This document shows positions 1 to 64,000 of a DNA stretch of 64,000 nucleotides, piece by piece. The translations under genes and the position numbers were made by a program. This stretch comes from Pirellulales bacterium (GTDB taxonomy: Bacteria; Planctomycetota; Planctomycetia; Pirellulales; JAICIG01): the NCBI GenBank assembly GCA_035532215.1, contig DATKRK010000416.1:13183-77182 (forward strand), in the 5' to 3' direction. The notes beneath the pieces are model-generated. The model was not told the origin of the DNA. It saw only the letters and a list, made by a program, of their open reading frames with translations, and ran no database searches. Within the stretch, counting starts at the first letter, position 1. Every line of letters begins with the position of its first letter.

Positions 1-2184
1 CCGGTGACGGTGAACGGCTTCAATGGCACGAAGCCGGCTTCGACGGTCTACGTGAACGGCAGTTCCGGCAACGACAACATCTACGCCGACTATCGCACGA
101 TCTCGCTGGACGCCAATCCGGCCGATCGCATCCAAGCCGGCGTTCCGTTCACCCATTTGGGATCCGACATCACCTATTCCGGCGTGGCCGCCTTGAATCT
201 CGCCGGGATGGGCGGCGACAACACATTTACCATCCAAGTTCCGCCGACCTTGAATGCCCCGTTCGTGAGCAACGTTCTGCCCGCCACGGTCGTGGTTTAC
301 GGAAGCAACAGCCCGCTCTCGTTGCCTGTCGCCAACGGAACGAACTTGTTGCGAGTGCTCGGCAACGATCCGAGCACCAACAGCACCGGCGCCGACACCA
401 TCGCCGTCGGCGATTTCGGCACGGATCCGATCCAAATGGTGAACATCTCTGGACTGGTGATCTACGGGTATGGGGGCAACAACACCTTGACCAATGATTC
501 CGTCGGCATCCCGCTGCAAGGCATTCCTCCGGTGCCGGCCGTGCTGATCGGCGGCTCGGGCAACGACTCGCTGACCGGCGGCGCCGGCGGCGACGTGTTG
601 TTGGGCGGCGCCGGCATGAACACGTTGACCGACAAGTCCACGGCCGGCTACACGGCGTACCTTTTGGCGCATCAGGACCAGAACGGCAATATCTACGATC
701 CGTACTTGCAGTCGCCCATTCCACCCACGGACAACACGCTTTCGACGATTACGACCGGCGCCGGCAACGACGTCGTGGTGACGGGCGCCCGGCAGCAGAT
801 CATCTACGGCGATCCGGGCGACATCGACAACTTCAAAGCCGCGACTTCGACGACCGGCATCTTGCAGCAGTTCGCGACGGTCGATCCGCAGAATTTGACG
901 AGCTCCTTGTACGAAGTCACGCCGGCCTTGTTGGCGCTGGAACAGGCGTTTGGGATCAGCAACGGACAGTTTCCGCCCAATGAAGCGGCCGTGCTGGAAT
1001 TCGGCGCGAACAAAAACTTGCGATCTCAGTTCGCTACGTTCGGCGCCTTCGTGGGCCGCGCCTATGCCGACTACATGGTCGACCGCAAGGGCGGCTTGGG
1101 AACTTCAGGCGTCGTCAGCACCGATGAAATCAATTTCTGGGTCGGGCTGGCGCAGCAGGGGGTAACCGTACAACAGGTGCAAGCCACCTTGTTGGCCTCC
1201 GACGAGTTGCGACAGACCGAGCGGCTCACGAACGCCTGGTTCCGCGGCATGTACGAAACGGTGCTCGGGCGACTGCCGACGCCTGCCGAAATCAACGCCT
1301 ACCTCACGCCGCTGGAAATTAACGACACGTCCGCGACGCGATATCAAGCCGCGATACAGTTGCTCACGAGCACCGACGGCACGCTGGCCGAAATCAACGA
1401 GATGTACGCCAATCTCGTGCCGAAGGGCTCGCCCTCGCAGCTCGACGAGCAGGCGATCCTGATCGACCTGGCCTCCGGCATGCGACTGGAACAAGTGGCG
1501 CAAATCATCTCCGCCAGCAACGGAGACTACTTCAACTACGCGGTTTCCCACAACGCCGGGGAAGTCGGCTTCATCGGCGGGCTGTACGAGAGCGTACTGG
1601 GGCGATCGGCCTCGAGCGCCGACCTCGCCACGTGGGGCCAGTTTCACGCCGAAGGCGTCAGCAACGAACAGATCGCCCTGGCCATTTTGACTTCGCCCGA
1701 GCACCGGTCGCACATCATCGCGGGCTATTACGAGACGTACTTGCACCGCGGCGTCGACGCGGGGGGCCTTAACTTCTGGCTCAGCGTGATGGCGGCAGGG
1801 GCTACCGAAGAACAAGTCCTGGGCTCGATCGTCGGCTCCGAGGAGTATTACCTCGAACACGGCGGCACGTCGGATTCGTACATCCGCGCCCTCTATAAGG
1901 ACGTCCTGTTGCGGCCCACGGCGCCATCTCAAGCGGAGGTCGACGGTTGGATTGCCACGTTGGCTGCATCCTCTCGCGGCGCGGCCCAAGCCCGCGCCGA
2001 CGTGGTCGTCGGCTTCGCCACCAGCGACGAGTTCCGCTCGAGGGAGATCAACGGCTGGTACGAGGCTTACCTGGGACGGCCCGCGACCGCAACCGAGATC
2101 GACGTTTGGCTGAATACGTTCCATTTGGGCGCCAGCCAGGACGCCGTGCAAGCGCAGATCTTGCTCAACCGGGCGTCCTTCTAG
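1..2184 (+). CDS. C-terminal part (5'-truncated by the window edge) of a large secreted repeat protein with an RTX-like Gly/Asp stretch and several DUF4214-type repeats
   Basis: Frame 1 is open from nt 1 to TAG 2182-2184 (ORF track 4..2184). GGSGNDSLTGGAGGDVLLGGAGMNTL resembles hemolysin-type Ca-binding nonapeptides. Repeated units such as WFRGMYETVLGRLPTPAEINAY, FIGGLYESVLGRSASSADLATW, YIRALYKDVLLRPTAPSQAEVDGW and INGWYEAYLGRPATATEIDVW match the DUF4214 signature. The same signature ends both downstream giants. Confidence 0.8.
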   Translation, partial: PVTVNGFNGTKPASTVYVNGSSGNDNIYADYRTISLDANPADRIQAGVPFTHLGSDITYSGVAALNLAGMGGDNTFTIQVPPTLNAPFVSNVLPATVVVYGSNSPLSLPVANGTNLLRVLGNDPSTNSTGADTIAVGDFGTDPIQMVNISGLVIYGYGGNNTLTNDSVGIPLQGIPPVPAVLIGGSGNDSLTGGAGGDVLLGGAGMNTLTDKSTAGYTAYLLAHQDQNGNIYDPYLQSPIPPTDNTLSTITTGAGNDVVVTGARQQIIYGDPGDIDNFKAATSTTGILQQFATVDPQNLTSSLYEVTPALLALEQAFGISNGQFPPNEAAVLEFGANKNLRSQFATFGAFVGRAYADYMVDRKGGLGTSGVVSTDEINFWVGLAQQGVTVQQVQATLLASDELRQTERLTNAWFRGMYETVLGRLPTPAEINAYLTPLEINDTSATRYQAAIQLLTSTDGTLAEINEMYANLVPKGSPSQLDEQAILIDLASGMRLEQVAQIISASNGDYFNYAVSHNAGEVGFIGGLYESVLGRSASSADLATWGQFHAEGVSNEQIALAILTSPEHRSHIIAGYYETYLHRGVDAGGLNFWLSVMAAGATEEQVLGSIVGSEEYYLEHGGTSDSYIRALYKDVLLRPTAPSQAEVDGWIATLAASSRGAAQARADVVVGFATSDEFRSREINGWYEAYLGRPATATEIDVWLNTFHLGASQDAVQAQILLNRASF

Positions 2185-2321
2185 GGGCCGAGCGAGGTGC
2201 AAACGCCGGCCGCAAGCCGGCAAGAGGAAGCTGCGTTCCTCCGGAAAGGTTCGCTCGACGTCCGGCCGCGCCGCAAGTTTTTCGAATGCGCGCAAAACGC
2301 CGGATTGAACGTGCTTTTTTG

Positions 2322-2350
2322 TTGCCTTAAATGTTACGGCCGAGCACAAT
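2322..2350 (+). promoter_or_regulatory. candidate sigma70-type promoter upstream of giant gene 1
   Basis: TTGCCT (2322-2327), 17-nt spacer, CACAAT (2345-2350), in the comparatively AT-rich spacer 2185-2452, about 100 nt upstream of ATG 2453. This is a pattern match only. Confidence 0.2.
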
Positions 2351-2452
2351 CGGTAGGAATTCAACGCTTTCGAAAAAATAGATCGGCGACCCCGGAACAG
2401 GGGAAGCACAATCCCTAGAAACATCGAAAGTTTCGCCTCAGGAGAATGATCA

Positions 2453-5400
2453 ATGGGGATGTGGAGCTCATGGCGCCCTATCCAGAATCCCGAGCAGGAT
2501 CGCAATCGACGACGCGGCGCTCGCAGACGCGGACGGGCCGCCCGGCCGTTGGTCGGACGAGAGATGCTGTTGGAGCAATTCGAACAGCGCTTGATGCTGA
2601 CCGGTCCGCAATTGATTTCGATCATTCCGGACGCCGGCGGTTTGCTCTTGCCCGGCGACACTTTGAACGTCGCTCCCAAGGAACTGACGTTTAATTTCGA
2701 CCAGAATCAGACCATCAACGCGGGAACTCTGGCCGGCATCGAACTGGTGCGCAGCGGCGGCGACGGCACGTTCGGCAACAGCAACGACGTGCAAATCACT
2801 CCGGGATTCATCGGCATCGGCACGCAGCCCAATACGGTCGTGATGCGCTTCAGCACGTCGCTGCCCGACGACCTGTACCAGATTACGATCGTCGGCTCCG
2901 GACCGAATGCGCTGACCAACGCCTCCCAAGAGGCGTTCAACAACGGGGTCAACGAGAGCCAGGAATTCCGCTTGAACCTTGGCCCGCAGGTGCTGGCCGT
3001 CGTGCCGCAGCCAATCAGCCTGCCGGATCCGACGACGGGCGTGCGAACGCAAGCCGCGAACGAAATCGACGTCTACTTCAATCAGCGCTTGCAAGAGTGG
3101 GCCGGACATCCGGGCCAACTCGATCCCGCCTTGTTCCAGTTGATCGCGACCAAGAACACGGCGACCACCGCCGACGATACGGTCTACGTGCTCGATCCGA
3201 ACGTGTCGACGTCGACGCCCGCGGTCTTCGCTGACGGCACGACGCACGTGGCCGGGCAGGTTTACTATAACGCCGCGAACAACGAAGCGAGGTTGGTGTT
3301 CGGGCAAACGTCATCCGTGCCGGGCGCCATAAACCTGAATACGCTGGGCACGGGCTCTTTCCGGTTGCGGTTCGGCAACAGCGACCAGCCGCAGCAAGCT
3401 CCGCTGGTCGTTCCCGTGCCGCCCTCGCCCGACAATCCTTCGACGCCGGGCGGAACCGGCCCGGGCGACACCTTTTCCACGTCGATGGCCACCGGCGCCT
3501 TGGGCGACGGACAAACCAAGCTTTTCGACTCGTCGATCGCGCCCATGTCGGTCAACGCGGGATTGTTGTTCCCAGGCGGCGATTCGGCGCCGGGTACGCA
3601 GAACATCGCCGATCCGACCAGCATTTCCGGCTTGGCGGCCTGGATCACTTCGCAAGGCATCCAAAACCACTTGATCGACGGCCGCTATACGTCGCCGGGC
3701 GGCGTAACGACGATTCCCTATAACTTCCAGGACATTTACGGCTCCGACGTCAACGGCAACCTGCTGCACAATCAGATCAGCACCACGCAGGAGCAGGATG
3801 TCCGCGATATCTTCAGCTTGTTCTCCTACTACAGCGGCGTGAATTTCGTGGAAACGCCGCACGACGGCATCACCTTCGCGGTGGGCGATATTCGCGCCGT
3901 GGCGCCGTCGGATCCGGCGACTTCGGTGAACGGGATCGAAGGCCCCACCAAAACGGCGCCCTTCGTGGCCATCGTCAACGGCAACGTCAATTGGGGCCAG
4001 AGCGAATACGGCGGCGCGTTCTTCGCCGTGGCCATGCACGAGATCGGCCATGCGCTGGGGCTGGGCAATTCCTACGATTTACCGGCGCCCAACGCAATGG
4101 GCTATACCGGAGTGACGGGCGGAGGCGAAGATCCCAATCAGCCGACCCAGCCGGCCAACCAGGTCGGCACGGCCGAACCTGCGCTGCCCGGCGCCGGCGA
4201 CATCTCCGCATTGCAGTATCTGTACAGCACTGACAGCAAAGACGTCGATCTCTACAAGTTCACGCTGACGCAACAAGGCGTGCTCAACGCCCAAACGATC
4301 GCCCAGCAACTGACGCCCACCAGCAGTCTCAACACCGTCCTGACGCTGTACAACGAACTGACCTTGTTGGGCTTGCCCGCCAACGGCGGACAAGGCGTCA
4401 GCGACGGCCAGACGTTCTCCATCACCAGCACGAATCCCGGCGGCGTGACTGCGACGACGCAAACGTTCGAGTTCAACAGCGGGTTGTCGCTCACGCTGCC
4501 CGCCGGCGGGGTCGTAGACGGGCGAACCTTCTCGCTCAGCGACGGCACGCACACCGTGCGATTCGAATTTGCCGTCAATGGTCGTCAGTTATCGCCCGGA
4601 GACACGAACACGCCGATCGACTACAACGCCAACGACTCGCTCGACACGATCGCCGGCGACGTCGTGCAAGCCATCAATTCGGCCGTCAAGAACGCCGGGC
4701 TCGGCGTCACCGCCCAAGGCTCGCAAACCATCGACGCAACCTACAGCGGCAGCGGCGCGATCAACATCGGCGGCGACGCCAACACGACGTTCAGCGCGCA
4801 AAATGCGGGCTTGACGATCAGCGGAAACGTGAACGTGCAGGCCGGGCACATCCTCGTTCGTTATGCGCCTGCCGACACGCAGCACGATCTGGCGATCGCC
4901 ATCGCCAACGCCATTACCGGCGCCGCCGTGTCGCTCGGCAACCCGAACGGATTGAACGTCTCCGCAACGGCGGAACTCAACCAGGTGCAATTGCAAGGCC
5001 CGATCAGCCTGGACATCAGCGGCTCGCCGACGTTGACGTCCTCGATCCAGCGCTCGATCATTTCGCGCAACGACGATTTCATCGGCACGGACTCGCTGAT
5101 CAACCTGAACCTGACGCCGGGCGTGTATTACATCGGCGTGAGCAGTTCGGGAAATACGAACTACGACCCCAACATCACCGACAGCGGCTGGGGCGGCGCC
5201 AGCAACGGCATGTACGAACTGCGGCTGAACTTCCAGGCCACGCCTTCGACTCCGACGAATCCGGCGAAGGCCAGCTTGGACAGCTACGTCGCGCCGGTCG
5301 ATACCGGGCTCAATGCGCTCGGCCAGGACGCTCCGCAGCCTCTCGACGGCGACGCCAACGGCACGCCGGGCGGAACCTACAACTTCTGGTTCAACGTCAC

Positions 5401-8400
5401 CAATCCGACCAGTACGATCTACGTCGACAAGACGCCGCCCAAGCCGGGAGATATCAGCGGACCGCTGGGCTCGCTTACGAATCCGTTCACGACGATTCAA
5501 GCCGCCTTGAATTCCGGCCTGCTGGTTGCCGGAACGAACTTGCGGATCGAAGGCAACGAAGGCGCCAGCTTCGTACTGCCGCTCTCGGCGAAGCCGTTTG
5601 CCGTGGGACAGCAGTTTACGGTGAGCGCGGGCACGGTCAGCGCCGTGTTCGAATTCACCAGCAGCGGCGCCGCCGCCAACGGCCAGTTGCTGCCCGACGG
5701 CAACTATGCCGTCGCCTTGCCCGCAACCTACACTCCGCTCGGCGCCGCCTTCGCCGTTCAAAACGCCATTCAAAACGTGTTCCCGAGCTCGTCGCCGCAG
5801 GGGGACGCCAGCGGCGACATCCAGGTCGCGCTATCGAGCGACTCCGCGAACGAGTACGTCAACCTGACCGGCAAGCTGCGAATTACGCTGGGCATCGATC
5901 CGCCGCCGGCGACCGCCTTGTCGACCCAGCCCCACGCGGCGGGCGGAACCGACCTGGTCGTGCCGCTCGGCGCGGCGCCGATCGTGGCCGGCCAGACTTT
6001 CCAAATCGTCGCCGGAACGGTCACTGCAAAGTTCGAATTCGCCAGCGGCGCCGGGATCTCTCCCGGTCAGCTTCTGACCGACGGCAATTACGCGGTCGTG
6101 CTGCCGGCGACTTATTCGGCGCAGAACGTCGCCGCCGCGCTGCAGGCGGCGATTGCGGCTTCGCCGTTGTCAGGGGCGGCGGCGGGCAATGTCGTGGTCT
6201 CGGTCACCAACGATTTAACCAACTACTACGCGACGCTGACCGGCAGTCTGTCGATTTCAGTGACCGTGCTCTCGACGCCCGCCACGCCGATGTCGTTCAA
6301 GTACAGCGACGTGGCGTATCAAATCGGCGCCAACAACGCCGCCAACCAATTCCAGCCGCTGGCCGACGGCGCTACGTTCGACGTGCCGCGGGGCGTGACG
6401 GTGATGATCGATCCCGGCGCCGAGTTCAAGATGAGCAAGTCGATCATCGACGTCGGCAGTTCGGCTCAAGGCATCGATCGCAGCCAAGGCTCGTTGCAAG
6501 TTCTGGGCATTCCCGGCAACCAGGTGATTTTCACCTCGTTCGCCGACGATACCGTCGGCGGCCAAACCGAATTTCCCGACACGGCGCCGACCCGCGGCGA
6601 TTGGGGCGGGTTGGCGTTCCGCAACGACTCGGGGTTGGAGCCGCTGGGCATTTTCGTGAATTACGTCGACGAAGCCAATCTTCGCTACGGCGGCGGCCAG
6701 GTCTCCGTCAACGGCACGCCGTCGGTGTTCAACGCCGTCGACATGGAATCCGCCCGGCCGACGGTCACCAACAACATCATCGTCGACAGCGCGCAGGCGC
6801 CTATTTCCGCGACGCCCAACAGCTTCGAAAAAACTCAGTTCCAGCAGAACGTGCGGCTCACGGCCGCGGCCGGCAGCGCCATCGTGGACGGGCAGACGTT
6901 CCAAATTCACGGCGCCACTTTCGAGTTCATCAACGTCAATAACCCGCAGAACTCGGCCGGCAACGGCAAGTACAAGAGCCTGCCCGGCGTGGTCCAAGTC
7001 TTGTATCACAGCGGCTTTTCCGGCCCGACCGATACCGACGTGCAGGTGGCGTTGGAAATCGCCGAAGCCATCAACGGCGCGCAACAGCTTTCGCACCCCG
7101 CCGTCCAGGCGGCCGTGACGGGCAATCAAGTGACGATCACCAACGTGACGTCGGTCGATTCGCCGGTGGCGCTCGACGTGCCCTTCTCCGGCAGCCAATC
7201 GGGCTTGAACGGCGAGACGTTCGCTATCAAGGGCACGGTTTTCGAATTCTTCAGCGGCGATGCGTTTCAAGTTCCCGCCAACGGCGGCACGGGCATCGCC
7301 GACGGCGCCACGTTCACGATCACCCAAGGCGCCAACGCCGTCACCTTCGAGTTCGCAGCCAACGGCCGCACGCTGACCGACGGCCACGTGGCGATCGATT
7401 ACAACAACAATCCGGGCGCGACCGTTCCGCTGGTCGACACGATGGACACGCTGGCCCGCGAGGTCGTGCAGGCGATCAACGCGCAGGCCGCCGCCGGCGC
7501 GTTCGGCGCCGGCTCGCCCATCTCGGCGGCCTACAGCGGCAAGGGCGTGATCAGCATCGGCAGCAACGCCAGCACCAGCTACAGCCTAGGCGGCAGCGGC
7601 TTGACGCTGCTGGCGGGCGCCAACCAGGCGCCGTTGACCCCGAATAACGTGCTGGTTCACTTCAATCCGGCCGACACGTCGTTGGCTTTAGCCCAAGAAA
7701 TGGCCGCGGCGATCAATGCGGCGCAGATCGACGGCGGCACGGGCCAGCTCGTCTATGCCGAAGCGGTGCAGTCGGGCGCCACGGCGCGCGTCGACCTGAT
7801 GTACAGCTCCGACGTCAATCTCTCGGCGCCCGGCTCCGCCCCGCTCACGATGAGCCTGCTGACGCCGCTGACGATCAACACGGTCCCCGGCAGCCAATTG
7901 TCGGAGGGCGACACGTTCACGGTCAACGGCAAGACGTTCGAATTCGACAGCGGCTACACGCTAACCGTGCCGCAGAACCTGGCCCTGGCGGCGCCGCAGA
8001 GTTTCAGCATCAGCGATGGAACGAATACCATCGACTTCGATTTCAACGGCCCCTCGCCCGCCCGACAGGACCACGTGAACATCCCCTATTCGCCGGGCGA
8101 AACGCGCGATCAATTGGCGCAAGACATCGTCACGGCGATCAATAATTCGGGCCTCAAGGGCATCTTTGCCACGTGGCTCGGCTCTTTGGGGGGCCAATAC
8201 ACAGGCCAAGTGAACATCGGCGGCGTCGCCGCCAGCACCCTGCCCGGCGCGCCGGCCGCTACGCAGGTGAACACGAACGTCGTCTACGACAATTCGGCTC
8301 TCACGCGGAGCGGCTCGCCCGGTTTCACGGGCTTTACATCCGGCGACGTGTTGACCGTGCCGGATCTGAGCGCGGCGACGGGTTTGCGCAGCTTTCTGAT

Positions 8401-11400
8401 CAGCGACGGCACGAAGACCGTCACGTTCGATTTCAACGGCGCGCCCCAGGTCGGGCACGTGAACATTCCCTTTACGCCGGGGACCGACACGGCCGATACG
8501 ATCGCCCAGGCCATGGTCGCCGCCGTCAATGCCCAGAGCTTCTTCGGGGTCTACGCGACGTGGCTGGGGCAATTCGGCTCGGCGTACACGGGCCAGGTGA
8601 ATCTGGAAGGGGTCATCAAAGGCACGGCCAATTCGTTGCAGTATCCGGCCACGCTGGTCACGGCCAACACCGGCGGACCGCCCACGCCCACCACTCCCGC
8701 CTTGCAGCTCACCGGCCAGCCCGGCTTTACGGGCCTGACCGCCGGCTACGTTTTAAGCTTGCCCAGCACGCTCTCGCCGTCGGGCGTCGATAGCTTCGAA
8801 ATCAGCGACGGCGTGAAGGACGTTACTTTCGATTTCAACGGTCCGGCCCAGCCGGGACACGTCATCATCGCCTATACCAGCGGCGAGACCCCCGACCAAT
8901 TGGCCCAGGGCATCGTCACGGCCATCAATGCTCAGGGTTTCTTTGGCGTACACGCCACCTGGCTGGGCCAGTTCGGCACGTTGTACGCGGGCCAGATCAG
9001 CATCGAAGGCGTGGTAGCGGGCAGCGTGAACGGCAACGCCTATCCGGCCACGTCGGTCACCGCCGATATTCCGGCCGCCGTCGGCGACCCGCTGATTCTT
9101 TCCGGGCAGCCCGGCGCCGATCACACCGGCGGCATTCCGGCGCCCTTCGTGCCGACCGACAGCGCCTCGACGATCGCCAGCGAAATCGGGGCGGCCGTCA
9201 GCGGTTCGGGCCTCGATGTTTCGGCGAACTCCAACACGGCCGGCGCCGGCACGGTGACGTTCCAAAACGTCGACTCGCTGGTTCCCAGCCCGCTCGTGAT
9301 GCAGCCCTCGCCCGAGCCGATCGCGTATCAACTGCAAAACGTGTTTTCGTTCGGCGCCGACACATTGCCGCTGGCGGTGTCCAACGACATTTTCACGGCC
9401 GACTATCAACGCATCGGCCCCGAGGTCCACGGCAACGTGCTGGCTTTGCCGCAACCCAAAGTGCTCTCGATCGGTTCCCCAGGGCAGGTGCAGGACGGGC
9501 AGCAGTTCGTCATCAATAACCTGGGCTTCGAATTCGACAACAACAACACGACGACGGCGGGCTACCATGCGGTGTCGTTCACCGCGGCCCAGTTGGCGGC
9601 GCCCAATGCGCTCGATTTGCTGGCCGAAGACGTGGCGGCGGCGATCAACGCGGCCAGCAATCCGGCGAGCCCGCAATATGTGCAGGGCTTCAACGTCACC
9701 GCCACGATCGGCTCATTGGGCTCGGGCCAGGTGATTCTGTCGTCGAACGCGGCCAACGCGGCGGTCGTTACGAACGGCGCACCGCTGTCGATCAAGCAGT
9801 CGATCGTGGAGAACACGATCAACGGCCTGTTCGTGAACATCCGCACCAACTTGGGCAAGTCGATCGATACGCTGGACGTATCGGCGGAGTTCAACGCCAC
9901 CGACATCCCGTACGTCATTACCTCGAATTTGGAAATCACCGGCGAGACGGGCGGGCCGCTGGGCACGACCGGCCGCGAAAGCGCCCGGCTGCAGGTCGAT
10001 CCGGGCGTGGTGGTCAAGATGCTCGGTTCGCGGATCGAAGTCGGCATGGGCGCCAACTTCGTGGCCGAGGCCGACCAGAACCATCGCGTGATCTTCACGT
10101 CGCTGTTCGACGACACGTTCGGCGGGGGCGGCACGTTCTACACCAACGGCGACGATCAGAATCCCACCCCGCCGCAAGCCGCGGCCCCCGGCGATTGGGG
10201 CGGCATTTATTTCTCGCCCACTTCCAAGGGCAGCATCGACCACGCGCTGATCACCTACGCCGGCGGCTCGATTCCGATCGAGGGCGGGTTCGACAGCTTC
10301 AACGCCATCGAAATTCATCAGGCCCAGGTTCGCATCACGAACTCTTCGTTGCTGAGCAACGCCAGCGGCAAGTCCTCGGGAACGCGCAACGGCCGCGGCG
10401 CCAACGACGCGGCCGTGATCTACGTGATCGACGCGCAGCCCGTGCTCGTGAACAACATCGTGCAGAACAACCAGGGCGCCGCGATCAGCGTCAACGTGAA
10501 CTCGCTGAACAATGCGCTCACGCCGGACTGGGGTCGCAGCACAGGCGTCATCGACAGCTTCACGCAGTTCGCCGACAACTACGGCCCGCTGGTGCGGCTC
10601 AACAAGCTGGGCAATAACTCCATCAACGGCATGCTGGTTCGCGGCGGCACGCTCAACACGGCTTCGATCTGGGACGACACCGACATCGTCCACGTCGTGG
10701 AAAGCGAGATCGACACCACGAATTACGCCACCAACGGCGGTTTGCGGCTGCAAAGCAACTCGACGCAAAGCCTGGTGGTCAAGCTGCTGGGCGCCAGCGC
10801 CGGCTTCACCGCCACGGGAGTCGCCTCGAACATCACCGATCGGATCGGCGGCACGCTGCAAATCATCGGCACGGCCGGACATCCGGTGGTCTTGACTTCG
10901 CTGTACGACAACAACGTCGGCGCCGGCCTGACGCCGGGCGACCGGCCCGACAACGTCACGCTCAACGGCAATACCACGAAGCCTTCGCCGGGCGATTGGA
11001 ACTCGGTCCTGTTCGACCAGTACGCCAACGACAACAACGTCGCGGTCATCAACGAGGCCGAAAGCACGTTTACCGGCGGACAAGGCACGGACAATACGCC
11101 GGGCGCCGCGCAAAACCTCGGCGCGCTGGCGCCCAATCTGAAAAGCGGCGACGACAAACAACGGCTGGGCTACGTCGTTCACGGCTTCATCAGTCCGGAC
11201 GACACTCACGACATGGACGTCTACAGCTTTTCCGCGGCGCCCGGCACGCAGGTCTGGCTCGATTTGGGCAACACTTCGATGGCGCTCGACGCCGTGCTGG
11301 AATTGGTCGATGCCAACGGCAACGTGCTCGCCCGCAGCGACAACTCGGTGCTCGAACAAGAGGACGCGATCCAGGCGGGTAATCCGCTCGTGGCCGGCCC

Positions 11401-14400
11401 GCTGTTGAGCGGCTTGATTCCGGGCGGCACGAACCTGGCTCAGCCGATGCAGAGCACCACGTTCCAGAGCAACGTGTATCCCGCGTCCAACGTGCACGAT
11501 TTCGGCTCGATCAATCCGCGCGATCCGGGCATGCGGGTCGTTCTGCCCGGCGGGCCGCTGCAGCAGGGTCAGTCGAATCCGACGTATTACGTGCGGGTTT
11601 ACAGCCGCGGCCCGAACTCGAATCCCTACGTCAATTCGCCGGCGCCCGGCCAATCGGCGCCTGCCGAGAGCAACGGGCTCACGAGCGGCGCCTACGACCT
11701 GCAAGTCCGTTTGCAAGAGACGACGCAGGTCGCCGGCTCGGTCGTGCGGTTTGCTTCGATCAACTACGCCAAAGACGGCATCACCGTGCTCGGCCAGCCG
11801 GATCACTCGCCGTTGGCCGGGCAATCCGTTTCGAGCGGCTCCAATAACGTGACGATTACGGTGCCGCCCTCGCCGTTCGGCTCGACCGACCCGACCTACT
11901 TCCCCGGTCAAGCCAACGGTCCGGCTGCCGCGCAGAACCTGGGCGACCTGCTCACGACCGACACCAGTTCGCTGAGCGTCGGCGGAAATCTGACCGATCC
12001 CGGCCAGGTCGATTGGTACTCGTTCACGCTGAACTACGACTTGATGCAGGCGATCCAGCACGTCAACGGCGCCGACAAGACGTTCTCTACGATTTTCGAC
12101 ATTGGCTATGCCGACGGGTTGACGCGGCCCGATACGACGCTTTCGGTGTTCAACCAATACGGTCAATTGATCCTCAGCGGCCGCGATTCGAACATTTCCG
12201 ACCAGCAGCCGCAGCCGGGAGCGGGCGCCGACACGTCGAACCTCAGCCACGGCTCGTTCGGCACGCTCGATTCGTACATCGGCTCGGCGCAGTTGCCGAC
12301 CGGCTACGCGAATGGAACCACGCCCGGCTCGCTCGCCGGGCAGAATCCCGTTGGGTTGAACAGCTACACCTACTACGTCGCGGTCAGTTCCAATGCGACC
12401 TTGCCGACGGCGATGGACGCGACGTTCAACGCCAACAGCGCCAATCCGCTGGTGCGTCTGGAACCGCTCGAAGGTTTCAAGCGAATTGTCGAAGATCACA
12501 TCGGCTTTACCGGCTACACCAGCGGCAACGCGCTGTTCAACAGCGGCAACCTCACCTCGGGCAACCAGTCTTCGGGCAACACGATGGCCCCCCAAGACGG
12601 CGCGCTGCTGCCGATTCAGACCGTGGCCGATTTGCAGCAGCACGTCGTGCCGTACACGCTCGACAACGTCGTCGGCTACGCGGTCACCGACAATCATCTT
12701 TACACGATCAATCCCGCCACCGGTCAGCAGGAAACGGACGTCTCAGCCTTGGCGACCGACCAGCCGCCCAACGGAGTCTGGAAAGACATCTCGATCCGCA
12801 ACGACGGCAAGATGTTCGGCTATCGCACCGCGTACGATACCACCGGCAACTCGGGTTATTTCTACCAAATCGATCCAGGCACCGGAGCGCAGACGCTGCT
12901 CGGCGGCGACGGCGCCGCGGGCAAATGGGGCTTGAGCAAGGAAGTCGACTCCATGGTCTGGACGGGAGACGGCTTCAACAACTCGTACAAATTATTTTTT
13001 TCGATCAGGGCGGCTAACGGAATTTCGGCGCTGGTGCGGGCCAATCCGGACACGGGCGACACGACCCAGACGCCGCCATACGGGTTGTACGGCTACATGG
13101 AGACGGGGCTGCAAAACGGCATCAAGATCGAATCGCTGGCTGCGCAGGACGCCAACAAAAACCCCCAGATCTTCGAAGGCCAATCGTTCCAGCTCACCGA
13201 TCTGGCCGGGCGCACGATTACCTTCGTGTTTCACAACACGGCCAACCCGCCGCTGCCGCCGCCGCCGGCCGGCGCCGCGTATATCGACTTCGCCAGCGGC
13301 GACAGCGCGGACACGGTTGGCATGGAAATCGACTCTGCGATCAATCAGGCTTTCTTTGCGTTAGGCGCCCCGGTCAATCCCCCGGCAAACTACAAGCCGT
13401 TGACGGCCAACTATTCGTTTGCCGGCACGGCCAAACCGATCCAGCCGGGAGAGGTCGACGTCAACAACGTGGCCTCGGAAGACTTTTCGAACGCCTCGCA
13501 ATTCAACGTCACTTCGACCGGCGTCGGCGGTTACATCACCGGCATGGCTTTGGATCCCACCACCGGCGAAATCTATTGCGTGAGTTCCAACGGCGGCGTC
13601 TACGTGATGGATGGCCCCAATCCGGGCAGCATGCGGTACTTGGGTGCTTCGCAAGTTTTCACCAAAGCCGGCTATTCGTTCACCGGTTTGAACGTCGGTC
13701 CCCAAGACTTGGATTGGAATGGCGACGGCACGCCGGGCGACCTGCGCCATGTGTTGATCGCCAGCGCCGACGTCGCCGGCGGCGGCAGCGTCTTGACGGC
13801 CATCTCGATGGACGATCTGGCGGCGGGCAATATCTTCAATTCGCAGCCTATCCAGGCCGGCGCGCCGGTGGCCATCTTCGACGTGCCGGGCGTCGACCAG
13901 AACGGCTTGAGCGGACCGACGGGCTCGTACACCGACAATACGCCGCTGGCCGAGACGGGCGCGACCGGGATCGCCCTGTCGCCGCTGGACTTCAATCTCT
14001 GGCACCCGACCTTCACGCGTTGGGCCGATCCGGGCCACGGCATCCCCAACACCTATTCCAACAGCCGCGTCGGCGGCTTCCCCACTTCGGTCACCAGCGG
14101 CGACGTCAACTTCAGCACGAACGGATCGGCGGGCGGCGAAGTGGCCGGCGGCGTAAGCTTCTACTTCGGCATGGACAACTACATGCCGGAGCCCGCGAAC
14201 TATTTCGGCTACAACGGCATCGACGCCCAGTACGGCGTGCTCGACACGAATACGCAGAAGAATCTGACCTATCAAACGAATTCGGCCGCAAGTCCGGTGA
14301 TCCGCCAGACGTACAATCTGCCGGGCGGCGCCGACGGCATCCTGGAAACGAACGGATTCAGCCTGGCGGGCTACTCGTCGGCCGACAAGCCGACGTTGTA

Positions 14401-17400
14401 CTTCAACTATTACCTCGACACGAACAACAACAATACCAAGGGCGTGACGCCGGGATTTAACGACTTCACCCAGGCAGCGCGGGTCTACGCTTCGGCCGAC
14501 GGCGGCAAGACCTGGCAGTTGATGGCCACGAACGACGCGACACGGACGTACTACGACACCAACACGAACATCACGGGTCAATTGGGCGAATTGCCGCAGT
14601 TCGCCACCGCTTCGGCCGACGTGCCGGCCACCACGCTCAACGGCCAGCCGGTCGTCGATCCGCGGCAGCAGACGCAGCAACTGTTCAACAGCACGGGCAC
14701 GTGGCGGCAGGCCCGCATCGACTTGGGCAATTTCGCCGGTCAACAGAACATCTTGCTGCGGTTCGATTTCCACACCTCGGGCAGTTCCGACATCTACTCG
14801 TCGTACAATCCCCAGTTCGTGCAGGGCGATCAATACGGCAATCCGACCAAACCGACCCGCGCGCAGAACCTGCAGCACGAAGGGTTTTACATCGACGACA
14901 TCATCGTGGGTCTGGCCGAGCGCGGCGAGCAAGTGACCAACAGTCCGGCGGGTCAGACGCAATTCTTCACTACGCCGCAGAACCCCAATTTCGGCGCTCC
15001 GACCGAAACGCTGACGGGCCAGTACCAATTGCAGATTCGCCCGGGCCAGGCGACGGGCCAGACGATCAATCCCAACAACAGCGCGATCGAGCTCAATCCC
15101 AATCAGTTCGACGTGAACGATCGTCTGACCTCGGGATACACGTTGGTTGCCCCCGAAGGACACTTCAACCAGTCGATTACCAAGACGTTGCCGTCCTTCA
15201 ATCTCGCCACGCAAGCCTACTCCGTGCCGACCCAGACGTACACCTTCCAAAACTTGCCGACGCCGACGGGCGGCGGCACGCTCACGATCAGCGGCGTCGG
15301 CGACCTGGAAGGCATTCTGGAATATCTCAAGCTCGACGGCATCGGCGACGTTTCGGTCACGCAAAACGTGTTCTTCAGCCAGGCGCAGGCCGACAAGGCC
15401 CAGCAGGGGCAATTCATCACCAGCACGCAGATTCACCTGTCGCAGGCGCAACTGCTCAAGCTGCTCGCCGCGGGCGGCGGCAACTCGATTCAGTTCAACT
15501 TGACCCCGCAAACTCCGATCGACGGCGCCAACACCAACAATCTCGACCTCAACAACACGAATCCGGCTACCCAAGTCAACAGCCTGCTGCAGTTGAACGT
15601 GACGCTCGACTACGCGTCGGCGCCTTACGACGGGCAGACGTTCACCATCAGCGACGGCGTGAACCAGGCGGTGTTCGAACTCGACGACAACAATTCGCTG
15701 GTCAATCCCAGCGACATCCGCGTCGCTTTCGATCCCACGTTCACGGCCGCTCAATTGGCCCAAGCGATGGCGGCGGCGATCAATCAGCAGACGCTGCTCA
15801 AGGTCACGGCCAGCACTGCGGACGCTGCGGGCAACAACGCCGCGTCCAACACCAACGATACCAACGACCGCGTGAACCTGTTCGGCGCGGCGTGGGTGCA
15901 GGTCGGCATGCCGCAGGTCACGGTCAGCGGGGCCGGGGCCGCGTCGCCGCCGCCCAATACGATCGGCAACGCGTTCAAGACGACGCTCGACTCGGCCGCT
16001 TCCAGCGGAAACCGCGCGTTCAACGGCTACGGCGAGTTGGGCAACGCCGCCGGCACGTCGGGCATCAGCAATCCAAGAGACGTGAACCTGTACCAGGTTC
16101 ACTTGAACGCTGGCGACGCTTTGACCGTGCAGCTCAACTCGGGCAGCATTTTGTCGTCGCTGCAGCCCTACTTGCGAATTTTCGACGCGGCCGGCAACGA
16201 GGTGGGAAATTCGAGCACGCTCACGCAATTGCCCACGTTGCCCGACGGCAGCGGCTTTCCGCCGAACGCCTTCGTGGCTCCCGATCCGTACTACACGTTC
16301 ACGGCGCAGAGCACAGGCGACTATTACATCGGGGTCAGCGGGGCGGGCAACCTGCTCTACGATCCGACGAAGCCGCCTGCGGCCTGGACCGCCACGACGC
16401 CGAATCCGGCGGGCAGCACGGGCTACTACCAGATTCACATCAGCGTCGGGTCCATCAACGTCCGCGGCGTCGTGCCGCCGGCCACGCCCTCGTTCTCGTT
16501 CTTCCCGCCCAATTACGAACCGGGCCAGCCGGTCAACGAGGGCACGCTGTCGTACCAAGGCCAGTTGCAATTGCCGACGAGCACCGGCAACCCGTACACT
16601 GGCGACCCGAACATCGGCGACGACGGCACGATCCGCGTGCTCAAGTACGATTACACCGGCGACGCGCAGGTGGTCGCGCCGCAAGGCTCGTTGATTCTGG
16701 AAAGCAACCAAATCACCAATTCGAGCGACGTCGGCATCCTGGTCAGCTCCGCGCCGCGCGAAGGGCTCCTCGGGCAGCCGAACCCGAATCTGCCGCACCA
16801 AGGCGGCGTGGTCAATACGCCGGTGCTGAACAGCGCGCGGCTCGTGCCGGGCGTGGTCGTCGAGAACAATCTCGTCACCAACTTCGGCAACGCGGGCATC
16901 CAGTTCAGCGGCGACACCAACCCGGCCGGCGCCCCGCTGGCGGCAGTTCCCTTCGGGCGACTCATCAACAACACGGTCTACGGCGGCTTGCAGGCCACCG
17001 GGAAGGTCGGCATTTTGGTGTCCAACAACGCCAGCCCGACCGTCGTCAATAACATCGTGGCGAACACGCAGTTGGGCATTTCCGTCGACGCTTCGTCGCA
17101 GGCTCTGCCGAGCCCGCCCGTGCTGGGCGCCAATCTGTTTAGCGGCAACGCCAAAAACACCAACCTGGGCAATCCGGCACAGTACCCCAACGGCGATCCG
17201 GGCAGCAACGGCATCGTGCTGACCGCCGGCCAGCCGCTGTTCACCAATCCGGCCTTGGGCAACTTCTATCTGAAGGAGTATTCGCCCGCCATCGACAGCT
17301 CGCTCAACTCTTTGGTCGATCGGCCGCAGATGACCGCGGTGACGGGTCCGCTGGGCATTTCGCCTTCGCCGATCCTGGCCCCGGACACGGACATGAACGG

Positions 17401-20400
17401 TCAATTGCGCGTGGACGATCCGTTCGTGGCCTCGCCGCCAGGGCTCGGCTCGAACGTGTTCAAGGACCGTGGCGCGATCGAACGCGCCGACTTGACCGGA
17501 CCGCAAGCCAGTTTGCTGAGCCCGGTCGACAACAACATCCAAGATCAAGATCCGCGAGTCAACATCGTCCACCCGGTCGGCGAGTTGCTCTCTGAATTCC
17601 AAATTCAATTGAACGATGGCGTCGGTTCGGGCATCGACAATTCGACCGTGACGCCGGACCGCGTCACGGTGCGGCGCAACGGCGTGCTGCTCACGCAGGG
17701 GGTCGACTACTCGTTCGTCTACGACAATAACAACCACATCATCCGCTTGATTGCAGCCTCGGGGGTGTGGCAAAACGGCTACGTCTACGACATCGCCCTC
17801 GACAACGGCGTCCATTTCGACCCGCAGGCCGCCGATACCAGCGGCACGCCGCTGGGCATCAAGGACCTGGCCGGCAATTTCCTGCAAGCCGACTTTCCCA
17901 ACGGCTTCACGACCTTCCAACTGATTCTCGACAGCGTGCAGAACGATCCGCCGGCGGTCACCTTGCCGCTGACCGCTCAAACGGTCGCCGAGAATTCGCC
18001 GGGCAGTCCCTACAGCCCGGCGGCGCCCAGTTCCTTGGCCTTCGATACCGCCAACCAGAATACGATTACGGTTTACGATGTCGACGCCAACGGCGGCGTC
18101 GAGCAAATCACCGTCTCGACGGCCCAAGGCACGCTGGCCATCGGCGGCTCGCTGCCGGGCATCAATATCTTGAACTCGAGCAACGGGACAAGCACGTTGC
18201 AATTCCAGGGCACGGTCGACGCACTGAATGCTGCGCTCGATACGCTGGTTTACACGCCCGCGCCGTACTTCAACGGCCAGGCGACGATCCAGATCGTGGC
18301 CAACGACCTGGGCAATTCTCCGCCGCCGGCGAAGTTGACGACCGTGTTCATTCCGGTAACCGTGACGCCCGTCAACAACGCGCCGGTCATCACCATGCCG
18401 GCTACGCAGTCGGTCACCGAGGACAACCCGTTGGTCTTCTCGAGCTCGGGCGGAAATCCGATCTCGGTCTTCGATGTGGACGTGCAAGGCGCCGATACGA
18501 GCAATCCGAGCTATCTCTACACGGAAGAAGTCCGGCTCGACAACTTGCCGGCGATCGCGGGCAACAACAATCTGCCGCAGATCGTGTTAGGAACCACGTC
18601 GGGCATCACCTTCCTGGCGCCGCCCGCCGGCGGGGCCGTGACCGCCAACGGATCGACCGATATTTGGTTCCGCGGCACGCTCTCGGCGATCAACACCGCG
18701 CTCAACGGGCTGAAATTCATTCCGCCGGCCGAAGACTCGACGGCCGAGCCGGGCCTGTATCCCAATCCTTTCTCGTTGACGCTTGTCACGAACGACAACG
18801 GCAACATCGGCGCCGGGGTTCCGCAAATCGTGACGCAGAGCGTTTCGATCACGGTCAACCCGGTGATCGATGCGCCGACCCTCGACAACAGCCAGACGAT
18901 GACGCTCTCGCCGCTGACCGAGAGTTTGACGTCGCCGACTCCCGCCCAGGTTTCGGCGGCCATCTCCGCGGCGGGAGGAAGCAACACCGTGGCCTCGGTG
19001 CTCGCCACCGGCGCCGACGGCGGCTCGCCGATCACGATCAACACGCTCACTTCCGGCGGACAACTCGGGATCGCGATCACCGATGCGACCGAAACCGATC
19101 CGACTCGGGGGACGTGGTATTACTCGGTCGACGCGGGCGCGACTTGGAAGTCGTTCGGCACGGCGGCCACCGACTTCGGCGCGGCGTCGATGAGCCATGC
19201 CCTGTTGTTACGCGCGACGGATCTCGTCGAGTACGTGCCGGCGGCGAATTTCAATACCAACGGCACGCTCGATCCGCTTCCCACGCTGACGTTCACGGCC
19301 TGGGATCAGACCACCGCCGTGGAACCGGCCCAATTGCAGATTCTGCCTTTGGCGCCGGGCTCGGCCGCCAATCTGACTCAAATCGGCCAAGGCGCCAGCA
19401 CGCCGTTCAGCGTCGCCAGCGGCACGGCCACGCTGTCGATCAGCGCGGTCGACAGTCCGCCGCACATCAGCCTGCCGTCGGGCGCCTTCATCACCAACGA
19501 AGACGTGGCGATTTCGTTCAGCGGGGCGAACGCCCCCGTCGTATCGGATCCGGATATCAACGAAGGAAATCTGGCCAACGTCGGCCAGGTCAGCCTCACG
19601 GTTTCAGTCAATCCGGCGCAGGGTACGTTGTCGCTCGGCCCCTCCGTTCCCGGCACGGTGCAAATCATCAACGGCGGGAACGGCCAAAGCAGCATCGCCA
19701 TTCAAGGGCTGATGGCCGACGTCAACACGGCGATCAACGGTTTGAAGTTCACGCCGGCGCTCTATTTCGCCAGCCAGGCCACGGTCAATTTGGTCGTCAA
19801 CGACTTGGGGAACTTCGGCGTCTTGCCGCCGGGCTATCCCAGCGCCAACGGCGGCTTGATCGATACGGAAACGTTGACCATCGACGTGACGCCGGTCCAT
19901 TTCGCTCCGGTGCTCGACAGCAACAACGGCGCCCCGACCTTCGCCTCGGTCGTGCAAAACACGCCGCCGGCGAACAACACCGGCAGTACCGTGGGCGCGA
20001 TGTTGCTGACGGGCGGCTCGATCGTGTCCGACGTCGATCCGGCGGGTTCCTTCCTGGCGATCGACGCCGACGCGGGGGCCAAGCAGGGGATCGCCGTGAC
20101 CGGACTGACGACTGCCAGCGGCGGCATTTGGTACTATTCCACCAACGGCGGCGCCAGCTTCAGTCTGGTTGGCGCGGTTTCGCCGTCGAACGCCTTGTTG
20201 CTGCGTTCCACCGATCTGGTTCGCTTCCTGCCCAACCAGAACTTCACCGGCAACGTGACCATGACCTTCCAGGCCTGGGACCAAACGGATCAGGCGGCGG
20301 CAGGCAGTCGAGTGAATTTGACGACGGCCGGCGCGACGGGCGGCAAGACCGCTTACAGCACCGCCAGCGCCACCGCGACGCTCAGCGTCACGCCGATTCC

Positions 20401-22696
20401 CTTGGCGCCGTCGTTCCATCTGATTTCGACCGCCACGCTGGAAGACAACACCGTCCTTGCCAGCGGCGGCAGTCCCGGCGGCAGCAACCCGAACCTGATC
20501 TTGGTCCCCGGCTTCGCGTATGGCATTTCGAACGGCGCCGGCGGCACGACTGCCACGACGTTTACCGTCAGCGACTACAACAACGACTCGATCCCGTACA
20601 ACGGCCTGTTCTCCGTGCCGCCGACGATTGCTTCCGACGGCACGTTGAGCTATCAGCTTAATCCGGACGTGTTCGGCGTGGCGACGCTGAAGGTCGTCGC
20701 CAGCAATGGCGCGGCGACTTCGGCCGCGCAGCAGACGACGATCACCGTCACGGCCATCGACGATCCGCCGACGCTGGATCCGATTTCGAGCCTCACGGTG
20801 TTGGACAATTCCGGCCAAAACGCCGTCTCTTTGACGGGGATCTCGGCCGGTCTCAACGAGTCGCAGGTCCTGACGATCACCGCGACGTCGAAGGACACGA
20901 GCATCATCCCCAACCCGACGATCAGCTACGCCAGCCCGAACGCGACCGGCCTGTTGTTCTTCACGCCGGTGCTCGGCAAAGCTGGAACCGTGAGGATCAC
21001 CGTCACCGTGACCGACAACGGCAACATCGCGGCGGGCGGCTTGAACTCGTTCTCGCAAACCTTCGACGTCACCGTTCAGAGCACTGTGCCCGTGGCCAGC
21101 GGCGGCACCGTCACCATCGACGAAGGAAGCCAGGGGACGATCGCGCTGAACGGCGTCAACGGCGTGGGCGACAGCGGCACGCTGTCGGCGAAAATTACCA
21201 GCTTGCCCAGCGGCGGCACGTTGTACCAAACGTCCGACGGAATCACGCTCGGGTCGCCGATCACGTCCGTGCCGACGAACGTCTCGAACCCGAACATGCA
21301 GGTGATCTACGTCCCGAACGCCGGCCAGTTCGGCAGCCCCTTCGACAGTTTCCGCTTCGAGGTGACCAATGGCACGCAAACCTCGGCTCCGGCTACTGAA
21401 ACCATTGACGTAACCCAGGTCAATCAGGCGCCGACCTTCACGGCCGGGCCGAACATTAACCTGGCGGCGGGCAATACGACCGCGCAGGTCTTCTCGGGTT
21501 GGGCCAAGAACATCTCGCCGGGCGCACCCAACGAATCGGCTCAAACGCTGACCTTCCTCGTCCTCGGCGATACGAATCCCAGCATGTTCAGCGTGCTGCC
21601 GGCCGTAGATCCGATTACCGGCAACCTGACATTCAGTCTGGCCGCCAACGCCAGCGGATCGGCCACGATCTCGCTGGTGTTGAAAGACAACGGCGGCACG
21701 GCGAACGGCGGCCACGACACCTCGGCGCCGCAGAGCTTCACGATTTCGGCCAGCGCGGCGCCCACGGCGAATCCGGAAACGTATATCGTCAACGACAGCG
21801 GCGCCAGTTTCGTCACTGCGGCCTCGGGAGTGCTGGCGAATGATTCCGATCCGAACGTCGGCGGCGTCATGACCGCGACGCTCGTTTCGGCGCCGAGCTT
21901 CGGCCGCGTGACGCTCAACTCCGACGGCTCGTTCAGCTACACGCCGGGCGGAAGCTTCGAAGGACTCGATCGCTTCACCTATCGCGATGTCGACGCCGGG
22001 CTGAGCAGCAACGTGACGACCGTCACGATCTGGTCTCACGAGGCGGCGATCGTCAACAAGTTCTACCAACAGGTCTTGAACCGAAACGCGGACGACGCCG
22101 GTTTGCAGTACTGGGCCAACCAGTTGCACAACGGCGCTCAGCCCGGCGCCATCGCACAAGGAATCTTCGAGAGCAACGAGCACCTGGACCCGATCATCAC
22201 CCAGTACTACGAGCAATTCCTGCTCCGCGCTCCCGACCAGCAAGGGCTGACCTTCTGGCGCGACCAGGTCTGGAAGGTTTACGGCGGGCCGGAGCAAGTT
22301 ATCGCCGGCATGATCAGTTCTCCCGAATTCTTCCAATCCGCCGGCGGAACCAACACCGGCTGGGTGACGCAGTTGTACCAGCGGCTGCTCAAACGGGCGC
22401 CCGACACGCAAGGGCTCCAATTCTGGGTCGGCCTGCTCGATCAGCATCAGGCGACCGAGTCGCAAGTGGTGCTCGGTTTCCTCAGCAGCACCGAGTATTA
22501 CACGAATTTGGTCGACGGCTTCTTCCAGCAGTACCTCGAGCGGGCGCCGTCGTCGGCCGAGTTGGCTCAGTACTTGTCTCAGCTCCAGGCAGGGGCCAGC
22601 CAGCGGGCCATCCAAATCAAGATCGTGGATACGCCCGAGTACTTGAACAATCCGCCCGCTCCGGCCGTCGGAGCGGCGATTCGGTTGTACTACTAA
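2453..22696 (+). CDS. giant (6,747 aa) multidomain extracellular protein, paralogue 1
   Basis: Uninterrupted 20,244-nt ORF with AGGAGA (2440-2445) 7 nt upstream of ATG 2453. The N-terminus is MGMW, then an Arg-rich stretch, then LEQFEQRLMLT (2567-2599). Recognisable parts: an M10/serralysin-like block with HEIGHALGLGN (4037-4069); PPC-like DxDxYxF sandwiches (~4241, ~11206, ~12007, ~16078); at least 14 TFEF-type modules; GDWGG(L/I)xF beta-helix blocks (~6596, ~10190); an Asp-box SADGGKTW (14492-14515) followed by a MAM/choice-of-anchor-J-like segment (ARIDLGNFAGQQNILLRFDF...GFYIDDIIVG); PbH1-type parallel beta-helix repeats (~16690-17170); cadherin-like/VCBS-type repeats (~17941-22040); and a DUF4214 tail. 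Confidence 0.9.
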   Translation: MGMWSSWRPIQNPEQDRNRRRGARRRGRAARPLVGREMLLEQFEQRLMLTGPQLISIIPDAGGLLLPGDTLNVAPKELTFNFDQNQTINAGTLAGIELVRSGGDGTFGNSNDVQITPGFIGIGTQPNTVVMRFSTSLPDDLYQITIVGSGPNALTNASQEAFNNGVNESQEFRLNLGPQVLAVVPQPISLPDPTTGVRTQAANEIDVYFNQRLQEWAGHPGQLDPALFQLIATKNTATTADDTVYVLDPNVSTSTPAVFADGTTHVAGQVYYNAANNEARLVFGQTSSVPGAINLNTLGTGSFRLRFGNSDQPQQAPLVVPVPPSPDNPSTPGGTGPGDTFSTSMATGALGDGQTKLFDSSIAPMSVNAGLLFPGGDSAPGTQNIADPTSISGLAAWITSQGIQNHLIDGRYTSPGGVTTIPYNFQDIYGSDVNGNLLHNQISTTQEQDVRDIFSLFSYYSGVNFVETPHDGITFAVGDIRAVAPSDPATSVNGIEGPTKTAPFVAIVNGNVNWGQSEYGGAFFAVAMHEIGHALGLGNSYDLPAPNAMGYTGVTGGGEDPNQPTQPANQVGTAEPALPGAGDISALQYLYSTDSKDVDLYKFTLTQQGVLNAQTIAQQLTPTSSLNTVLTLYNELTLLGLPANGGQGVSDGQTFSITSTNPGGVTATTQTFEFNSGLSLTLPAGGVVDGRTFSLSDGTHTVRFEFAVNGRQLSPGDTNTPIDYNANDSLDTIAGDVVQAINSAVKNAGLGVTAQGSQTIDATYSGSGAINIGGDANTTFSAQNAGLTISGNVNVQAGHILVRYAPADTQHDLAIAIANAITGAAVSLGNPNGLNVSATAELNQVQLQGPISLDISGSPTLTSSIQRSIISRNDDFIGTDSLINLNLTPGVYYIGVSSSGNTNYDPNITDSGWGGASNGMYELRLNFQATPSTPTNPAKASLDSYVAPVDTGLNALGQDAPQPLDGDANGTPGGTYNFWFNVTNPTSTIYVDKTPPKPGDISGPLGSLTNPFTTIQAALNSGLLVAGTNLRIEGNEGASFVLPLSAKPFAVGQQFTVSAGTVSAVFEFTSSGAAANGQLLPDGNYAVALPATYTPLGAAFAVQNAIQNVFPSSSPQGDASGDIQVALSSDSANEYVNLTGKLRITLGIDPPPATALSTQPHAAGGTDLVVPLGAAPIVAGQTFQIVAGTVTAKFEFASGAGISPGQLLTDGNYAVVLPATYSAQNVAAALQAAIAASPLSGAAAGNVVVSVTNDLTNYYATLTGSLSISVTVLSTPATPMSFKYSDVAYQIGANNAANQFQPLADGATFDVPRGVTVMIDPGAEFKMSKSIIDVGSSAQGIDRSQGSLQVLGIPGNQVIFTSFADDTVGGQTEFPDTAPTRGDWGGLAFRNDSGLEPLGIFVNYVDEANLRYGGGQVSVNGTPSVFNAVDMESARPTVTNNIIVDSAQAPISATPNSFEKTQFQQNVRLTAAAGSAIVDGQTFQIHGATFEFINVNNPQNSAGNGKYKSLPGVVQVLYHSGFSGPTDTDVQVALEIAEAINGAQQLSHPAVQAAVTGNQVTITNVTSVDSPVALDVPFSGSQSGLNGETFAIKGTVFEFFSGDAFQVPANGGTGIADGATFTITQGANAVTFEFAANGRTLTDGHVAIDYNNNPGATVPLVDTMDTLAREVVQAINAQAAAGAFGAGSPISAAYSGKGVISIGSNASTSYSLGGSGLTLLAGANQAPLTPNNVLVHFNPADTSLALAQEMAAAINAAQIDGGTGQLVYAEAVQSGATARVDLMYSSDVNLSAPGSAPLTMSLLTPLTINTVPGSQLSEGDTFTVNGKTFEFDSGYTLTVPQNLALAAPQSFSISDGTNTIDFDFNGPSPARQDHVNIPYSPGETRDQLAQDIVTAINNSGLKGIFATWLGSLGGQYTGQVNIGGVAASTLPGAPAATQVNTNVVYDNSALTRSGSPGFTGFTSGDVLTVPDLSAATGLRSFLISDGTKTVTFDFNGAPQVGHVNIPFTPGTDTADTIAQAMVAAVNAQSFFGVYATWLGQFGSAYTGQVNLEGVIKGTANSLQYPATLVTANTGGPPTPTTPALQLTGQPGFTGLTAGYVLSLPSTLSPSGVDSFEISDGVKDVTFDFNGPAQPGHVIIAYTSGETPDQLAQGIVTAINAQGFFGVHATWLGQFGTLYAGQISIEGVVAGSVNGNAYPATSVTADIPAAVGDPLILSGQPGADHTGGIPAPFVPTDSASTIASEIGAAVSGSGLDVSANSNTAGAGTVTFQNVDSLVPSPLVMQPSPEPIAYQLQNVFSFGADTLPLAVSNDIFTADYQRIGPEVHGNVLALPQPKVLSIGSPGQVQDGQQFVINNLGFEFDNNNTTTAGYHAVSFTAAQLAAPNALDLLAEDVAAAINAASNPASPQYVQGFNVTATIGSLGSGQVILSSNAANAAVVTNGAPLSIKQSIVENTINGLFVNIRTNLGKSIDTLDVSAEFNATDIPYVITSNLEITGETGGPLGTTGRESARLQVDPGVVVKMLGSRIEVGMGANFVAEADQNHRVIFTSLFDDTFGGGGTFYTNGDDQNPTPPQAAAPGDWGGIYFSPTSKGSIDHALITYAGGSIPIEGGFDSFNAIEIHQAQVRITNSSLLSNASGKSSGTRNGRGANDAAVIYVIDAQPVLVNNIVQNNQGAAISVNVNSLNNALTPDWGRSTGVIDSFTQFADNYGPLVRLNKLGNNSINGMLVRGGTLNTASIWDDTDIVHVVESEIDTTNYATNGGLRLQSNSTQSLVVKLLGASAGFTATGVASNITDRIGGTLQIIGTAGHPVVLTSLYDNNVGAGLTPGDRPDNVTLNGNTTKPSPGDWNSVLFDQYANDNNVAVINEAESTFTGGQGTDNTPGAAQNLGALAPNLKSGDDKQRLGYVVHGFISPDDTHDMDVYSFSAAPGTQVWLDLGNTSMALDAVLELVDANGNVLARSDNSVLEQEDAIQAGNPLVAGPLLSGLIPGGTNLAQPMQSTTFQSNVYPASNVHDFGSINPRDPGMRVVLPGGPLQQGQSNPTYYVRVYSRGPNSNPYVNSPAPGQSAPAESNGLTSGAYDLQVRLQETTQVAGSVVRFASINYAKDGITVLGQPDHSPLAGQSVSSGSNNVTITVPPSPFGSTDPTYFPGQANGPAAAQNLGDLLTTDTSSLSVGGNLTDPGQVDWYSFTLNYDLMQAIQHVNGADKTFSTIFDIGYADGLTRPDTTLSVFNQYGQLILSGRDSNISDQQPQPGAGADTSNLSHGSFGTLDSYIGSAQLPTGYANGTTPGSLAGQNPVGLNSYTYYVAVSSNATLPTAMDATFNANSANPLVRLEPLEGFKRIVEDHIGFTGYTSGNALFNSGNLTSGNQSSGNTMAPQDGALLPIQTVADLQQHVVPYTLDNVVGYAVTDNHLYTINPATGQQETDVSALATDQPPNGVWKDISIRNDGKMFGYRTAYDTTGNSGYFYQIDPGTGAQTLLGGDGAAGKWGLSKEVDSMVWTGDGFNNSYKLFFSIRAANGISALVRANPDTGDTTQTPPYGLYGYMETGLQNGIKIESLAAQDANKNPQIFEGQSFQLTDLAGRTITFVFHNTANPPLPPPPAGAAYIDFASGDSADTVGMEIDSAINQAFFALGAPVNPPANYKPLTANYSFAGTAKPIQPGEVDVNNVASEDFSNASQFNVTSTGVGGYITGMALDPTTGEIYCVSSNGGVYVMDGPNPGSMRYLGASQVFTKAGYSFTGLNVGPQDLDWNGDGTPGDLRHVLIASADVAGGGSVLTAISMDDLAAGNIFNSQPIQAGAPVAIFDVPGVDQNGLSGPTGSYTDNTPLAETGATGIALSPLDFNLWHPTFTRWADPGHGIPNTYSNSRVGGFPTSVTSGDVNFSTNGSAGGEVAGGVSFYFGMDNYMPEPANYFGYNGIDAQYGVLDTNTQKNLTYQTNSAASPVIRQTYNLPGGADGILETNGFSLAGYSSADKPTLYFNYYLDTNNNNTKGVTPGFNDFTQAARVYASADGGKTWQLMATNDATRTYYDTNTNITGQLGELPQFATASADVPATTLNGQPVVDPRQQTQQLFNSTGTWRQARIDLGNFAGQQNILLRFDFHTSGSSDIYSSYNPQFVQGDQYGNPTKPTRAQNLQHEGFYIDDIIVGLAERGEQVTNSPAGQTQFFTTPQNPNFGAPTETLTGQYQLQIRPGQATGQTINPNNSAIELNPNQFDVNDRLTSGYTLVAPEGHFNQSITKTLPSFNLATQAYSVPTQTYTFQNLPTPTGGGTLTISGVGDLEGILEYLKLDGIGDVSVTQNVFFSQAQADKAQQGQFITSTQIHLSQAQLLKLLAAGGGNSIQFNLTPQTPIDGANTNNLDLNNTNPATQVNSLLQLNVTLDYASAPYDGQTFTISDGVNQAVFELDDNNSLVNPSDIRVAFDPTFTAAQLAQAMAAAINQQTLLKVTASTADAAGNNAASNTNDTNDRVNLFGAAWVQVGMPQVTVSGAGAASPPPNTIGNAFKTTLDSAASSGNRAFNGYGELGNAAGTSGISNPRDVNLYQVHLNAGDALTVQLNSGSILSSLQPYLRIFDAAGNEVGNSSTLTQLPTLPDGSGFPPNAFVAPDPYYTFTAQSTGDYYIGVSGAGNLLYDPTKPPAAWTATTPNPAGSTGYYQIHISVGSINVRGVVPPATPSFSFFPPNYEPGQPVNEGTLSYQGQLQLPTSTGNPYTGDPNIGDDGTIRVLKYDYTGDAQVVAPQGSLILESNQITNSSDVGILVSSAPREGLLGQPNPNLPHQGGVVNTPVLNSARLVPGVVVENNLVTNFGNAGIQFSGDTNPAGAPLAAVPFGRLINNTVYGGLQATGKVGILVSNNASPTVVNNIVANTQLGISVDASSQALPSPPVLGANLFSGNAKNTNLGNPAQYPNGDPGSNGIVLTAGQPLFTNPALGNFYLKEYSPAIDSSLNSLVDRPQMTAVTGPLGISPSPILAPDTDMNGQLRVDDPFVASPPGLGSNVFKDRGAIERADLTGPQASLLSPVDNNIQDQDPRVNIVHPVGELLSEFQIQLNDGVGSGIDNSTVTPDRVTVRRNGVLLTQGVDYSFVYDNNNHIIRLIAASGVWQNGYVYDIALDNGVHFDPQAADTSGTPLGIKDLAGNFLQADFPNGFTTFQLILDSVQNDPPAVTLPLTAQTVAENSPGSPYSPAAPSSLAFDTANQNTITVYDVDANGGVEQITVSTAQGTLAIGGSLPGINILNSSNGTSTLQFQGTVDALNAALDTLVYTPAPYFNGQATIQIVANDLGNSPPPAKLTTVFIPVTVTPVNNAPVITMPATQSVTEDNPLVFSSSGGNPISVFDVDVQGADTSNPSYLYTEEVRLDNLPAIAGNNNLPQIVLGTTSGITFLAPPAGGAVTANGSTDIWFRGTLSAINTALNGLKFIPPAEDSTAEPGLYPNPFSLTLVTNDNGNIGAGVPQIVTQSVSITVNPVIDAPTLDNSQTMTLSPLTESLTSPTPAQVSAAISAAGGSNTVASVLATGADGGSPITINTLTSGGQLGIAITDATETDPTRGTWYYSVDAGATWKSFGTAATDFGAASMSHALLLRATDLVEYVPAANFNTNGTLDPLPTLTFTAWDQTTAVEPAQLQILPLAPGSAANLTQIGQGASTPFSVASGTATLSISAVDSPPHISLPSGAFITNEDVAISFSGANAPVVSDPDINEGNLANVGQVSLTVSVNPAQGTLSLGPSVPGTVQIINGGNGQSSIAIQGLMADVNTAINGLKFTPALYFASQATVNLVVNDLGNFGVLPPGYPSANGGLIDTETLTIDVTPVHFAPVLDSNNGAPTFASVVQNTPPANNTGSTVGAMLLTGGSIVSDVDPAGSFLAIDADAGAKQGIAVTGLTTASGGIWYYSTNGGASFSLVGAVSPSNALLLRSTDLVRFLPNQNFTGNVTMTFQAWDQTDQAAAGSRVNLTTAGATGGKTAYSTASATATLSVTPIPLAPSFHLISTATLEDNTVLASGGSPGGSNPNLILVPGFAYGISNGAGGTTATTFTVSDYNNDSIPYNGLFSVPPTIASDGTLSYQLNPDVFGVATLKVVASNGAATSAAQQTTITVTAIDDPPTLDPISSLTVLDNSGQNAVSLTGISAGLNESQVLTITATSKDTSIIPNPTISYASPNATGLLFFTPVLGKAGTVRITVTVTDNGNIAAGGLNSFSQTFDVTVQSTVPVASGGTVTIDEGSQGTIALNGVNGVGDSGTLSAKITSLPSGGTLYQTSDGITLGSPITSVPTNVSNPNMQVIYVPNAGQFGSPFDSFRFEVTNGTQTSAPATETIDVTQVNQAPTFTAGPNINLAAGNTTAQVFSGWAKNISPGAPNESAQTLTFLVLGDTNPSMFSVLPAVDPITGNLTFSLAANASGSATISLVLKDNGGTANGGHDTSAPQSFTISASAAPTANPETYIVNDSGASFVTAASGVLANDSDPNVGGVMTATLVSAPSFGRVTLNSDGSFSYTPGGSFEGLDRFTYRDVDAGLSSNVTTVTIWSHEAAIVNKFYQQVLNRNADDAGLQYWANQLHNGAQPGAIAQGIFESNEHLDPIITQYYEQFLLRAPDQQGLTFWRDQVWKVYGGPEQVIAGMISSPEFFQSAGGTNTGWVTQLYQRLLKRAPDTQGLQFWVGLLDQHQATESQVVLGFLSSTEYYTNLVDGFFQQYLERAPSSAELAQYLSQLQAGASQRAIQIKIVDTPEYLNNPPAPAVGAAIRLYY
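3700..4240 (+). other. serralysin/matrixin (M10)-like metalloprotease-type block of giant 1
   Basis: IPYNFQDIYGS...FSLFSYYSGVNFVE...AMHEIGHALGLGNSYD...DISALQYLY. HEIGH is at 4037-4051 (aa 529-533). HEIGHALGL is the serralysin signature, but the position of the third zinc-ligand His (HEXXHXXGXXH) is Asn. Confidence 0.6.
7949..9110 (+). repeat. three tandem ~130-aa coding repeats (recent triplication of one TFEF-type module) inside giant 1
   Basis: Three consecutive units share ...(S/L)(F)xISDG(T/V)(N/K)x(I/V)(D/T)FDFNG(P/A)...(D/G)HVxI(P/A)(Y/F)(S/T)(P/S)GE(T)...(L/I)AQx(I/M)V(T/A)A(I/V)Nxxx(F/L)xG(I/V)(F/Y/H)ATWLGxxGxxY(T/A)GQ(V/I)x(I/L)xGV. The (D/T)FDF cores start at 8033, 8423 and 8825, giving spacings of 390 and 402 nt. 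Confidence 0.85.
22042..22693 (+). other. DUF4214-type repeat tail of giant 1
   Basis: VNKFYQQVLNRNADDAGLQYW, ITQYYEQFLLRAPDQQGLTFW, VTQLYQRLLKRAPDTQGLQFW and VDGFFQQYLERAPSSAELAQY follow the (F/Y)xxxLxRxxDxxGLxxW pattern. Confidence 0.75.
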
Positions 22697-23213
22697 GGAC
22701 GGAGGAGAAGGGGGGTCGCTTTTTTCTTGACTTAGATGTAGCGCGAGATTTAATGGAACCTAAGCTCGTCCGAGTTCGGAACATACCGCCGGCGCCTGCC
22801 TCAAGGCCCTGCAGCGGGTTAAAGGCGCCAGGATGGCACTCTCGCCGGAGTTGCCGGCGTCGAGGCCGCGGGCTGTTGGTAATCGGCTTTTCGTCGACGG
22901 CGCCGAGTCTGATTCGTAAACGCCGCCGCCGCCGACGAAGTCTGCCGGTCAATGATCGAGCCGTGTCAGTTCGCCTGTGGCAAGATGTCGGCGGTGGTGC
23001 GCGCAGAGATAGCCTTGTATGACGGGCAATCGTCAGTCTGGGCTGAAATGGTAATTGGGGAGGACTTGGCACTTTACCTGGCCAGATAAAGTGGCAAGTA
23101 TAGGATGTTTGCGTATTGCTATTAGAATGGCAGAAATAGAAAACTAAGGGGTTCTGCCTAACCTGTTCCGAGGCCGTCTGGTTGGAACAGGATTCCACCT
23201 AGGAGAAGAATTC

Positions 23214-26200
23214 ATGGGGATGTGGCGTTCGCTTCACCCTTTCCATTCGTCCACGCCGAAACCCAGCCGACGCAGCAGCGTCAAGCGATCGAGCCGACGT
23301 CGCGCGCTCAAGCGCCGCGAGACGAATGCTTCGCGCGCAGGCCGGCGAGAACTGCAACTCGAACGCTTCGAAGAGCGTTTGCTGCTGACGGCTGCACCCC
23401 AGTTGTTGTCGATCCTGACCAACAGCAACGACGTGGTTTTTGCTCCCAACGCCGCCACGCAGCCGTTGACCACGGCGCCTCAAGAGCTTGATTTGCTCTT
23501 CAACGAAGGACAGGTGATCGATCCGGCGACGCTCGGCGGCATCCAGATCGTGCGCGCGGGCGTCGACCACACGCTGAACACCGCCGACGACGCGCCGATT
23601 CAGCCCGGTTACGTCGGCATCGGCTCGATTCCCAACGAGGTCGTGGTCCGGTTCGCTTCCACGCTTCCCGACGACCTCTATCAAATCACGCTGCTGGGTA
23701 CCGGTCCCGATGCGCTGACCAACAGCAGCAATCCGCCCGTTCCCTTTTCCAGCGGCAACTCGACGCAACCCAACCAGCGAATCGATTTTCAGATCGACAC
23801 GGCGCCACAGGTGCTGTCGGTCGTCCCCGAACCGATCACGCGCAATTCCGACGGCAGCCTGTCTCAGGCGACGGATACGATCGACGTTTATTTCAACAAG
23901 CCGATCCAACCGCTGCCGACGACGATCAATCAGCTCGATCCGCACCTGTTCCAACTGGTCGCCACGCAAAACACGGCCGATCCCACGGACGACCAGGTCT
24001 ACACGCCGAACAACGTCAGCTTCGACCTTTCGACGAACATGGCGCAGCTCACGTTCGCTGCGCCGATCAGTTCCTTGAGCACCGGCTCGTTCCGCTTGCG
24101 AATCGGCGATAATCAGCCCGTGGCCACCGGCAGCAATGCGGCGCCGGTCACCGTTCCGATTACGGTCGGCTCGGCCGGTTCGACTTTCGGCGACGCGAAC
24201 ACGCTGACGCAAGATCCCGGACCCTATAACGTCGGCGATTTGAACGCCGTGTCGCACCAACTGTTGACGGGCGGCGTGATCGGGCCGGTCAGCGATTTGC
24301 CGGCGACGGCGACGCCGGGCGGAAATCTCGGCCCCGGGCTGAGCGGCATCCCGATCGACAACCACGTCGACCCCAACGCAGCGCAGCCCAGCGGGCAAAC
24401 GCATTACGTGCCGACGATCACCTACAATTTTCCCGACATCTACGGCAGCGTTCCCGGCAATCCGCAACTGCACAACGTCATCACGCCGGCGCAACAGCAG
24501 TTGACGCGGGAGATCTTCCAGCTTTACAGCTACTATTACGGCGTGCAGTTCCAGGAGGTCGGCAGTGCGACGCTGGGCGCCGCCGAATTGGGCGTCGTCA
24601 CCGGCGTGGTGCAGTCGCTCGACCAGTCGGCCCCCGTCGGTTTGACCGGCATCGCTCAGGCGCCCGCGACTCCTTTCCCAGTCACGCCTTTGGCCTCGCG
24701 CGGCGAAGCGTTGGCCGTGATGAACGCGGGTATCTTCAACACGGAAAGCCAATACGGCGGGCCGTGGTTCATGGAAGCCCTGCGTCAGATCGGGATCATG
24801 CTCGGGCTGACGAACGTCAACGGCGCGCCGCCGGGAACGGTGATGGGCGCGGGCGGCAACGACCCGGCCACGAATGCGCCGGCGGAGCCGGTGTTCCCCG
24901 GCAACGCCGACATTCTGCACGGCCGGTACTTGTACCAGCCGGACAGCAACGCCATCAACATGTACAAGTTCACCGTCACGACGCCCGGCGCGTTCAGCGC
25001 CGAGACGATCGCCCAGCGTCTGACCGACGCCAGCGGCGCGCCGGATACGAGCCTGCTGAACACCGTCTTGACGCTGTACAACGAGACGCACGTCATTCAA
25101 CTGCCCACCACGGGCGCCAATCCGGTCGGCTCGGCGATCGTGCCGGGCAGTTCGTTTACGCTCAACGACGGAACATCCCCGGCGGTCACGTTCGCGTTCG
25201 ACAACGGCATAACGCCGATCCCCGCGGGCGCCGTATCGATTCCTTTCACGGCGTCGCAGACCGCGCACGACGTGGCGTTGTCGCTGGCCCAAGCGATCAA
25301 CGGTTACCTGACGACCCACAGTCTGAACGTCTCGGCCAACGTCGAATTCGATCGCGTGGTGCTCAGCGGGCCCTTGACGGTTACGCACAGCGCGTCGCAG
25401 GGTTCGGTCGCCTACAGCGTCGACCGCGAGATCGTCTCGCGCAACGACGACTATTTCGGAACCGATTCGTACCTCAAGCTGCAGCTTGCGCCGGGCAATT
25501 ATTACGTGGCGGTGACCAGCACCGGCAACGCCAATTTCAACCCCAACGTGCCGGACAGCGGCGCCGGCGGCACGACGACGGGCGCGTACAACCTGCGGCT
25601 CGATTTCACGCCCACGCCCGTCAGCACGCTGACCGACGACGGCCTGTCGTTGATCGTGCCCAACGTGCCCCTCGGCGGACAAGGGGGCATTCAAAACCTC
25701 GACAAGTTCACTATTTCTACCGATAGCAACACCTCCGTGACGTTCCAGTTCGTCACGCAGGGTTCGACGCCGCAGACGGGCGTCACTGCCATTCTGGTGT
25801 CGCCCGGCGCCACGCAGGACCAGGTGGCGCAGGCCGTGGCGACGGCGATCGCCAATTCCGGCTTGACGACGCTGACCCTGCGCTACGACGGCCACGGCCA
25901 GGTGAACCTGGGCGGTTCGGCGACGACGACAATCACGACGTCCACGAGCGCCTTGGCCGTGTGGGGCACGGCGACTCGACACGTGCTCGAGGGCAATTCC
26001 GACGGCGCCAGCGGCGCTTACAATTTCTGGTTCGCCTCGAACGACGCCAGCACGATCTACGTCGATAAGCTGTCGGCGGCTACGGCCGATCCGACTTTGG
26101 GAACGATCGGCAATCCCTACAATACAATTGCCGGCGCCTTGCAAGCCGCGTCGGATCGCATCATTGCGCCGACGGGCGCCGCCTTGGCGACCGCGACGCC

Positions 26201-29200
26201 GCAAACGTTCGTAGTCAACGACGGCACGTACGCCGTGACGTTCGAATTCTCGGTCAACGGCGGCGCCGTCTCCGCCGGCAACATCGCGGTCTCCGTGCAA
26301 TCGACCGACACGGCCGCCCAGGTGGCCCAGGAAATCTACAACGCCATTTTAGGCGCCGAACAAGGCGGCTATTTGACGCTCGGCCCCTCGTTTGCGCCGC
26401 CGGCCACGGACAGCGATTTCGTCGACGTGACCGGCGCCGCGTTCGTCGACGTCAAGAACGCTCCGGCGCTGTTGGCGGGCACGAAGATCGTGCGGGTCGT
26501 GGGCAACATCGGCGCCGACAACAGCCTGGGCGTGCCGATCAATCCCCAGCCCAGCGTGTCGACCTTGGCGCCGTCGGGTTCGGCCGGGCAAACGTTCAGC
26601 ATCGCGGCGGGAACGCTGTCGCTCGTCTTCGAGTTCACGCAGGATCCGACCGCAACTCCCGGCAACCTGCTCGCCGACGGCAACTATGCGGTGGCGCTCG
26701 CTCCGGGCGCCTCGGCGCAAGACATCGCCAATGCCATGGCCGCGGCCATCAACGCTTCGCCGCTGGCTCAAGCGGACGGCGGCGCCGTGGCGGCGAGCGT
26801 GACGGGCGACGCCGTCGCGTTTCGCGTGAATTTGACGGGCGTCGGCCAGATCGCGATCAACGCCCAAAATACTCCCTCGCTGATCGCCGCCTCGAACGCG
26901 CAGCCCTACGAGATTGGCTACGACCAATTCACGCACCAGCCGCTGGCCGACGGCGGCGATTTGAACGTGCCTCAGGGCGTGACATTGATGATCGACGCGG
27001 GCGCCGTTTTCAAGATGGAAGGCGCCAACCTCAACGTGGGCCTCAATTCGCCGAATATCGATCGCAGCGGCTCCGCGCTGCAAGTGTTGGGCGCCCCGAG
27101 CAGCTCCGTCTACTTCACGTCGTTCCACGACAACCAACTCGGCGGCATTACCGATAACGTCACCGCCCCGTCGCCGGGCGATTACGGCGGCATCGTGTTT
27201 CACCAGCATTCCGACCTGGAAAGCCAGGGCATTTTCCTGAACACGGTCAATCACGCCAACATCCGCTATGCCGGCGGAACGGTCATCGTCGACGGCGTTC
27301 CGGCGGTCTACAACCCGATCTACCTCGACGGCTCGCGGCCCACGATCGACTACAACACGATCACGCTGAGCCACGACGCCGCAATGTCGGCCGACCCCAA
27401 CAGCTTCCAAGAGACGATTTTCGGCAGCTCGGCCTACGACCCCGCCTCGATCAATCCCAGCATCGGCCCGTACGTCGCCGATTACAACCGCACCGGGCCC
27501 GATATTCATGGCAACCTGTTGTCGGCCGTGGTCCCCGGCGGAATGGCGATCGTGACGCCCGACGCCAGCCAGATCATTGCGGGCGAAACGTTCCTCGTGG
27601 AAACGATCGACGGCAGCGGCAACACGAGTTACGCGACGTTCGAGTTCACGACCAGCTCCGCGTCGATCGTCAATGGCAAGCTCGCCGACGGGAACTGGGC
27701 CGTGTTGTTCAAGCCCGGCAACCCGGCGCAGAACATCGCGGGCGACACGGCGCTGCAAGTCGCGACTGACATCGCCGACGCCGTCAATGCGGCCGGCATC
27801 GCCGGCGTGAGTGCGACGGTTCGCACGGTCACGTCGTCGGACGGAACGACGGCTCAGGAAGCCGTTTTGGCGGGGGTTTCCAAGATCGAACTCCCCTCGT
27901 CGCGAACTTTCAACGCGCCGACCGGCCAGTCGATCGTCGACGGCCAGACCTTTACGATCGTCAACCCCGTCAGCGGGTCCGACACGGTTTTCGAATTCGA
28001 CAATACGGGGGCAGTCGCGGCGGGACACGTCGCCGTGCCGTTCCTGGCGTCCGATTCCGCCACGGCCCTGGCGGGCAAAATCGCCGCGGCGATCAACGGC
28101 TCCAGCACTGGCGTAGGCGCCATTGCTTTGGGCAACGTCGTTATGTTGACTTCGGTGCCGAACATCGCGGTGTCGACTACAGGCTCGGTGATCGCCGGCC
28201 TACAGTCGCTCACAGTCCCCAATGGGAATCTGCTTACCGCAGGTTCAACGTTCTCCATTACCAACAAGAGCAATGGGGCTATTACGGTCTTCGAGTTCAC
28301 GACCAACGCCGCGTCGGTCGTCAACGGCAAGCTCGCCGACGGCAACTACGCGATTGTATACGCCTCCAGCGATCAGGCGGCGACGATCGCTGCCGCAGCG
28401 GCCGCCAAAGTGAACGATCTCGGCTTGGGCTTTGCGGCGATCGCTTCCGGCGCCAATATCGTGCTGACGGGCCTCTCGGATTTCCGCTTCGCTTCGCCCC
28501 TCTCGCTGGATTCGTCGATCGTCGCCAACACGGTAAACGGTCTGTTCGTCCGCACGCAAAACGTGCAAGGGCAGACGCCGGAAACCCTGGACGTCGCCGC
28601 GAGATTCACGGCGACCGACATCGTCTACGTGATCAGCGACAACCTGGTCATTCAAGGCAATCCGGGCGGCCCGGTCGGCAGCACGCCGCGAATCGCCGGC
28701 CGGCTGGCCATCGATCCGGGCGCGATCGTAAAATTGCTCGGCGCCCGGATCGAGGTGCAAATGGGCGCCAACCTGATCGCCGAAGGCGACGCCAACCAAC
28801 AAGTCGTGTTCACGTCGTTGCACGACGACAGTTTTGGCGCCGGCGGCACGTTCGACACCGATGGCGACAACTACAAACTTTCGGCGCCGCCGGCCGTGGC
28901 GCAGCCGGGCGATTGGTCGGGAATCTATTTCGCGCCGACCTCGCGCGGCAGTCTCGATTACGCGAGACTGGCCTATGGCGGCGGAAGCAGTTCGATTGCC
29001 GGCGGGACCGACAATTTCGACGCCATTGAAATCCGCCAGGCGCAGGTCCGAATCGCCGACAGCACGATCGCAAACAACGCCGCCGGCCTGGCGACGACGC
29101 CCACCCGCGACGGCCTGCTGGCGAACGACAGCGCCGCGATCTACGTGCTGGGCGCCCAGCCGACGATCGTCAACAACGTGCTGCTCGACAATTACGGCGC

Positions 29201-32200
29201 CGCCATCAGCATCAACGCCAACTCGCTCACCAGCGACGTCATACCCGACCCTGGCCGCAGCACGGGCGCCATCCAGCAGTACGCCCAGTTCGACGACAAT
29301 CGCGGGCCGCTCGTGAGGCTGAACCGCATCGGCAACATCGAAAATCGTCCGGCAATCAACGGCATGCTGGTTCGGGGGGCCACGCTCGACACTTCGTCCG
29401 TCTGGGACGACACTGATATCGTGCATGTGGTCGAGAATCAGATTTCCGTGCCCAACGTCGATTCGCGAGGCGGCTTGCTGCTCGAAAGCAGCGCCTCGCA
29501 AAGCCTGGTCGTCAAGCTGCAAGGCGACAACGCGGGCTTCACCGCAACGGGTACGCCCTCCGATATTCAGAATCGCATTGGCGGTTCCGTGCAAGTCGTC
29601 GGCACGCCGGGACATAATGTGATTCTAACCTCGCTGCTGGATACCACGGCAGGGGCCGGTTTGACGCCTGGCGGGCAGCCACAAAACGATACGAACAATA
29701 CGGGCGTGGGGACGCCTGCCGATACGCCGCCCACTTTCCCGCCGTCCGGCGGACAGCTTACTGTTACGCCTTCGAACAACGCGGCGGCGCTGGTGAATTC
29801 CATGCTGTTGCGGCCGCTTCCCTCTGGAGTCACGGTGGCCGGCACTAACTATGTCGGCGGAGCGACCGAGGCTGGGACGTACATCAACGGCGACGGAGTG
29901 CCGCTGCAAATCCCGCAGAAGGGCGCCATCCTGACGACCGGCATCGCCCAAATTCCCGCGCAAAACACGAGCACCGACTTCGGAGCCGACCTGGGACTGC
30001 CGGGCGATCCTAGACTTTCAGCGTTGATCGGCGGCACCCCGACTTACGACGCGTGCGAGTTGACGTTCACCGTCAACGTCGATCCGTCTTCGTCCATCAA
30101 GTCGGGCATTTTCGAGTTTCAATTCGGCAGCGACGAGTATCCAGAGTTCGTTGGCTCTTTCAACGACGTTCTGGCCGGCTTTATCGACGGGTCGCCCACG
30201 TCGAACTTTTTGCACGATTCAAAGGGCAATCTGGTGTCGGTGAATAGTGCTTTCTTCGACATCAATAATAACGTTCAATTGCCGGCCAAGTCGCCGCTCA
30301 ACATTGAATACGACGGCATGACTTCCGGGCTCAGAGCGTCGTTCCCTCTGCACTCCGGATTGAATACGATCACGATCGCGATCGCCGACGCCCTGGACGG
30401 AATCCTTGATTCCGGCGTTCTCATGACGGATCTGCACTTCAGCACGCAGAGCGTTGGGGCGGGCGGCGTCACACGCGCGGGGGCCTCGTCGGGCCAGTGG
30501 AACAGCATCACGCTGGACCAGAATTCCAACGATACCAACGTCGCCGTCGTCAACGAAGCCGAACCGGCGAATACCGGCGGCGTCGATACGAACGGCACGG
30601 TCGCCACGGCGCAAAACTTGGGCGTGATGGCGCCGAACATGAAAAGCGGCGACGACACCGAGCGCTTGGGCTTCGTGGTCAATGGCGCGATCAGCCCGAA
30701 CGCTCCGGGCGACATGGACATGTATCGCTTCCAGGCGCAGCCGGGCACGCAAGTTTGGCTCGATATCGGCAACACTTCGCCGGGCTTGGACACGGTGCTC
30801 GAACTCGTCGACGCCAACGGCACCGTGCTCGCCCGCAGCGACAACTCGGGCCAAGAGGCCGCCAACCCCGCGTTGTTGCAGGCGGAATTGCCTGGCAATC
30901 TGGCGCAAACCATGCCGGCCGATACGCTGCTGCACGGCCTTTACGATCCGAACAGCGCCGCCGATCCGGCGCTGCGCGACCTGAACTCCACGAATCCCTA
31001 CGACGCCGGTTTCCGCCTCGTGTTGCCGGGCACGCTCAATCCGAGTCAGCCGCTGAACAACTATTACGTCCGCGTGCGGAGCCGCGGCGCCGATTCGCAC
31101 TACAACGACCTGGGCAAGGGCCTGAGCAGCGGCGTCTATCAACTGCAAGTGCGGCTGCAAGAGCAGGAGGCGTTCCCCGGCTCGACCGTCCAGAACGCCG
31201 ACATTCGCTACGCCACCAACGGCATCCAAGTCATCGGATTGCCCGCTCATTCTCCGCTGATCGCCGAGGCGGGCTCGAGCCAGGCGGCTCACAACACGAT
31301 GGCGACGGCCCAAGATCTCGGCAACTTGCTGACCACCGACCGCAACGCGATCGGAGTGAGCGGCAACCTCTCCTCCGGCACGACGCAGGACTGGTACAAG
31401 TTCGAATTGAACTACAACCTGGCCCAGGTGATCGCCGGGTTGAACAGCGGGGACAAAACGTTCGCCACGATGTTCGACATCGACTATGCCGACGGCCTGG
31501 CGCGCCCCAATACGACGCTCTCCGTTTTCGATGCCGCCGGCAACTTGATCTACGTCGGCCGCGACTCGAACATCGGCAACGATCAGCCGCTGCCTGGGCA
31601 AAGTTCGACCAGCGCCTTGACGGATCTGACGCGCGGTTCGGCGGGCCAGCTCGATCCGTTCGTCGGCACGGTGCAATTGCCCGCCGGACCGACGCGGACC
31701 TATTACGTCGCGATCAGCTCCGACGCCACGCTGCCCACGGCGCTCAACGCCACGTTCGTCAAGGGCGCGGCGCAGCCGCTGATCCGGCTGGAACCGATCG
31801 ACTCGCTCAACCGCATCGTCGAAGATCACATCGGCAGCCAGGGCGGACAAACGGCGCAGGATCCCAAGTCGCTCACGGCCGCCTTCAACGGCAACACCAG
31901 CAGCCAGGCTGGCATCGATCAGCTCAACAGCTCGGCCACGCCCTTTTCGCTGTCGGACGTGACGCTGTTCGTCGACCAGGCCGGCAACAACGGCCACTTG
32001 GAGACGGTCAACCCGTTCACGGGCCAGAGCGAAACCGACATCAACCCCGTGCCTAGCAGCGGTTCGGGCTACGGCGACATTGCGATGCGCAACGACGGCC
32101 AGTTGTACGGCTTTTCGTTGGGCACGATCAGCGCCGGCGGCGGCAACTACAACCTGATCGATACCGGAACGGCCGCGATCAACACGCAAGGCAACGGCGG

Positions 32201-35200
32201 CATCGTCACGTATGCTTTCAACAACGCCAACCCGCCCGTGCTGACGGCGAATAACACCGGCGTGCAAATCAACGCCATCGCCTTCGATCAATCGGGCGGC
32301 CCCAACAATCGGCTGTTATTCGGGGTGGGCAGCTATGCCGGCGGGAACGGCGTGTCGGGCTTTGCCAACGGCCTGTACGAATTCAATCCCAACACGGGCG
32401 CGGTGCTGGGCGCGACGGGCAACGCCACGAACCCGACCGATCCGCCCCCCAAAATCCTCAACCTGCTGGGCGGCCCCGGCGGGCAAATCACCGGCATGGC
32501 GTACGTGAACGGCACGCTGTACGCCGTGACCAGCCTGGGCGGCTTGTTCGTGATCAACAATCCGCAGGGCAACGCCTCGGCGACGTACGTCGGCACGGCG
32601 ACCGCGCTGGCGGGCGTGAACTTCACCGGCTTGACGGCCGGTCCGCCCGACGTGGCAGGCGGCAAATACGCCAGCGATCTGTTCGCCACCGACGCCAGCG
32701 GCAAGCTGTGGAGCTTCGACACCGCAGGCATCCTGCAGAAGGTGTTCGCCAACGGCGCGGCGAGCATTTCGCTGGGCGCGACCAATCTGGTCGGGCTGGC
32801 GTTCTCGACGCTCGATTACAACTTGTGGCACGTGACGAACCATCGCGGAACGGACGCAGGCCACGGCATCAACGTGGCGCCCGACCAGAGCCGCGATCCC
32901 GCTTCGGCCAACCAACCGCAGGCCGGAAATACGAGCTTTTACTTCGGCCTCGAGGCGCCGCCGAGCGCCGATCCGAATTCGCTCAACGCCAATTCGCAGC
33001 CCGACGCGGGCAACTACGCCACCAACCCGAGCGTTTATCACACTTATAACTTGCCCGGCGGCGCACAAGGCAGCCTGGTCAGCAACTCCTTCAGCCTGTC
33101 GAACTACACGGCCGGCGACAAGCCGACGCTGTATTTCAATTACTTCCTGGACACGCAGCAAGCCAGCGCTACGCCCGCCGATCCGACCGGCATGCGCGAC
33201 AGCGCCCGCGTGTTCGCCTCGGTCGACGGCGGCAAGACCTGGCAAATGCTCGCCACCAACGATCCCGAAGTTCCGACTTCGAACACCGACCCGAACGGCG
33301 AATTGCCCAGCTATCAGAGCGCCAGTTCCAACACGGGTTCGGGCGATCCCCGGCAGCAGGTGCAGCAGTTGTTCGACGGTTCGGGAAGCTGGCGCCAAGC
33401 CCGGGTCGACCTGGGCGCTTACGCCGGTTACAGCCATATTCAGTTGCGGTTCGATTTCAGCACCGCCGGCTCGATGGGCCAAGGCTTGCCGGGCGACAAT
33501 TTCGGCGATCCGACGAGCCCCCAGCGCGGTCAGAACAACGCGCACGAGGGCTGGTACGTCGACGACATTACCGTGGGCTTCGCCGAGCGCGGCGAGATGG
33601 TCACCGGCGCGACGGCGAACTCGACGTTCTTCACCGTGCCGCAGAACCAGAACGTCGGCGCGCCGCAACAGATTCTGAGCGGCCCTTATCAACTGGAAAT
33701 TCGCCAAGGCACGAGCTACGCACAAACCGTCAATCCGCTGACGCCCGACATCACGCTGACCCAATCGTTCGACACCAACGACCGGCTCGCCAGCGGCTTC
33801 ACGATCATCGCCCCGGCGGGCTCCGCCGTCACGGATGGAGAAACCTTCACGGTCGGCGACGGCGTCCATACCGTGACGTTCGAGTTCGATAACGACAACA
33901 GCCTGCAGCACGCCGGGGACGTGGCCGTGCCCTTCCAGTCCTCGTACACCCAGGCGCAAATGGGCGCCGCCATCGCCGCGGCCATCAACGCCAATTTGAC
34001 GTTGAAGGGCGTGACGGCCGGGACGGTCGACAATTCCGTGCTCAATTTGACCGCTCCGACGGGCGCCTCGCTCACCGACGGCCAGACATTCACCGTCGCC
34101 GACCAGTCGGGCCACAGCGTGGTTTTCGAATACGACAGCAACGGCAGCGTGCAAGCCGGACACGTCGCCGTGCCATTTGCGCTTACGTCGACCTCGGCCG
34201 ACGTCGCCGCCAGCATTTCCGCGGCCATCAGCAACGCATCGTCGCTCGTCGGCCTGAACGTCAACGTCATCGCAACCGGTTCGACGAGCCTCGTGGTTGT
34301 CGGCGGCGTGGCGTCGAGCACCGTCACGGGCGATCGCGTGGAAGTGTACGGCGCGGCGGCGGTTTCCGCGATCAACGCCGTGCAAGGCAATATTTCCGTT
34401 TCCTTCAACAATCCGTCGACCTCGACGACGAACGTCAACCACGGCTCGGTCTCGGAGAACGGCGGCACGACCTCGATTTGGGTCGCCAGCAGCGCGCCCG
34501 CCGGAAACCAGACGACCGTGACGCTCAGCGCGATCGATCTGGCCAAAGCCGCGGGGATCAACCCGCCTTTGAGTTCGAACGTCTCGTTCCAGTACAACAG
34601 TCAGTCGGGTCCGTCGATCGCGCTCACGCTCACCGGCGGTCAGCCGCAGTTGGTCGTAGTGACCGGCTTGCCGCAAATGGGCGCCAACAACCAGCCGCTC
34701 GCCGACGGTCCCCAAGCCGTGGAACTCGTCGCTACGGCCGCCGGCTACAGCAGCAACAGCGCCACGATCGACGTGACAGACGATCCGACGCTGCTGCCGG
34801 CGCTCGGCGTCACCATCGACTCGCCCAAATCGATCGCGGAGAACTCGGCGACGCCGATCGAGGCGACAATCACCTTGAACACGCCGCCGCTCGATCACGA
34901 TCTGACCGTGAACGTGCAAAGCCTGAATCCGGGCGCCGCCGCGACCCCCGCCGTCGTGACGATTCCGGCCGGCCAAACCTCGGCGACGTTCCCCATCACT
35001 GCCGTCGACAACAACGTAATCAATCCGGGCGGCAAGCAAACCGCCGTGATCCTGGCGACGGCCGCGGGCTACCTCGGCGGCAGCGACACGCTGACCGTTC
35101 TCGACGACGGCGATGGCCAGATTCCGTTCAACTCGGCGCCGACTTATCTTCCGCAGGGCCCTTCGCACATCATCAACGGGCAGGCGGAGAACGTGCCGGA

Positions 35201-38200
35201 CCCGGCTAATTCCGGCGCCAGCAACCCGGTCGAAGGGTCGATCGAAACGGTGCTGGCCAACCCGTCGAACCCCAACGTGGTCTACGTGGGCACGGTCAAC
35301 GGCGGCATTTGGAAAACGACCGACGCCATGGCCGCCGGCGGTCCGACCTGGACGCCGCTGACCGACAACATGCCTTCGATGTCGATCGGGGCCTTGCAGT
35401 TCGATCCGACCGACGCCACGCACCAGACCTTGATCGCCGCCATCGGCCGCTTCAGCAGCTTCGCCTTCGCGGGCGGCACGCTCGACGGCCTGCTGCGCTC
35501 GACCGACGGCGGGCAAACTTGGACCCAGATCGATCCGGGCGGCTTCTTCAATGGCAAGAATTTGACCGGCGTCGCCGAACGCGGCCAAACGATCGTCGCC
35601 ACCGACAACGGCTTCTTGGGCGGCAACGGCGGCTTGTACGTGAGCAGCGACGGCGGCGCCACGTTCACGACCGTTTCCGGCACGCCGAACAGCGGTTTGC
35701 CCGACGGGCGCGTCACCGATCTGGTGGCCGACCCGAACGACAACAATCGCTTGTACGCCGGCGTGCTGGGCTCATCGGGCGGCATTTTCACGAGCACCGA
35801 TCGCGGGCAAACCTGGAACAACATCACGCCCTCCGGATTGACGCTGAATTCTTTCCCGTTCAATGACAACATCCGCATTGCCGTCTCGGCGACCGCGGGA
35901 AGCCCGGTCTATTTCGGCTACGTCAACAACGGGCATTTGGCCAATCTCTACCGCTCGGGGGATTTCGGCACGACTTGGCAGGCGTTGGACTTGCCCACCA
36001 CCAACGAGAACGGCACCACCGAAGGCTTGCAGCCGGGCGCTGGAGACGAGAATCCAGGCGGTCAAGGCGTGATCCATTTTTCAATCGCCGCCGACCCGAC
36101 GAATCCCGATTTGGTGTACGTGGGCGGCGACCGCCAGCCGGGGCCGGGCGATGGTTCGGCCACGTTCCCCAACTCGTTGGGCGCGCTGAATTATTCAGGA
36201 CGCTTGTTCCGCGGCGACGCATCCAAGCCCAGCGGCAGCCAATGGACGTCGTTGACCCACGTAGGCACGGCGAGCGACAGCGCTCCGCACGCCGACTCGC
36301 GCCACCTGACGTTCGACGGCAACGTGTTGCTGGAAACGGACGACGGCGGCATTTACATGCGGACCAGCCCGCAATCGTCCAGCGGCGACTGGTTCTCGTT
36401 GATCGGCAACCTGCAGGTCAGCGAATTGCACAACATCGCCTACGACACGAACACCAAGACGATCATCGCCGGGGCCCAGGACGTCGGCACGCCGGAGCAA
36501 TTGCCGGGCAGTACGACCTGGAACGACTTCGCGCAAGGCGACGGCGGCGACGTAGCGGTCGACGACAGCAACGCGGGCTATTCGATTCGCTATGCCAGCT
36601 ATCCGGGCCTCGGCGGCTTTTCGGCCACGACCTACGATGCCAACGGCAATCAAATCGGCCAGACCTCGTACCCCTCGTTGATCGTCAACGGCGCCGGCGG
36701 TCAGGACATTTTTCAGTACGACGTCGGCTTGCCGTTCGTCACGACATTCAAGCTCAACGCCATTGATCCGACGCGGATGGTGTTCGGCGGCGGCAGCGCC
36801 GTCTACGAATCGCTCGACGACGGCAATACCGTGACCAGCTTGGGCGTCGGCGGCATACCAGGCGGAATTTCGGGCGCGGCGATGGCCTATGGCGGACGGA
36901 TCGTCGATCAGTTCGGCAACGTGGCCAACAATCCCAACGTGCTCTGGGTCGGCGCCGGCAACCAGGTGTTTCTGCGGACCACGGCCGGCGGGCCGTTGGT
37001 GCAGTCGAACTACACGGGCGGAACCGTGACCAGCCTGGCGATCAACCCCAACAATTGGCAGCAGGCCTTCGTCACCGACGCCAACGGTCATGTCTGGATG
37101 ACCACCGACCAAGGCGCCAGCTTCATCGATATCTCGGGACCGGCGGGCGGCGCCACTTCGTTCACCACGTTGACGAGCGACCCGCACAGCGTGGCCTTCG
37201 TGCCGGGCTTGACGAGCGGCACGCTGTTCGTCGGCGGCATCGACGGAGTCTATTCGACGCCCATCGGCAGCAGCGGCGCCTCGGGCGCCTGGGCGCGATA
37301 CGGCCAGGGCCTGCCGCACGTGCCCGTCTACGGCTTGGAGTACGTGCCGAGCCAGCAATTGTTGGTGGTGGGCACGATGGGGCGCGGCGCCTTCTTGACG
37401 AATGCGCTCGGGGCTTCGGGCAACCTGAGCGTCACCGTCAACGGCGCAAAGCAGGTCAGCGACGACTCGAACGTGCTGACTCAGGAGCTGACGATCACTC
37501 GCAACGGCTCGTCCGGCGATTTGACGTTCTCGCTGACCTCGAGCGACCCGACGCTGGCCTCGGTTCCGGCAACCTTAACGATTCCCGACGGCAAGTCTTT
37601 AGTGTCCGTCGACGTAACGATCTCCGACAGCGCCGTCGCCCAATACCCGGCCACGGTCGTGTTCACGGCGTCGGTGGGCGGGCTGAACAGCATTTCCGAC
37701 AGCCTGGACGTCGTCCCCAACGGCGACGACAGCAGCGGTTCGAGCACGCCGACGGACGCGGATACCCCGTCGCTGACGGTCAGCATTCCGCCCGGCTCGC
37801 AGGTTCAAGCCGACACGGGCGTCAATTCGGTGGTCGCCACGGTCACGCGCAACAGTCCGACGACCTATCCGCTGACGGTGTACTTGCTGAGCAGCGATCC
37901 GAGCGAGGCGTCGGTTCCGGCCACCGTCGTGATTCCGGCCGGACAGACGTCGGTCAGCTTCGTGGTCGGCGCGGTCGATCAGTTTGCCGGCGACCTTTCG
38001 CGTCTGATCACGATCACCGCGGCGTCCAGCGGCTTCGTCAGCGGCTTGGATTCGCTGACCGTGAATCCGGCGAAGCATATTTTGTCTTACGATCGGCTGG
38101 GAGATCCCAACCTGCTGCGGCAGCAAGGGCAGGTCGTATTGCAGGACAACAAGATCTCCTCTTCGCTCGACTACGGCATCGTGGTCGAGGCGGCGCCTCG

Positions 38201-41200
38201 CGATTCGGTCACGGGTCAATCGGTCCCAGGCGCGGTGCAGAACTTGAGCACGCTGAACACGGCGCGGCTGACGCCGGGCGCCACGATCGAGAACAACTTG
38301 ATCGTCGGCGGCGGGCAAGGCGGCATCGATTTCCTGGGAGATCCCAATTCCACCTCGGCTGCGCTGGCCGCCGTGCCGTTCGGTCGAATCGTGAACAACA
38401 CGATCTACGGCGCAGCGACGCCGACGGGCATCGGCGTCAACGTAGCGCAGAATGCCAGCCCCACGATTCTCAACAACATTTTCGCCAATCTGGCCACGGG
38501 CGTCAGCGTCGACAACACGTCCGGCACGACCGTCGCCCAGCGTTCGGTCTATCAGAACGACGGCACGAATCTCAGCGGTTCGGTCTTCGGCGGCTCCGAC
38601 GTGAACAGCCTGGCCCTGTCTTCGACGGCGAAGCTCTTCGCCAACGCCGCCGCCGGCAATTTCTATCTGCTGCCCGGTTCGCCCGCCATCGACAGCGCGC
38701 TGAATTCGATCGCCGAGCGCAGCGCCATGCACGCGGCCAAGACCCTGACGGGGATACCCGACTCGCCGATCGAAGCCCCGGCTTACGATTTGTACGGGCA
38801 GTTGCGCACGGCCAACCCGCAAACCACGCCCAACGGCGTGGGCAGCACGCAATTCAAGGATCGCGGCGCCATCGAAGCCGTCGACTTCACCGGCCCGACG
38901 ACGACGTTGGCGAACCCGATCGACAACGGTTCGAACGATCAAGATCCGGCCCTGAACGTCGTTCACGACGTCGGCGTCTCGCTGACCGACTTCGAGATCC
39001 AGTTCAGCGACGCCAATGGCGTCGGCGTCGACGACTCGACCATCGACAGTTCGAAGTTCGTGCTGTATCGAAACGGCACGCTGCTGCAGCCGGGCATCGA
39101 CTATTTCTTCCGCTACGACGTCAACACCAAGACGGCCTTTTTCACGCCCGCCACCGGCACGTGGCTCAACGGCAGCGTCTATACGATCGCCGTCAATAAC
39201 GGCGTTCATTTCGATCCGTTCAATACTTCGACGCCGGCGAATTCGAGCAACGGCGTCAAGGATTTGGCCGGCAACCTGCTGCAGGCGAACTCTTCGACCG
39301 GCTTCACGCGGTACGATATCTTGCTGCAGAGCGCCAGCGGCGACGCGCCTTCGATTGGCGTGCCCGGCGTCCAGAACGTGCCTGAGAACGGCCCAACCGC
39401 CGCGAACTCGCTCGTCTTCAGCAGCGCGAAAGGCAACGCCGTCACCGTGTTCAACATCGATGCGCCGAGCAACCCGGTCGCCGTCACCTTGAGCACCAAC
39501 CAAGGCACGCTGACGCTCGCCGGGGTAAGCGGTCTCAGCGGCGTAAGCGGCAACAATTCGGCCTCGATCTCGTTCACCGGCTCGCTGACCGCCATCGACG
39601 CGGCTTTGAACGGCTTGACGTTCGTCCCGACGACCTACTTCAACGGGTCGGCGGCCATTTCGATCACCGCGACCGACACGGTCCGGAATTTGACCGGTTC
39701 GAACACGGTCAACATCGCCGTGATCCAGGTCAATCAGCCCCCCTATCTCACGCTGCCGCCCAGCCCGTCGATCTCCGAAAACACGGGCGTGATCTTCTCC
39801 ACGGCCAATGGCAACTCCATTACGATGGGCGATGTCGATGCCAACGGCGGCGTCGAGCAGGCGACGCTGACGGTGCTCAACGGCGCGGTCACGCTCGCTG
39901 AGAAGACGGGCCTGACGCTGCTCACGGGCACGGGTTTCGAAGATACGACAGTCACCATCCAGGGTACGTTGGCCGCGATCAACGCCGCCTTCAACGGCTT
40001 GATCTTCACGCCCGCCTTGAACTTCGCCGGCACGGCGTCGATTCAGTTCTCGCTCGACGATTTGGGCAACAGCGGCAACGGCCCGCTTGGGCAGGCCGGC
40101 GTCTACCCGCAAACGTCCTCGTTCACGCTGGAGATCAACGTCACGCCGATCAATCAACCGCCGTACGTCAAGCAGCCGAATCCGCTGAATAACTTGACGG
40201 TCAGCGAGAACGCGCCGCCGTCGGTCATCGACCTGACGCAGGTCATCGGCGATCCGGACACTTCCATTTCGCCGCCCGAGAACTACCCGACCATCTCCGT
40301 GACGAGCAACTCCAACCCGGGCCTGGTCTCGGTGAGCATCGATCCGACCACGCACTTGATGACGTTGACCTACGGCCTCGACCGATTCGGTCAGACGTCG
40401 ATCACGCTCACGGCGGTCGACGCCGGCGGCAACCATCCCTCGCTGACCTATACGTTCAAAGTTACGGTCAACAAGGTGGAACTGCCTCCCCAGACCAACA
40501 ACGACGGTTACGTTTACGCCATCGGCACGCCACTGGTCGTCACGGCGCCGGGCGTGTTGGGCAACGACGTGGAACTCAACCACGAGCCGCTCAAGGCCGT
40601 GTTGTTCAACGTGCCGGCCCACGGCAAGCTGACGCTGAACGCGGACGGCTCGTTCACGTACATTCCCGACGCGGGCTTCGACGGGCGCGATAGTTTCGTC
40701 TACTACGCCGACAACGGCAGCTTCCGCACGGCCGCCACCGTAACGCTGGACAGCCCGACCTCGCAATGGGTGGCTCGCATGTACACCGAAGTGCTCGGCC
40801 GGCCGAGCACCCCGAGCGACGACGAAATCAATAACTGGGTCAGCCAAATCGACCACGGCGAAAGCCGCTCCCAGGTGGCTCAGTTCTTCGTCACCAGCGC
40901 GGAACGGCGCAGCAGAATCATCGACCAATTATATCAAGCCTACTTGGGCCGCGCGGCCGACCCGGCCGGCCTGAATTACTGGCTGAGCGTCTGGGCGGCC
41001 AACAGCGGACCCGAGCAAGTGCAGGCCGGCATTATCGGCTCGCTGGAGTATTTCAACACGGCCGCACGGGAATTGCCCAACCTTTCGCCCGCGGCGGCCT
41101 GGGTCACGAAGCTCTACGAAAACCTCTTGCACCGCGATCCGGGACAGGACGAAGTCGACTATTGGACGACGGTCATTCAGAGCACGTCGCGAGAGGACGT

Positions 41201-41426
41201 GGTGCTGGGCTTCGTCACCAGCGACGAGTATCGCCTGGGCCTGATGCGAGGCATTCCCGACTTCCCCGGCCAACCGAGCTTGCCGGGCTGGTACGAGCAG
41301 TATTTGCACCGTCCGATCGACAATCCGGGCGCCCAATTCTGGCTGGCCCAGATGAAGGCCGGCTACCCGCAAGAAGCCATCCTGGAAGGCATCGTCTCCA
41401 GCGACGAATACTTCAATCGGGCGTAA
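23214..41426 (+). CDS. giant (6,070 aa) multidomain extracellular protein, paralogue 2
   Basis: Uninterrupted 18,213-nt ORF with AGGAGA (23201-23206) 7 nt upstream of ATG 23214. It has the same MGMW start and an Arg/Ser-rich stretch followed by LQLERFEERLLLT. It is collinear with giant 1: an M10-like block with a degenerate zinc motif, a split PPC, at least 9 TFEF-type modules, GDYGG/GDWSG beta-helix blocks (~27175, ~28906), PPC-like domains (~30709-31165 and following), a propeller-like region, SVDGGKTW (33219-33242), PbH1 repeats (~38120-38560), cadherin-like repeats (~39333-40740) and a DUF4214 tail (40759-41423). It also has paralogue-specific cassettes, listed below. Confidence 0.9.
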   Translation: MGMWRSLHPFHSSTPKPSRRSSVKRSSRRRALKRRETNASRAGRRELQLERFEERLLLTAAPQLLSILTNSNDVVFAPNAATQPLTTAPQELDLLFNEGQVIDPATLGGIQIVRAGVDHTLNTADDAPIQPGYVGIGSIPNEVVVRFASTLPDDLYQITLLGTGPDALTNSSNPPVPFSSGNSTQPNQRIDFQIDTAPQVLSVVPEPITRNSDGSLSQATDTIDVYFNKPIQPLPTTINQLDPHLFQLVATQNTADPTDDQVYTPNNVSFDLSTNMAQLTFAAPISSLSTGSFRLRIGDNQPVATGSNAAPVTVPITVGSAGSTFGDANTLTQDPGPYNVGDLNAVSHQLLTGGVIGPVSDLPATATPGGNLGPGLSGIPIDNHVDPNAAQPSGQTHYVPTITYNFPDIYGSVPGNPQLHNVITPAQQQLTREIFQLYSYYYGVQFQEVGSATLGAAELGVVTGVVQSLDQSAPVGLTGIAQAPATPFPVTPLASRGEALAVMNAGIFNTESQYGGPWFMEALRQIGIMLGLTNVNGAPPGTVMGAGGNDPATNAPAEPVFPGNADILHGRYLYQPDSNAINMYKFTVTTPGAFSAETIAQRLTDASGAPDTSLLNTVLTLYNETHVIQLPTTGANPVGSAIVPGSSFTLNDGTSPAVTFAFDNGITPIPAGAVSIPFTASQTAHDVALSLAQAINGYLTTHSLNVSANVEFDRVVLSGPLTVTHSASQGSVAYSVDREIVSRNDDYFGTDSYLKLQLAPGNYYVAVTSTGNANFNPNVPDSGAGGTTTGAYNLRLDFTPTPVSTLTDDGLSLIVPNVPLGGQGGIQNLDKFTISTDSNTSVTFQFVTQGSTPQTGVTAILVSPGATQDQVAQAVATAIANSGLTTLTLRYDGHGQVNLGGSATTTITTSTSALAVWGTATRHVLEGNSDGASGAYNFWFASNDASTIYVDKLSAATADPTLGTIGNPYNTIAGALQAASDRIIAPTGAALATATPQTFVVNDGTYAVTFEFSVNGGAVSAGNIAVSVQSTDTAAQVAQEIYNAILGAEQGGYLTLGPSFAPPATDSDFVDVTGAAFVDVKNAPALLAGTKIVRVVGNIGADNSLGVPINPQPSVSTLAPSGSAGQTFSIAAGTLSLVFEFTQDPTATPGNLLADGNYAVALAPGASAQDIANAMAAAINASPLAQADGGAVAASVTGDAVAFRVNLTGVGQIAINAQNTPSLIAASNAQPYEIGYDQFTHQPLADGGDLNVPQGVTLMIDAGAVFKMEGANLNVGLNSPNIDRSGSALQVLGAPSSSVYFTSFHDNQLGGITDNVTAPSPGDYGGIVFHQHSDLESQGIFLNTVNHANIRYAGGTVIVDGVPAVYNPIYLDGSRPTIDYNTITLSHDAAMSADPNSFQETIFGSSAYDPASINPSIGPYVADYNRTGPDIHGNLLSAVVPGGMAIVTPDASQIIAGETFLVETIDGSGNTSYATFEFTTSSASIVNGKLADGNWAVLFKPGNPAQNIAGDTALQVATDIADAVNAAGIAGVSATVRTVTSSDGTTAQEAVLAGVSKIELPSSRTFNAPTGQSIVDGQTFTIVNPVSGSDTVFEFDNTGAVAAGHVAVPFLASDSATALAGKIAAAINGSSTGVGAIALGNVVMLTSVPNIAVSTTGSVIAGLQSLTVPNGNLLTAGSTFSITNKSNGAITVFEFTTNAASVVNGKLADGNYAIVYASSDQAATIAAAAAAKVNDLGLGFAAIASGANIVLTGLSDFRFASPLSLDSSIVANTVNGLFVRTQNVQGQTPETLDVAARFTATDIVYVISDNLVIQGNPGGPVGSTPRIAGRLAIDPGAIVKLLGARIEVQMGANLIAEGDANQQVVFTSLHDDSFGAGGTFDTDGDNYKLSAPPAVAQPGDWSGIYFAPTSRGSLDYARLAYGGGSSSIAGGTDNFDAIEIRQAQVRIADSTIANNAAGLATTPTRDGLLANDSAAIYVLGAQPTIVNNVLLDNYGAAISINANSLTSDVIPDPGRSTGAIQQYAQFDDNRGPLVRLNRIGNIENRPAINGMLVRGATLDTSSVWDDTDIVHVVENQISVPNVDSRGGLLLESSASQSLVVKLQGDNAGFTATGTPSDIQNRIGGSVQVVGTPGHNVILTSLLDTTAGAGLTPGGQPQNDTNNTGVGTPADTPPTFPPSGGQLTVTPSNNAAALVNSMLLRPLPSGVTVAGTNYVGGATEAGTYINGDGVPLQIPQKGAILTTGIAQIPAQNTSTDFGADLGLPGDPRLSALIGGTPTYDACELTFTVNVDPSSSIKSGIFEFQFGSDEYPEFVGSFNDVLAGFIDGSPTSNFLHDSKGNLVSVNSAFFDINNNVQLPAKSPLNIEYDGMTSGLRASFPLHSGLNTITIAIADALDGILDSGVLMTDLHFSTQSVGAGGVTRAGASSGQWNSITLDQNSNDTNVAVVNEAEPANTGGVDTNGTVATAQNLGVMAPNMKSGDDTERLGFVVNGAISPNAPGDMDMYRFQAQPGTQVWLDIGNTSPGLDTVLELVDANGTVLARSDNSGQEAANPALLQAELPGNLAQTMPADTLLHGLYDPNSAADPALRDLNSTNPYDAGFRLVLPGTLNPSQPLNNYYVRVRSRGADSHYNDLGKGLSSGVYQLQVRLQEQEAFPGSTVQNADIRYATNGIQVIGLPAHSPLIAEAGSSQAAHNTMATAQDLGNLLTTDRNAIGVSGNLSSGTTQDWYKFELNYNLAQVIAGLNSGDKTFATMFDIDYADGLARPNTTLSVFDAAGNLIYVGRDSNIGNDQPLPGQSSTSALTDLTRGSAGQLDPFVGTVQLPAGPTRTYYVAISSDATLPTALNATFVKGAAQPLIRLEPIDSLNRIVEDHIGSQGGQTAQDPKSLTAAFNGNTSSQAGIDQLNSSATPFSLSDVTLFVDQAGNNGHLETVNPFTGQSETDINPVPSSGSGYGDIAMRNDGQLYGFSLGTISAGGGNYNLIDTGTAAINTQGNGGIVTYAFNNANPPVLTANNTGVQINAIAFDQSGGPNNRLLFGVGSYAGGNGVSGFANGLYEFNPNTGAVLGATGNATNPTDPPPKILNLLGGPGGQITGMAYVNGTLYAVTSLGGLFVINNPQGNASATYVGTATALAGVNFTGLTAGPPDVAGGKYASDLFATDASGKLWSFDTAGILQKVFANGAASISLGATNLVGLAFSTLDYNLWHVTNHRGTDAGHGINVAPDQSRDPASANQPQAGNTSFYFGLEAPPSADPNSLNANSQPDAGNYATNPSVYHTYNLPGGAQGSLVSNSFSLSNYTAGDKPTLYFNYFLDTQQASATPADPTGMRDSARVFASVDGGKTWQMLATNDPEVPTSNTDPNGELPSYQSASSNTGSGDPRQQVQQLFDGSGSWRQARVDLGAYAGYSHIQLRFDFSTAGSMGQGLPGDNFGDPTSPQRGQNNAHEGWYVDDITVGFAERGEMVTGATANSTFFTVPQNQNVGAPQQILSGPYQLEIRQGTSYAQTVNPLTPDITLTQSFDTNDRLASGFTIIAPAGSAVTDGETFTVGDGVHTVTFEFDNDNSLQHAGDVAVPFQSSYTQAQMGAAIAAAINANLTLKGVTAGTVDNSVLNLTAPTGASLTDGQTFTVADQSGHSVVFEYDSNGSVQAGHVAVPFALTSTSADVAASISAAISNASSLVGLNVNVIATGSTSLVVVGGVASSTVTGDRVEVYGAAAVSAINAVQGNISVSFNNPSTSTTNVNHGSVSENGGTTSIWVASSAPAGNQTTVTLSAIDLAKAAGINPPLSSNVSFQYNSQSGPSIALTLTGGQPQLVVVTGLPQMGANNQPLADGPQAVELVATAAGYSSNSATIDVTDDPTLLPALGVTIDSPKSIAENSATPIEATITLNTPPLDHDLTVNVQSLNPGAAATPAVVTIPAGQTSATFPITAVDNNVINPGGKQTAVILATAAGYLGGSDTLTVLDDGDGQIPFNSAPTYLPQGPSHIINGQAENVPDPANSGASNPVEGSIETVLANPSNPNVVYVGTVNGGIWKTTDAMAAGGPTWTPLTDNMPSMSIGALQFDPTDATHQTLIAAIGRFSSFAFAGGTLDGLLRSTDGGQTWTQIDPGGFFNGKNLTGVAERGQTIVATDNGFLGGNGGLYVSSDGGATFTTVSGTPNSGLPDGRVTDLVADPNDNNRLYAGVLGSSGGIFTSTDRGQTWNNITPSGLTLNSFPFNDNIRIAVSATAGSPVYFGYVNNGHLANLYRSGDFGTTWQALDLPTTNENGTTEGLQPGAGDENPGGQGVIHFSIAADPTNPDLVYVGGDRQPGPGDGSATFPNSLGALNYSGRLFRGDASKPSGSQWTSLTHVGTASDSAPHADSRHLTFDGNVLLETDDGGIYMRTSPQSSSGDWFSLIGNLQVSELHNIAYDTNTKTIIAGAQDVGTPEQLPGSTTWNDFAQGDGGDVAVDDSNAGYSIRYASYPGLGGFSATTYDANGNQIGQTSYPSLIVNGAGGQDIFQYDVGLPFVTTFKLNAIDPTRMVFGGGSAVYESLDDGNTVTSLGVGGIPGGISGAAMAYGGRIVDQFGNVANNPNVLWVGAGNQVFLRTTAGGPLVQSNYTGGTVTSLAINPNNWQQAFVTDANGHVWMTTDQGASFIDISGPAGGATSFTTLTSDPHSVAFVPGLTSGTLFVGGIDGVYSTPIGSSGASGAWARYGQGLPHVPVYGLEYVPSQQLLVVGTMGRGAFLTNALGASGNLSVTVNGAKQVSDDSNVLTQELTITRNGSSGDLTFSLTSSDPTLASVPATLTIPDGKSLVSVDVTISDSAVAQYPATVVFTASVGGLNSISDSLDVVPNGDDSSGSSTPTDADTPSLTVSIPPGSQVQADTGVNSVVATVTRNSPTTYPLTVYLLSSDPSEASVPATVVIPAGQTSVSFVVGAVDQFAGDLSRLITITAASSGFVSGLDSLTVNPAKHILSYDRLGDPNLLRQQGQVVLQDNKISSSLDYGIVVEAAPRDSVTGQSVPGAVQNLSTLNTARLTPGATIENNLIVGGGQGGIDFLGDPNSTSAALAAVPFGRIVNNTIYGAATPTGIGVNVAQNASPTILNNIFANLATGVSVDNTSGTTVAQRSVYQNDGTNLSGSVFGGSDVNSLALSSTAKLFANAAAGNFYLLPGSPAIDSALNSIAERSAMHAAKTLTGIPDSPIEAPAYDLYGQLRTANPQTTPNGVGSTQFKDRGAIEAVDFTGPTTTLANPIDNGSNDQDPALNVVHDVGVSLTDFEIQFSDANGVGVDDSTIDSSKFVLYRNGTLLQPGIDYFFRYDVNTKTAFFTPATGTWLNGSVYTIAVNNGVHFDPFNTSTPANSSNGVKDLAGNLLQANSSTGFTRYDILLQSASGDAPSIGVPGVQNVPENGPTAANSLVFSSAKGNAVTVFNIDAPSNPVAVTLSTNQGTLTLAGVSGLSGVSGNNSASISFTGSLTAIDAALNGLTFVPTTYFNGSAAISITATDTVRNLTGSNTVNIAVIQVNQPPYLTLPPSPSISENTGVIFSTANGNSITMGDVDANGGVEQATLTVLNGAVTLAEKTGLTLLTGTGFEDTTVTIQGTLAAINAAFNGLIFTPALNFAGTASIQFSLDDLGNSGNGPLGQAGVYPQTSSFTLEINVTPINQPPYVKQPNPLNNLTVSENAPPSVIDLTQVIGDPDTSISPPENYPTISVTSNSNPGLVSVSIDPTTHLMTLTYGLDRFGQTSITLTAVDAGGNHPSLTYTFKVTVNKVELPPQTNNDGYVYAIGTPLVVTAPGVLGNDVELNHEPLKAVLFNVPAHGKLTLNADGSFTYIPDAGFDGRDSFVYYADNGSFRTAATVTLDSPTSQWVARMYTEVLGRPSTPSDDEINNWVSQIDHGESRSQVAQFFVTSAERRSRIIDQLYQAYLGRAADPAGLNYWLSVWAANSGPEQVQAGIIGSLEYFNTAARELPNLSPAAAWVTKLYENLLHRDPGQDEVDYWTTVIQSTSREDVVLGFVTSDEYRLGLMRGIPDFPGQPSLPGWYEQYLHRPIDNPGAQFWLAQMKAGYPQEAILEGIVSSDEYFNRA
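24415..24950 (+). other. M10-like block of giant 2 with the zinc-binding/catalytic motif lost
   Basis: ITYNFPDIYGS...FQLYSYYYGVQFQE...WFMEALRQIGIMLGLTNVNG aligns residue for residue with giant 1 FFAVAMHEIGHALGLGNSYD. The changes are H->R, E->Q and H->I. The motif lies at nt 24771-24818. Confidence 0.7.
29769..30450 (+). other. choice-of-anchor-L-like domain inserted in giant 2 only
   Basis: NNAAALVNSMLL...GVTVAGTNYVGGATEAGTYINGDG...GAILTTG...GLPGDPRLSALIGGTPTYDACELTFTV...FEFQFGSDEYPEFVGSFNDVLAGFIDG matches the choice-of-anchor L signature (F-x-(F/Y)-x-S-(D/E)-E-Y-x-E-(F/Y)-V..FND). Giant 1 goes directly from GLTPGDRPDN... to SPGDWNSVLFDQ at the equivalent point. Confidence 0.6.
35110..37400 (+). 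other. BNR/Asp-box beta-propeller region (sortilin/VPS10-like) inserted in giant 2 only
   Basis: Asp-box motifs (S/T)-x-D-x-G-x-(T/S)-(W/F): STDGGQTW 35499-35522, SSDGGATF 35643-35666, STDRGQTW 35793-35816, SGDFGTTW 35955-35978 and TTDQGASF 37101-37124. It is flanked by Calx-beta-like segments (~34790-35100 and ~37420-38060), e.g. VVTIPAGQTSATFPITAVDNN and PATVVIPAGQTSVSFVVGAVD. Confidence 0.65.
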
Positions 41427-41446
41427 CGTCTTTGGAGGAATTCCGC

Positions 41447-42760
41447 ATGCTTCGCCGATTGCTTGCGGGCGGCTGCTTCATCGGCCTGTTCGCGCTGGCG
41501 CCGCTCGCGACAGCGTCGGCCGACGAACCGGCGGCTTGGGCCGCCGCCCATCTCGATGAGCTGCTGGCGCTCTACAAACACTTTCACCAGCACCCGGAGC
41601 TTTCTCTCGAAGAGCGAGAGACGGCCGCCCGCGTGGCCGATGAATTGCAGGCCGCAGGGGCCCAGGTCACGCGGGGCCTGGGCGGCCACGGGGTCGTGGG
41701 AGTGCTTGCCAACCGAAAAGGGCCCACGGTTCTGATTCGCACCGATTTAGACGCCCTGCCGGTCACCGAGCAGACGGAGCTGACCTACGCCTCGACGGTC
41801 AAGGTCAAGGACGCTCGCGGGACCGAGACCGGCGTCATGCACGCCTGCGGCCACGACATCCACATCACCAGCCTGATCGGCGTGGCCCGCTATCTCAACG
41901 AACATAAAAACCGCTGGCAAGGCACGGTGGTGTTCATCGGCCAACCGGCGGAAGAACGCGGCGAAGGCGCGCTGCAAATGCTCAACGCCGGTCTGTTCGA
42001 GAAGTTTCCCAAGCCCGACTACGCCCTGGCCATGCACGTCGACGCGACCCTGGCCGCCGGCAAGGTCGGCTATCGGGCGGGCTACACGTTGGCCAACGTC
42101 GACAGCGTCGATATCAAGCTGCGCGGCCGCGGCGGGCACGGCGCCTTTCCGCAAACGACGGTCGATCCGATCGTGCAAGCGGCGCGGTTGATTCTCGACC
42201 TGCAAACGATCGTCAGCCGCGAAATCAAGCCCACCGAGCCGGCCGTGGTCACGGTCGGCTCGATCCACGCCGGCACGAAGCACAACATCATCAGCGACGA
42301 ATGCGACTTACAATTGACCGTTCGCAGTTTTTCCGACGAAGTCCGCCAGCACCTGCTCGACGCCATTCGACGCAAGGCTGCGGCGACCGCCGCCAGTTCG
42401 GGCGCCCCGGAACCGACCGTCACGGTGTCGGAAGGCACGCCGGCCATGTTCAACGACGAAAAGCTGGTCGAACGCGTCGTGCCGGTGTTTCAGAAGCTGT
42501 TCGGCGAGGAGCGAGTCGTCCCTTCCGAAGCGTCGATGGGCGGAGAAGATTTCAGCCGCTACGGCCTGGCAGGCGTGCCGATCTTCATGTTCCGCGTCGG
42601 TTCTGTCGACGCCCATCGCCTGGCCGGCTACGAGCGGATCGGCCAGCCGCCGCCCTCGCTGCACTCGGCCGTGTACTACCCCGACCCCGAGCCGACGCTG
42701 GGCGCCGGCGTGACGGCCATGGCTGCGGCCGCGCTGGATTTGTTACAGGTCAAGCCATGA
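41447..42760 (+). CDS. secreted M20D-family amidohydrolase (aminoacylase/hippurate hydrolase-like)
   Basis: GGAGG (41434-41438) lies upstream of ATG 41447. Signal-peptide-like N-terminus MLRRLLAGGCFIGLFALAPLATASA. The motifs HPELSLEE, MHACGHDIH, GQPAEERGEG and RGRGGHGAFP are typical of M20D. The longer ORF-track start (41162) would overlap giant 2. Confidence 0.8.
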   Translation: MLRRLLAGGCFIGLFALAPLATASADEPAAWAAAHLDELLALYKHFHQHPELSLEERETAARVADELQAAGAQVTRGLGGHGVVGVLANRKGPTVLIRTDLDALPVTEQTELTYASTVKVKDARGTETGVMHACGHDIHITSLIGVARYLNEHKNRWQGTVVFIGQPAEERGEGALQMLNAGLFEKFPKPDYALAMHVDATLAAGKVGYRAGYTLANVDSVDIKLRGRGGHGAFPQTTVDPIVQAARLILDLQTIVSREIKPTEPAVVTVGSIHAGTKHNIISDECDLQLTVRSFSDEVRQHLLDAIRRKAAATAASSGAPEPTVTVSEGTPAMFNDEKLVERVVPVFQKLFGEERVVPSEASMGGEDFSRYGLAGVPIFMFRVGSVDAHRLAGYERIGQPPPSLHSAVYYPDPEPTLGAGVTAMAAAALDLLQVKP

Positions 42761-43113
42761 GCGCTGCCGCAGCGCGAAGAATCGCTCCGGGGCTTTTGCT
42801 CTGGCTCGTCGCGTATCTGGCGACGATGGCGGGGTTGGCCGCGGCGCTGGTCTACGTTCGCCGGCAGACGGTCGCTCAACTGAGCAGCCCCAAGGCAATG
42901 GCCGACTGGCAAGCCTGGAAAGCCGAGACCGAGCGGCAAGCCGAGCGGCCCGGCGCATCAGGCCGCCGCCCTGTGCGCAGCGACGAGCCGCCGGCGCTGG
43001 TCTTGCTGCGAGATCACTTCGCGCCGATCATGGCCATGAGCTTGACCGTGGCCACGTTCCTGTTCGGGTTCCTGGCGATGATCTTGCGCGGCGCCGTACG
43101 AGGTTCGAAATGA
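42757..43113 (+). CDS. small membrane protein, hypothetical
   Basis: An ATGA start/stop overlap with the amidohydrolase (ATG 42757, TGA 42758-42760). Two hydrophobic segments: LLLWLVAYLATMAGLAAALVYV and IMAMSLTVATFLFGFLAMIL. Confidence 0.55.
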   Translation: MSAAAARRIAPGLLLWLVAYLATMAGLAAALVYVRRQTVAQLSSPKAMADWQAWKAETERQAERPGASGRRPVRSDEPPALVLLRDHFAPIMAMSLTVATFLFGFLAMILRGAVRGSK

Positions 43114-43592
43114 GCGCCGTGCCTGCCGCAGCCTCCACTTCGCGCCGCGGACCGCCGCCGCCGGTCAGTTGGCGTAGCTGGCCGCTGGAAGAGGGCGGGC
43201 TGTCCGCCTGGCTGCTGTCGGTCCTCGCCGTGACGATCATCGTCGCCTGCGGCTTGACCACGGGCAGCGTGCAGTGGGCGCTCGTCGCCTGCGGCGTGTT
43301 GGCCGCCTCGGCCTGGCGGTTCTTCATCCCCGTGCATCTCGAACTCAACGCCCAAGGCGTGTTCCAGGAAGTTCTAGGCCGGCAACGACGGATCGTTTGG
43401 CGGGCGTTCGAGAGCGGAGAACTGTGCCGCGAAGGCGTGTATTTGCGGTTCGCAGGCGGATCCTTCGCGCTGAACCGCGGGCTCTATCTCCCTTGGGGAA
43501 CGCACCGCGCCGAGGTGATGGCCTTCGTCGATTACTATCTGACGCAAGCCCGGCAGCCTGATCGCCACTACGGATTCGAAATCGGGCGTTGA
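43110..43592 (+). CDS. membrane protein, hypothetical
   Basis: An ATGA overlap with the preceding ORF (ATG 43110, TGA 43111-43113). Two TM-like segments: LSAWLLSVLAVTIIVACGL and WALVACGVLAASAWRFFI. The 3' end overlaps the convergent mtaB-like gene by 25 nt. Confidence 0.5.
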   Translation: MSAVPAAASTSRRGPPPPVSWRSWPLEEGGLSAWLLSVLAVTIIVACGLTTGSVQWALVACGVLAASAWRFFIPVHLELNAQGVFQEVLGRQRRIVWRAFESGELCREGVYLRFAGGSFALNRGLYLPWGTHRAEVMAFVDYYLTQARQPDRHYGFEIGR

Positions 43593-44908
43593 AGCGCCGC
43601 GCCCGATACATCAACCCCTCTCCCAAAGGGAGAGGGATTTGCCGCCGCGAGAATTCGCCCGTCGACCACGTGCGCGGCTGTCACCGTCGCAAAACGGCCG
43701 AAAGGCGCCAGCCCGGCGGGCGCCTCGACGACGGCATAGCGACAGCTCGTGCCGTAGATATATCCGGGCCGCTCGGGGACGGGCGACTCGACCATCACTT
43801 GCAGCTCGCGGCCGACGAGGCTCTGGTAATAGCGCTCGGCCAATCGCCGCTCCAGTTCGCGCAGCCGCTCGACCCGTTCGGCCTTGATCGGAGGCGAAAC
43901 CTGGTCGGGCATTTCCGCGGCCGGCGTCGTGCGGCGAGGGCTGAAGGGAAAGATGTGAATCTTCGAGAAGCCGACCTCCTCGGCCACGCGGCATGTCTCC
44001 AGAAAGTCGGCTTCGGTCTCGCCGGGAAAGCCGACGATGATGTCGGTCGTCAAGGCCGGTTGATCGAGCGACTGGCAAACCAGTCGGCAGCGGCCGACGA
44101 AGCGCCGCGCTCCCCAGCGGCGGCGCATGCGGCGCAAGATACGATCGGAGCCGCTTTGCAGCGAAACGTGTAGATGCGGGCAAACCCTTTGCGGGTGTTC
44201 GGCCATCGTCGCGACCAGTTCGCGCGTGACCTCGGTGGCTTCGATGCTCGACAAACGCACGCGGAAGTCGCCATCCAGCCGGGCGATGCGGTCGACGAGT
44301 TGGGCCAGCCGCAGCCAGTCGGTTTTCGGTCGGCCGCGGCTGAAGTCGACGCCGTAGTGGCCCAAGTGGATGCCGGTCAAAATCACTTCCCGATAGCCGC
44401 TGTCGACCAGCCGGCGGACCTCTTCCAAAATGTGCTCGGCCGGTCGGCTCGCCAATTGCGGCCGCACCTTGGGGATGATGCAAAAGCTGCAATGGAGCAG
44501 GCAGCCGTCTTGCACCTTCACATAGGCTCGCTTGCGGCCGTCGAACCGCGAAATGCCCGTCGGAATGTCGACGACGCCGAAGCGGCCCAGCAGATCGGGC
44601 AGCTCGCGCTTATCCGCCACCACTTCGACGACGCCGGGCAGGGCCGCGACTTCTTCGGGCGCCCGCGTGGCGTAGCAGCCCATCACAACGATCCGCGTGC
44701 CTGGATTTCGCGCCGCCAATTGGCGGATGGTCTGCCGGCTTTTGGCGTCCCCCTCGTGCGTTACCGTGCAGGTATTCACGACGCACAAATCGGCCGGTTC
44801 GTCCGCCGCCGCGTCGCGAAACCCGATCCGCGCCAGCCCTTCGCGCACGTACTGCGTTTCGTACTGGTTGACCTTGCAGCCGAGCGTGACGGTTTTAAGG
44901 GAAGGCAT
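43568..44908 (-). CDS. mtaB: radical-SAM methylthiotransferase, MtaB-like (tRNA t6A37 methylthiotransferase)
   Basis: N-terminal LGCKVNQYETQYV...VVNTCTVT (UPF0004 domain), a radical-SAM Cys cluster CSFCIIP, and a C-terminal TRAM-like segment. GCKVNQYE is MtaB-type rather than MiaB/RimO-type. Confidence 0.7.
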   Translation of the reverse strand: MPSLKTVTLGCKVNQYETQYVREGLARIGFRDAAADEPADLCVVNTCTVTHEGDAKSRQTIRQLAARNPGTRIVVMGCYATRAPEEVAALPGVVEVVADKRELPDLLGRFGVVDIPTGISRFDGRKRAYVKVQDGCLLHCSFCIIPKVRPQLASRPAEHILEEVRRLVDSGYREVILTGIHLGHYGVDFSRGRPKTDWLRLAQLVDRIARLDGDFRVRLSSIEATEVTRELVATMAEHPQRVCPHLHVSLQSGSDRILRRMRRRWGARRFVGRCRLVCQSLDQPALTTDIIVGFPGETEADFLETCRVAEEVGFSKIHIFPFSPRRTTPAAEMPDQVSPPIKAERVERLRELERRLAERYYQSLVGRELQVMVESPVPERPGYIYGTSCRYAVVEAPAGLAPFGRFATVTAAHVVDGRILAAANPSPFGRGVDVSGAALQRPISNP

Positions 44909-44962
44909 GAGGAAGTCGGAGGTCGGAAAACGGAGTCGGAGGCTCGCTGCTTCTTTTCCGAC

Positions 44963-45337
44963 CTAATGTGCCGGTTCAATCGTCGAAAACATCGAGCCCA
45001 AACAGCCCCGGACCGATTTGTCTTTGCCGTAGGCGTGGATCTGGTCGCGCTTCAATTCGGCGTGTTCTTTGGTGGTGGTCAAGACGATAGCCCGGCCTTG
45101 CGAATGGACTTGCTCGGCGATCTCAAATCCCTTTTCAATAGGATGCGCGAACAGCTCGGCCAACATCAAGATCACGTATTCATAGGTGTGGTCGTCGTCG
45201 TTCCAGAGGATGACGTTATAGGGGGGCTGGCGCTTCGGCTTCTTGCGGCGTTCTTCACGCGGCTTGACAGCCTCCTCGACGGCAGCTTCTGCCTTGGCAA
45301 TGGTTTTTGACACAGCGATATCCGCCGAAATCGGCAA
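44963..45337 (-). CDS. clpS: ATP-dependent Clp protease adaptor ClpS
   Basis: PPYNVILWNDDDHTYEYVILMLAELFAHPIEKGFEIAEQVHSQGRAIVLTTTKEHAELKRDQI is the ClpS core. The exact start codon is uncertain. Confidence 0.85.
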   Translation of the reverse strand: MPISADIAVSKTIAKAEAAVEEAVKPREERRKKPKRQPPYNVILWNDDDHTYEYVILMLAELFAHPIEKGFEIAEQVHSQGRAIVLTTTKEHAELKRDQIHAYGKDKSVRGCLGSMFSTIEPAH

Positions 45338-45400
45338 ATTGGTTTCACGGGCTCATGGCCCATCGGGCGTCTGACCATTATAGTAAGAACCCGTTACGAC

Positions 45401-45560
45401 ATGGAGGGACGGGCGCCCTCGCCCGTCCAAGAGGGTGGGACGCTATGGAGGGCCGGGCGCCCTCGCCCGTCCAAGAGGGAGGGATCCTCTGGAAGAGTTC
45501 GGAAGAAAGCGAGGCGGATTCTGATTCGCCTACGCCGGGCGAGGGCGCCCGGCCCTCCAT
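45401..45560. repeat. GC-rich palindromic dispersed repeat, family A (three copies: two direct, one inverted)
   Basis: ATGGAGGG(A/C)CGGGCGCCCTCGCCCGTCCAAGAGGG occurs at 45401-45435 and 45445-45479. The reverse-complement form CCGGGCGAGGGCGCCCGGCCCTCCAT occurs at 45535-45560. All lie in the clpS/dipeptidase divergent spacer. Confidence 0.85.
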
Positions 45561-45585
45561 GAAACAAGACCGCGAGGTGACTGCG

Positions 45586-46977
45586 ATGGATCAGGCAAAA
45601 CTCGATCGCTATTTGGAAGAGTACGGCGCCAAATTCGAAGCTGATTTGTGCGAACTGCTCAAGATTCCCAGCGTCAGCGCCGATAGCCGCCACCGCCCCG
45701 ACGTCCGCCGCGCCGCCGAGTGGGTGGCGGGGCAGTTCCGCTCGCTGGGCCTGACGGTCGAACTTTGCGAAACCGCCGGCCATCCGATCGTCTACGCCGA
45801 ATCGCTGGCGGCGCCCGGCGCCCCGACGGTGCTGGTTTATGGCCATTACGACGTGCAGCCGCCCGATCCGCTTGACGAATGGACTTCGCCGCCGTTCGAG
45901 CCGACCCGCCGCGACGGCAACCTTTATGCCCGCGGCGCCACCGACGACAAAGGCCAGATGCTCACGCACGTCAAAAGCGCCGAAGCCTGGCTCCGCTCCG
46001 AGGGCCGGCTGCCGATCAACCTCAAGTACCTGATTGAAGGCGAAGAAGAGGTCGGCAGCGAACATCTGGAAAAATTCATCGCCGAGCAACGCCAGCGGCT
46101 GGCCTGCGACGTGATCGTGATCAGCGACACCAGCCAGTTCGCCCCCGGTCAACCGGCCATTACTTACGGACTCAAGGGCATCGCCTATTTCGAATTGCGG
46201 TTGACTGGGCCGAACCAGGACCTGCACTCGGGCACGTTCGGCGGCGGCGTGACCAACCCGGCCAATGCGCTGGCCAAAATGCTGGCCGCGCTCGTCGACG
46301 ACCAGGGCCGGATTCAAGTGCCCGGCTTCTACGACGACGTCGTGCCGCTTTCCGCCGCCGAACGCGAGCAATTCGCGGCGCTCGGCTTCAGCGAAGAAGA
46401 GTTCATGGCTCAGATCGGCGTCGATGGCGTGACGGGCGAGGCCGGCTACACGACGCTCGAACGCCGCTGGGCGCGGCCGACGTGCGATGTGAACGGCTTG
46501 TGGAGCGGCTATCAGGGCGAGGGCTCGAAAACCGTGCTGCCCGCGCGGGCCGGCGCCAAGTTCAGCTTCCGTCTCGTGCCGAATCAGGATCCGCTCAAGA
46601 TTCACAAGGCGTTGGAGGCCATGCTGCGGCGGCTCTGCCCGCCGGGCATCAAGCTGGAACTGATCCCCTTTCACGGGGCGCCGGGCGTGGTGGTTCCGCT
46701 CGACAGCCCTTACATGGCGGCGGCGGCGAAGGCCATCGAGCACGGCTTCGGCAAGCGCCCGGTGTTCATTCGCGAGGGCGGCTCGATCCCGGTCGTTTCG
46801 ACCTTCCGCCAACTGCTCGGCGCCGATACGCTGCTGTTGGGCTGGGGGCAGAACGACGACAACACCCACAGTCCCAACGAAAAATTCTGCCTGGCCGACT
46901 ACCATCGCGGCATCAAGGCCAGCGCCTATTTGTGGCACGAACTGAGCCAAATATCGCACAAAGGCAGCGCTACCTGA
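45586..46977 (+). CDS. M20-family dipeptidase (ArgE/DapE/CNDP-like)
   Basis: MDQAKLDRYLEEY...LLKIPSVSAD...VLVYGHYDVQPPDPLDEWTSPPFEP...LYARGATDDKGQ...LIEGEEEVGS. The start is placed at ATG 45586 (alternative 45559). The ORF-track start 45307 would read through the family A repeats. Confidence 0.8.
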   Translation: MDQAKLDRYLEEYGAKFEADLCELLKIPSVSADSRHRPDVRRAAEWVAGQFRSLGLTVELCETAGHPIVYAESLAAPGAPTVLVYGHYDVQPPDPLDEWTSPPFEPTRRDGNLYARGATDDKGQMLTHVKSAEAWLRSEGRLPINLKYLIEGEEEVGSEHLEKFIAEQRQRLACDVIVISDTSQFAPGQPAITYGLKGIAYFELRLTGPNQDLHSGTFGGGVTNPANALAKMLAALVDDQGRIQVPGFYDDVVPLSAAEREQFAALGFSEEEFMAQIGVDGVTGEAGYTTLERRWARPTCDVNGLWSGYQGEGSKTVLPARAGAKFSFRLVPNQDPLKIHKALEAMLRRLCPPGIKLELIPFHGAPGVVVPLDSPYMAAAAKAIEHGFGKRPVFIREGGSIPVVSTFRQLLGADTLLLGWGQNDDNTHSPNEKFCLADYHRGIKASAYLWHELSQISHKGSAT

Positions 46978-47106
46978 CGCGGCGGCAGTTTGGTATGTTA
47001 GGCGTATCGTTCACCTCCAGTGCCCCTGCGAGGCGGGCGGTGCCGTGCCCGCGAACGCTGCGCCGTTGACTTCTCAGACGGTTCGACAGAGTGTATAGAG
47101 GGATTC

Positions 47107-47292
47107 GTGATCGTCCATTATGATGGCTTCATTATTCTGTTGATTGTTCTTATGGGGCTTGTTCCGATTTGCCGCGGTGGTAAGTGGAATTGGAAGGTCG
47201 TTCAGCGCGGCAAGGCCCTCAGTGCTGTGTTCTGGTTTGGGTGGTTCTCGGCGCTCCTCGTCAGCCTGCTGAGGTTATGTGGCCTGATCTAA
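47107..47292 (+). CDS. possible small hydrophobic protein
   Basis: A GTG-started ORF, VIVHYDGFIILLIVLMGLVPICRGG...AVFWFGWFSALLVSLLRLCGLI, with two hydrophobic stretches in an apparently lower-GC patch. It has no clear RBS and no recognisable family. Confidence 0.25.
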   Translation: MIVHYDGFIILLIVLMGLVPICRGGKWNWKVVQRGKALSAVFWFGWFSALLVSLLRLCGLI

Positions 47293-47351
47293 CACTACAG
47301 CGATAACGTGAAGCGTTTTATCGTGTCGTCGCAATAGCGGAGTCTCGTTCG

Positions 47352-47573
47352 ATGAGCCTGACCTTGGAACAGTTCGGCATCGACCGGCTCAGCCCCCAGC
47401 AGCGACTTGAGCTCATCAGCCTCCTCTGGGACAGCCTGCCCGCCGATGTTCCAATAACCGTTCCCGATTCGCAGTTGCGGGAGTTAGAGCGGCGAATCGC
47501 CGCCGCGGATGCAGACCCCGGCGCGGCCGAGCCATGGGAAGAGGTGCGTGCTCGCCTGTCGAAAAAGCCATGA
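47352..47573 (+). CDS. putative addiction-module antitoxin component (TIGR02574-type, normally paired with a ParE/RelE toxin)
   Basis: MSLTLEQFGIDRLSPQQRLELISLLWDSLP...DSQLRELERRIAAADADPGAAEPWEEVRARL matches the 'putative addiction module component' pattern (L.P.eR.eLi..LwdSL....l.......eL.rR...). The stop TGA 47571-47573 overlaps the next ATG. Confidence 0.7.
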   Translation: MSLTLEQFGIDRLSPQQRLELISLLWDSLPADVPITVPDSQLRELERRIAAADADPGAAEPWEEVRARLSKKP

Positions 47574-47650
47574 TCTCGCCCGTCGTCCTGCGTCCCGAAG
47601 CCGCTCAAGACGTGGAAGTGGCAGCAAACGGAGCGTTCTGGATCGAATGA
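47570..47650 (+). pseudogene. 26-codon remnant of a ParE/RelE-type toxin gene
   Basis: ATG 47570 makes an ATGA overlap with the antitoxin stop. It encodes MISPVVLRPEAAQDVEVAANGAFWIE then a stop, resembling the N-terminus of ParE-family toxins (..v.f.peAe.Dl.ea..w..). The stop TGA 47648-47650 overlaps the hicA ATG 47647. Confidence 0.5.
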
Positions 47651-47835
47651 AGGTTAGGGAACTCATTAAACTTATTGAGGAAGATGGTTGGACGCAGACG
47701 CGAATGAAGGGAAGTCATCGCCAGTTCAAGCACGCTTCCAAAGCGGGGACAGTCACCGTGTCGGGCAAGCCGAACGTTGACGTACCGCCAGGCACGCTGA
47801 ATAGCGTGCTGAAGCAAGCGGGACTTAAGGAGTAG
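47647..47835 (+). CDS. hicA: HicA-family mRNA interferase toxin
   Basis: MKVRELIKLIEEDGWTQTRMKGSHRQFKHASKAGTVTVSGKPNVDVPPGTLNSVLKQAGL is the canonical HicA (YcfA-like) pattern, including GSH. Confidence 0.85.
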   Translation: MKVRELIKLIEEDGWTQTRMKGSHRQFKHASKAGTVTVSGKPNVDVPPGTLNSVLKQAGLKE

Positions 47836-47842
47836 GTGCTAC

Positions 47843-48058
47843 ATGCAGTACATGGTGGTCATCGAACAAGGCCCGACGAGTTGGGGCGCTTACGTCCCCG
47901 ATCTTCCCGGATGCGTTGCAGCCGGGGAGAGCCGCGACGAGGTGTTGCAACTGATCCGGGAAGCCATCGAATTTCACCTCGAAGGCCTTAAAGACGAGGG
48001 CGAGCCGATTCCGGCGCCGCATTCCTCGGGGGAACTCGTTGAGGTCCATGTCGATTAA
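47843..48058 (+). CDS. hicB: HicB-family antitoxin (UPF0150 core only, no appended DNA-binding domain)
   Basis: YMVVIEQGPTSWGAYVPDLPGCVAAGESRDEVLQLIREAIEFHLEGLKDEGEPIP is the HicB N-terminal fold signature. It lies 7 nt downstream of hicA. Confidence 0.8.
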   Translation: MQYMVVIEQGPTSWGAYVPDLPGCVAAGESRDEVLQLIREAIEFHLEGLKDEGEPIPAPHSSGELVEVHVD

Positions 48059-48168
48059 CATTGCGCCTTTGCGTTGGCACGCGTTGGAATAACGCCATCC
48101 AAAGCAACGTATCAACGGTCATCGCTTTCTTTCGTCTGTTCCCCTGACGCCATCGCCAATCGCCTCTC

Positions 48169-49446
48169 ATGCTCGACCGCAAATTCATCGTCGAAAACGC
48201 CGATCTCGTCCGCCAGAATTGCGAGCGCCGCGGGGCGCGCGCGGACGTCGATCAGTTCGTGGCCTTGGACGCCAAGCGTCGCGAGAAGCAGGTCGAAGTC
48301 GATCATTTGAACCAGAAGGCCAACGAGGTCTCGAAATCGATCGGCAAGGCCAAGGACGCCGCCGAGCGCGAAGCCCGCAAAAACGAAGGGCGGCAACTGC
48401 GCGAACAAACGGCGGCCGCCCAGGCGGAACTCGACGCGGCGCTGGCGGAAATGGACGTCATCCAGCGCACGATTCCCAACCTGTCGCACCCCGCCGCTCC
48501 GCTGGGCGCCGACGACCAGGCGAATCTCGAAATTCGCCGCGGCCGATCGCCGCAGCCCAAGTTCGATTTCAAGCCGCTCGATCACGTCGAATTGGGCGAG
48601 AAGCTGAGCCTGATGGATTTCGAGGGGGGCGCCAAGGTCGCCGGCCACGGTTTTTATTTCCTCAAGAACGACGCCGTACTGCTGGAGCTGGCGCTGCAGC
48701 GATACGCGATCGAATTGCTGATTGCCGAGGGATTCACGCCGACGATCACGCCCGACCTGGCCCGCAACGAAATCTTGCAAGGCACGGGCTACATCCCCCG
48801 CGGGCCCGAGACGCAAATCTATAGCATCGCCGATAGCGACCTGAGCCTGGTCGCGACGGCCGAGATCACGCTCGGCGGACTGCTGGCCGACACGATGCTC
48901 GAAGCCGAGCAGTTGCCGATCAAGGTCTGCGGCATCAGCCATTGCTACCGCACGGAAGCCGGCGCCCACGGCCGGGCGACTCGCGGGCTGTACCGCGTTC
49001 ACCAATTCACCAAAGTCGAGATGTTCGCCTTCACCGAGCCTGCGGCGAGCGACGCGATGCTCGATAATTTTTGCGAACTCGAATGCCGGCTGTTCGACGG
49101 GCTGGGCATTCCCTATCGCGTCGTCGACACGGCCACCGGCGACCTCGGCGGGCCGGCCTACCGCAAGTTCGACCTGGAAGCCTGGATGCCCGGCCGCGGC
49201 GAGAGCGGCGAATTCGGCGAAGTGACCAGCACCTCGAACTGCACCGACTACCAGGCCCGGCGGCTGGGGATTCGATTCCGCAAGAAGGGCGAAAAGGGCA
49301 CGACCTTCGTCCACACGCTCAACGGCACCGCCATCGCCATCAGCCGCGCGATCATCGCGATTTTGGAGAACTACCAGCAGGCCGACGGTTCGGTCCTCGT
49401 CCCGCAGGCTTTGCAAGCCTTCATGGGCAAAAAGCGAATCGGATAG
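48169..49446 (+). CDS. serS: seryl-tRNA synthetase
   Basis: 425 aa with an N-terminal coiled-coil arm (MLDRKFIVENADLVRQNCERRG...). Class II motifs include GFYFLKNDAVLLELAL, HCYRTEAG...RGLYRVHQF.KVE and FVHTLNGTAIAISRAIIAILENYQ. Confidence 0.95.
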   Translation: MLDRKFIVENADLVRQNCERRGARADVDQFVALDAKRREKQVEVDHLNQKANEVSKSIGKAKDAAEREARKNEGRQLREQTAAAQAELDAALAEMDVIQRTIPNLSHPAAPLGADDQANLEIRRGRSPQPKFDFKPLDHVELGEKLSLMDFEGGAKVAGHGFYFLKNDAVLLELALQRYAIELLIAEGFTPTITPDLARNEILQGTGYIPRGPETQIYSIADSDLSLVATAEITLGGLLADTMLEAEQLPIKVCGISHCYRTEAGAHGRATRGLYRVHQFTKVEMFAFTEPAASDAMLDNFCELECRLFDGLGIPYRVVDTATGDLGGPAYRKFDLEAWMPGRGESGEFGEVTSTSNCTDYQARRLGIRFRKKGEKGTTFVHTLNGTAIAISRAIIAILENYQQADGSVLVPQALQAFMGKKRIG

Positions 49447-49613
49447 TTGCGGTCCTCGCTCGAAGTGCAGGCGGTGAAGGCGCCCGTCGCTTCTGGTTCT
49501 GCTTGCACGGCGGCATACAATTGGCTTGTGGCCCCTCGCGTTCTTTGGCTGTTATGTCGACCGAATCCGATCTCCCCGCGCCGTTGCCCGAAGAACCACT
49601 CGGCGAACCCAAC

Positions 49614-49717
49614 GCCGGGCGAGGGCGCCCGGCCCTCCCTGATGACGCCGGGCGAGGGCGCCCGGACCTCCCTGAAGCGGAATCCGATGCCGGGCGAGGG
49701 CGCCCGGCCCTCCCTGA
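49614..49717. repeat. family A GC-rich palindromic repeat, three direct copies
   Basis: GCCGGGCGAGGGCGCCCGG(C/A)CCTCCCTGA occurs at 49614-49642, 49647-49675 and 49689-49717. It is the same core as 45535-45560 and lies in the serS-uvrC spacer. Confidence 0.85.
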
Positions 49718-49739
49718 CGCGCGCGACGGCGACGCTGAA

Positions 49740-51050
49740 ATGCAGTTCGGCTATCGCCGGGCGGCGGCCAAGGTGCGCGAGTTTCCGCAGACGCCGGGCG
49801 TGTATCTGATGAAGGACGGCCGCGGCCGCGTGATCTACGTGGGCAAGGCCAAGAACTTGCGGTCGCGCGCGGCCAGTTACTTCTTGAAGGCGGCGGCCGA
49901 CGACCGCCGCACGGCCGAACTGGTGCGCGAAATCTGCGACATCGACTACGTCGAAGCCGAAAGCGAAGTCGACGCACTGCTGGCCGAAGCCCGGCTAATC
50001 AAGGACATTCAGCCCAAGTTCAACCAGGACCTGAAAGACGACAAGACCTTTCCGTACCTGGAAATCTACACCCGCGAGGACTTTCCCCGCGTCGAATTCA
50101 CGCGCGAGCCGAGCGAGCGCGGCACGAAGCTCTACGGGCCGTTCGCCAGCGCCAGCGGCCTGCGCGGCGCGATCCAGGTGCTGCAAAAGATTTTCAAATT
50201 CCGCACGTGCAGCCTCGACATCGACGAGGGCGACGAAAAGTGGCGCTGGTTCCGGCCCTGCCTGCTGGCCAGCATCGACCAGTGTACGGCGCCTTGCAAT
50301 TTGCGCATCTCGAAAGAAGAGTATCGCCGCGACATCGCCCGGCTGCGGATGTTTTTGGACGGTAACAAGCAGAAGCTGCTCAAAGAGATGCGCGAGGAGA
50401 TGACCGCTCACGCGAAGGCTCTGCGCTTCGAGCAGGCCGCCCGGCTGCGCGATGAAATCCGCTTGCTCGAAACGCTCGATCAGCGCGGCGAACTCGACAC
50501 CCACGAGCAGCCCGAGGTGTTCTACATCGACCCGAAAAAGGGACTGGCCGGGTTGAAAAAGGTGCTCAAGCTGGCCGAAACGCCGCGGACGATCGAAGGG
50601 GTCGACATCGCTCACCTGGGCGGCGGAGAAACGGTGGCCAGCCTGGTGCAATTCATCGACGGCTTGCCGTTCAAGCCCGGCTACAAGCGTTACAAGATTC
50701 GCGGCGTGAGCGGCATCGACGACTTTGCCAGCATTCACGAGGTGGTAGCTCGCCGTTTCCAGCGTCTGGACGCCGAAGGCGAAGCGTTTCCCGACATCCT
50801 GCTGATCGACGGCGGCAAGGGACAGCTCAACGCCGGCATGGAGGCGTTCGCGGCGCTGGGCATCCAGCCGCCGACCGTCATTTCGCTGGCCAAGCGGGAA
50901 GAAGAAGTTTTCCTGCCCGGCGTCGACGAGCCGCTGCGTTTAAGCCGCCACTCCTACGCCCTGCGGCTGTTGCAGTACGTGCGCGACGAGGCCCATCGCT
51001 TCGCCCAGCACTACCACCACATTTTGCGGCGCAAGACGTTGGAAGGATGA
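49740..51050 (+). CDS. uvrC: excinuclease ABC subunit C (short form, no C-terminal (HhH)2 domain)
   Basis: Start chosen at ATG 49740: MQFGYRRAAAKVREFPQTPGVYLMKDGRGRVIYVGKAKNLRSRAASYF (GIY-YIG). It also has a Cys-rich segment FRPCLLASIDQCTAPC, a UVR domain (LRFEQAARLRDEIRLLE) and an endonuclease domain ending ...YVRDEAHRFAQHYHHILRRKTLEG. The upstream in-frame ATG 49554 would add a tail made of family A repeats. Confidence 0.85.
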   Translation: MQFGYRRAAAKVREFPQTPGVYLMKDGRGRVIYVGKAKNLRSRAASYFLKAAADDRRTAELVREICDIDYVEAESEVDALLAEARLIKDIQPKFNQDLKDDKTFPYLEIYTREDFPRVEFTREPSERGTKLYGPFASASGLRGAIQVLQKIFKFRTCSLDIDEGDEKWRWFRPCLLASIDQCTAPCNLRISKEEYRRDIARLRMFLDGNKQKLLKEMREEMTAHAKALRFEQAARLRDEIRLLETLDQRGELDTHEQPEVFYIDPKKGLAGLKKVLKLAETPRTIEGVDIAHLGGGETVASLVQFIDGLPFKPGYKRYKIRGVSGIDDFASIHEVVARRFQRLDAEGEAFPDILLIDGGKGQLNAGMEAFAALGIQPPTVISLAKREEEVFLPGVDEPLRLSRHSYALRLLQYVRDEAHRFAQHYHHILRRKTLEG

Positions 51051-51270
51051 CGGGGATTTTGGATTTTCGATTGCGTGAATAGGCGTCGTGCCAGGCATTA
51101 CTCCCAAATGCCCCAATTCAACGAGACGGAATCGAATTATGGTTCCTCGGCAGAATCTGTGGTTGGTTCCGGCCGCAGATCAAATGGAGGCGTGCGTTTT
51201 TTTAGGCATATCCGGGCAAATAAATGGGGTCGCAATGCGCGGACGAGATAATTCGTGATAGAATCTTCGT

Positions 51271-51394
51271 CGCCTGGTGAAACGGAGTCAGGCTCTGCTG
51301 GCGAGCAACCTGGCAAGGGATAACCAGGTCCGCACCGGGTAAATGACTCGCCTTGCCCTGACCCGCCGCGGCGGGTCAGGGCCTTTTGCGCTTT
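51271..51394 (+). ncRNA. candidate ~125-nt structured small RNA or cis-regulatory leader
   Basis: An extended -10 element TGaTAGAAT (51256-51264) is followed by predicted stems UCGCC/GGCGA and ACCUGG/CCAGGU (51309-51329), then an 11-bp terminator hairpin. The whole unit is bracketed by a perfect 19-bp inverted repeat, CCGGGCAAATAAATGGGGT at 51212-51230 and its complement at 51400-51418. No known RNA family was recognised. Confidence 0.3.
51356..51394 (+). terminator. Rho-independent terminator-like hairpin
   Basis: CCCTGACCCGC (51356-51366), loop CGCG, GCGGGTCAGGG (51371-51381), then CCTTTTGCGCTTT. The opposite strand has no T-run. Confidence 0.6.
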
Positions 51395-51506
51395 ACAGCA
51401 CCCCATTTATTTGCCCGGCCTTGCCTTGGAAAACGCAACCGCAGCCCCGCTAATCAGCGCCAAAATCACCACTAGATTCTGCGGAAGAGCCAGAAAGGAT
51501 TGAGCC

Positions 51507-52421
51507 ATGCAGTTCAACGAATGGGTAACGCTCTACGCCCATTACCGAGACTTGGCCTCAAAATCGGGCGCACGCCACAACTCGGTTTATCGAACGTTCG
51601 AGACCTTTTACGACACGCACATCAAGGATGCAGAGAGCAGGCGCAGTGAGATGGATGCGAGCCATCTCCACATGGAGCGAGCGTGGTATAGCGAACGACG
51701 ACCATATTACAACGTCTACCCGAAGATCATCCCGCACCTAACGGCCGTTCGTCTCGACTGCCCTGTCTCAGTGGTCGAGCCACCGGTGCCTTATCTATTG
51801 GTCCGGTTACCCGCCGCCGACAATCCTCTATCGTTTGCCCACGAAGGCCGCCCCTATAATCTTCGAGGAATTCTTTTTGGTGTTTTTGAGTTCCTCTACA
51901 CTGGAAGACATCGCTTTGATATGTGGCTCGACATCGGTGAGACGGGAGTTGATGACCGACCCGTTTACACGCTTCGCAGCTTCAACTTCGACCGAGAACG
52001 ATCCGTCGAGGAAGCGATCAATGAGGGGAAGACCGATCCCTCGATCAATTATGGCGTGCTGCTTCCCACCGATTTTCAGCTTCAAGCCATAAAACTGGTT
52101 TGTTGCCTCTGCCTGCTAAGAGGAGATCCCGATGTAATTGAGCCTGACGTTTTAGTCGACGATCAGGATAAATACGAGCAAACCGGGGACCAACGGTACG
52201 TCGAGAAAGCCCATCGGCGGGGCAAGGTAGGCTGGACCGTAGGCAAGCAGATCGAAAAAGCCCCTCACTGGCGACGGCCACATTTTGCGCTGTTCTGGAC
52301 GGGAAAGGGGCGAACCATTCCCAAGATCGGGCTGCGAAAGGGGGCAATCGTCAAGCGAGCCGTGGTCGGCGAGATTCCCACCGGCTACCTCGACGATAAG
52401 GAGAAGCCCGGCGCAAGCTAA
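51507..52421 (+). CDS. hypothetical 304-aa protein, no recognisable family
   Basis: GAAAGGA lies about 7 nt upstream of ATG 51507. Codon usage and GC look atypical for the window by eye. It has no signal peptide or TM segment. The basic C-terminal segment is APHWRRPHFALFWTGKGRTIPKIGLRKGAIVKR. It lies inside the TIR-bounded segment. Confidence 0.6.
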   Translation: MQFNEWVTLYAHYRDLASKSGARHNSVYRTFETFYDTHIKDAESRRSEMDASHLHMERAWYSERRPYYNVYPKIIPHLTAVRLDCPVSVVEPPVPYLLVRLPAADNPLSFAHEGRPYNLRGILFGVFEFLYTGRHRFDMWLDIGETGVDDRPVYTLRSFNFDRERSVEEAINEGKTDPSINYGVLLPTDFQLQAIKLVCCLCLLRGDPDVIEPDVLVDDQDKYEQTGDQRYVEKAHRRGKVGWTVGKQIEKAPHWRRPHFALFWTGKGRTIPKIGLRKGAIVKRAVVGEIPTGYLDDKEKPGAS

Positions 52422-52565
52422 TCATTTCTGGGGCTGGGAATAAGGCAATTTTGTTCGCCGGCCAGGAATTGCGCTTCATTCTTTTTCGTTTCGTTTAATC
52501 AGGGCATTTGGGAGCAAAGCCCTCACAAGCTGCGAAATCGAAAATCCAAAATAATCGCAAAAAAT

Positions 52566-53861
52566 CTACGCCGCCTTGCGAACGTAGTCGAACTGCGACG
52601 CGGCCTTGTTCCAGCGGCGCAAGGCCATCGCCGCCATGTGCCCGCCAAAGGCGACCGAGAGCTTGAGCGCGTGCTCGAATGGGCTGCGGCGGCCGACGAG
52701 CGGAATGCAATCGAGATCGCACTCGGGGTCGGGATCGGTCAGATTCACGGTCGGCGGGGCGAAGCCGTCGCGCAAGGCGAGCGCCGTGATCGCCAATTCG
52801 ACGCTGCCCGCGGCGTTCACCAGGTGGCCGAGCATCGACTTGGTCGAGCTCAGGCAAATTCGGTCGGCGGCGCTGCCCAAGGCGCGGCGAATGCCGCGCG
52901 TTTCGACCACGTCGTTCTGCTGCGTGCCCGTGCCGTGGGCGTTGATATAGCCCACGTCGTCCGGGCTCAGCCGGGCTTGTTTGAGCGTCGCCGAAATCAG
53001 ATAGGCGAGCGATTCGCTTTCGGCGTCGAGCCCGGTGAGGTGATAGGCTTGGGCTTGCATCTTGCCGCCGATCACTTCGGCGTAGATGTCGGCTTCGCGG
53101 CGCAAAGCGTGGCTCAGGCGTTCGACGACGAACATCGCTGCGCCTTCGCCCATCACGAAGCCGCTGCGGCGGACGTCGAACGGGCGGCAGGCCTGCTGCG
53201 GATCGTCGTGCGTGGCCAGCACGCGCATGGCTTGAAAGCCCGCGGCGAACAGCGGATGAAACGTCTCGGCGCTGCCGGCCAAGGCGATATCGCATTGGTC
53301 ATCGCGAATGGCGCGGACGGCCGACAGCACCTCGATCAACCCGCTGGCGCAGGCCGTCGAATGGCAAAGCCGGGGGCCTGTTAAGCCATAGCGATTGGCG
53401 ACCAGAGAACACGCGGTATTCGGCAGCCATTGATGCCACCAAGGCAGATCCTTGGCGTGCGGCGCCGGCCAGCGGCCCGGCTGCTCGTCGAACCAGCCGG
53501 TATCGCCCATGTGGCCGCTTACGGCGCAGCCGAATCGCTGCGGCTCGATTCGCGCCAGATCGACGTGCGCGTCCGCCATCGCTTCGGCGGCGGCCTGCTG
53601 GCACAGGGCAATCGTTTTGAGCTGGCCCGGATACTCCAGCGAAGTCCGAACCGGGGCGCCGATGGCCAGGCCCGCGGGAATCTCGGGCAGCCCGGCCAGA
53701 GAGCGAACGCCGCTTTGCCCTCGGCGCACGGCTTGCCAGACGGTTTCGCGATCGTCGCCAACGGCGGCAATCAGACCGATGCCCGTGATGACGATCGCGT
53801 CCCGCTCGGGGTTTAGCGTCGCAACCCCTCTGCTCATCTTGCTCGCCGCCTCAAGGTGCAC
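52566..53861 (-). CDS. beta-ketoacyl-ACP synthase, KAS-II (FabF)-like
   Basis: IVITGIGLIAAVG N-terminus, active-site Cys in HSTACASG, and His residues in NAHGTGTQQND and SMLGHLVNAAG (C-H-H triad). The start may instead be ATG 53837. It is not next to other fab genes. Confidence 0.8.
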   Translation of the reverse strand: MHLEAASKMSRGVATLNPERDAIVITGIGLIAAVGDDRETVWQAVRRGQSGVRSLAGLPEIPAGLAIGAPVRTSLEYPGQLKTIALCQQAAAEAMADAHVDLARIEPQRFGCAVSGHMGDTGWFDEQPGRWPAPHAKDLPWWHQWLPNTACSLVANRYGLTGPRLCHSTACASGLIEVLSAVRAIRDDQCDIALAGSAETFHPLFAAGFQAMRVLATHDDPQQACRPFDVRRSGFVMGEGAAMFVVERLSHALRREADIYAEVIGGKMQAQAYHLTGLDAESESLAYLISATLKQARLSPDDVGYINAHGTGTQQNDVVETRGIRRALGSAADRICLSSTKSMLGHLVNAAGSVELAITALALRDGFAPPTVNLTDPDPECDLDCIPLVGRRSPFEHALKLSVAFGGHMAAMALRRWNKAASQFDYVRKAA

Positions 53862-53932
53862 GTGAAAATGGGGCCGTTATCCCCAGCCCGCCATTTGGGG
53901 CGTCGCAAGGTAGCGAAATCGACCAACGGCGG

Positions 53933-54070
53933 CTAGCCCGGATTATTCATCAGCCCCGAGAATGCTCGACAAAGCGCTTCATACTAACCCGAAGCGCTAG
54001 CGAGGTAAGGAGATTGCTCCACCTCGCTTGCGCTTCGGGTTGGTGTGGGCTGACGAATAATCCGGGCTAG
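53933..54070. repeat. 138-bp nested-palindrome (MITE/REP-like) element, family B, copy 1
   Basis: Terminal inverted repeats CTAGCCCGGATTATTCATCAGCC ... GGCTGACGAATAATCCGGGCTAG. The inner hairpin is AACCCGAAGCGC.AGCGAGGT ... ACCTCGCTTGCGCTTCGGGTT. Confidence 0.85.
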
Positions 54071-54123
54071 AGGAGTTTGCCGACCACTTTCGGCCACTTT
54101 CGGCCAGGGAGCAACTCGCGCAA

Positions 54124-54681
54124 TTATTCCGTGATTTCTCGAATAACCCGGCAGGGATTCCCGGCGGCGAACACGCCATCCGGGACGTCGCGCGTGACGA
54201 CGCTTCCGGCTCCGATCACGGATTTCGAGCCGATCCTTACGCCCGGGCAAATGATAGCACCGCCCCCGACCCACACATCCGATCCGATCTCGATCGGTTT
54301 GCCAAACTCCTGCCTTCGACGCAGTTCGGCATTCATCGGATGGGTGGCGGCGTAGATCTGCACCGCCGGGCCGAACATCGTGAAATTCCCGATCCTGACC
54401 GGGCACACGTCGAGCACGACGCAATTGAAATTGAAAAACACCCGCTCTCCGAGCCAGATGTTCTTCCCATAGTCGCAATAAAAGGGCGGCTGGAGCCAGA
54501 CGGACTCCCCGCCCTGCCCGAACAGTTGCTTCAGAATCGAGCGTCGAGCGTCGCCGTCCCGTTCACGGGTAAGATTCAAGTCTTGGCACAAATCTCTCGC
54601 ACGCTCGCGAGCTTGGACGAGCTCCGCGTCGAGCGGATCGTAAAGCTCTCCCGCCAACATCTTCTCTTGTTCCGTTGGCAT
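54124..54681 (-). CDS. maa: maltose/galactoside O-acetyltransferase (hexapeptide-repeat, Maa/LacA-like)
   Basis: MPTEQEKMLAGELYDPLDAELVQARERARDLCQDLN is the Mac N-terminal domain. The hexapeptide left-handed beta-helix follows: IGNFTMFGPAVQIYAATHP...IGSDVWVGGGAIICPGVRIGSKSVIGAGSVVTRDVP. The start is taken at the internal ATG 54681. Confidence 0.8.
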   Translation of the reverse strand: MPTEQEKMLAGELYDPLDAELVQARERARDLCQDLNLTRERDGDARRSILKQLFGQGGESVWLQPPFYCDYGKNIWLGERVFFNFNCVVLDVCPVRIGNFTMFGPAVQIYAATHPMNAELRRRQEFGKPIEIGSDVWVGGGAIICPGVRIGSKSVIGAGSVVTRDVPDGVFAAGNPCRVIREITE

Positions 54682-55180
54682 CGACGGCTCAAGACCCTCG
54701 GTAAAACAGATAACCCGCGGAATTGCCACCCCCAATTCCTAGACCTGACAAAGCACTAGTATGGTAATGAACCTCATCTCGGCTTCCCAGAGGCAAGTCG
54801 ATCGAGAATCGAGATTTACCGCGAGGCCAACTCCGGTTGCCGCGGGCGATTTTAGGGATTATATCAAGGCGGACGCACGGCGCTCCACGTCGCAGAAGCC
54901 GAAACGAAGGAGGTTCAAGGAAAACTTCGAGGACGTCGAATTGGGCCAGAACATCCTGGACCAGGGCGGTCGAGGAAATTGACCAGCCAATTCGAAACGT
55001 GATGCCGTTGCTCAACGCGTTTTCGGTCGCGCGTCGTGCATTTCCTCGAGCGTCTCGCCTCGGCGGCCAAGCCACTACGCCGGTATCGTAGGCACGGCTG
55101 CGCGCGACGGACCGATCAAGCGCGGGTCACACGAAGGCGCGGCCGAGGCGGCCGACCGTGAGAGTCAACTGCGGCAAACG

Positions 55181-55627
55181 GGCCATCTTGGGGCGGCGAC
55201 TTGGCGTGGAAACCTACGAGAAAGACCGGAATGCCTCCGAAGATGGCCAACTTCGTCGATCTTCTTGGCCAGGCTGGCGGCCTTCCGCAACCGGCTACGC
55301 CCGAGATGCGGCAGGTGCGACTGGGGCACGCCCGAAGATGGCCAATGGCGCTGGCAACCATCGCCAAGATGGCCACTTTCAACGGCCGGCGAATCGCGAT
55401 TGGCCGGAAACGGCCGGATCAGACGCCAAGATGGCCAACCGCGCCGGCTGTACTTTGCCAAGATGGCCGCCTTCGACGGCCGGCGAGGCCCGCGTTTGAC
55501 CGGCAAGCGCTGGATCAAATGCCAAGGTGGCCAACCGCGCGGGGATTCTTCGCCAAGATGGCCACCTTGGCCTGTTGGAAGGCCGGATCGCGGGTGAGAA
55601 CGAAAGGAGTGGCTGCCAAGATGGCCA
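55181..55627. promoter_or_regulatory. non-coding array of about nine copies of GCCAAGATGGCCA (half-palindrome centred on TGGCCA)
   Basis: Direct copies lie at 55237-55251, 55331-55346, 55361-55376, 55422-55440, 55455-55470, 55521-55536 (AAGGTGG variant), 55551-55566 and 55613-55627. An inverted copy lies at 55181-55192. From 55331 onward, spacings alternate roughly 31 and 62 nt (a degenerate ~94-bp unit). The copies fall in all three reading frames. Confidence 0.7.
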
Positions 55628-55786
55628 GTCACTGCCGCCTTACCTGCGCTCGATCGCTTCGCGCAGCACGGCCGCCGCCAGCCGCAGCCGGGCGTATTCC
55701 TCGACGTCGCCGGCGAGTTCGGCCAGCAGGTTCTGGGCCTTGCCGGCCGCCACTTGGACATGCATCCATTCGCCGCTGACAGAGCG

Positions 55787-56761
55787 CTAAGCGACCTGAA
55801 ACGGCAGCGGGCGGCCTTCCAGCCCGGCCAACAGATTGTCGACGGAAATTTCCGCCATCCGCCGCCGGGTTTCGAGCGTCGCGCTGCCCAAGTGGGGCAC
55901 GATCACCAAGTTCGGCAAGGCGAGCAGGCGGTGGCCGCGAGGCAGCGGCTCGGGGTCGGTGACGTCGAGCGCCGCAGCGGCGATTCGCCCCGTTTCGAGC
56001 GCTTCGAGCAAGGCCTGCGTATCGACCACCGGCCCGCGAGCGATGTTCACCAGCGTGGCCGTGGGCTTCATCTTGGAAAACGCCCGAGCGTCGATCAAGC
56101 CCTTGGTTTCTTCTGTCAGCGGGCAAGTCAGCATCACGTAATCGCTCTCGGCGAGCAGATCCTCGAACGCCGCATAGCGCACGCCGAGTTCGGCTTCGGC
56201 GTCTGGGCAGCGGCGCCGATTGTGGTACAACACCCGCATGTCGAAGCCGCGAGCCCGGCGAGCCACCTGCCGGCCGATGCGTCCCAAGCCGACGATGCCC
56301 AGCGTGGCCGAGTGGACTTCGCGGCCCAGCATGTAGCCCGGATCGTAAACGGTGAACTCGGGCGAACGGGCGTACCGGTCTCCTTCAATCAAACGCCGCG
56401 CCGAGGCCAGCAGCAAGGCGAAGCCCAAATCGGCCGTAGCGCCATCTAAAATGCCCGGCGTGTTGCCGACCGGGATGCCTCGCTGGCAGGCGTCGGCTAG
56501 GCGAATATGGTCGACGCCGACGCCGTAATTGCTGATGACCTTCACGCCCGGCAGCCGGTCGAGCATCGCGCCGTCGACGTGCGGATGCCCGTAGGTATAG
56601 ATTGCATCGACCGGCTCGCGGCTGCCTTCCACGGCCATTTGCCAGGGCAGCCAGGCGACGCGGCCCTCGAGCAATTGCAGAATCGCCGGCGCCAGCGGCC
56701 CGTCGGCGACCACTCGCGGCAAACCGTGGCGACGGGGTTCGGAAGGAGACGGTGAAGGCAT
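55787..56761 (-). CDS. D-isomer-specific 2-hydroxyacid dehydrogenase (glyoxylate/hydroxypyruvate reductase-like)
   Basis: NAD-binding GIVGLGRIGRQVARRARGFDMRVLYHNRR, the catalytic region NIARGPVVD...ALDV and PNLVIVPHLGSAT. The start is taken at ATG 56761 (the ORF track extends to 56806). Confidence 0.85.
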   Translation of the reverse strand: MPSPSPSEPRRHGLPRVVADGPLAPAILQLLEGRVAWLPWQMAVEGSREPVDAIYTYGHPHVDGAMLDRLPGVKVISNYGVGVDHIRLADACQRGIPVGNTPGILDGATADLGFALLLASARRLIEGDRYARSPEFTVYDPGYMLGREVHSATLGIVGLGRIGRQVARRARGFDMRVLYHNRRRCPDAEAELGVRYAAFEDLLAESDYVMLTCPLTEETKGLIDARAFSKMKPTATLVNIARGPVVDTQALLEALETGRIAAAALDVTDPEPLPRGHRLLALPNLVIVPHLGSATLETRRRMAEISVDNLLAGLEGRPLPFQVA

Positions 56762-56915
56762 GCAAGCTCCCGTGTCGTGGTCGATCGTCAGATGACGAGC
56801 AATCATTGTTGGAGCGCCCGAAGGCGACAGTCAAGCCGCGAACGGCTCAACCAAGGTCGCAGACACCAGGCCGGGCGGAAGATGAGGCACTAGCGTGTGA
56901 ACCGGTTCGTCAGGG

Positions 56916-57596
56916 CTACTTCTTGCCGAACAGCGTCTGAAGCCATCCGCGGCGTTTGGGCGTTTCGACCGCCGTGGTTTCCCCGTCCGAATCCGAAGCC
57001 AAGGCTTCGTAATCGCCTTCCGGTAAGGCTTGCTCGCTCTCCTCTTCGGCGGAGACCGTTTTATACTGTGCCCGGCTATGAATGAGACGTGCATTGGTCG
57101 TGGGGCGGCCTTCCAGGCCGCCGGCCATTGACGGCCTGGAAGGCCGCCCCACATGCCGCCCAACCGACTTGCCTTCCCTTCCGTCTTTGCCGTCGCCCGA
57201 TTCTTCGCCGTCCTTGATCTTCTGGCCGCAGTGGCAGCAGACTTTTTCGACGACCCAATTGTAATCGGGAACTTCCTTTTCCGATTGCTTCTTGACCAGC
57301 ACGTTCCTCGTGCGAACCTGGGCGCAGACGGGCTTCAAGACCGCGTGGCAACACTTGATCCCCAGCCGGTTGCGCTCGCACACCTGGCCGCACTTGACGC
57401 TCCGGCCGGGGAGGCAAAAGTCTTCGCTTTCGCACTCGTATTCGATCTTGATTTCTTTCTTCTTTCCGCAAACCAGACGGCAGACCTTTTTGCAATGCCG
57501 CTGGCAACCGCAATGGTCGCAATATTGAAGGCCCGCTTCGCTCGTCGATGCCGTCGCCGCCACGGCGATCGCCAAGGCCAGTTGCAGAAATCTCAT
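56916..57596 (-). CDS. secreted Cys-rich protein, hypothetical
   Basis: Signal peptide MRFLQLALAIAVAATASTSEA, then a region with about 16 Cys (YCDHCGCQRHCKKVCRLVCGKKK...CESEDFCLPG...CGQVCE...KCCHAVLKPVC...VCCHCGQK), then an acidic, low-complexity tail. The start is taken at ATG 57596. Confidence 0.6.
   Translation of the reverse strand: MRFLQLALAIAVAATASTSEAGLQYCDHCGCQRHCKKVCRLVCGKKKEIKIEYECESEDFCLPGRSVKCGQVCERNRLGIKCCHAVLKPVCAQVRTRNVLVKKQSEKEVPDYNWVVEKVCCHCGQKIKDGEESGDGKDGREGKSVGRHVGRPSRPSMAGGLEGRPTTNARLIHSRAQYKTVSAEEESEQALPEGDYEALASDSDGETTAVETPKRRGWLQTLFGKK
57102..57150. repeat. perfect 18-bp-stem palindrome embedded in-frame in the Cys-rich protein gene
   Basis: GGGGCGGCCTTCCAGGCC (57102-57119), 13-nt loop, GGCCTGGAAGGCCGCCCC (57133-57150). 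It is translated as ...GRPSRPSMAGGLEGRP.... Confidence 0.8.
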
Positions 57597-57800
57597 GCGA
57601 ATTCCCCCAAATAAGCTTGCACGAGCCGGCAGTTTCGACGCGGCCCCGACAGCGAAACGCATGCCGTCCATGCTCTCTCATCGGCACTTCGCCGTGGAGA
57701 CATTTGAGCGGCAGACCGGCCTTTACGCATGCGCGAAGGCTGCAAAACTGCGCAAGCTTTAAGGGCTCCAGACGAGGGACGGCCAGTCGATCAAGGCAGT

Positions 57801-57937
57801 TTAGCCCGGATTATTCATCAGCCCACACTAACCCGAAGCGCAAGCGAGGCGGAGCAACGCACTTACCTCGCTGGCGCTTCGGGTTGGTATCGAGCGCTTT
57901 GTCAAGTAATAGCCGGGCTGTGAATAATCCGGGTTAG
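57801..57937. repeat. family B nested-palindrome element, copy 2 (inverted relative to copy 1)
   Basis: The reverse complement aligns with 53933-54070 over its whole length, with most positions matching by manual alignment. The asymmetric internal segment (GACAAAGCGCT...) is on the opposite side of the inner hairpin, which shows the inverted orientation. Confidence 0.8.
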
Positions 57938-57956
57938 AGGTATTGGCCGCGGACGC

Positions 57957-58223
57957 TCAGGTCTCTGCAAATGGTTGCGCCGAAGAGGTTGCGCCCAGGA
58001 AATAGTAGCGCTGCCGGCCGTGCAACTCATCAAGTTCGTAGATGGCGATGCTAGTCGCCGGTTCGCCCGGCACGCTGCGATGCCCGGCCAGAAGCCGGAA
58101 GATGTTGCGGCTGACCGGCAGCGCAACCGTGTCGGCCAGCGACTCCGCCGGGATGGTCACCATCTGCCGATGTCCGTCGAACGGCCCGCCGATGAACTCG
58201 ATTTCATAAGAAGTGGCTGCCAT
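57957..58223 (-). CDS. small hypothetical protein (88 aa)
   Basis: AGGAAAGGA lies 7-8 nt upstream of ATG 58223. The sequence is MAATSYEIEFIGGPFDGHRQMVTIPAESLADTVALPV...YELDELHGRQRYYFLG. No family was recognised. The upstream part of the ORF-track ORF (to 58565) looks non-coding. Confidence 0.45.
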   Translation of the reverse strand: MAATSYEIEFIGGPFDGHRQMVTIPAESLADTVALPVSRNIFRLLAGHRSVPGEPATSIAIYELDELHGRQRYYFLGATSSAQPFAET

Positions 58224-58735
58224 GATCTCGTCCTTTCCTGTACTGATCTCCGTCCGGGCGTTCCTTGAAATCCTGTCCTCACCCACAGCATTTCGCGTGC
58301 CAAAACCAGTTCGTCGCTCATCCAGCGACGTCCGGCGGCAAGTTGCGATCTTTGCGAGCAGCATCGCGATCAAGCGTTTGCGCGAGGGCGCCGTCGCGAC
58401 AACTTGGCGCCTTGCCCCGCGATACGCGTATTGCGATTGTGGCAGAACGAGTCGGCGACAAGCTAATCTTGGGAGGCGCCATTTTTCGCGCCGGGCGTCT
58501 GAAAGAAACTGAATTCTTTTCAACCAACGAGAAAGCCGCGCGGCAAAACGGCACAGCCGCGGCATTTTTGTTCAGCTTCTCGATACGCCGCGCGTTTAAA
58601 AACCGAGCCTCGGCGGCGCGCGATTCGCCAGCCCTCCAGCGTTGCGGCGCCCGAGCGGATGCAGTAGAGTCGAAGACCAGTACGCGTCCTTGGCGTCAAC
58701 GATGGCCCGACGTTCGAGCGAAAGGCGGTCTGGCG

Positions 58736-59623
58736 ATGTCCATTCAATTCACCTGTCCCCAATGCGGCGTGACGACCGAGGTCGACGAGCGGTTGGCCGG
58801 TCAAACGGGCCCCTGTCGCCAGTGCGGCGCGACGGTGACCGTGCCCGCCGAACCGTCTCAGCCGTTCGCACCGCCGCCGAAAAAATCATCGGCGCCGATC
58901 ATCATCGTCGTGCTGGCGGCCTGCCTCGTCGGCGCCGTCGCTTGCGGCGGCGTGCTGATCGCGCTGCTGCTGCCCGCCGTTCAAGCGGCGCGCGAAGCCG
59001 CGCGGCGCAGCCAGTGCTCGAACAATCTCAAGCAAATCGGGCTCGCCCTGCAAAACTACGCCGACGTCTATAAAGAGTTTCCCCCGCAGTATCTAGCCGA
59101 CGAAAACGGCAAGCCGATGCACAGTTGGCGAGTGTTGATTCTGCCGTATATGGAACAACAGGCGCTCTACGACCAGTACGATTTCAACGAGGCGTGGGAC
59201 GGCCCGCACAACAGCCAATTGGCCGCGCAGATGCCGGCCGTTTTCCGCTGCCCGTCCGATCCGGTCACGGCGACGGGCGGAACGATTACGAGCTACGTCG
59301 GCGTGAGCGGTCCGGGCACGATCTTCGACGGTCCGAAGTCGGCGAACTTCGCCAACATTACCGACGGCTTATCGAATACGCTCGCGGTCGTCGAGTTCGC
59401 CGGCGGCGGCGTACACTGGATGGAGCCGCGCGATCTGGACGCCAGCCAACTGAGCGGCATCGTCAGCCCGCCCGACGGCCAGAACATATCCAGCTATCAC
59501 CCGGGCGGCGCCAACGCGGAGTTTGCCGACGGCCATGCGCAATTTCTGTCGTCGTCGATCGACCTCCAGTTCCTGCGCGCACTGACGACCGTCGCGGGCG
59601 GGGAGAACGTTGGCGGCTTTTAG
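58736..59623 (+). CDS. DUF1559 (H-X9-DG) domain protein with an N-terminal zinc ribbon and TM anchor instead of a prepilin leader
   Basis: LLLPAVQAAREAARRSQCSNNLKQIGLALQNY plus HPGGANAEFADGH (H-X9-DG) define DUF1559. The N-terminus is MSIQFTCPQCGVTTEVDERLAGQTGPCRQCGATV (CxxC...CxxC), followed by a Pro-rich linker and IIIVVLAACLVGAVACGGVLIA. The start is at ATG 58736. Confidence 0.75.
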   Translation: MSIQFTCPQCGVTTEVDERLAGQTGPCRQCGATVTVPAEPSQPFAPPPKKSSAPIIIVVLAACLVGAVACGGVLIALLLPAVQAAREAARRSQCSNNLKQIGLALQNYADVYKEFPPQYLADENGKPMHSWRVLILPYMEQQALYDQYDFNEAWDGPHNSQLAAQMPAVFRCPSDPVTATGGTITSYVGVSGPGTIFDGPKSANFANITDGLSNTLAVVEFAGGGVHWMEPRDLDASQLSGIVSPPDGQNISSYHPGGANAEFADGHAQFLSSSIDLQFLRALTTVAGGENVGGF

Positions 59624-59677
59624 GCAAGCGGCAAGCATTGTGGCGACACTCTTCCTTATTTTGATCGCGTTTGGAAA

Positions 59678-60505
59678 ATGAAAGCTTTCGGTTTGCGCTT
59701 CCTCGTTCTCGCGACGATCCTCTTAAACCGCTACGCTACCGTAGCGGCCGACGCGCCTCGCCCCAAAAAATTGCTGCTCTTGGGCCAAGGCCCCGACGGC
59801 CACCCGCCAGCGACGCACGAGTATCTGGCCGGGTTGAAAGTGCTCGAGTTGTGCCTGAAGCACGCGCCGCAGATCGAGGCGACTTTGGAGCGGGCCGACG
59901 AGCCTTGGGAGTCCGGTCCTGCCAAGTTGGCCGAGGCCGACGGCGTCGTGATCTTTCTGTCGGAAGGCGCCAAGTGGGCCCAGGCCGATCCGCGGCGGCT
60001 CGACGCGCTGGCCCGGCTGGCCGAGCGGGGCGGCGGCTTCGTCGCGCTGCACTGGGGCATGGGCACGCAGGAGGCGGCGCCGATCGACGCCTATCTCAAG
60101 CTGCTGGGCGGCTGCCACGGAGGACCTGACCGGCGATATGCCGTCGTCGAAGAAACCTTGCGGCCAGCCGAACCGCGCCACGCGGTCGCCACGGCGCTGG
60201 AACCGGTGCGCGTCCGCGAAGAGTTCTATTTCCGCCTGAAGTTCGCCCCGGCGCCCGCCATCGTCGAGCCGGTGATGACCGTACCGATCGAAGGCCGCCA
60301 AGAGACCGTCGCCTGGGCTTGGCAGCGGCCCGACGGCGGCCGCTCGTGCGGATTCAGCGGCCTGCACTTTCACGAGAACTGGCGGCAGGCGACCTATCGG
60401 CGGCTGGTCGTGCAGAGCGTACACTGGTCGCTGAAACTGCCGATTCCGCCCGCGGGCGCCAACGTCGAAGTGGCCGAAGAAGTTCTTGCGGGGCCGCAAC
60501 GATGA
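59678..60505 (+). CDS. secreted ThuA-like (class I glutamine amidotransferase-like fold) protein
   Basis: Signal peptide MKAFGLRFLVLATILLNRYATVAADA. The layout KKLLLLGQGPDGHPPATHEY...ADGVVIFLSEG...GGGFVALHWG...EEFYF...GFSGLHFHENW resembles ThuA-domain proteins. This is a family call by pattern only. Confidence 0.45.
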   Translation: MKAFGLRFLVLATILLNRYATVAADAPRPKKLLLLGQGPDGHPPATHEYLAGLKVLELCLKHAPQIEATLERADEPWESGPAKLAEADGVVIFLSEGAKWAQADPRRLDALARLAERGGGFVALHWGMGTQEAAPIDAYLKLLGGCHGGPDRRYAVVEETLRPAEPRHAVATALEPVRVREEFYFRLKFAPAPAIVEPVMTVPIEGRQETVAWAWQRPDGGRSCGFSGLHFHENWRQATYRRLVVQSVHWSLKLPIPPAGANVEVAEEVLAGPQR

Positions 60506-61626
60506 GGTGGTCGTGGAAGCTTGGCGAAGTCGCGGGCATCGGCATCTACGTCCACTGGACGTTTCTGATCTTGATCGGCTGGATCGCCATGGCGGACCTT
60601 GCCGCAGGCGAGCCGGCCGGCGAGGCGATCAAGGGCATCGGCTTCGTACTGGCACTGTTCGGCTGCATCGTGCTGCACGAATTGGGACACGCTTTAACCG
60701 CCAAGCGGTTCGGCGTGCGGACGCAGGACATCACGCTGCTGCCGATCGGCGGCCTGGCCCGGTTGGAGCGGATTCCGGAGAATCCAGTGCAGGAATTTTG
60801 GATCGCCGTCGCCGGACCGGCAGTCAACGTCGCCATCGCCGGCATTCTGGCGGCGCTGCTGTTCGTCGCCGGCCGCACATTCGGCCGCTGGGAGTCGATT
60901 CCCACGCACGGCGACTTTTTCGTGCAATTGATGTATGTCAACGTCGCCTTGGTCGTGTTCAACATGATCCCGGCCTTTCCGATGGATGGCGGCCGCGTGT
61001 TGCGGGCCGTGCTGGCGCATTTTTCGGGCGATTACGTGGCGGCCACGCAGACGGCCGCGAGCATCGGTCAGGCGCTGGCGATCATGTTCGGCTTCCTGGG
61101 CTTGTTGTTCGGCAATCTGATGCTGATGTTCATCGCGCTGTTCGTGTTTGTCGTCGCCCAGGAAGAAGCCCACTCCGTTCAAATGCGCGCGGCGCTCAAG
61201 GGCGTCCCTGTGCGTCATGCGATGATGACCCGCGTCCGCGCGCTCAAGCCCGACGACACGCTTGAAACGGCCGTGCAGGAGTTATTGGCTGGCGCCCAGC
61301 AAGATTTTCCCGTCGTCGTCGACGGCGCCGTCGCCGGGCTGCTATTGCGCGGCGACGTGATGCGCGCCCTGGCCGAAGGTGGCGCCGAGCAGCGCGTGGG
61401 CAACGTCATGCAGCAGGAGTGCGCCACCGTGGAAGATACCGAAATGCTGGCTTCCACGTTCCAACGCATGCGCGAGAGCAATTGCGGCAGCCTGCCCGTA
61501 GTGCGCTCAGGGCAGTTCGTCGGAATGATCACGCTGGAGAACGTCGGCGAACTGTTGATGGTCGATTCCGCCTTGCGCGAACGCCGCGGCCGGAGCCCTG
61601 CGGAAAGCGTGCCGCAAGCAAAGTAG
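60502..61626 (+). CDS. M50-family (site-2 protease-like) zinc metalloprotease with a C-terminal CBS pair
   Basis: An ATGA overlap with the upstream gene (ATG 60502). HELGHALTAKRFGV (HExxH in a TM helix), the second motif NMIPAFPMDGGRVL, and a C-terminal CBS-like region VRHAMMTRVRALKPDDTLETAVQELL...FPVV...GMITLENVGELL. Confidence 0.85.
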   Translation: MRWSWKLGEVAGIGIYVHWTFLILIGWIAMADLAAGEPAGEAIKGIGFVLALFGCIVLHELGHALTAKRFGVRTQDITLLPIGGLARLERIPENPVQEFWIAVAGPAVNVAIAGILAALLFVAGRTFGRWESIPTHGDFFVQLMYVNVALVVFNMIPAFPMDGGRVLRAVLAHFSGDYVAATQTAASIGQALAIMFGFLGLLFGNLMLMFIALFVFVVAQEEAHSVQMRAALKGVPVRHAMMTRVRALKPDDTLETAVQELLAGAQQDFPVVVDGAVAGLLLRGDVMRALAEGGAEQRVGNVMQQECATVEDTEMLASTFQRMRESNCGSLPVVRSGQFVGMITLENVGELLMVDSALRERRGRSPAESVPQAK

Positions 61627-61731
61627 ACGCGGCATCCTGCCGCGTTAGCAGCGTAGACGCGGCATCCTGCCGCGTTCCCAAGGTAGAGGCGGCGTCCTGC
61701 CGCGTTTGATGCGGCAGGATGCCGCATCTAC
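61623..61731. repeat. family C hairpin repeat cluster (three 30-bp-period direct copies plus one inverted partial copy)
   Basis: GTAGA(C/G)GCGGC(A/G)TCCTGCCGCGTT occurs at 61623-61646, 61653-61676 and 61683-61706. The inverted GCGGCAGGATGCCGCATCTAC is at 61711-61731. Each unit contains the GCGGCA/TGCCGC hairpin. Copy 1 overlaps the M50 stop codon. Confidence 0.85.
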
Positions 61732-61740
61732 AGGGGAAGC

Positions 61741-61944
61741 TTACGAGCACGATGCGAGTTCGATTTCCAGCGGACGCCAACCGGCATCCAAGCTAGCGAA
61801 GGAAACCGGCTCAGCCCGGTCGACCGCGGGCGGAGCATACCGGGGCAATAATTCGCTCAGCACTTCGCTCATCGACCAGACTCCGCCGCGGCAGCCCGCT
61901 TGCTTCGTGGTTGCGTCCAGGCCGTTCTCGACACGCACGTTCAT
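61741..61944 (-). CDS. possible small protein (67 aa), hypothetical
   Basis: GGGAG lies about 8 nt upstream of ATG 61944. No family was recognised. It is flanked by family C repeats and sits next to an AT-rich palindromic region. Confidence 0.3.
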   Translation of the reverse strand: MNVRVENGLDATTKQAGCRGGVWSMSEVLSELLPRYAPPAVDRAEPVSFASLDAGWRPLEIELASCS

Positions 61945-61991
61945 CGCAAAACTCCCTACAAGGGCAAAGACACTCGAATACGTGTACTAGT

Positions 61992-62008
61992 TACTGTACA
62001 AAACAGTA
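61992..62008. promoter_or_regulatory. operator-like perfect palindrome TACTGT-N5-ACAGTA
   Basis: TACTGTACAAAACAGTA lies in an AT-rich patch 48 nt upstream of the minus-strand small ORF start. The arms equal the E. coli SOS-box arms but the spacer is 5 rather than 8 nt. An adjacent GTACTAGTTACTGTAC (61983-61999, GTAC-N8-GTAC) overlaps it. Confidence 0.3.
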
Positions 62009-62065
62009 TACGCATGTCAACTTTTCCAGTTCACCCGGCTGGTAATTATTATTCCGCAGTTTGCG

Positions 62066-62089
62066 AACGCGGCAGGCTGCCGCGTCTGC
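62066..62089. repeat. family C hairpin repeat, isolated inverted copy
   Basis: AACGCGGCAGGCTGCCGCGTCTGC is the reverse complement of GCAGACGCGGCAGCCTGCCGCGTT, which differs at only a few positions from the 61623 unit. Confidence 0.7.
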
Positions 62090-62147
62090 AGGCTACGGAA
62101 TGACCGCCTTTTCACGGAATTCACATCGAATTCCGCGGTGGTTGGCG

Positions 62148-62176
62148 TTCTCAAGCAGCAGCAGTTGCTCTAGAAT
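62148..62176 (+). promoter_or_regulatory. candidate sigma70-type promoter upstream of typA
   Basis: TTCTCA (62148-62153), 17-nt spacer, TAGAAT (62171-62176). This predicts a ~210-nt leader containing an AGGAG-preceded 15-codon uORF (62191-62238) and an 8-bp hairpin GCCGCACG/CGTGCGGC (62217-62248). Confidence 0.3.
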
Positions 62177-62395
62177 GATAGGAGCGCGCCATGCTGACTT
62201 GGGGCGCCCGGGGCTTTGCCGCACGACAAAGGCGGTAAAACCGTGCGGCCAACCATCGTGGGCAGAAACCAAGGGACCGCGTGAAGAGCGTGCCTGCCTA
62301 GCTCGATCAACGCAGCCATCCGTCTGCGTGCGCTCCTCCGAAAGAACTCCATCCGCCCGTCGCGCGGGCTCCCGACGGGAATATATCGCTAACTA

Positions 62396-64000
62396 ATGGT
62401 TAAAATGGAACTTATGTCGCAATCGGTTTGTACCCAACGCCGTACCGATATCCGCAACATCGCGATCATCGCCCACGTCGACCACGGCAAGACGACGCTC
62501 GTCGACTGCCTGCTGCGGCAAAGCGGCGAGTTCCGCGCCAGCCAGCTTGTCGGCGAGCGGATTCTCGACTCCAACGATCTGGAGCGCGAACGCGGAATTA
62601 CGATCCTCGCCAAGAACATCGCCATTCCCTACAAGGGGGTGAAGATCAACCTGATCGACACGCCGGGCCACGCCGACTTTGGCGGCGAGGTCGAACGCGT
62701 ACTGCGGATGGCTGACGGCGCTTTGGTGCTGGTCGACGCCGCCGAAGGCCCGATGCCGCAAACCCGCTTCGTGCTCTCCAAGGCGCTCGAATGCGGCCTC
62801 AAGCCGGTCGTCGTGATCAACAAGATCGATCGCTCCGACGCCCGGGCCGAAGAAGTGCTCAACGAAACCTTCGAGCTGTTCATGGAACTGGGCGCCGACG
62901 AGGCGCTCGGCGATTTTCCCTATATCTTCGCCAGTTCGCGGCAGGGCTTCGCCACGCACAACCAGAACGAACCGGGCGACTCGATGAAGCCGCTCTTGGA
63001 TCTGGTGCTCTCGGCCGTGCCGGGGCCGGAGGTCGACGCCGATTCGCCGCTGCAGATGCTGGTCAACACGCTCGATTGGTCGGAGTTCGTCGGCCGCATC
63101 GCCATCGGCCGCATCCAGTCGGGGACGATCAAACGCGGCCAGCGCGTGGCGCTGATGCAAGCGGACGATGCCGTCACCGTTTCGAAAATCAACACGCTCT
63201 ACGTGTTCGACAAACTCGGCCGCACTGAAGTCGAAGAGGCCACGGCCGGCGACGTGGTGGCGGTCGTGGGTCTGGAAGACGTCGAAATCGGCGACACGAT
63301 TAGCGATGCCGAGGTCCGCCGGGCCATGCCGCGCGTCGAAGTCGATCAGCCGACGTTGGAAATGGTGTTTTCGATCAACAGTTCGCCGCTGGCCGGTCGC
63401 TCGGGCAAATACGTCACCAATCGCCATTTGCGCGACCGGCTAATGAAGGAACTGGAGCGGAACGTGGCCTTGCGGGTCGGGCCGATCGAAGGCAGCGAAG
63501 CGTTTGCCGTCTCGGGCCGCGGGCTGCTGCACCTGTCGGTATTGATCGAAACGATGCGCCGCGAAGGCTTCGAACTCTCGGTCGGCAAGCCGCGCGTGAT
63601 CACGCGCGAGCACAACGGCATCGTCGAAGAGCCGTTCGAAACGCTCATCGTCGAAGTGCCGCCCGACCGGCTGGGCGCCGTGATGGAACTGACCGGCGCG
63701 CGCCGCGGCCAAATGCTCGAAATGCACACCCGCGGCGAATACTCGCACGTGGCGTTTTCGATTCCCGCACGCGGATTGATCGGCTTGCGGACCCGGCTGC
63801 TCAACGCCACGCAAGGCTTGGCCATCATGCACCACCGCTTCGACCGCTACCGGCCGCTGGAGGGCGACATCCCCGGCCGCCCGACCGGCGTGCTGGTGTC
63901 GATGGTCGCCGGCAAGGCGGTGGCCTTCGGGCTCGACGGCTTGCAGGAGCGGGCCGAAATGTTCATCGGCCCGGGCGACGAAGTTTACGAAGGCATGATC
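62396..64000 (+). CDS. typA: translational GTPase TypA/BipA (3'-truncated by the window edge)
   Basis: The frame is open from ATG 62396 (alternatives 62405 and 62414) to the window end. [19 protein letters not shown] (G1), [14 protein letters not shown] (G3), VINKIDR (G4), then the BipA-type domains ...[20 protein letters not shown]...[21 protein letters not shown]. It is absent from the ORF track because no stop falls inside the window. Confidence 0.95.

Follow-up and report, generated by a model that had tools for sequence, protein, structure and literature searches.

In the window (the whole 64,000-nucleotide stretch of Pirellulales DNA analysed here) two giant genes lie next to each other, and the second carries in its N-terminal head a catalytically dead matrixin-like, metzincin-fold domain, that is, a pseudo-peptidase. 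With its metal ligands and general base gone, the domain should be unable to hold the catalytic zinc or to activate water, and would therefore have been kept for a non-catalytic job. We put the probability at roughly 0.65 that this is so and that the block most likely serves as a folded binding or scaffold head. The features concerned are the following, with g0, g1 and g2 denoting the three consecutive genes.

4 to 2184, plus strand: g0, truncated by the start of the window; the C-terminal 726 aa, adjoining g1 upstream
2453 to 22696, plus strand: g1, giant open reading frame of 6,747 aa, paralogue group A
3704 to 4252, plus strand: matrixin-like block of g1, about aa 418-600
4037 to 4069, plus strand: motif HEIGHALGLGN of g1, aa 529-539
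22697 to 23213, plus strand: g1-g2 spacer, containing two non-coding blocks that are conserved in a four-way alignment
23214 to 41426, plus strand: g2, giant open reading frame of 6,070 aa, uninterrupted over 18.2 kb, paralogue group B
24408 to 24947, plus strand: matrixin-like (metzincin-fold) pseudo-peptidase block of g2, about aa 399-578, from PTITYNF to ADILHGRYLYQPDS
24771 to 24818, plus strand: pseudo-active-site helix and turn of g2, MEALRQIGIMLGLTNV, aa 520-535
24837 to 24848, plus strand: candidate Met-turn TVMG of g2, aa 542-545; family consensus at these columns T[IV]MG

The segment MEALRQIGIMLGLTNV of g2 pairs column for column with AMHEIGHALGLGN of g1, and the substitutions H to R, E to Q and H to I of the original prediction were recovered in three alignments (pairwise MAFFT, a 7-sequence alignment and a 77-domain HMM alignment), all of which place R524, Q525 and I528 under H529, E530 and H533 of g1. 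R524 (24783-24785) thus stands where the first His was, Q525 (24786-24788) at the position of the catalytic Glu and I528 (24795-24797) at that of the second His, and the third-ligand position is occupied by N534 (24813-24815). Measured against the metzincin pattern HExxHxxGxx[H/D], the g2 motif RQIGIMLGLTN is changed at four of four positions, and only the Gly of the HExxHxxG turn (G531) is left. g2 has likewise lost the conserved Asp of the “GD.R” segment, and its block contains a loop insertion specific to group B. The surrounding scaffold, likewise predicted to have been kept, is common to both giants, with YGG.[WF]F ahead of the motif and LGL.N behind it. Further along, TVMG of g2 and NAMG of g1 align with T[IV]MG at the putative Met-turn, a region modelled with a pLDDT below 50 in both proteins and a column in which only about 65% of canonical family members have Met.

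A genuine HExxH elsewhere in g2 would have offered the protein another catalytic site; neither HExxH nor HxxEH occurs anywhere in its 6,070 aa, and only one copy of the matrixin-like domain was found in it. It is extremely improbable that the domain is still an enzyme by way of other residues, using another metal site or no metal at all. Nothing supports this directly, and an Arg in place of the first His might, in principle, stand in for the positive charge of zinc; however, both His, the Glu, the third ligand and the “GD.R” Asp are all altered, the replacements differ between dead lineages, and g2 matches no peptidase family in Pfam or NCBIfam.

That the two blocks are truly homologous, as the comparison presupposes, is supported by sequence and profile searches. 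The N-terminal 640 aa of g1 and g2 match at a BLASTP E-value of 2.4e-106, and the two blocks on their own are 36% identical over 195 columns (BLASTP E 8e-27; phmmer 1.7e-23). A BLASTP comparison using the first 1,000 aa and the full-length giants had lacked an N-terminal HSP; non-homology was rejected as its cause, since the reruns yielded the two BLASTP values just given, and the missing hit was a run artefact. E-values from the A2 profile are circular for g1 and g2 because both sequences are part of that profile, and a leave-self-out profile, from which both were omitted, was used instead. Against it, g2 scored E 1.7e-49 (scaled to 1.8 billion sequences) and g1 E 1.3e-75.

The assignment to the metzincin fold rests on profile and structural matches. 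Searched against PDB sequences, the family profile found MMP-12 at 6e-8 and also matched MMP-1 and karilysin. AF2 models of the g2 block (pLDDT 73, exceeding 83 in blocks across residues 11-90) and of the g1 block (pLDDT 66) both contain the strands, long helix and active-site helix of the metzincin upper sub-domain. In Foldseek the g2 model matched MMP-8, -7, -9, -12 and -13, karilysin and serralysin (E about 1e-4, probability 1.0), and the g1 model matched the same MMP, karilysin and serralysin structures (E about 4e-4, probability 1.0), with modest TM-scores of 0.5-0.6 on the target and high rmsd. The lower sub-domain, some 45-55 residues past the helix that would include the putative Met-turn and the S1' wall, has a pLDDT below 50 in both models. 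Neither g1 nor g2 reaches a curated model: Pfam Peptidase_M10 (PF00413) gives 19.9 bits for g1, below its cut-off of 24, and no match for g2; the NCBIfam metallopeptidase models are far sub-threshold for g1 and silent for g2; and no NCBIfam family was found for the N-terminal leader or the block.

Among known systems, the matrixins (MMPs; MEROPS M10A, PF00413, including bacterial karilysin) are the best match in both profile and fold, and canonical members of the family resemble them in HEIGHxLGLxH, in the “GD” segment and in a C-terminal “DI..hQ.LY” helix. In contrast to matrixins, g2 has neither the zinc ligands nor the catalytic Glu and g1 has no third His; a pro-peptide Cys-switch and a hemopexin domain were not found in either, and the domain lies within planctomycete proteins of six to seven thousand residues. 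The serralysins (M10B) share the motif type HEIGHALGL.H and the Foldseek matches 1srp, 1smp and 1kap, and the neighbouring g0 has an RTX repeat; unlike serralysins, however, the giants have no RTX beta-roll immediately after the domain, and NCBIfam Zn_serralysin stays far under its cut-off.

A parallel in outcome is provided by the dead ADAMs (ADAM2, 11, 18, 22, 23 and 32, and unc-71), whose H/E/H residues are substituted but whose turn Gly and Met-turn persist, the first His often becoming Gln, as in QSLAQNLGIQWE (PMC11266112). These are multi-domain extracellular proteins that occur alongside active paralogues and work by protein-protein contacts (PMC11266112). Dead ADAMs are eukaryotic and belong to M12B, and the EGF, Cys-rich and disintegrin domains and the TM anchor that they carry were not detected in g1 or g2; the Pfam search found no disintegrin or ADAM domain in either, only a weak Reprolysin_3 hit of 14.7 bits in g1. 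The likeness is therefore an analogy of evolutionary outcome, not of membership.

The dead block of g2 is under purifying selection and is retained, not decaying. The dN/dS check proposed with the original prediction gave an NG86 omega of 0.139 (bootstrap 0.07-0.24, dS 0.52) against the orthologue L020 and 0.223 (0.13-0.34) against L010, and the g1 block behaves similarly (0.088 and 0.202). Such values, together with the kept scaffold, identify a retained pseudo-protease domain. The chance that the motif was lost in a decaying gene or pseudogene, or through sequencing or assembly error, is virtually nil: some related long-read MAG loci are indeed frameshifted (L001, L031 and P0001), but the g2 frame is unbroken over 18.2 kb, its omega is as low as stated, and RQIG[IY] recurs in the independent assemblies L020, L010 and L031. 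Across the four nearest sequences of group B (g2, L020, L010 and L031), the Arg codon alternates between CGT and CGC and the Gln codon between CAG and CAA, and both residues are unchanged.

Purifying selection on the block fits a purely structural requirement equally well. It is possible, though unlikely, that the block is a structural relic needed for N-terminal folding, export or domain spacing and itself binds no ligand. Consistent with this, the block and the N-terminal sequence flanking it have equal omega (0.139 versus 0.156), dead members keep the scaffold residues and vary more in the cleft and loop columns, and some functions of dead ADAMs lie outside the pseudo-active site (PMC11266112). 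A spacer, however, would not need Arg524 and Gln525 to be held through synonymous change in the four closest sequences, nor would it explain the recurrence of R, K or Q at the first His and of Q at the Glu in several dead lineages. We therefore prefer a binding or scaffold module, a plausible role that we infer. The g2 head would most likely present its remnant cleft or surface for this purpose, would probably also support the PPC-like domain next in the chain, and would sit at the distal N-terminus of a presumably cell-surface protein of great length.

The original prediction saw in the two giants one potentially active and one inactive copy of the domain. The inactive half of this pairing holds, whereas g1 does not provide a clean contrast. 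Its single HExxH (HEIGH at aa 529) lies in HEIGHALGLGN, in which two His and the Glu are present and the third zinc-ligand position is Asn539. The third His is found in 114 of 115 HExxH-bearing representative domains, and the g1 variant occurs once in 155. Within the clade of g1 the motif is DEIGK..N in L006 and P0002 and NEIGH..T in L024. Because its third ligand is Asn, g1 is probably impaired, or at best atypical, as judged from its motif.

Nor does the pair reflect neofunctionalisation after a recent local duplication. The paralogue groups concerned, A for g1 and B for g2, are old, and every member of group B is already dead, with RQIG[IY] (QQIGR in a sister lineage). In related genomes groups A to D occur together; group C, on other contigs in related MAGs, is the only canonical group of the sub-clade. 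The order g0, A, B recurs in L003 with L020, L002 with L010 and L001 with L031, A followed by B in L018, and g0 followed by A in L004-L006 and L024. The dead state of group B is old: it is common to every group-B orthologue, and several Pirellulales MAGs have kept the g0-g1-g2 array. Of the active/dead pairing looked for in orthologues, the A-B array and the dead B are thus conserved, but an active A is not (DEIGK, NEIGH..T).

This bears on the very unlikely reading, drawn by analogy, that the dead g2 head partners a competent paralogue (g1 or a group-C giant) and would capture substrate, regulate it or act as a decoy in a heteromeric surface assembly. Its precedents would be of the fertilin ADAM1/ADAM2 or iRhom type, and it would accord with the A-B tandem conserved across Pirellulales MAGs, with the similar upstream element of each gene and with the coexistence of groups A-D in related genomes, only C being canonical. 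Against it, both tandem partners are degenerate in the MAG SMAG_U6082 (NEIGH..T and QQIGR) and L006 has DEIGK; therefore an active A partner is not required.

The wider family, which numbers 577 cluster representatives (50% identity) at E <1e-30, reveals how common such losses are. Two or three of H/E/H are missing from 32 of 75 genome-derived domains (34 of the 75 have the canonical motif), and among cluster-representative domains 40 of 155 have no intact HExxH and 114 have the canonical motif. Taking canonical HExxHxxGxxH, the majority state, as ancestral, the family appears to have lost the motif on many independent occasions, at least about seven as counted on an NJ distance tree without support values. 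When 141 canonical and 62 dead domains are compared, scaffold columns are equally conserved, and conservation in the dead domains falls sharply at the four catalytic or ligand columns and at Tyr131, with a more modest drop in the 70-105 loop segment. A polar R, K or Q recurs in place of the first His, and Q in place of the Glu, in several dead lineages, and the replacement of the second His varies between them (I, Y or R).

Since catalysis was lost at least about seven times and is absent from about one quarter to two fifths of members, recognition without catalysis could be the main role of the matrixin-like head, a reading that we regard as quite unlikely. On it, the conserved A-B tandem giants would be a dedicated pair of metal-poor or metal-free binding heads, and the guanidinium of the conserved Arg524, in the former zinc position, would create an anion- or peptide-binding pocket; in a variant, HExxHxxGxxN of g1 would be a functional, previously unseen “Asn-zincin” site.

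The remainder of the locus places the head in a surface-type context. Past the N-terminal head, Pfam finds in g2 weak beta-helix, Sortilin/BNR propeller and cadherin-like/Big_9 domains, followed by four DUF4214 repeats at the C-terminus; g1 has PPC, beta-helix, BNR and cadherin-like domains and three C-terminal DUF4214 repeats, and g0 has an RTX repeat and three DUF4214 repeats. From this content (PPC, cadherin-like, BNR, RTX, DUF4214), g1 and g2 are presumably secreted or located at the cell surface. The possibility that g0 is the end of a third giant was rejected: its orthologues are about 1,050 aa long (about 1,020-1,095 aa) and have an N-terminal leader of the same type. In the g1-g2 spacer, the first conserved block (~22715-22765) contains a promoter-like TTGACT-16-TTTAAT and the second (~23090-23213) is an AT-rich leader reaching the ATG; Rfam and a promoter/terminator scan of the spacer returned no match. 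An element resembling that in the spacer lies upstream of g1 (~2303-2345).

Very long open reading frames, or “giant genes”, are common in Planctomycetes (PMC5177795), and the frames described here, above 18 kb and rich in surface-type repeats, resemble them. The giant-gene literature gives gene counts and a few domains, and we did not find a matrixin-like head or its degenerate forms described there; a search for Planctomycetes with metzincin or DUF4214 likewise found nothing relevant.

Pseudo-peptidases are well documented in animals, for instance as dead ADAMs, and rarely described for bacterial surface giants. The g2 case is a pseudo-metzincin like the dead ADAMs, an instance of ordinary pseudoenzyme evolution that opens no long-standing question. 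Its interest lies in the family: the planctomycete matrixin-like head family is large, and no curated domain model is reached by g1 or g2. The automatic label “matrixin family metalloprotease” would be wrong for many members and doubtful for g1, in which HExxH is kept and the third ligand is missing. Pseudo-protease heads thus occur often in this so far undescribed family of bacterial proteins, which repeatedly swaps catalysis for something else and in which a degenerate giant pair is conserved as a gene array.

The window (63% G+C) holds two neighbouring giant genes, g1 and g2, each with a matrixin-like block (g1 aa ~418-600, g2 aa ~399-578), and an upstream gene, g0:

4-2184: g0, cut by the window start
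2453..22696 (+): g1, giant ORF of 6,747 aa
23214..41426 (+): g2, uninterrupted giant ORF of 6,070 aa (18.2 kb)
24771-24818 (+, g2 frame): pseudo-motif stretch of g2, aa 520-535, reading MEALRQIGIMLGLTNV

As the original prediction held, the blocks are paralogous; by sequence comparison their homology is not in doubt. BLASTP aligns the N-terminal 640 aa at E 2.4e-106 and the blocks alone at 36% identity and E 8e-27 (phmmer, 1.7e-23), and, with E-values set for 1.8 billion sequences, a profile lacking both g1 and g2 still recovers g2 at E 1.7e-49. The single HExxH of g1 (HEIGH, aa 529) lies between flanks common to both proteins (YGG.[WF]F ... LGL.N), and R524, Q525 and I528 of g2 are aligned with H529, E530 and H533 of g1 in alignments made pairwise with MAFFT, over seven sequences, and with an HMM over 77 domains. 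The proposed loss of all HExxH residues from g2 is thus borne out, and a search of the entire protein for a genuine HExxH elsewhere, or for HxxEH, found none.

The g2 block is retained by selection. Its Nei-Gojobori omega (bootstrap 95% intervals in brackets) is 0.139 (0.07-0.24; dS 0.52, 159 codons) against its relative L020 and 0.223 (0.13-0.34) against L010; the g1 block gives 0.088 (0.04-0.16) against L003 and 0.202 (0.12-0.32) against L002, and the N-terminal region of g2 upstream of the block gives 0.156. In g2, L020, L010 and L031, the Arg (CGT or CGC) and Gln (CAG or CAA) motif codons change synonymously, so the replacements themselves are maintained. That the motif was lost by decay or sequencing error is refuted.

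No curated model (Pfam, NCBIfam) exceeds its threshold on either head: Pfam Peptidase_M10 reaches 19.9 bits on g1, below the cut-off of 24, Pfam has no match on the g2 block, and NCBIfam returned nothing usable for g1 or g2. The family profile matches the PDB sequences of MMP-12 (6e-8), MMP-1 and karilysin, with the alignment extending through '...FLTAVHEIGHSLGLGHS'. AlphaFold models of the blocks (mean pLDDT 73 for g2, with 10-residue blocks >83 across residues 11-90, and 66 for g1) each contain a sheet, a backing helix and an active-site helix, and both match MMP-8/7/9/12/13, karilysin, serralysin and the EcxA toxin metzincin with probability 1.0 (E ~1e-4 for g2, ~4e-4 for g1). Because the same structures are matched, the dead g2 block models as a metzincin equally well as HExxH-bearing g1. 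The putative Met-turn ('TVMG' in g2, 'NAMG' in g1) falls within 45-55 post-helix residues with pLDDT <50 in both models, so the lower sub-domain is a low-confidence prediction.

Within a Pirellulales sub-clade, the domains fall into four paralogue groups (L numbers, related loci from a genome scan; P numbers, further relatives):

Group A: g1, L001-L005, HEIGHALGLGN; L006, P0002, P0012, DEIGKALGLGN; L024, NEIGHALGLAT
Group B: g2, L020, RQIGI; L010, L031, RQ[IV]GY
Group B sister lineage: L018, L014, QQIGR
Group C: L007, L030, L012, L027, HEIGH..LGLPH, canonical
Group D: L008, L022, L063, HGIGL

On this membership and these motifs, g1 and g2 are paralogues of long standing, and the dead state of g2 goes back to the ancestor of group B as a whole. 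Judged by its motif, g1 is not canonical either, as the third zinc-binding His is replaced by Asn throughout group A (the L024 motif ends in T). The third ligand of metzincins is His or Asp; the Asn variant occurs in 1 of 155 representatives, and helix His residues are further lost in two group-A lineages. Inactive-homologue criteria like those of MEROPS would flag g1 too. In group B, moreover, the conserved Asp is gone from the 'GD.R' segment (98% conserved among canonical members; g2 reads 'TGVVQ') and about 9-12 residues, rich in Pro ('PATPFPVTPLASRG'), are inserted ahead of 'ALAVMN', which points to a broader reshaping of the metal-site loops:

about 24597-24728: 'GD.R' loss and insertion, g2 aa ~462-505, also in L010, L018, L014, L020 and L031

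Of the earlier interpretation, a dead and retained g2 block stands on its motif, omega and the synonymous codons, whereas g1 as its active partner is doubtful given the third-ligand Asn. Instead of an adjacent duplicate undergoing neofunctionalisation, the data fit better with an ancient loss, common to group B and recurring family-wide. The binding module that it suggested is a plausible role.

Among 1.84 billion cluster representatives, 1,395 proteins were found at E <1e-3 (577 at E <1e-30), many of 4,000-7,700 aa. When one genome per species was scanned, 80 loci emerged, almost all of them in MAGs of Pirellulales, Pirellulaceae, Thermoguttaceae or other Planctomycetota, which places the source organism among the Pirellulales planctomycetes; the closest locus, L003, shares 88% identity with g1. 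The prevailing motif is HExxHxxGxxH, canonical for metzincins. Among representative domains, HExxH is present in 115/155, with the third His in 114 of these, and 40/155 are degenerate; in the 75 domains taken from genomes, the motif is canonical in 34, two or three of H/E/H are replaced in 32 and one in three, and six keep HExxH with the third ligand replaced, all six in the g1 clade. Dead forms are dispersed over the NJ tree, adjoining canonical sisters, and there would have been at least about seven independent losses, a count that is approximate because NJ works from distances and the tree has no support values. When 141 canonical and 62 dead domains are compared by column, the scaffold is equally conserved, while conservation drops sharply at the four catalytic or ligand columns and Tyr131, and more mildly over a loop segment (profile columns 70-105). 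One relative, P0009 (MAG Pirellulaceae, 1,003 aa partial), has two metallopeptidase-type domains, an extra N-terminal canonical matrixin (HEVGHSLGLTH) and the family head (HEIGHALSLSH).

The gene array is conserved; an active/dead pairing across orthologues is not. The order g0, A, B recurs in L003+L020 and L002+L010, both in MAG SMAG_U6108 (DASZUP01), and in L001+L031 on a single contig of MFD05684.bin.2.6, with equal spacing of about 20.7 kb; g0-A is seen at L004, L005, L006 and L024, and A-B at L018. In SMAG_U6082, both copies are degenerate (A, NEIGH..T; B, QQIGR), and L006 reads DEIGK. Such genomes weaken the idea that the g2 block serves a competent paralogue as partner, decoy or regulator, which we consider unlikely. 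Group C alone in the sub-clade is canonical; related MAGs have it on other contigs, and it is absent from the 64-kb window. The conserved first gene of the array, g0, was considered as another giant, an idea rejected because its orthologues (L003 2976-6149; L002 6436-9720; L001 6670-9717) measure about 1,020-1,095 aa; they carry three DUF4214 repeats, an RTX repeat and the leader type of g1 and g2. SMAG_U6108 carries the whole array twice, in divergent copies (about 85% and about 70% identity to the window proteins), reflecting either a bin that mixes two related organisms or array duplication. In L001 and L031 (CAWAYY01, long-read MAG), the orthologous giants are split into many overlapping ORF fragments, and P0001 has a frameshift exactly at the motif; these breaks are most likely assembly indels, so all three are unreliable for pseudogene calls.

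Beyond the head, Pfam detects in g1 and g2 a PPC-like domain (in g1, PF04151 exceeds its threshold), beta-helix matches that are weak, BNR/Sortilin propeller matches, cadherin-like/Big_9 domains, and 3-4 C-terminal DUF4214 repeats. An Arg-rich N-terminal leader, common to g0, g1 and g2, ends in 'LE.[FL]E.R.[LM]L[TS]' (for example 'LEQFEQRLMLT', 'LERFEERLLLT', 'LESRQLLT'); g1 and g2 both start with MGMW. The leaders match no Pfam or NCBIfam family and show no obvious classical hydrophobic signal peptide. The domain composition suggests that g1 and g2 are exported or surface proteins. The surroundings comprise:

about 2303-2345: 'GCTTTTTTGTTGCCTTAAATGT' element 5' of g1, resembling a spacer block
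2453-2620 and 23214-23420: leaders of g1 and g2 (g0 N-terminus taken from L003)
22697-23213: g1-g2 spacer, with non-coding blocks at about 22715-22765 and 23090-23213
42301-45310: four ORFs immediately after g2, without a Pfam match
45307-46977: M20 peptidase, downstream of the giants
48169-49446: seryl-tRNA synthetase, downstream of the giants
49071-51050: UvrC, downstream of the giants
52566-53861 (-): beta-ketoacyl synthase
55787-56806 (-): D-2-hydroxyacid dehydrogenase

The spacer blocks, one promoter-like ('CTTGACTTAGATGTAGCGCGAGATTTAAT') and the other an AT-rich leader up to the ATG, are nearly invariant in four arrays (window, L020, L010, L031), and neither a consensus scan nor Rfam gave a match; the five named genes downstream of the giants are ordinary housekeeping genes.

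Taken together, these comparisons identify the g2 block as a matrixin-like head homologue in which the catalytic Glu and every zinc ligand are gone and which is still constrained. It would be unable to bind catalytic zinc or to activate water and, with both lost, would act non-catalytically; residual or alternative catalysis is highly improbable. We favour, at a probability of roughly 0.65, a head that is folded and serves for binding or as a scaffold, distally placed on a long surface protein. The analogy is with the metalloprotease domains of dead ADAMs, in which the Gly and Met-turn are retained, Gln frequently stands at the first His, and function is via protein-protein contacts (PMC11266112). 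A purely structural spacer is a possible, distinctly less probable, alternative to such a binding or scaffold head. In the literature searched, we found no description of the head domain or its degenerate forms. Coming from a family in which no curated model reaches threshold on g1 or g2, g2 is a further case of the pseudo-peptidase, a well-known phenomenon among metzincins.

Follow-up and report, generated by a model that had tools for sequence, protein, structure and literature searches.

The spacer between the uvrC gene and a ketoacyl synthase (KAS) gene of this planctomycete holds a horizontally acquired single-gene conflict cassette made of known parts; it is not a new kind of system. We propose that a foreign AcrVA2-like cassette and a miniature transposable element (MITE) split an older intergenic hairpin, and we give this explanation as a whole a probability of roughly 0.75. 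The features on which it rests are listed in Table 1, with positions numbered along the window, that is, the whole 64-kb stretch of DNA that was analysed.

Table 1. Features of the uvrC-KAS locus, in order along the window.
Feature	Position	Strand	Basis or remarks
uvrC, left flank gene	49554..51050	+	Stop codon 51048-51050; Pfam UvrC domains on identical metagenome gene
Left arm of ancestral intergenic hairpin	51054..51075		GATTTTS heptamers; outer "TIR" of the preliminary description
Hairpin loop remnant, left	51076..51093		GGCGTCGTGCCA resembles L043 loop GGCGTTGACCAG
Foreign inserted segment, 1,428 bp	51094..52521		Absent from L043/L044 empty sites; deviant composition
Left inverted end, I1-L	51094..51137		13-bp core plus terminal mini-hairpin GGCATT/AATGCC (fold)
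Nested MITE, ISL3-type ends	51141..51491		Termini and GGGCAAATAAATG box align with L027 element; "RNA unit" of the preliminary description
Perfect 14+14 GC-rich palindrome, then CTTTTGC	51355..51382	+	Inside MITE; putatively terminator-like
AcrVA2/FinQ-family gene, 304 aa	51507..52421	+	PF26125, fold match, HxRxxH at H254/R256/H259
Right inverted end, I1-R	52478..52521		Complementary to I1-L
Hairpin loop remnant, right	52522..52532		Comparison with empty-site loop
Right arm of ancestral intergenic hairpin	52533..52554		Homology with relatives' hairpins, and fold
Ketoacyl synthase (KAS) gene, right flank	52566..53861	-	Pfam ketoacyl-synt domains

Two perfect inverted pairs had been reported at the edges of the spacer, and both are present and collinear. 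The outer one (17 bp, 51056-51072 / 52536-52552) extends to 20 nt at 95%; together with the inner 13-bp pair (51101-51113 / 52502-52514), it gives a collinear inverted repeat of 82/75 nt with 73% identity, and in 100 shuffles of the window that preserved dinucleotides, two matches to the outer or inner core never occurred. The preliminary description had taken the two pairs as a single imperfect terminal inverted repeat (TIR) of about 55 to 60 bp. Close relatives show that this repeat is composite. We compared three of them, with UvrC proteins 92 to 96% identical to that of the window, two of which have contigs that extend to the KAS gene. In these two, L043 (UvrC 96%) and L044 (92%), uvrC and KAS are convergent with no insert between them, and their spacers of 78 and 76 bp form hairpins from GATTTTS heptamers, which share homology with the outer arms in the window and are adjoined by the 3' end of the KAS orthologue. 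In the third relative, L053 (93%), the same intact hairpin directly follows the uvrC stop. In all three, only a short loop separates the paired left and right arms. Since the outer pair is host sequence that runs uninterrupted in the relatives, the outer and inner pairs do not form one TIR: the outer 17 to 20 bp are the two arms of an ancestral hairpin, separated by the insertion, and the inner 44 nt belong to the insert. When the inserted segment is removed in silico, the spacer refolds into the ancestral hairpin, which is probably terminator-like and common to both convergent genes. A genome-wide REP-like family of such heptamer hairpins was considered and rejected for the window, which holds no repeat family of this kind. 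More generally, an insertion into an older hairpin can yield what looks like a convincing terminal inverted repeat and so mislead transposon annotation.

The empty sites in L043 and L044 confirm the earlier view that the segment is an insertion between uvrC and KAS, which is both lineage-specific and compositionally foreign. Its GC content is 0.544, versus 0.632 for the window, making it the lowest-GC stretch of its size there (0.16th percentile), and its tetranucleotide composition is the most deviant in the window. Likewise, GC3 is 0.62 in the open reading frame (ORF) of the insert and 0.82 in each neighbour gene. The lower GC relative to the flanks, previously judged by eye, is thus upheld. 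Flanking inverted repeats were also looked for around a TA-gene insertion upstream, and none were found.

The insert has inverted ends of its own. I1-L and I1-R, 44 nt each and 80% complementary, include the inner 13-bp pair and begin where similarity to the empty-site loop stops; they therefore mark the exact borders of the insert. No direct repeat of 2 to 9 bp accompanies these borders (left flank ...GTGCCA, right flank CTCACA...), and the segment encodes no transposase or recombinase, so that the lack of a target-site duplication (TSD) and of a recombinase, both noted before, stand. We found no second copy of the 44-nt ends in the 64-kb window and neither flanking inverted repeats nor I1 copies at 25 other loci of the AcrVA2-like family. 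Exact matching of the 20-nt I1 core in a metagenome scan gave one chance match, in an unrelated GC-rich contig; contigs of the source organism were not returned, making this a weak negative. Exact matching in viral scans gave just chance 17- to 18-mers in AT-rich phages. Because neither a TSD nor a second copy of the ends was found, mobilisation as a TIR element is putative. As for other readings of the ends (integron attC site, XerCD pdif module, IS200/IS605 element), we take each to be opposed by the inverted orientation of an asymmetric core or by the lack of defining sites.

The single gene of the segment is a member of the AcrVA2/FinQ family (PF26125). AcrVA2 is an anti-CRISPR protein of a Moraxella bovoculi prophage, and FinQ is a fertility inhibitor of IncI-type plasmids; AcrVA2 is the only bacterial protein so far reported to destroy a specific mRNA after recognition of a nascent peptide. 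The ORF had been called an orphan, yet it has 1,743 relative clusters, and an identical protein (P0001) carries a precomputed Pfam annotation as PF26125 (AcrVA2-like; E≤1e-5), as do about half of the listed homologues. Folding and structure comparison, proposed earlier as a check on the orphan, gave an AlphaFold2 model with a pLDDT of 87.4 whose significant matches are AcrVA2 structures alone: Foldseek ranks 7ci2_A, 7ci1_B, and 7ci1_A first to third in the PDB (E 2.9e-6 to 1.8e-5, probability 1.00, 308 to 326 aligned columns, full length), and the next match has an E value of 0.38. The TM scores to AcrVA2 are just 0.42 to 0.47, a range to be expected when the three domains of a protein are mobile. 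Residues H254, R256, and H259 occupy columns that are invariant or at least 90% conserved among 34 homologues, and their HxRxxH pattern and relative position equal those of AcrVA2 H286/R288/H291, an equivalence by pattern and not by residue-by-residue alignment. These AcrVA2 residues are functionally required and are conserved in FinQ too (bioRxiv 10.1101/2022.11.29.518452).

Other searches with the protein returned nothing. The ORF had no match in local Pfam-A, NCBIfam, PADLOC, or PHROGs; local Pfam-A also failed on six homologues, even those with a precomputed PF26125 annotation, and that copy probably lacks the model. Sequence searches of the PDB with the sequence alone, with the full profile, and with a profile of the C-terminal part did not reach AcrVA2, and tblastn against plasmids and phages gave no match. 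Since these profile scans were empty, the evidence for family membership is the precomputed Pfam hit together with the fold match and the motif. We consider it doubtful that the C-terminal stretch "PHYRRPH..WTGKGRT.PK," conserved in the family, is an H-NS-like nucleic-acid hook, which, if true, would explain how AcrVA2-type proteins reach their target mRNA; the model of the C-terminal fragment (pLDDT 61.6) was too poor for a fold search of this motif.

Elsewhere, members of the family keep company with defence genes and mobile elements. One homologue lies beside a type ISP restriction enzyme, an integrase, and BilD, another within a QatABCD island, another immediately following a Shedu gene, and another among IS66 and DDE_5 transposases; three paralogues sit among DISARM-like, TIR, SLFN, and NUDIX genes. 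Nine IMG/VR contigs carry family members, and there are fold matches to jumbo-phage proteins. The empty sites in relatives, the homologues in defence or IS-rich islands, and the IMG/VR contigs together place the gene in mobile or variable DNA. They also support one half of an earlier suggestion that the locus is possibly defence-like: the gene family is indeed linked to conflict of mobile elements with host defence, but the proposed RNA-plus-protein module is not supported. These loci place the AcrVA2/FinQ family in Planctomycetota, as multi-copy genes beside DISARM-like, Qat, Shedu, TIR, and restriction genes, a setting that offers candidate natural targets for an AcrVA2-type mechanism.

The unit between I1-L and the gene had been read as a promoter, a structured RNA, and a terminator. 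Its bracketing inverted repeat (51137-51230 / 51400-51495) and its 14+14 palindrome are both real, but its ends are those of a transposable element. The left end reads GGTTCCTCGGCAGAATCTGTGG and the right end, reverse-complemented, reads GGCTCTTCCGCAGAATCT... / GGCTCTTCCGCAGAATCTAGTGG, matching published ISL3 ends, which consist of GGCTCTTCG plus 8-bp repeats (PMC6305408, PMC11448079). In another planctomycete genome, L027, a related element of 311 nt is present in three copies within 8.8 kb (98 to 100% identity), each with its own perfect 8-bp target duplication (CATTAGTA, ATTTTTGA, and GTTATGGA). Because all three copies have such a duplication, this MITE family transposes; for the same reason, a composite transposon in L027, with two inverted MITE copies around an AcrVA2-like gene, is ruled out. 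The window has one copy, containing no ORF with homologues and showing no clean 8-bp duplication (flanks CGAATTAT versus AGAAAGGA, 3/8 matching); either this copy has decayed or it has other borders. Viral scans for the MITE end gave chance 17- to 18-mers in AT-rich phages and nothing else. Judging from its termini, the inner unit is a nested ISL3-type miniature transposable element and not the partner of the protein, although its core may give rise to a transcript.

It is very unlikely, in our estimation, that positions 51240 to 51390 are instead a non-coding RNA gene that forms a two-component module, for defence or another accessory role, with the 304-aa protein. The region from 51190 to 51440 does fold far better than shuffled sequences (z = -9.3), but most of this score comes from the long inverted arms of the MITE, whose ends and internal box are found again, with TSDs, in L027. 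An extended -10-like motif, TGATAGAAT, can be picked out by eye, and a strong GC palindrome is followed by a short T run; however, a promoter and terminator scan found no promoter and did not call the palindrome as a terminator. Rfam 15 covariance models had no match at E≤1 on either strand between 50500 and 53000, and ARAGORN found no tRNA or tmRNA. The unit shares the strand of the ORF and precedes it by 120 to 270 bp, but in the nearest homologue, P0002, the space upstream of the gene is about 110 bp, too short for such a unit. Nor does the expected co-occurrence of RNA unit and ORF appear: BLASTN of the non-coding parts of the window against 27 loci of other genomes recovered only the MITE end motif in L027. 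Moreover, an RNA partner is not known to be needed by the AcrVA2 family (bioRxiv 10.1101/2022.11.29.518452). The combination of TIR, RNA, and protein is not recurrent, and no other family locus examined has flanking inverted repeats; nothing here points to an undescribed two-component system.

The I1 ends themselves admit another origin. They may not be transposon ends at all if the cassette came by homologous or illegitimate recombination from a palindromic or hairpin donor site, with successive loop insertions nesting the repeats. The lack of a target duplication and of any other I1 copy is consistent with this account, as are the nested palindromes found throughout (hairpin arms, I1, MITE arms, and terminator palindrome). 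Yet I1 is absent from the hairpins of all three relatives, the heptamer hairpin forms no repeat family in the window, and a donor site has yet to be recognised; each I1 arm does pair locally, through its inner part, with the adjacent ancestral arm (z about -2), but barely better than in shuffles. We regard this origin as possible but the less likely one. Far less credible, and the least probable of the readings weighed here, is that the 304-aa protein is itself a mobilisation enzyme of a new type, moving the cassette via its inverted ends. It is the sole gene within these ends, nucleotide similarity between family loci ends at the gene borders, implying that the gene moves as a unit, and Tn5 transposase chains occur in the Foldseek list. 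However, the Tn5 matches are not significant (E 0.67 to 3.4, probability 0.04, TM 0.13), inverted repeats surround the gene at 0 of 25 other loci, and the significant fold matches are to AcrVA2, in a family for which the activity tested is the down-regulation of a target after transcription and not recombination (bioRxiv 10.1101/2022.11.29.518452). It is also improbable that the segment is the first seen member of a type of recombinase-less single-gene cassette that enters intergenic hairpin loops without TSD and spreads AcrVA2/FinQ-like genes, its MITE core possibly supplying a promoter or a small RNA that controls the gene.

In the history that we favour, that of a cassette and a MITE splitting an old hairpin, the uvrC-KAS spacer would at first have held just the AT-rich hairpin of about 77 bp. 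Low-GC foreign DNA of about 1.4 kb would then have entered the hairpin loop, pushing the arms 1.46 kb apart and leaving them as the perfect outer "TIR." This DNA would have been a compact cassette with 44-nt imperfect inverted ends and a single AcrVA2/FinQ gene, lacking a recombinase and creating no TSD. The ISL3-type MITE would have inserted between the left end and the gene, either after or before the arrival of the cassette, bringing with it all the parts that were earlier read as an RNA gene: a long inner inverted repeat, a structured core, and a terminator-like palindrome. Within this history, the comparisons above show the insertion, the derivation of the outer repeat from the hairpin, the inner unit as a transposable element, and the family of the gene, whereas the way in which the cassette was mobilised, the expression of the gene, and the target of its product are matters of inference. 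If expressed, the protein may act like AcrVA2: by analogy, a specific target would be recognised, through its nascent N-terminal peptide, by the variable N-terminal part of the protein, and the conserved C-terminal part, with HxRxxH, would trigger loss of the target's mRNA. It would thereby serve in the conflict between mobile elements and host defence.

Each component of the locus resembles a known system. Like a terminator-like hairpin between convergent genes, the ancestral hairpin has a stable AT-rich stem immediately after both stops, at a position conserved in three relatives; its stem is made of GATTTTS heptamers, in contrast to a GC-rich stem followed by a T run, and its terminator activity is putative. 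The cassette is similar to mobile insertion cassettes (MICs), which are passenger genes within IS-type inverted repeats, without a transposase (PMC4337579, PMC5444012). Shared traits are the inverted ends at the exact borders of the insert, the single passenger gene, the lack of a transposase, and the empty site in relatives. The cassette differs in having no TSD, no cognate IS with the same ends, and no second copy among the sequences searched; hence, mobilisation in trans as in MICs is putative. The inner unit resembles ISL3-derived MITEs such as the Microcystis MITE with GGCTCTTCG ends and 8-nt direct repeats (PMC11448079): its termini are GGCTCTTCC... and GGTTCCTCGG..., it is about 350 bp long with no ORF, and its relatives in L027 have perfect 8-bp duplications in AT-rich targets. 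In contrast, the window copy has far longer inverted arms (about 95 nt), an unrelated core, and no recognisable duplication, nor did we identify an ISL3 transposase that has such ends.

The closest parallel for the gene is AcrVA2/FinQ itself. Its product shares with these proteins a length of about 300 aa, a full-length fold match, the C-terminal HxRxxH motif, and a variable N-terminus, and, like them, it is encoded by DNA that is mobile or foreign, the genomes usually having no cognate target that is known. Its identity to AcrVA2 is about 16%, and the AcrVA2 PDB chains are not reached by sequence. The host here is a planctomycete, and the gene stands alone on the chromosome, flanked by housekeeping genes, and not on a prophage or plasmid; in Planctomycetota, moreover, the family has multiple copies, set within defence islands.

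We chose relatives by their closest UvrC proteins and inspected their contigs. In two of them (L043 and L044, with UvrC 96% and 92% identical, respectively), uvrC and the same ketoacyl synthase (KAS) gene are convergent and separated by spacers of 78 and 76 bp. These spacers are hairpins composed of GATTTTS heptamers, with GGATTTTSGATTTT... before the loop and ...AAAATCSAAAATCC after it; their fold z scores are -3.5 to -3.9. In a third contig (L053, UvrC 93%), which stops beyond the hairpin, the latter is likewise uninterrupted and lies straight after the uvrC stop. The outer arms in the window are homologous to the hairpin arms of the relatives, and a remnant of the old loop is recognizable (window GGCGTCGTGCCA versus L043 GGCGTTGACCAG). 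When the inserted segment (51094-52521) is removed in silico, the leftover 87 nt refold as an ancestral-type hairpin (z = -4.6). Given the empty sites, the arm homology, and this refolding, the perfect 17-bp repeat is an ancestral intergenic hairpin whose loop was split by the insertion. The segment is a genuine insertion, as the preliminary description had proposed for this spacer, and consists of foreign DNA in that loop; the outer repeat, which it had taken for part of the terminal inverted repeats of the element, is an ordinary intergenic hairpin of host sequence.

The inverted repeats and the lower GC content reported earlier both hold. An inverted-repeat search recovered the two pairs listed in the table, which BLASTN merges into a single 82/75-nt inverted match (73%). 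Their 17-mer and 13-mer cores occur nowhere else within the 64-kb window, and no shuffled window had two matches to either core. GC is 0.50 to 0.58 in the region versus 0.62 to 0.69 in the flanks, and GC3 is 0.62 for the open reading frame (ORF) versus 0.82 in both flanking genes. At its size, the segment is the lowest-GC and most tetranucleotide-deviant stretch of the window.

Features at and around the insertion (window coordinates unless a locus is named)
Feature	Coordinates	Details
Second lineage-specific insertion	46978-48168	GC 0.52-0.58
uvrC	49554-51050 (+)	
Tandem repeat, GC-rich 5' part of uvrC ORF	49612-49675	33 bp, 1.9 copies, 96% matches
Outer inverted pair	51056-51075 / 52533-52552	20 nt, 95%; perfect 17-mer inside
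Hairpin-like junctions	51066-51136; 52483-52544	z about -2
Inserted segment	51094-52521	1,428 bp
Inverted ends of segment	51094-51137 / 52478-52521	44 nt, 80%; perfect 13-mer inside
Further inverted repeat inside segment	51137-51230 / 51400-51495	encloses the palindrome
GC-rich palindrome	51355-51382	perfect, 14+14
Inner unit (putative MITE)	51141-51491	
ORF	51507-52421 (+)	304 aa
KAS gene	52566-53861 (-)	
Mac/hexapeptide acetyltransferase gene	53984-54735	
L027 MITE copies	753-1063; 1546-1856 (reverse); 6277-6587	311 nt, 98-100% identical, 21-24-nt inverted termini
AcrVA2-like paralogues, L037/L038	8001-12546 (= L007 region)	three, one strand

Since the inserted DNA starts and stops with the 44-nt pair, this pair is part of the incoming segment. 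The cassette could be a MIC-like element mobilized in trans, as its inverted ends lie exactly at the insert borders. Yet neither a second copy nor a cognate IS with these ends was found in the window, in 25 other family loci, or in metagenome and viral scans, and no direct repeat occurs at the borders (left flank ...GTGCCA, right flank CTCACA...), in line with the lack of a target-site duplication noted before. Alternatively, the cassette could have come out of another palindromic site by recombination. A metagenome scan for the inserted ends gave a weak negative, the source organism's own contigs being absent from its results too. Inverted repeats bracket the gene in none of those 25 loci, so the arrangement in the window is a one-off rather than a recurrent mobile unit. 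Each insert junction resembles a small hairpin, in which the ancestral arm is able to pair with the heptamer-like inner part of the adjoining inserted end; this may reflect chance, target preference, or a donor-site trace.

Other features lie near the locus. The second insertion, 3 kb upstream between an M20 peptidase gene and serS, holds four small genes (a 61-aa ORF, an Unstab_antitox-family gene, HicA, and HicB). No inverted repeats were found flanking it, and L043 has a 97-bp spacer and nothing more at this site. The uvrC tandem repeat codes for repeated AGRGRP(A/D)LP units, and the N-terminal extension of UvrC falls outside most relatives' alignments (query coverage, 87 to 93%). Past the KAS gene, L043 and L044 carry type VI secretion genes (IcmF-related, DotU), in whose stead the window has the acetyltransferase gene; thus, the neighborhood has been rearranged on the KAS side too.

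When the noncoding parts of the window were compared with fetched loci by BLASTN, three occurrences of a 33-nt motif emerged in the locus L027, which comes from a different planctomycete MAG (Planctomycetaceae) and has three MITE copies inside 6 kb. Each copy has its own perfect 8-bp duplication (CATTAGTA, ATTTTTGA, and GTTATGGA) at an AT-rich target, which is direct evidence for transposition. The copies surround Shedu, AcrVA2-like, RibD_C, and methyltransferase genes; a composite transposon made of two inverted copies around the AcrVA2-like gene was rejected, these being independent insertions with separate duplications. The alignment of the window's inner unit with the L027 element covers the two termini as well as an internal GGGCAAATAAATG box. 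Reverse-complemented, the right end of the window's unit reads GGCTCTTCCGCAGAATCTAGTGGTGATT. ISL3-family ends begin GGCTCTTCG and come with 8-bp duplications, as in ISArsp7 (PMC6305408); a Microcystis ISL3 element and its MITE likewise have ISL3-type ends and 8-bp duplications (PMC11448079). On the basis of end similarity and of the duplication length in its relatives, we call the unit a putative ISL3-type MITE; no transposase for it was found. Compared with the L027 element, its inverted arms are much longer, its core is different, and it lacks a clean duplication, so this copy is old or rearranged.

The unit had previously been read as a structured RNA that might form a two-component system with the ORF. 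Its fold is very stable (z = -9.3), which is the expected product of long inverted arms. A transcript from the core is conceivable; Rfam returned no match at E <= 1 and a promoter scan predicted nothing. As for an RNA partner of the ORF, merely ~110 bp lie upstream of the gene in the nearest homologue, and BLASTN found nothing resembling the unit in other loci, save the MITE end motif in L027. An RNA-plus-protein system is therefore not supported; by its ends, the inner unit belongs to a MITE type already described.

The ORF proved not to be an orphan. A word-indexed search found 171 homologues at E <= 1e-3 (~290 aa; the named ones from Planctomycetota), and a profile from 34 homologues matched 1,743 clusters among 1.84 billion representatives. 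An identical metagenome protein carries the annotation PF26125 (AcrVA2-like). Because scans of the ORF with four HMM libraries found nothing and AcrVA2 was missed when the PDB was searched with HMMs, this link was tested by structure. The AlphaFold2 model (pLDDT 87.4) matched two crystal structures of AcrVA2, 7ci2 and 7ci1, along its full length (E, 3e-6 to 2e-5; probability, 1.00), with no other structure match under E 0.38; matches in a viral structure library were uncharacterized jumbo-phage and siphovirus proteins. AcrVA2 needs H286, R288, and H291, the HxR motif is kept in distant orthologues, among them FinQ, a fertility inhibitor of plasmids, and the family occurs mainly on mobile elements whose hosts lack Cas12a (Marino et al., bioRxiv 10.1101/2022.11.29.518452). 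The ORF product has H254-W-R256-R-P-H259, in columns that are invariant or near-invariant in the family alignment. By its annotation, predicted fold, and motif, it is a new and remote addition to the known AcrVA2/FinQ family.

Residues 253 to 273, the family's most conserved segment (PHYRRPHxALxWTGKGRTxPK), resemble the H-NS C-terminal DNA-binding signature (YRxP...TW[ST]G[QR]GRxP) and overlap the HxRxxH residues required for AcrVA2 activity. A PDB profile search hit 2l92, an H-NS-like domain, with E 0.72, hhalign against Escherichia coli H-NS gave a probability of 34% over 14 columns, and Pfam Histone_HNS was matched by 2 of 14 family members (E ~0.04). This likeness is a weak lead.

Among the homologues, P0002 neighbors a type ISP restriction enzyme, an integrase, an SbcCD-like pair, and BilD; P0004 lies within a Qat island (KAP NTPase/QatB/QueC/TatD); P0034 neighbors IS66 and DDE_5 transposases; and the L027 gene is immediately 3' of a Shedu (SduA_C) gene. 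P0006 and two paralogues lie amid DISARM-like helicase/MZB/PLD, SLFN, TIR, NUDIX, and Nmad3 genes. In the loci L037/L038, small ORFs without assignment lie between the three paralogues; the upstream side has DISARM-like (helicase, MZB, PLD), SLFN_AlbA_2, and TIR_2 genes, and the downstream side has NUDIX and Nmad3 genes. Several MAGs have two or three family copies per genome, nine IMG/VR contigs encode relatives, and nucleotide similarity between family loci ends at the gene borders.

The foreign DNA is made up of the inverted ends, the nested MITE, and a single, intact gene of the AcrVA2/FinQ family. Prior to MITE insertion, the cassette would have measured ~1.07 kb (44-nt end, ~20 nt, ORF, 56 nt, 44-nt end) and left hardly any promoter space; transcription from uvrC, which has the same orientation, may have run across the disrupted hairpin into the gene. 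With the MITE, a palindrome resembling a terminator would have come to lie ahead of the gene, so that a present-day promoter, if any, would have to fall in 51385-51500. By analogy with AcrVA2 and FinQ, the protein probably acts as the family does, recognizing a specific nascent peptide and removing the target's mRNA via its conserved C-terminal region, in what would be a conflict of mobile elements with host defense.
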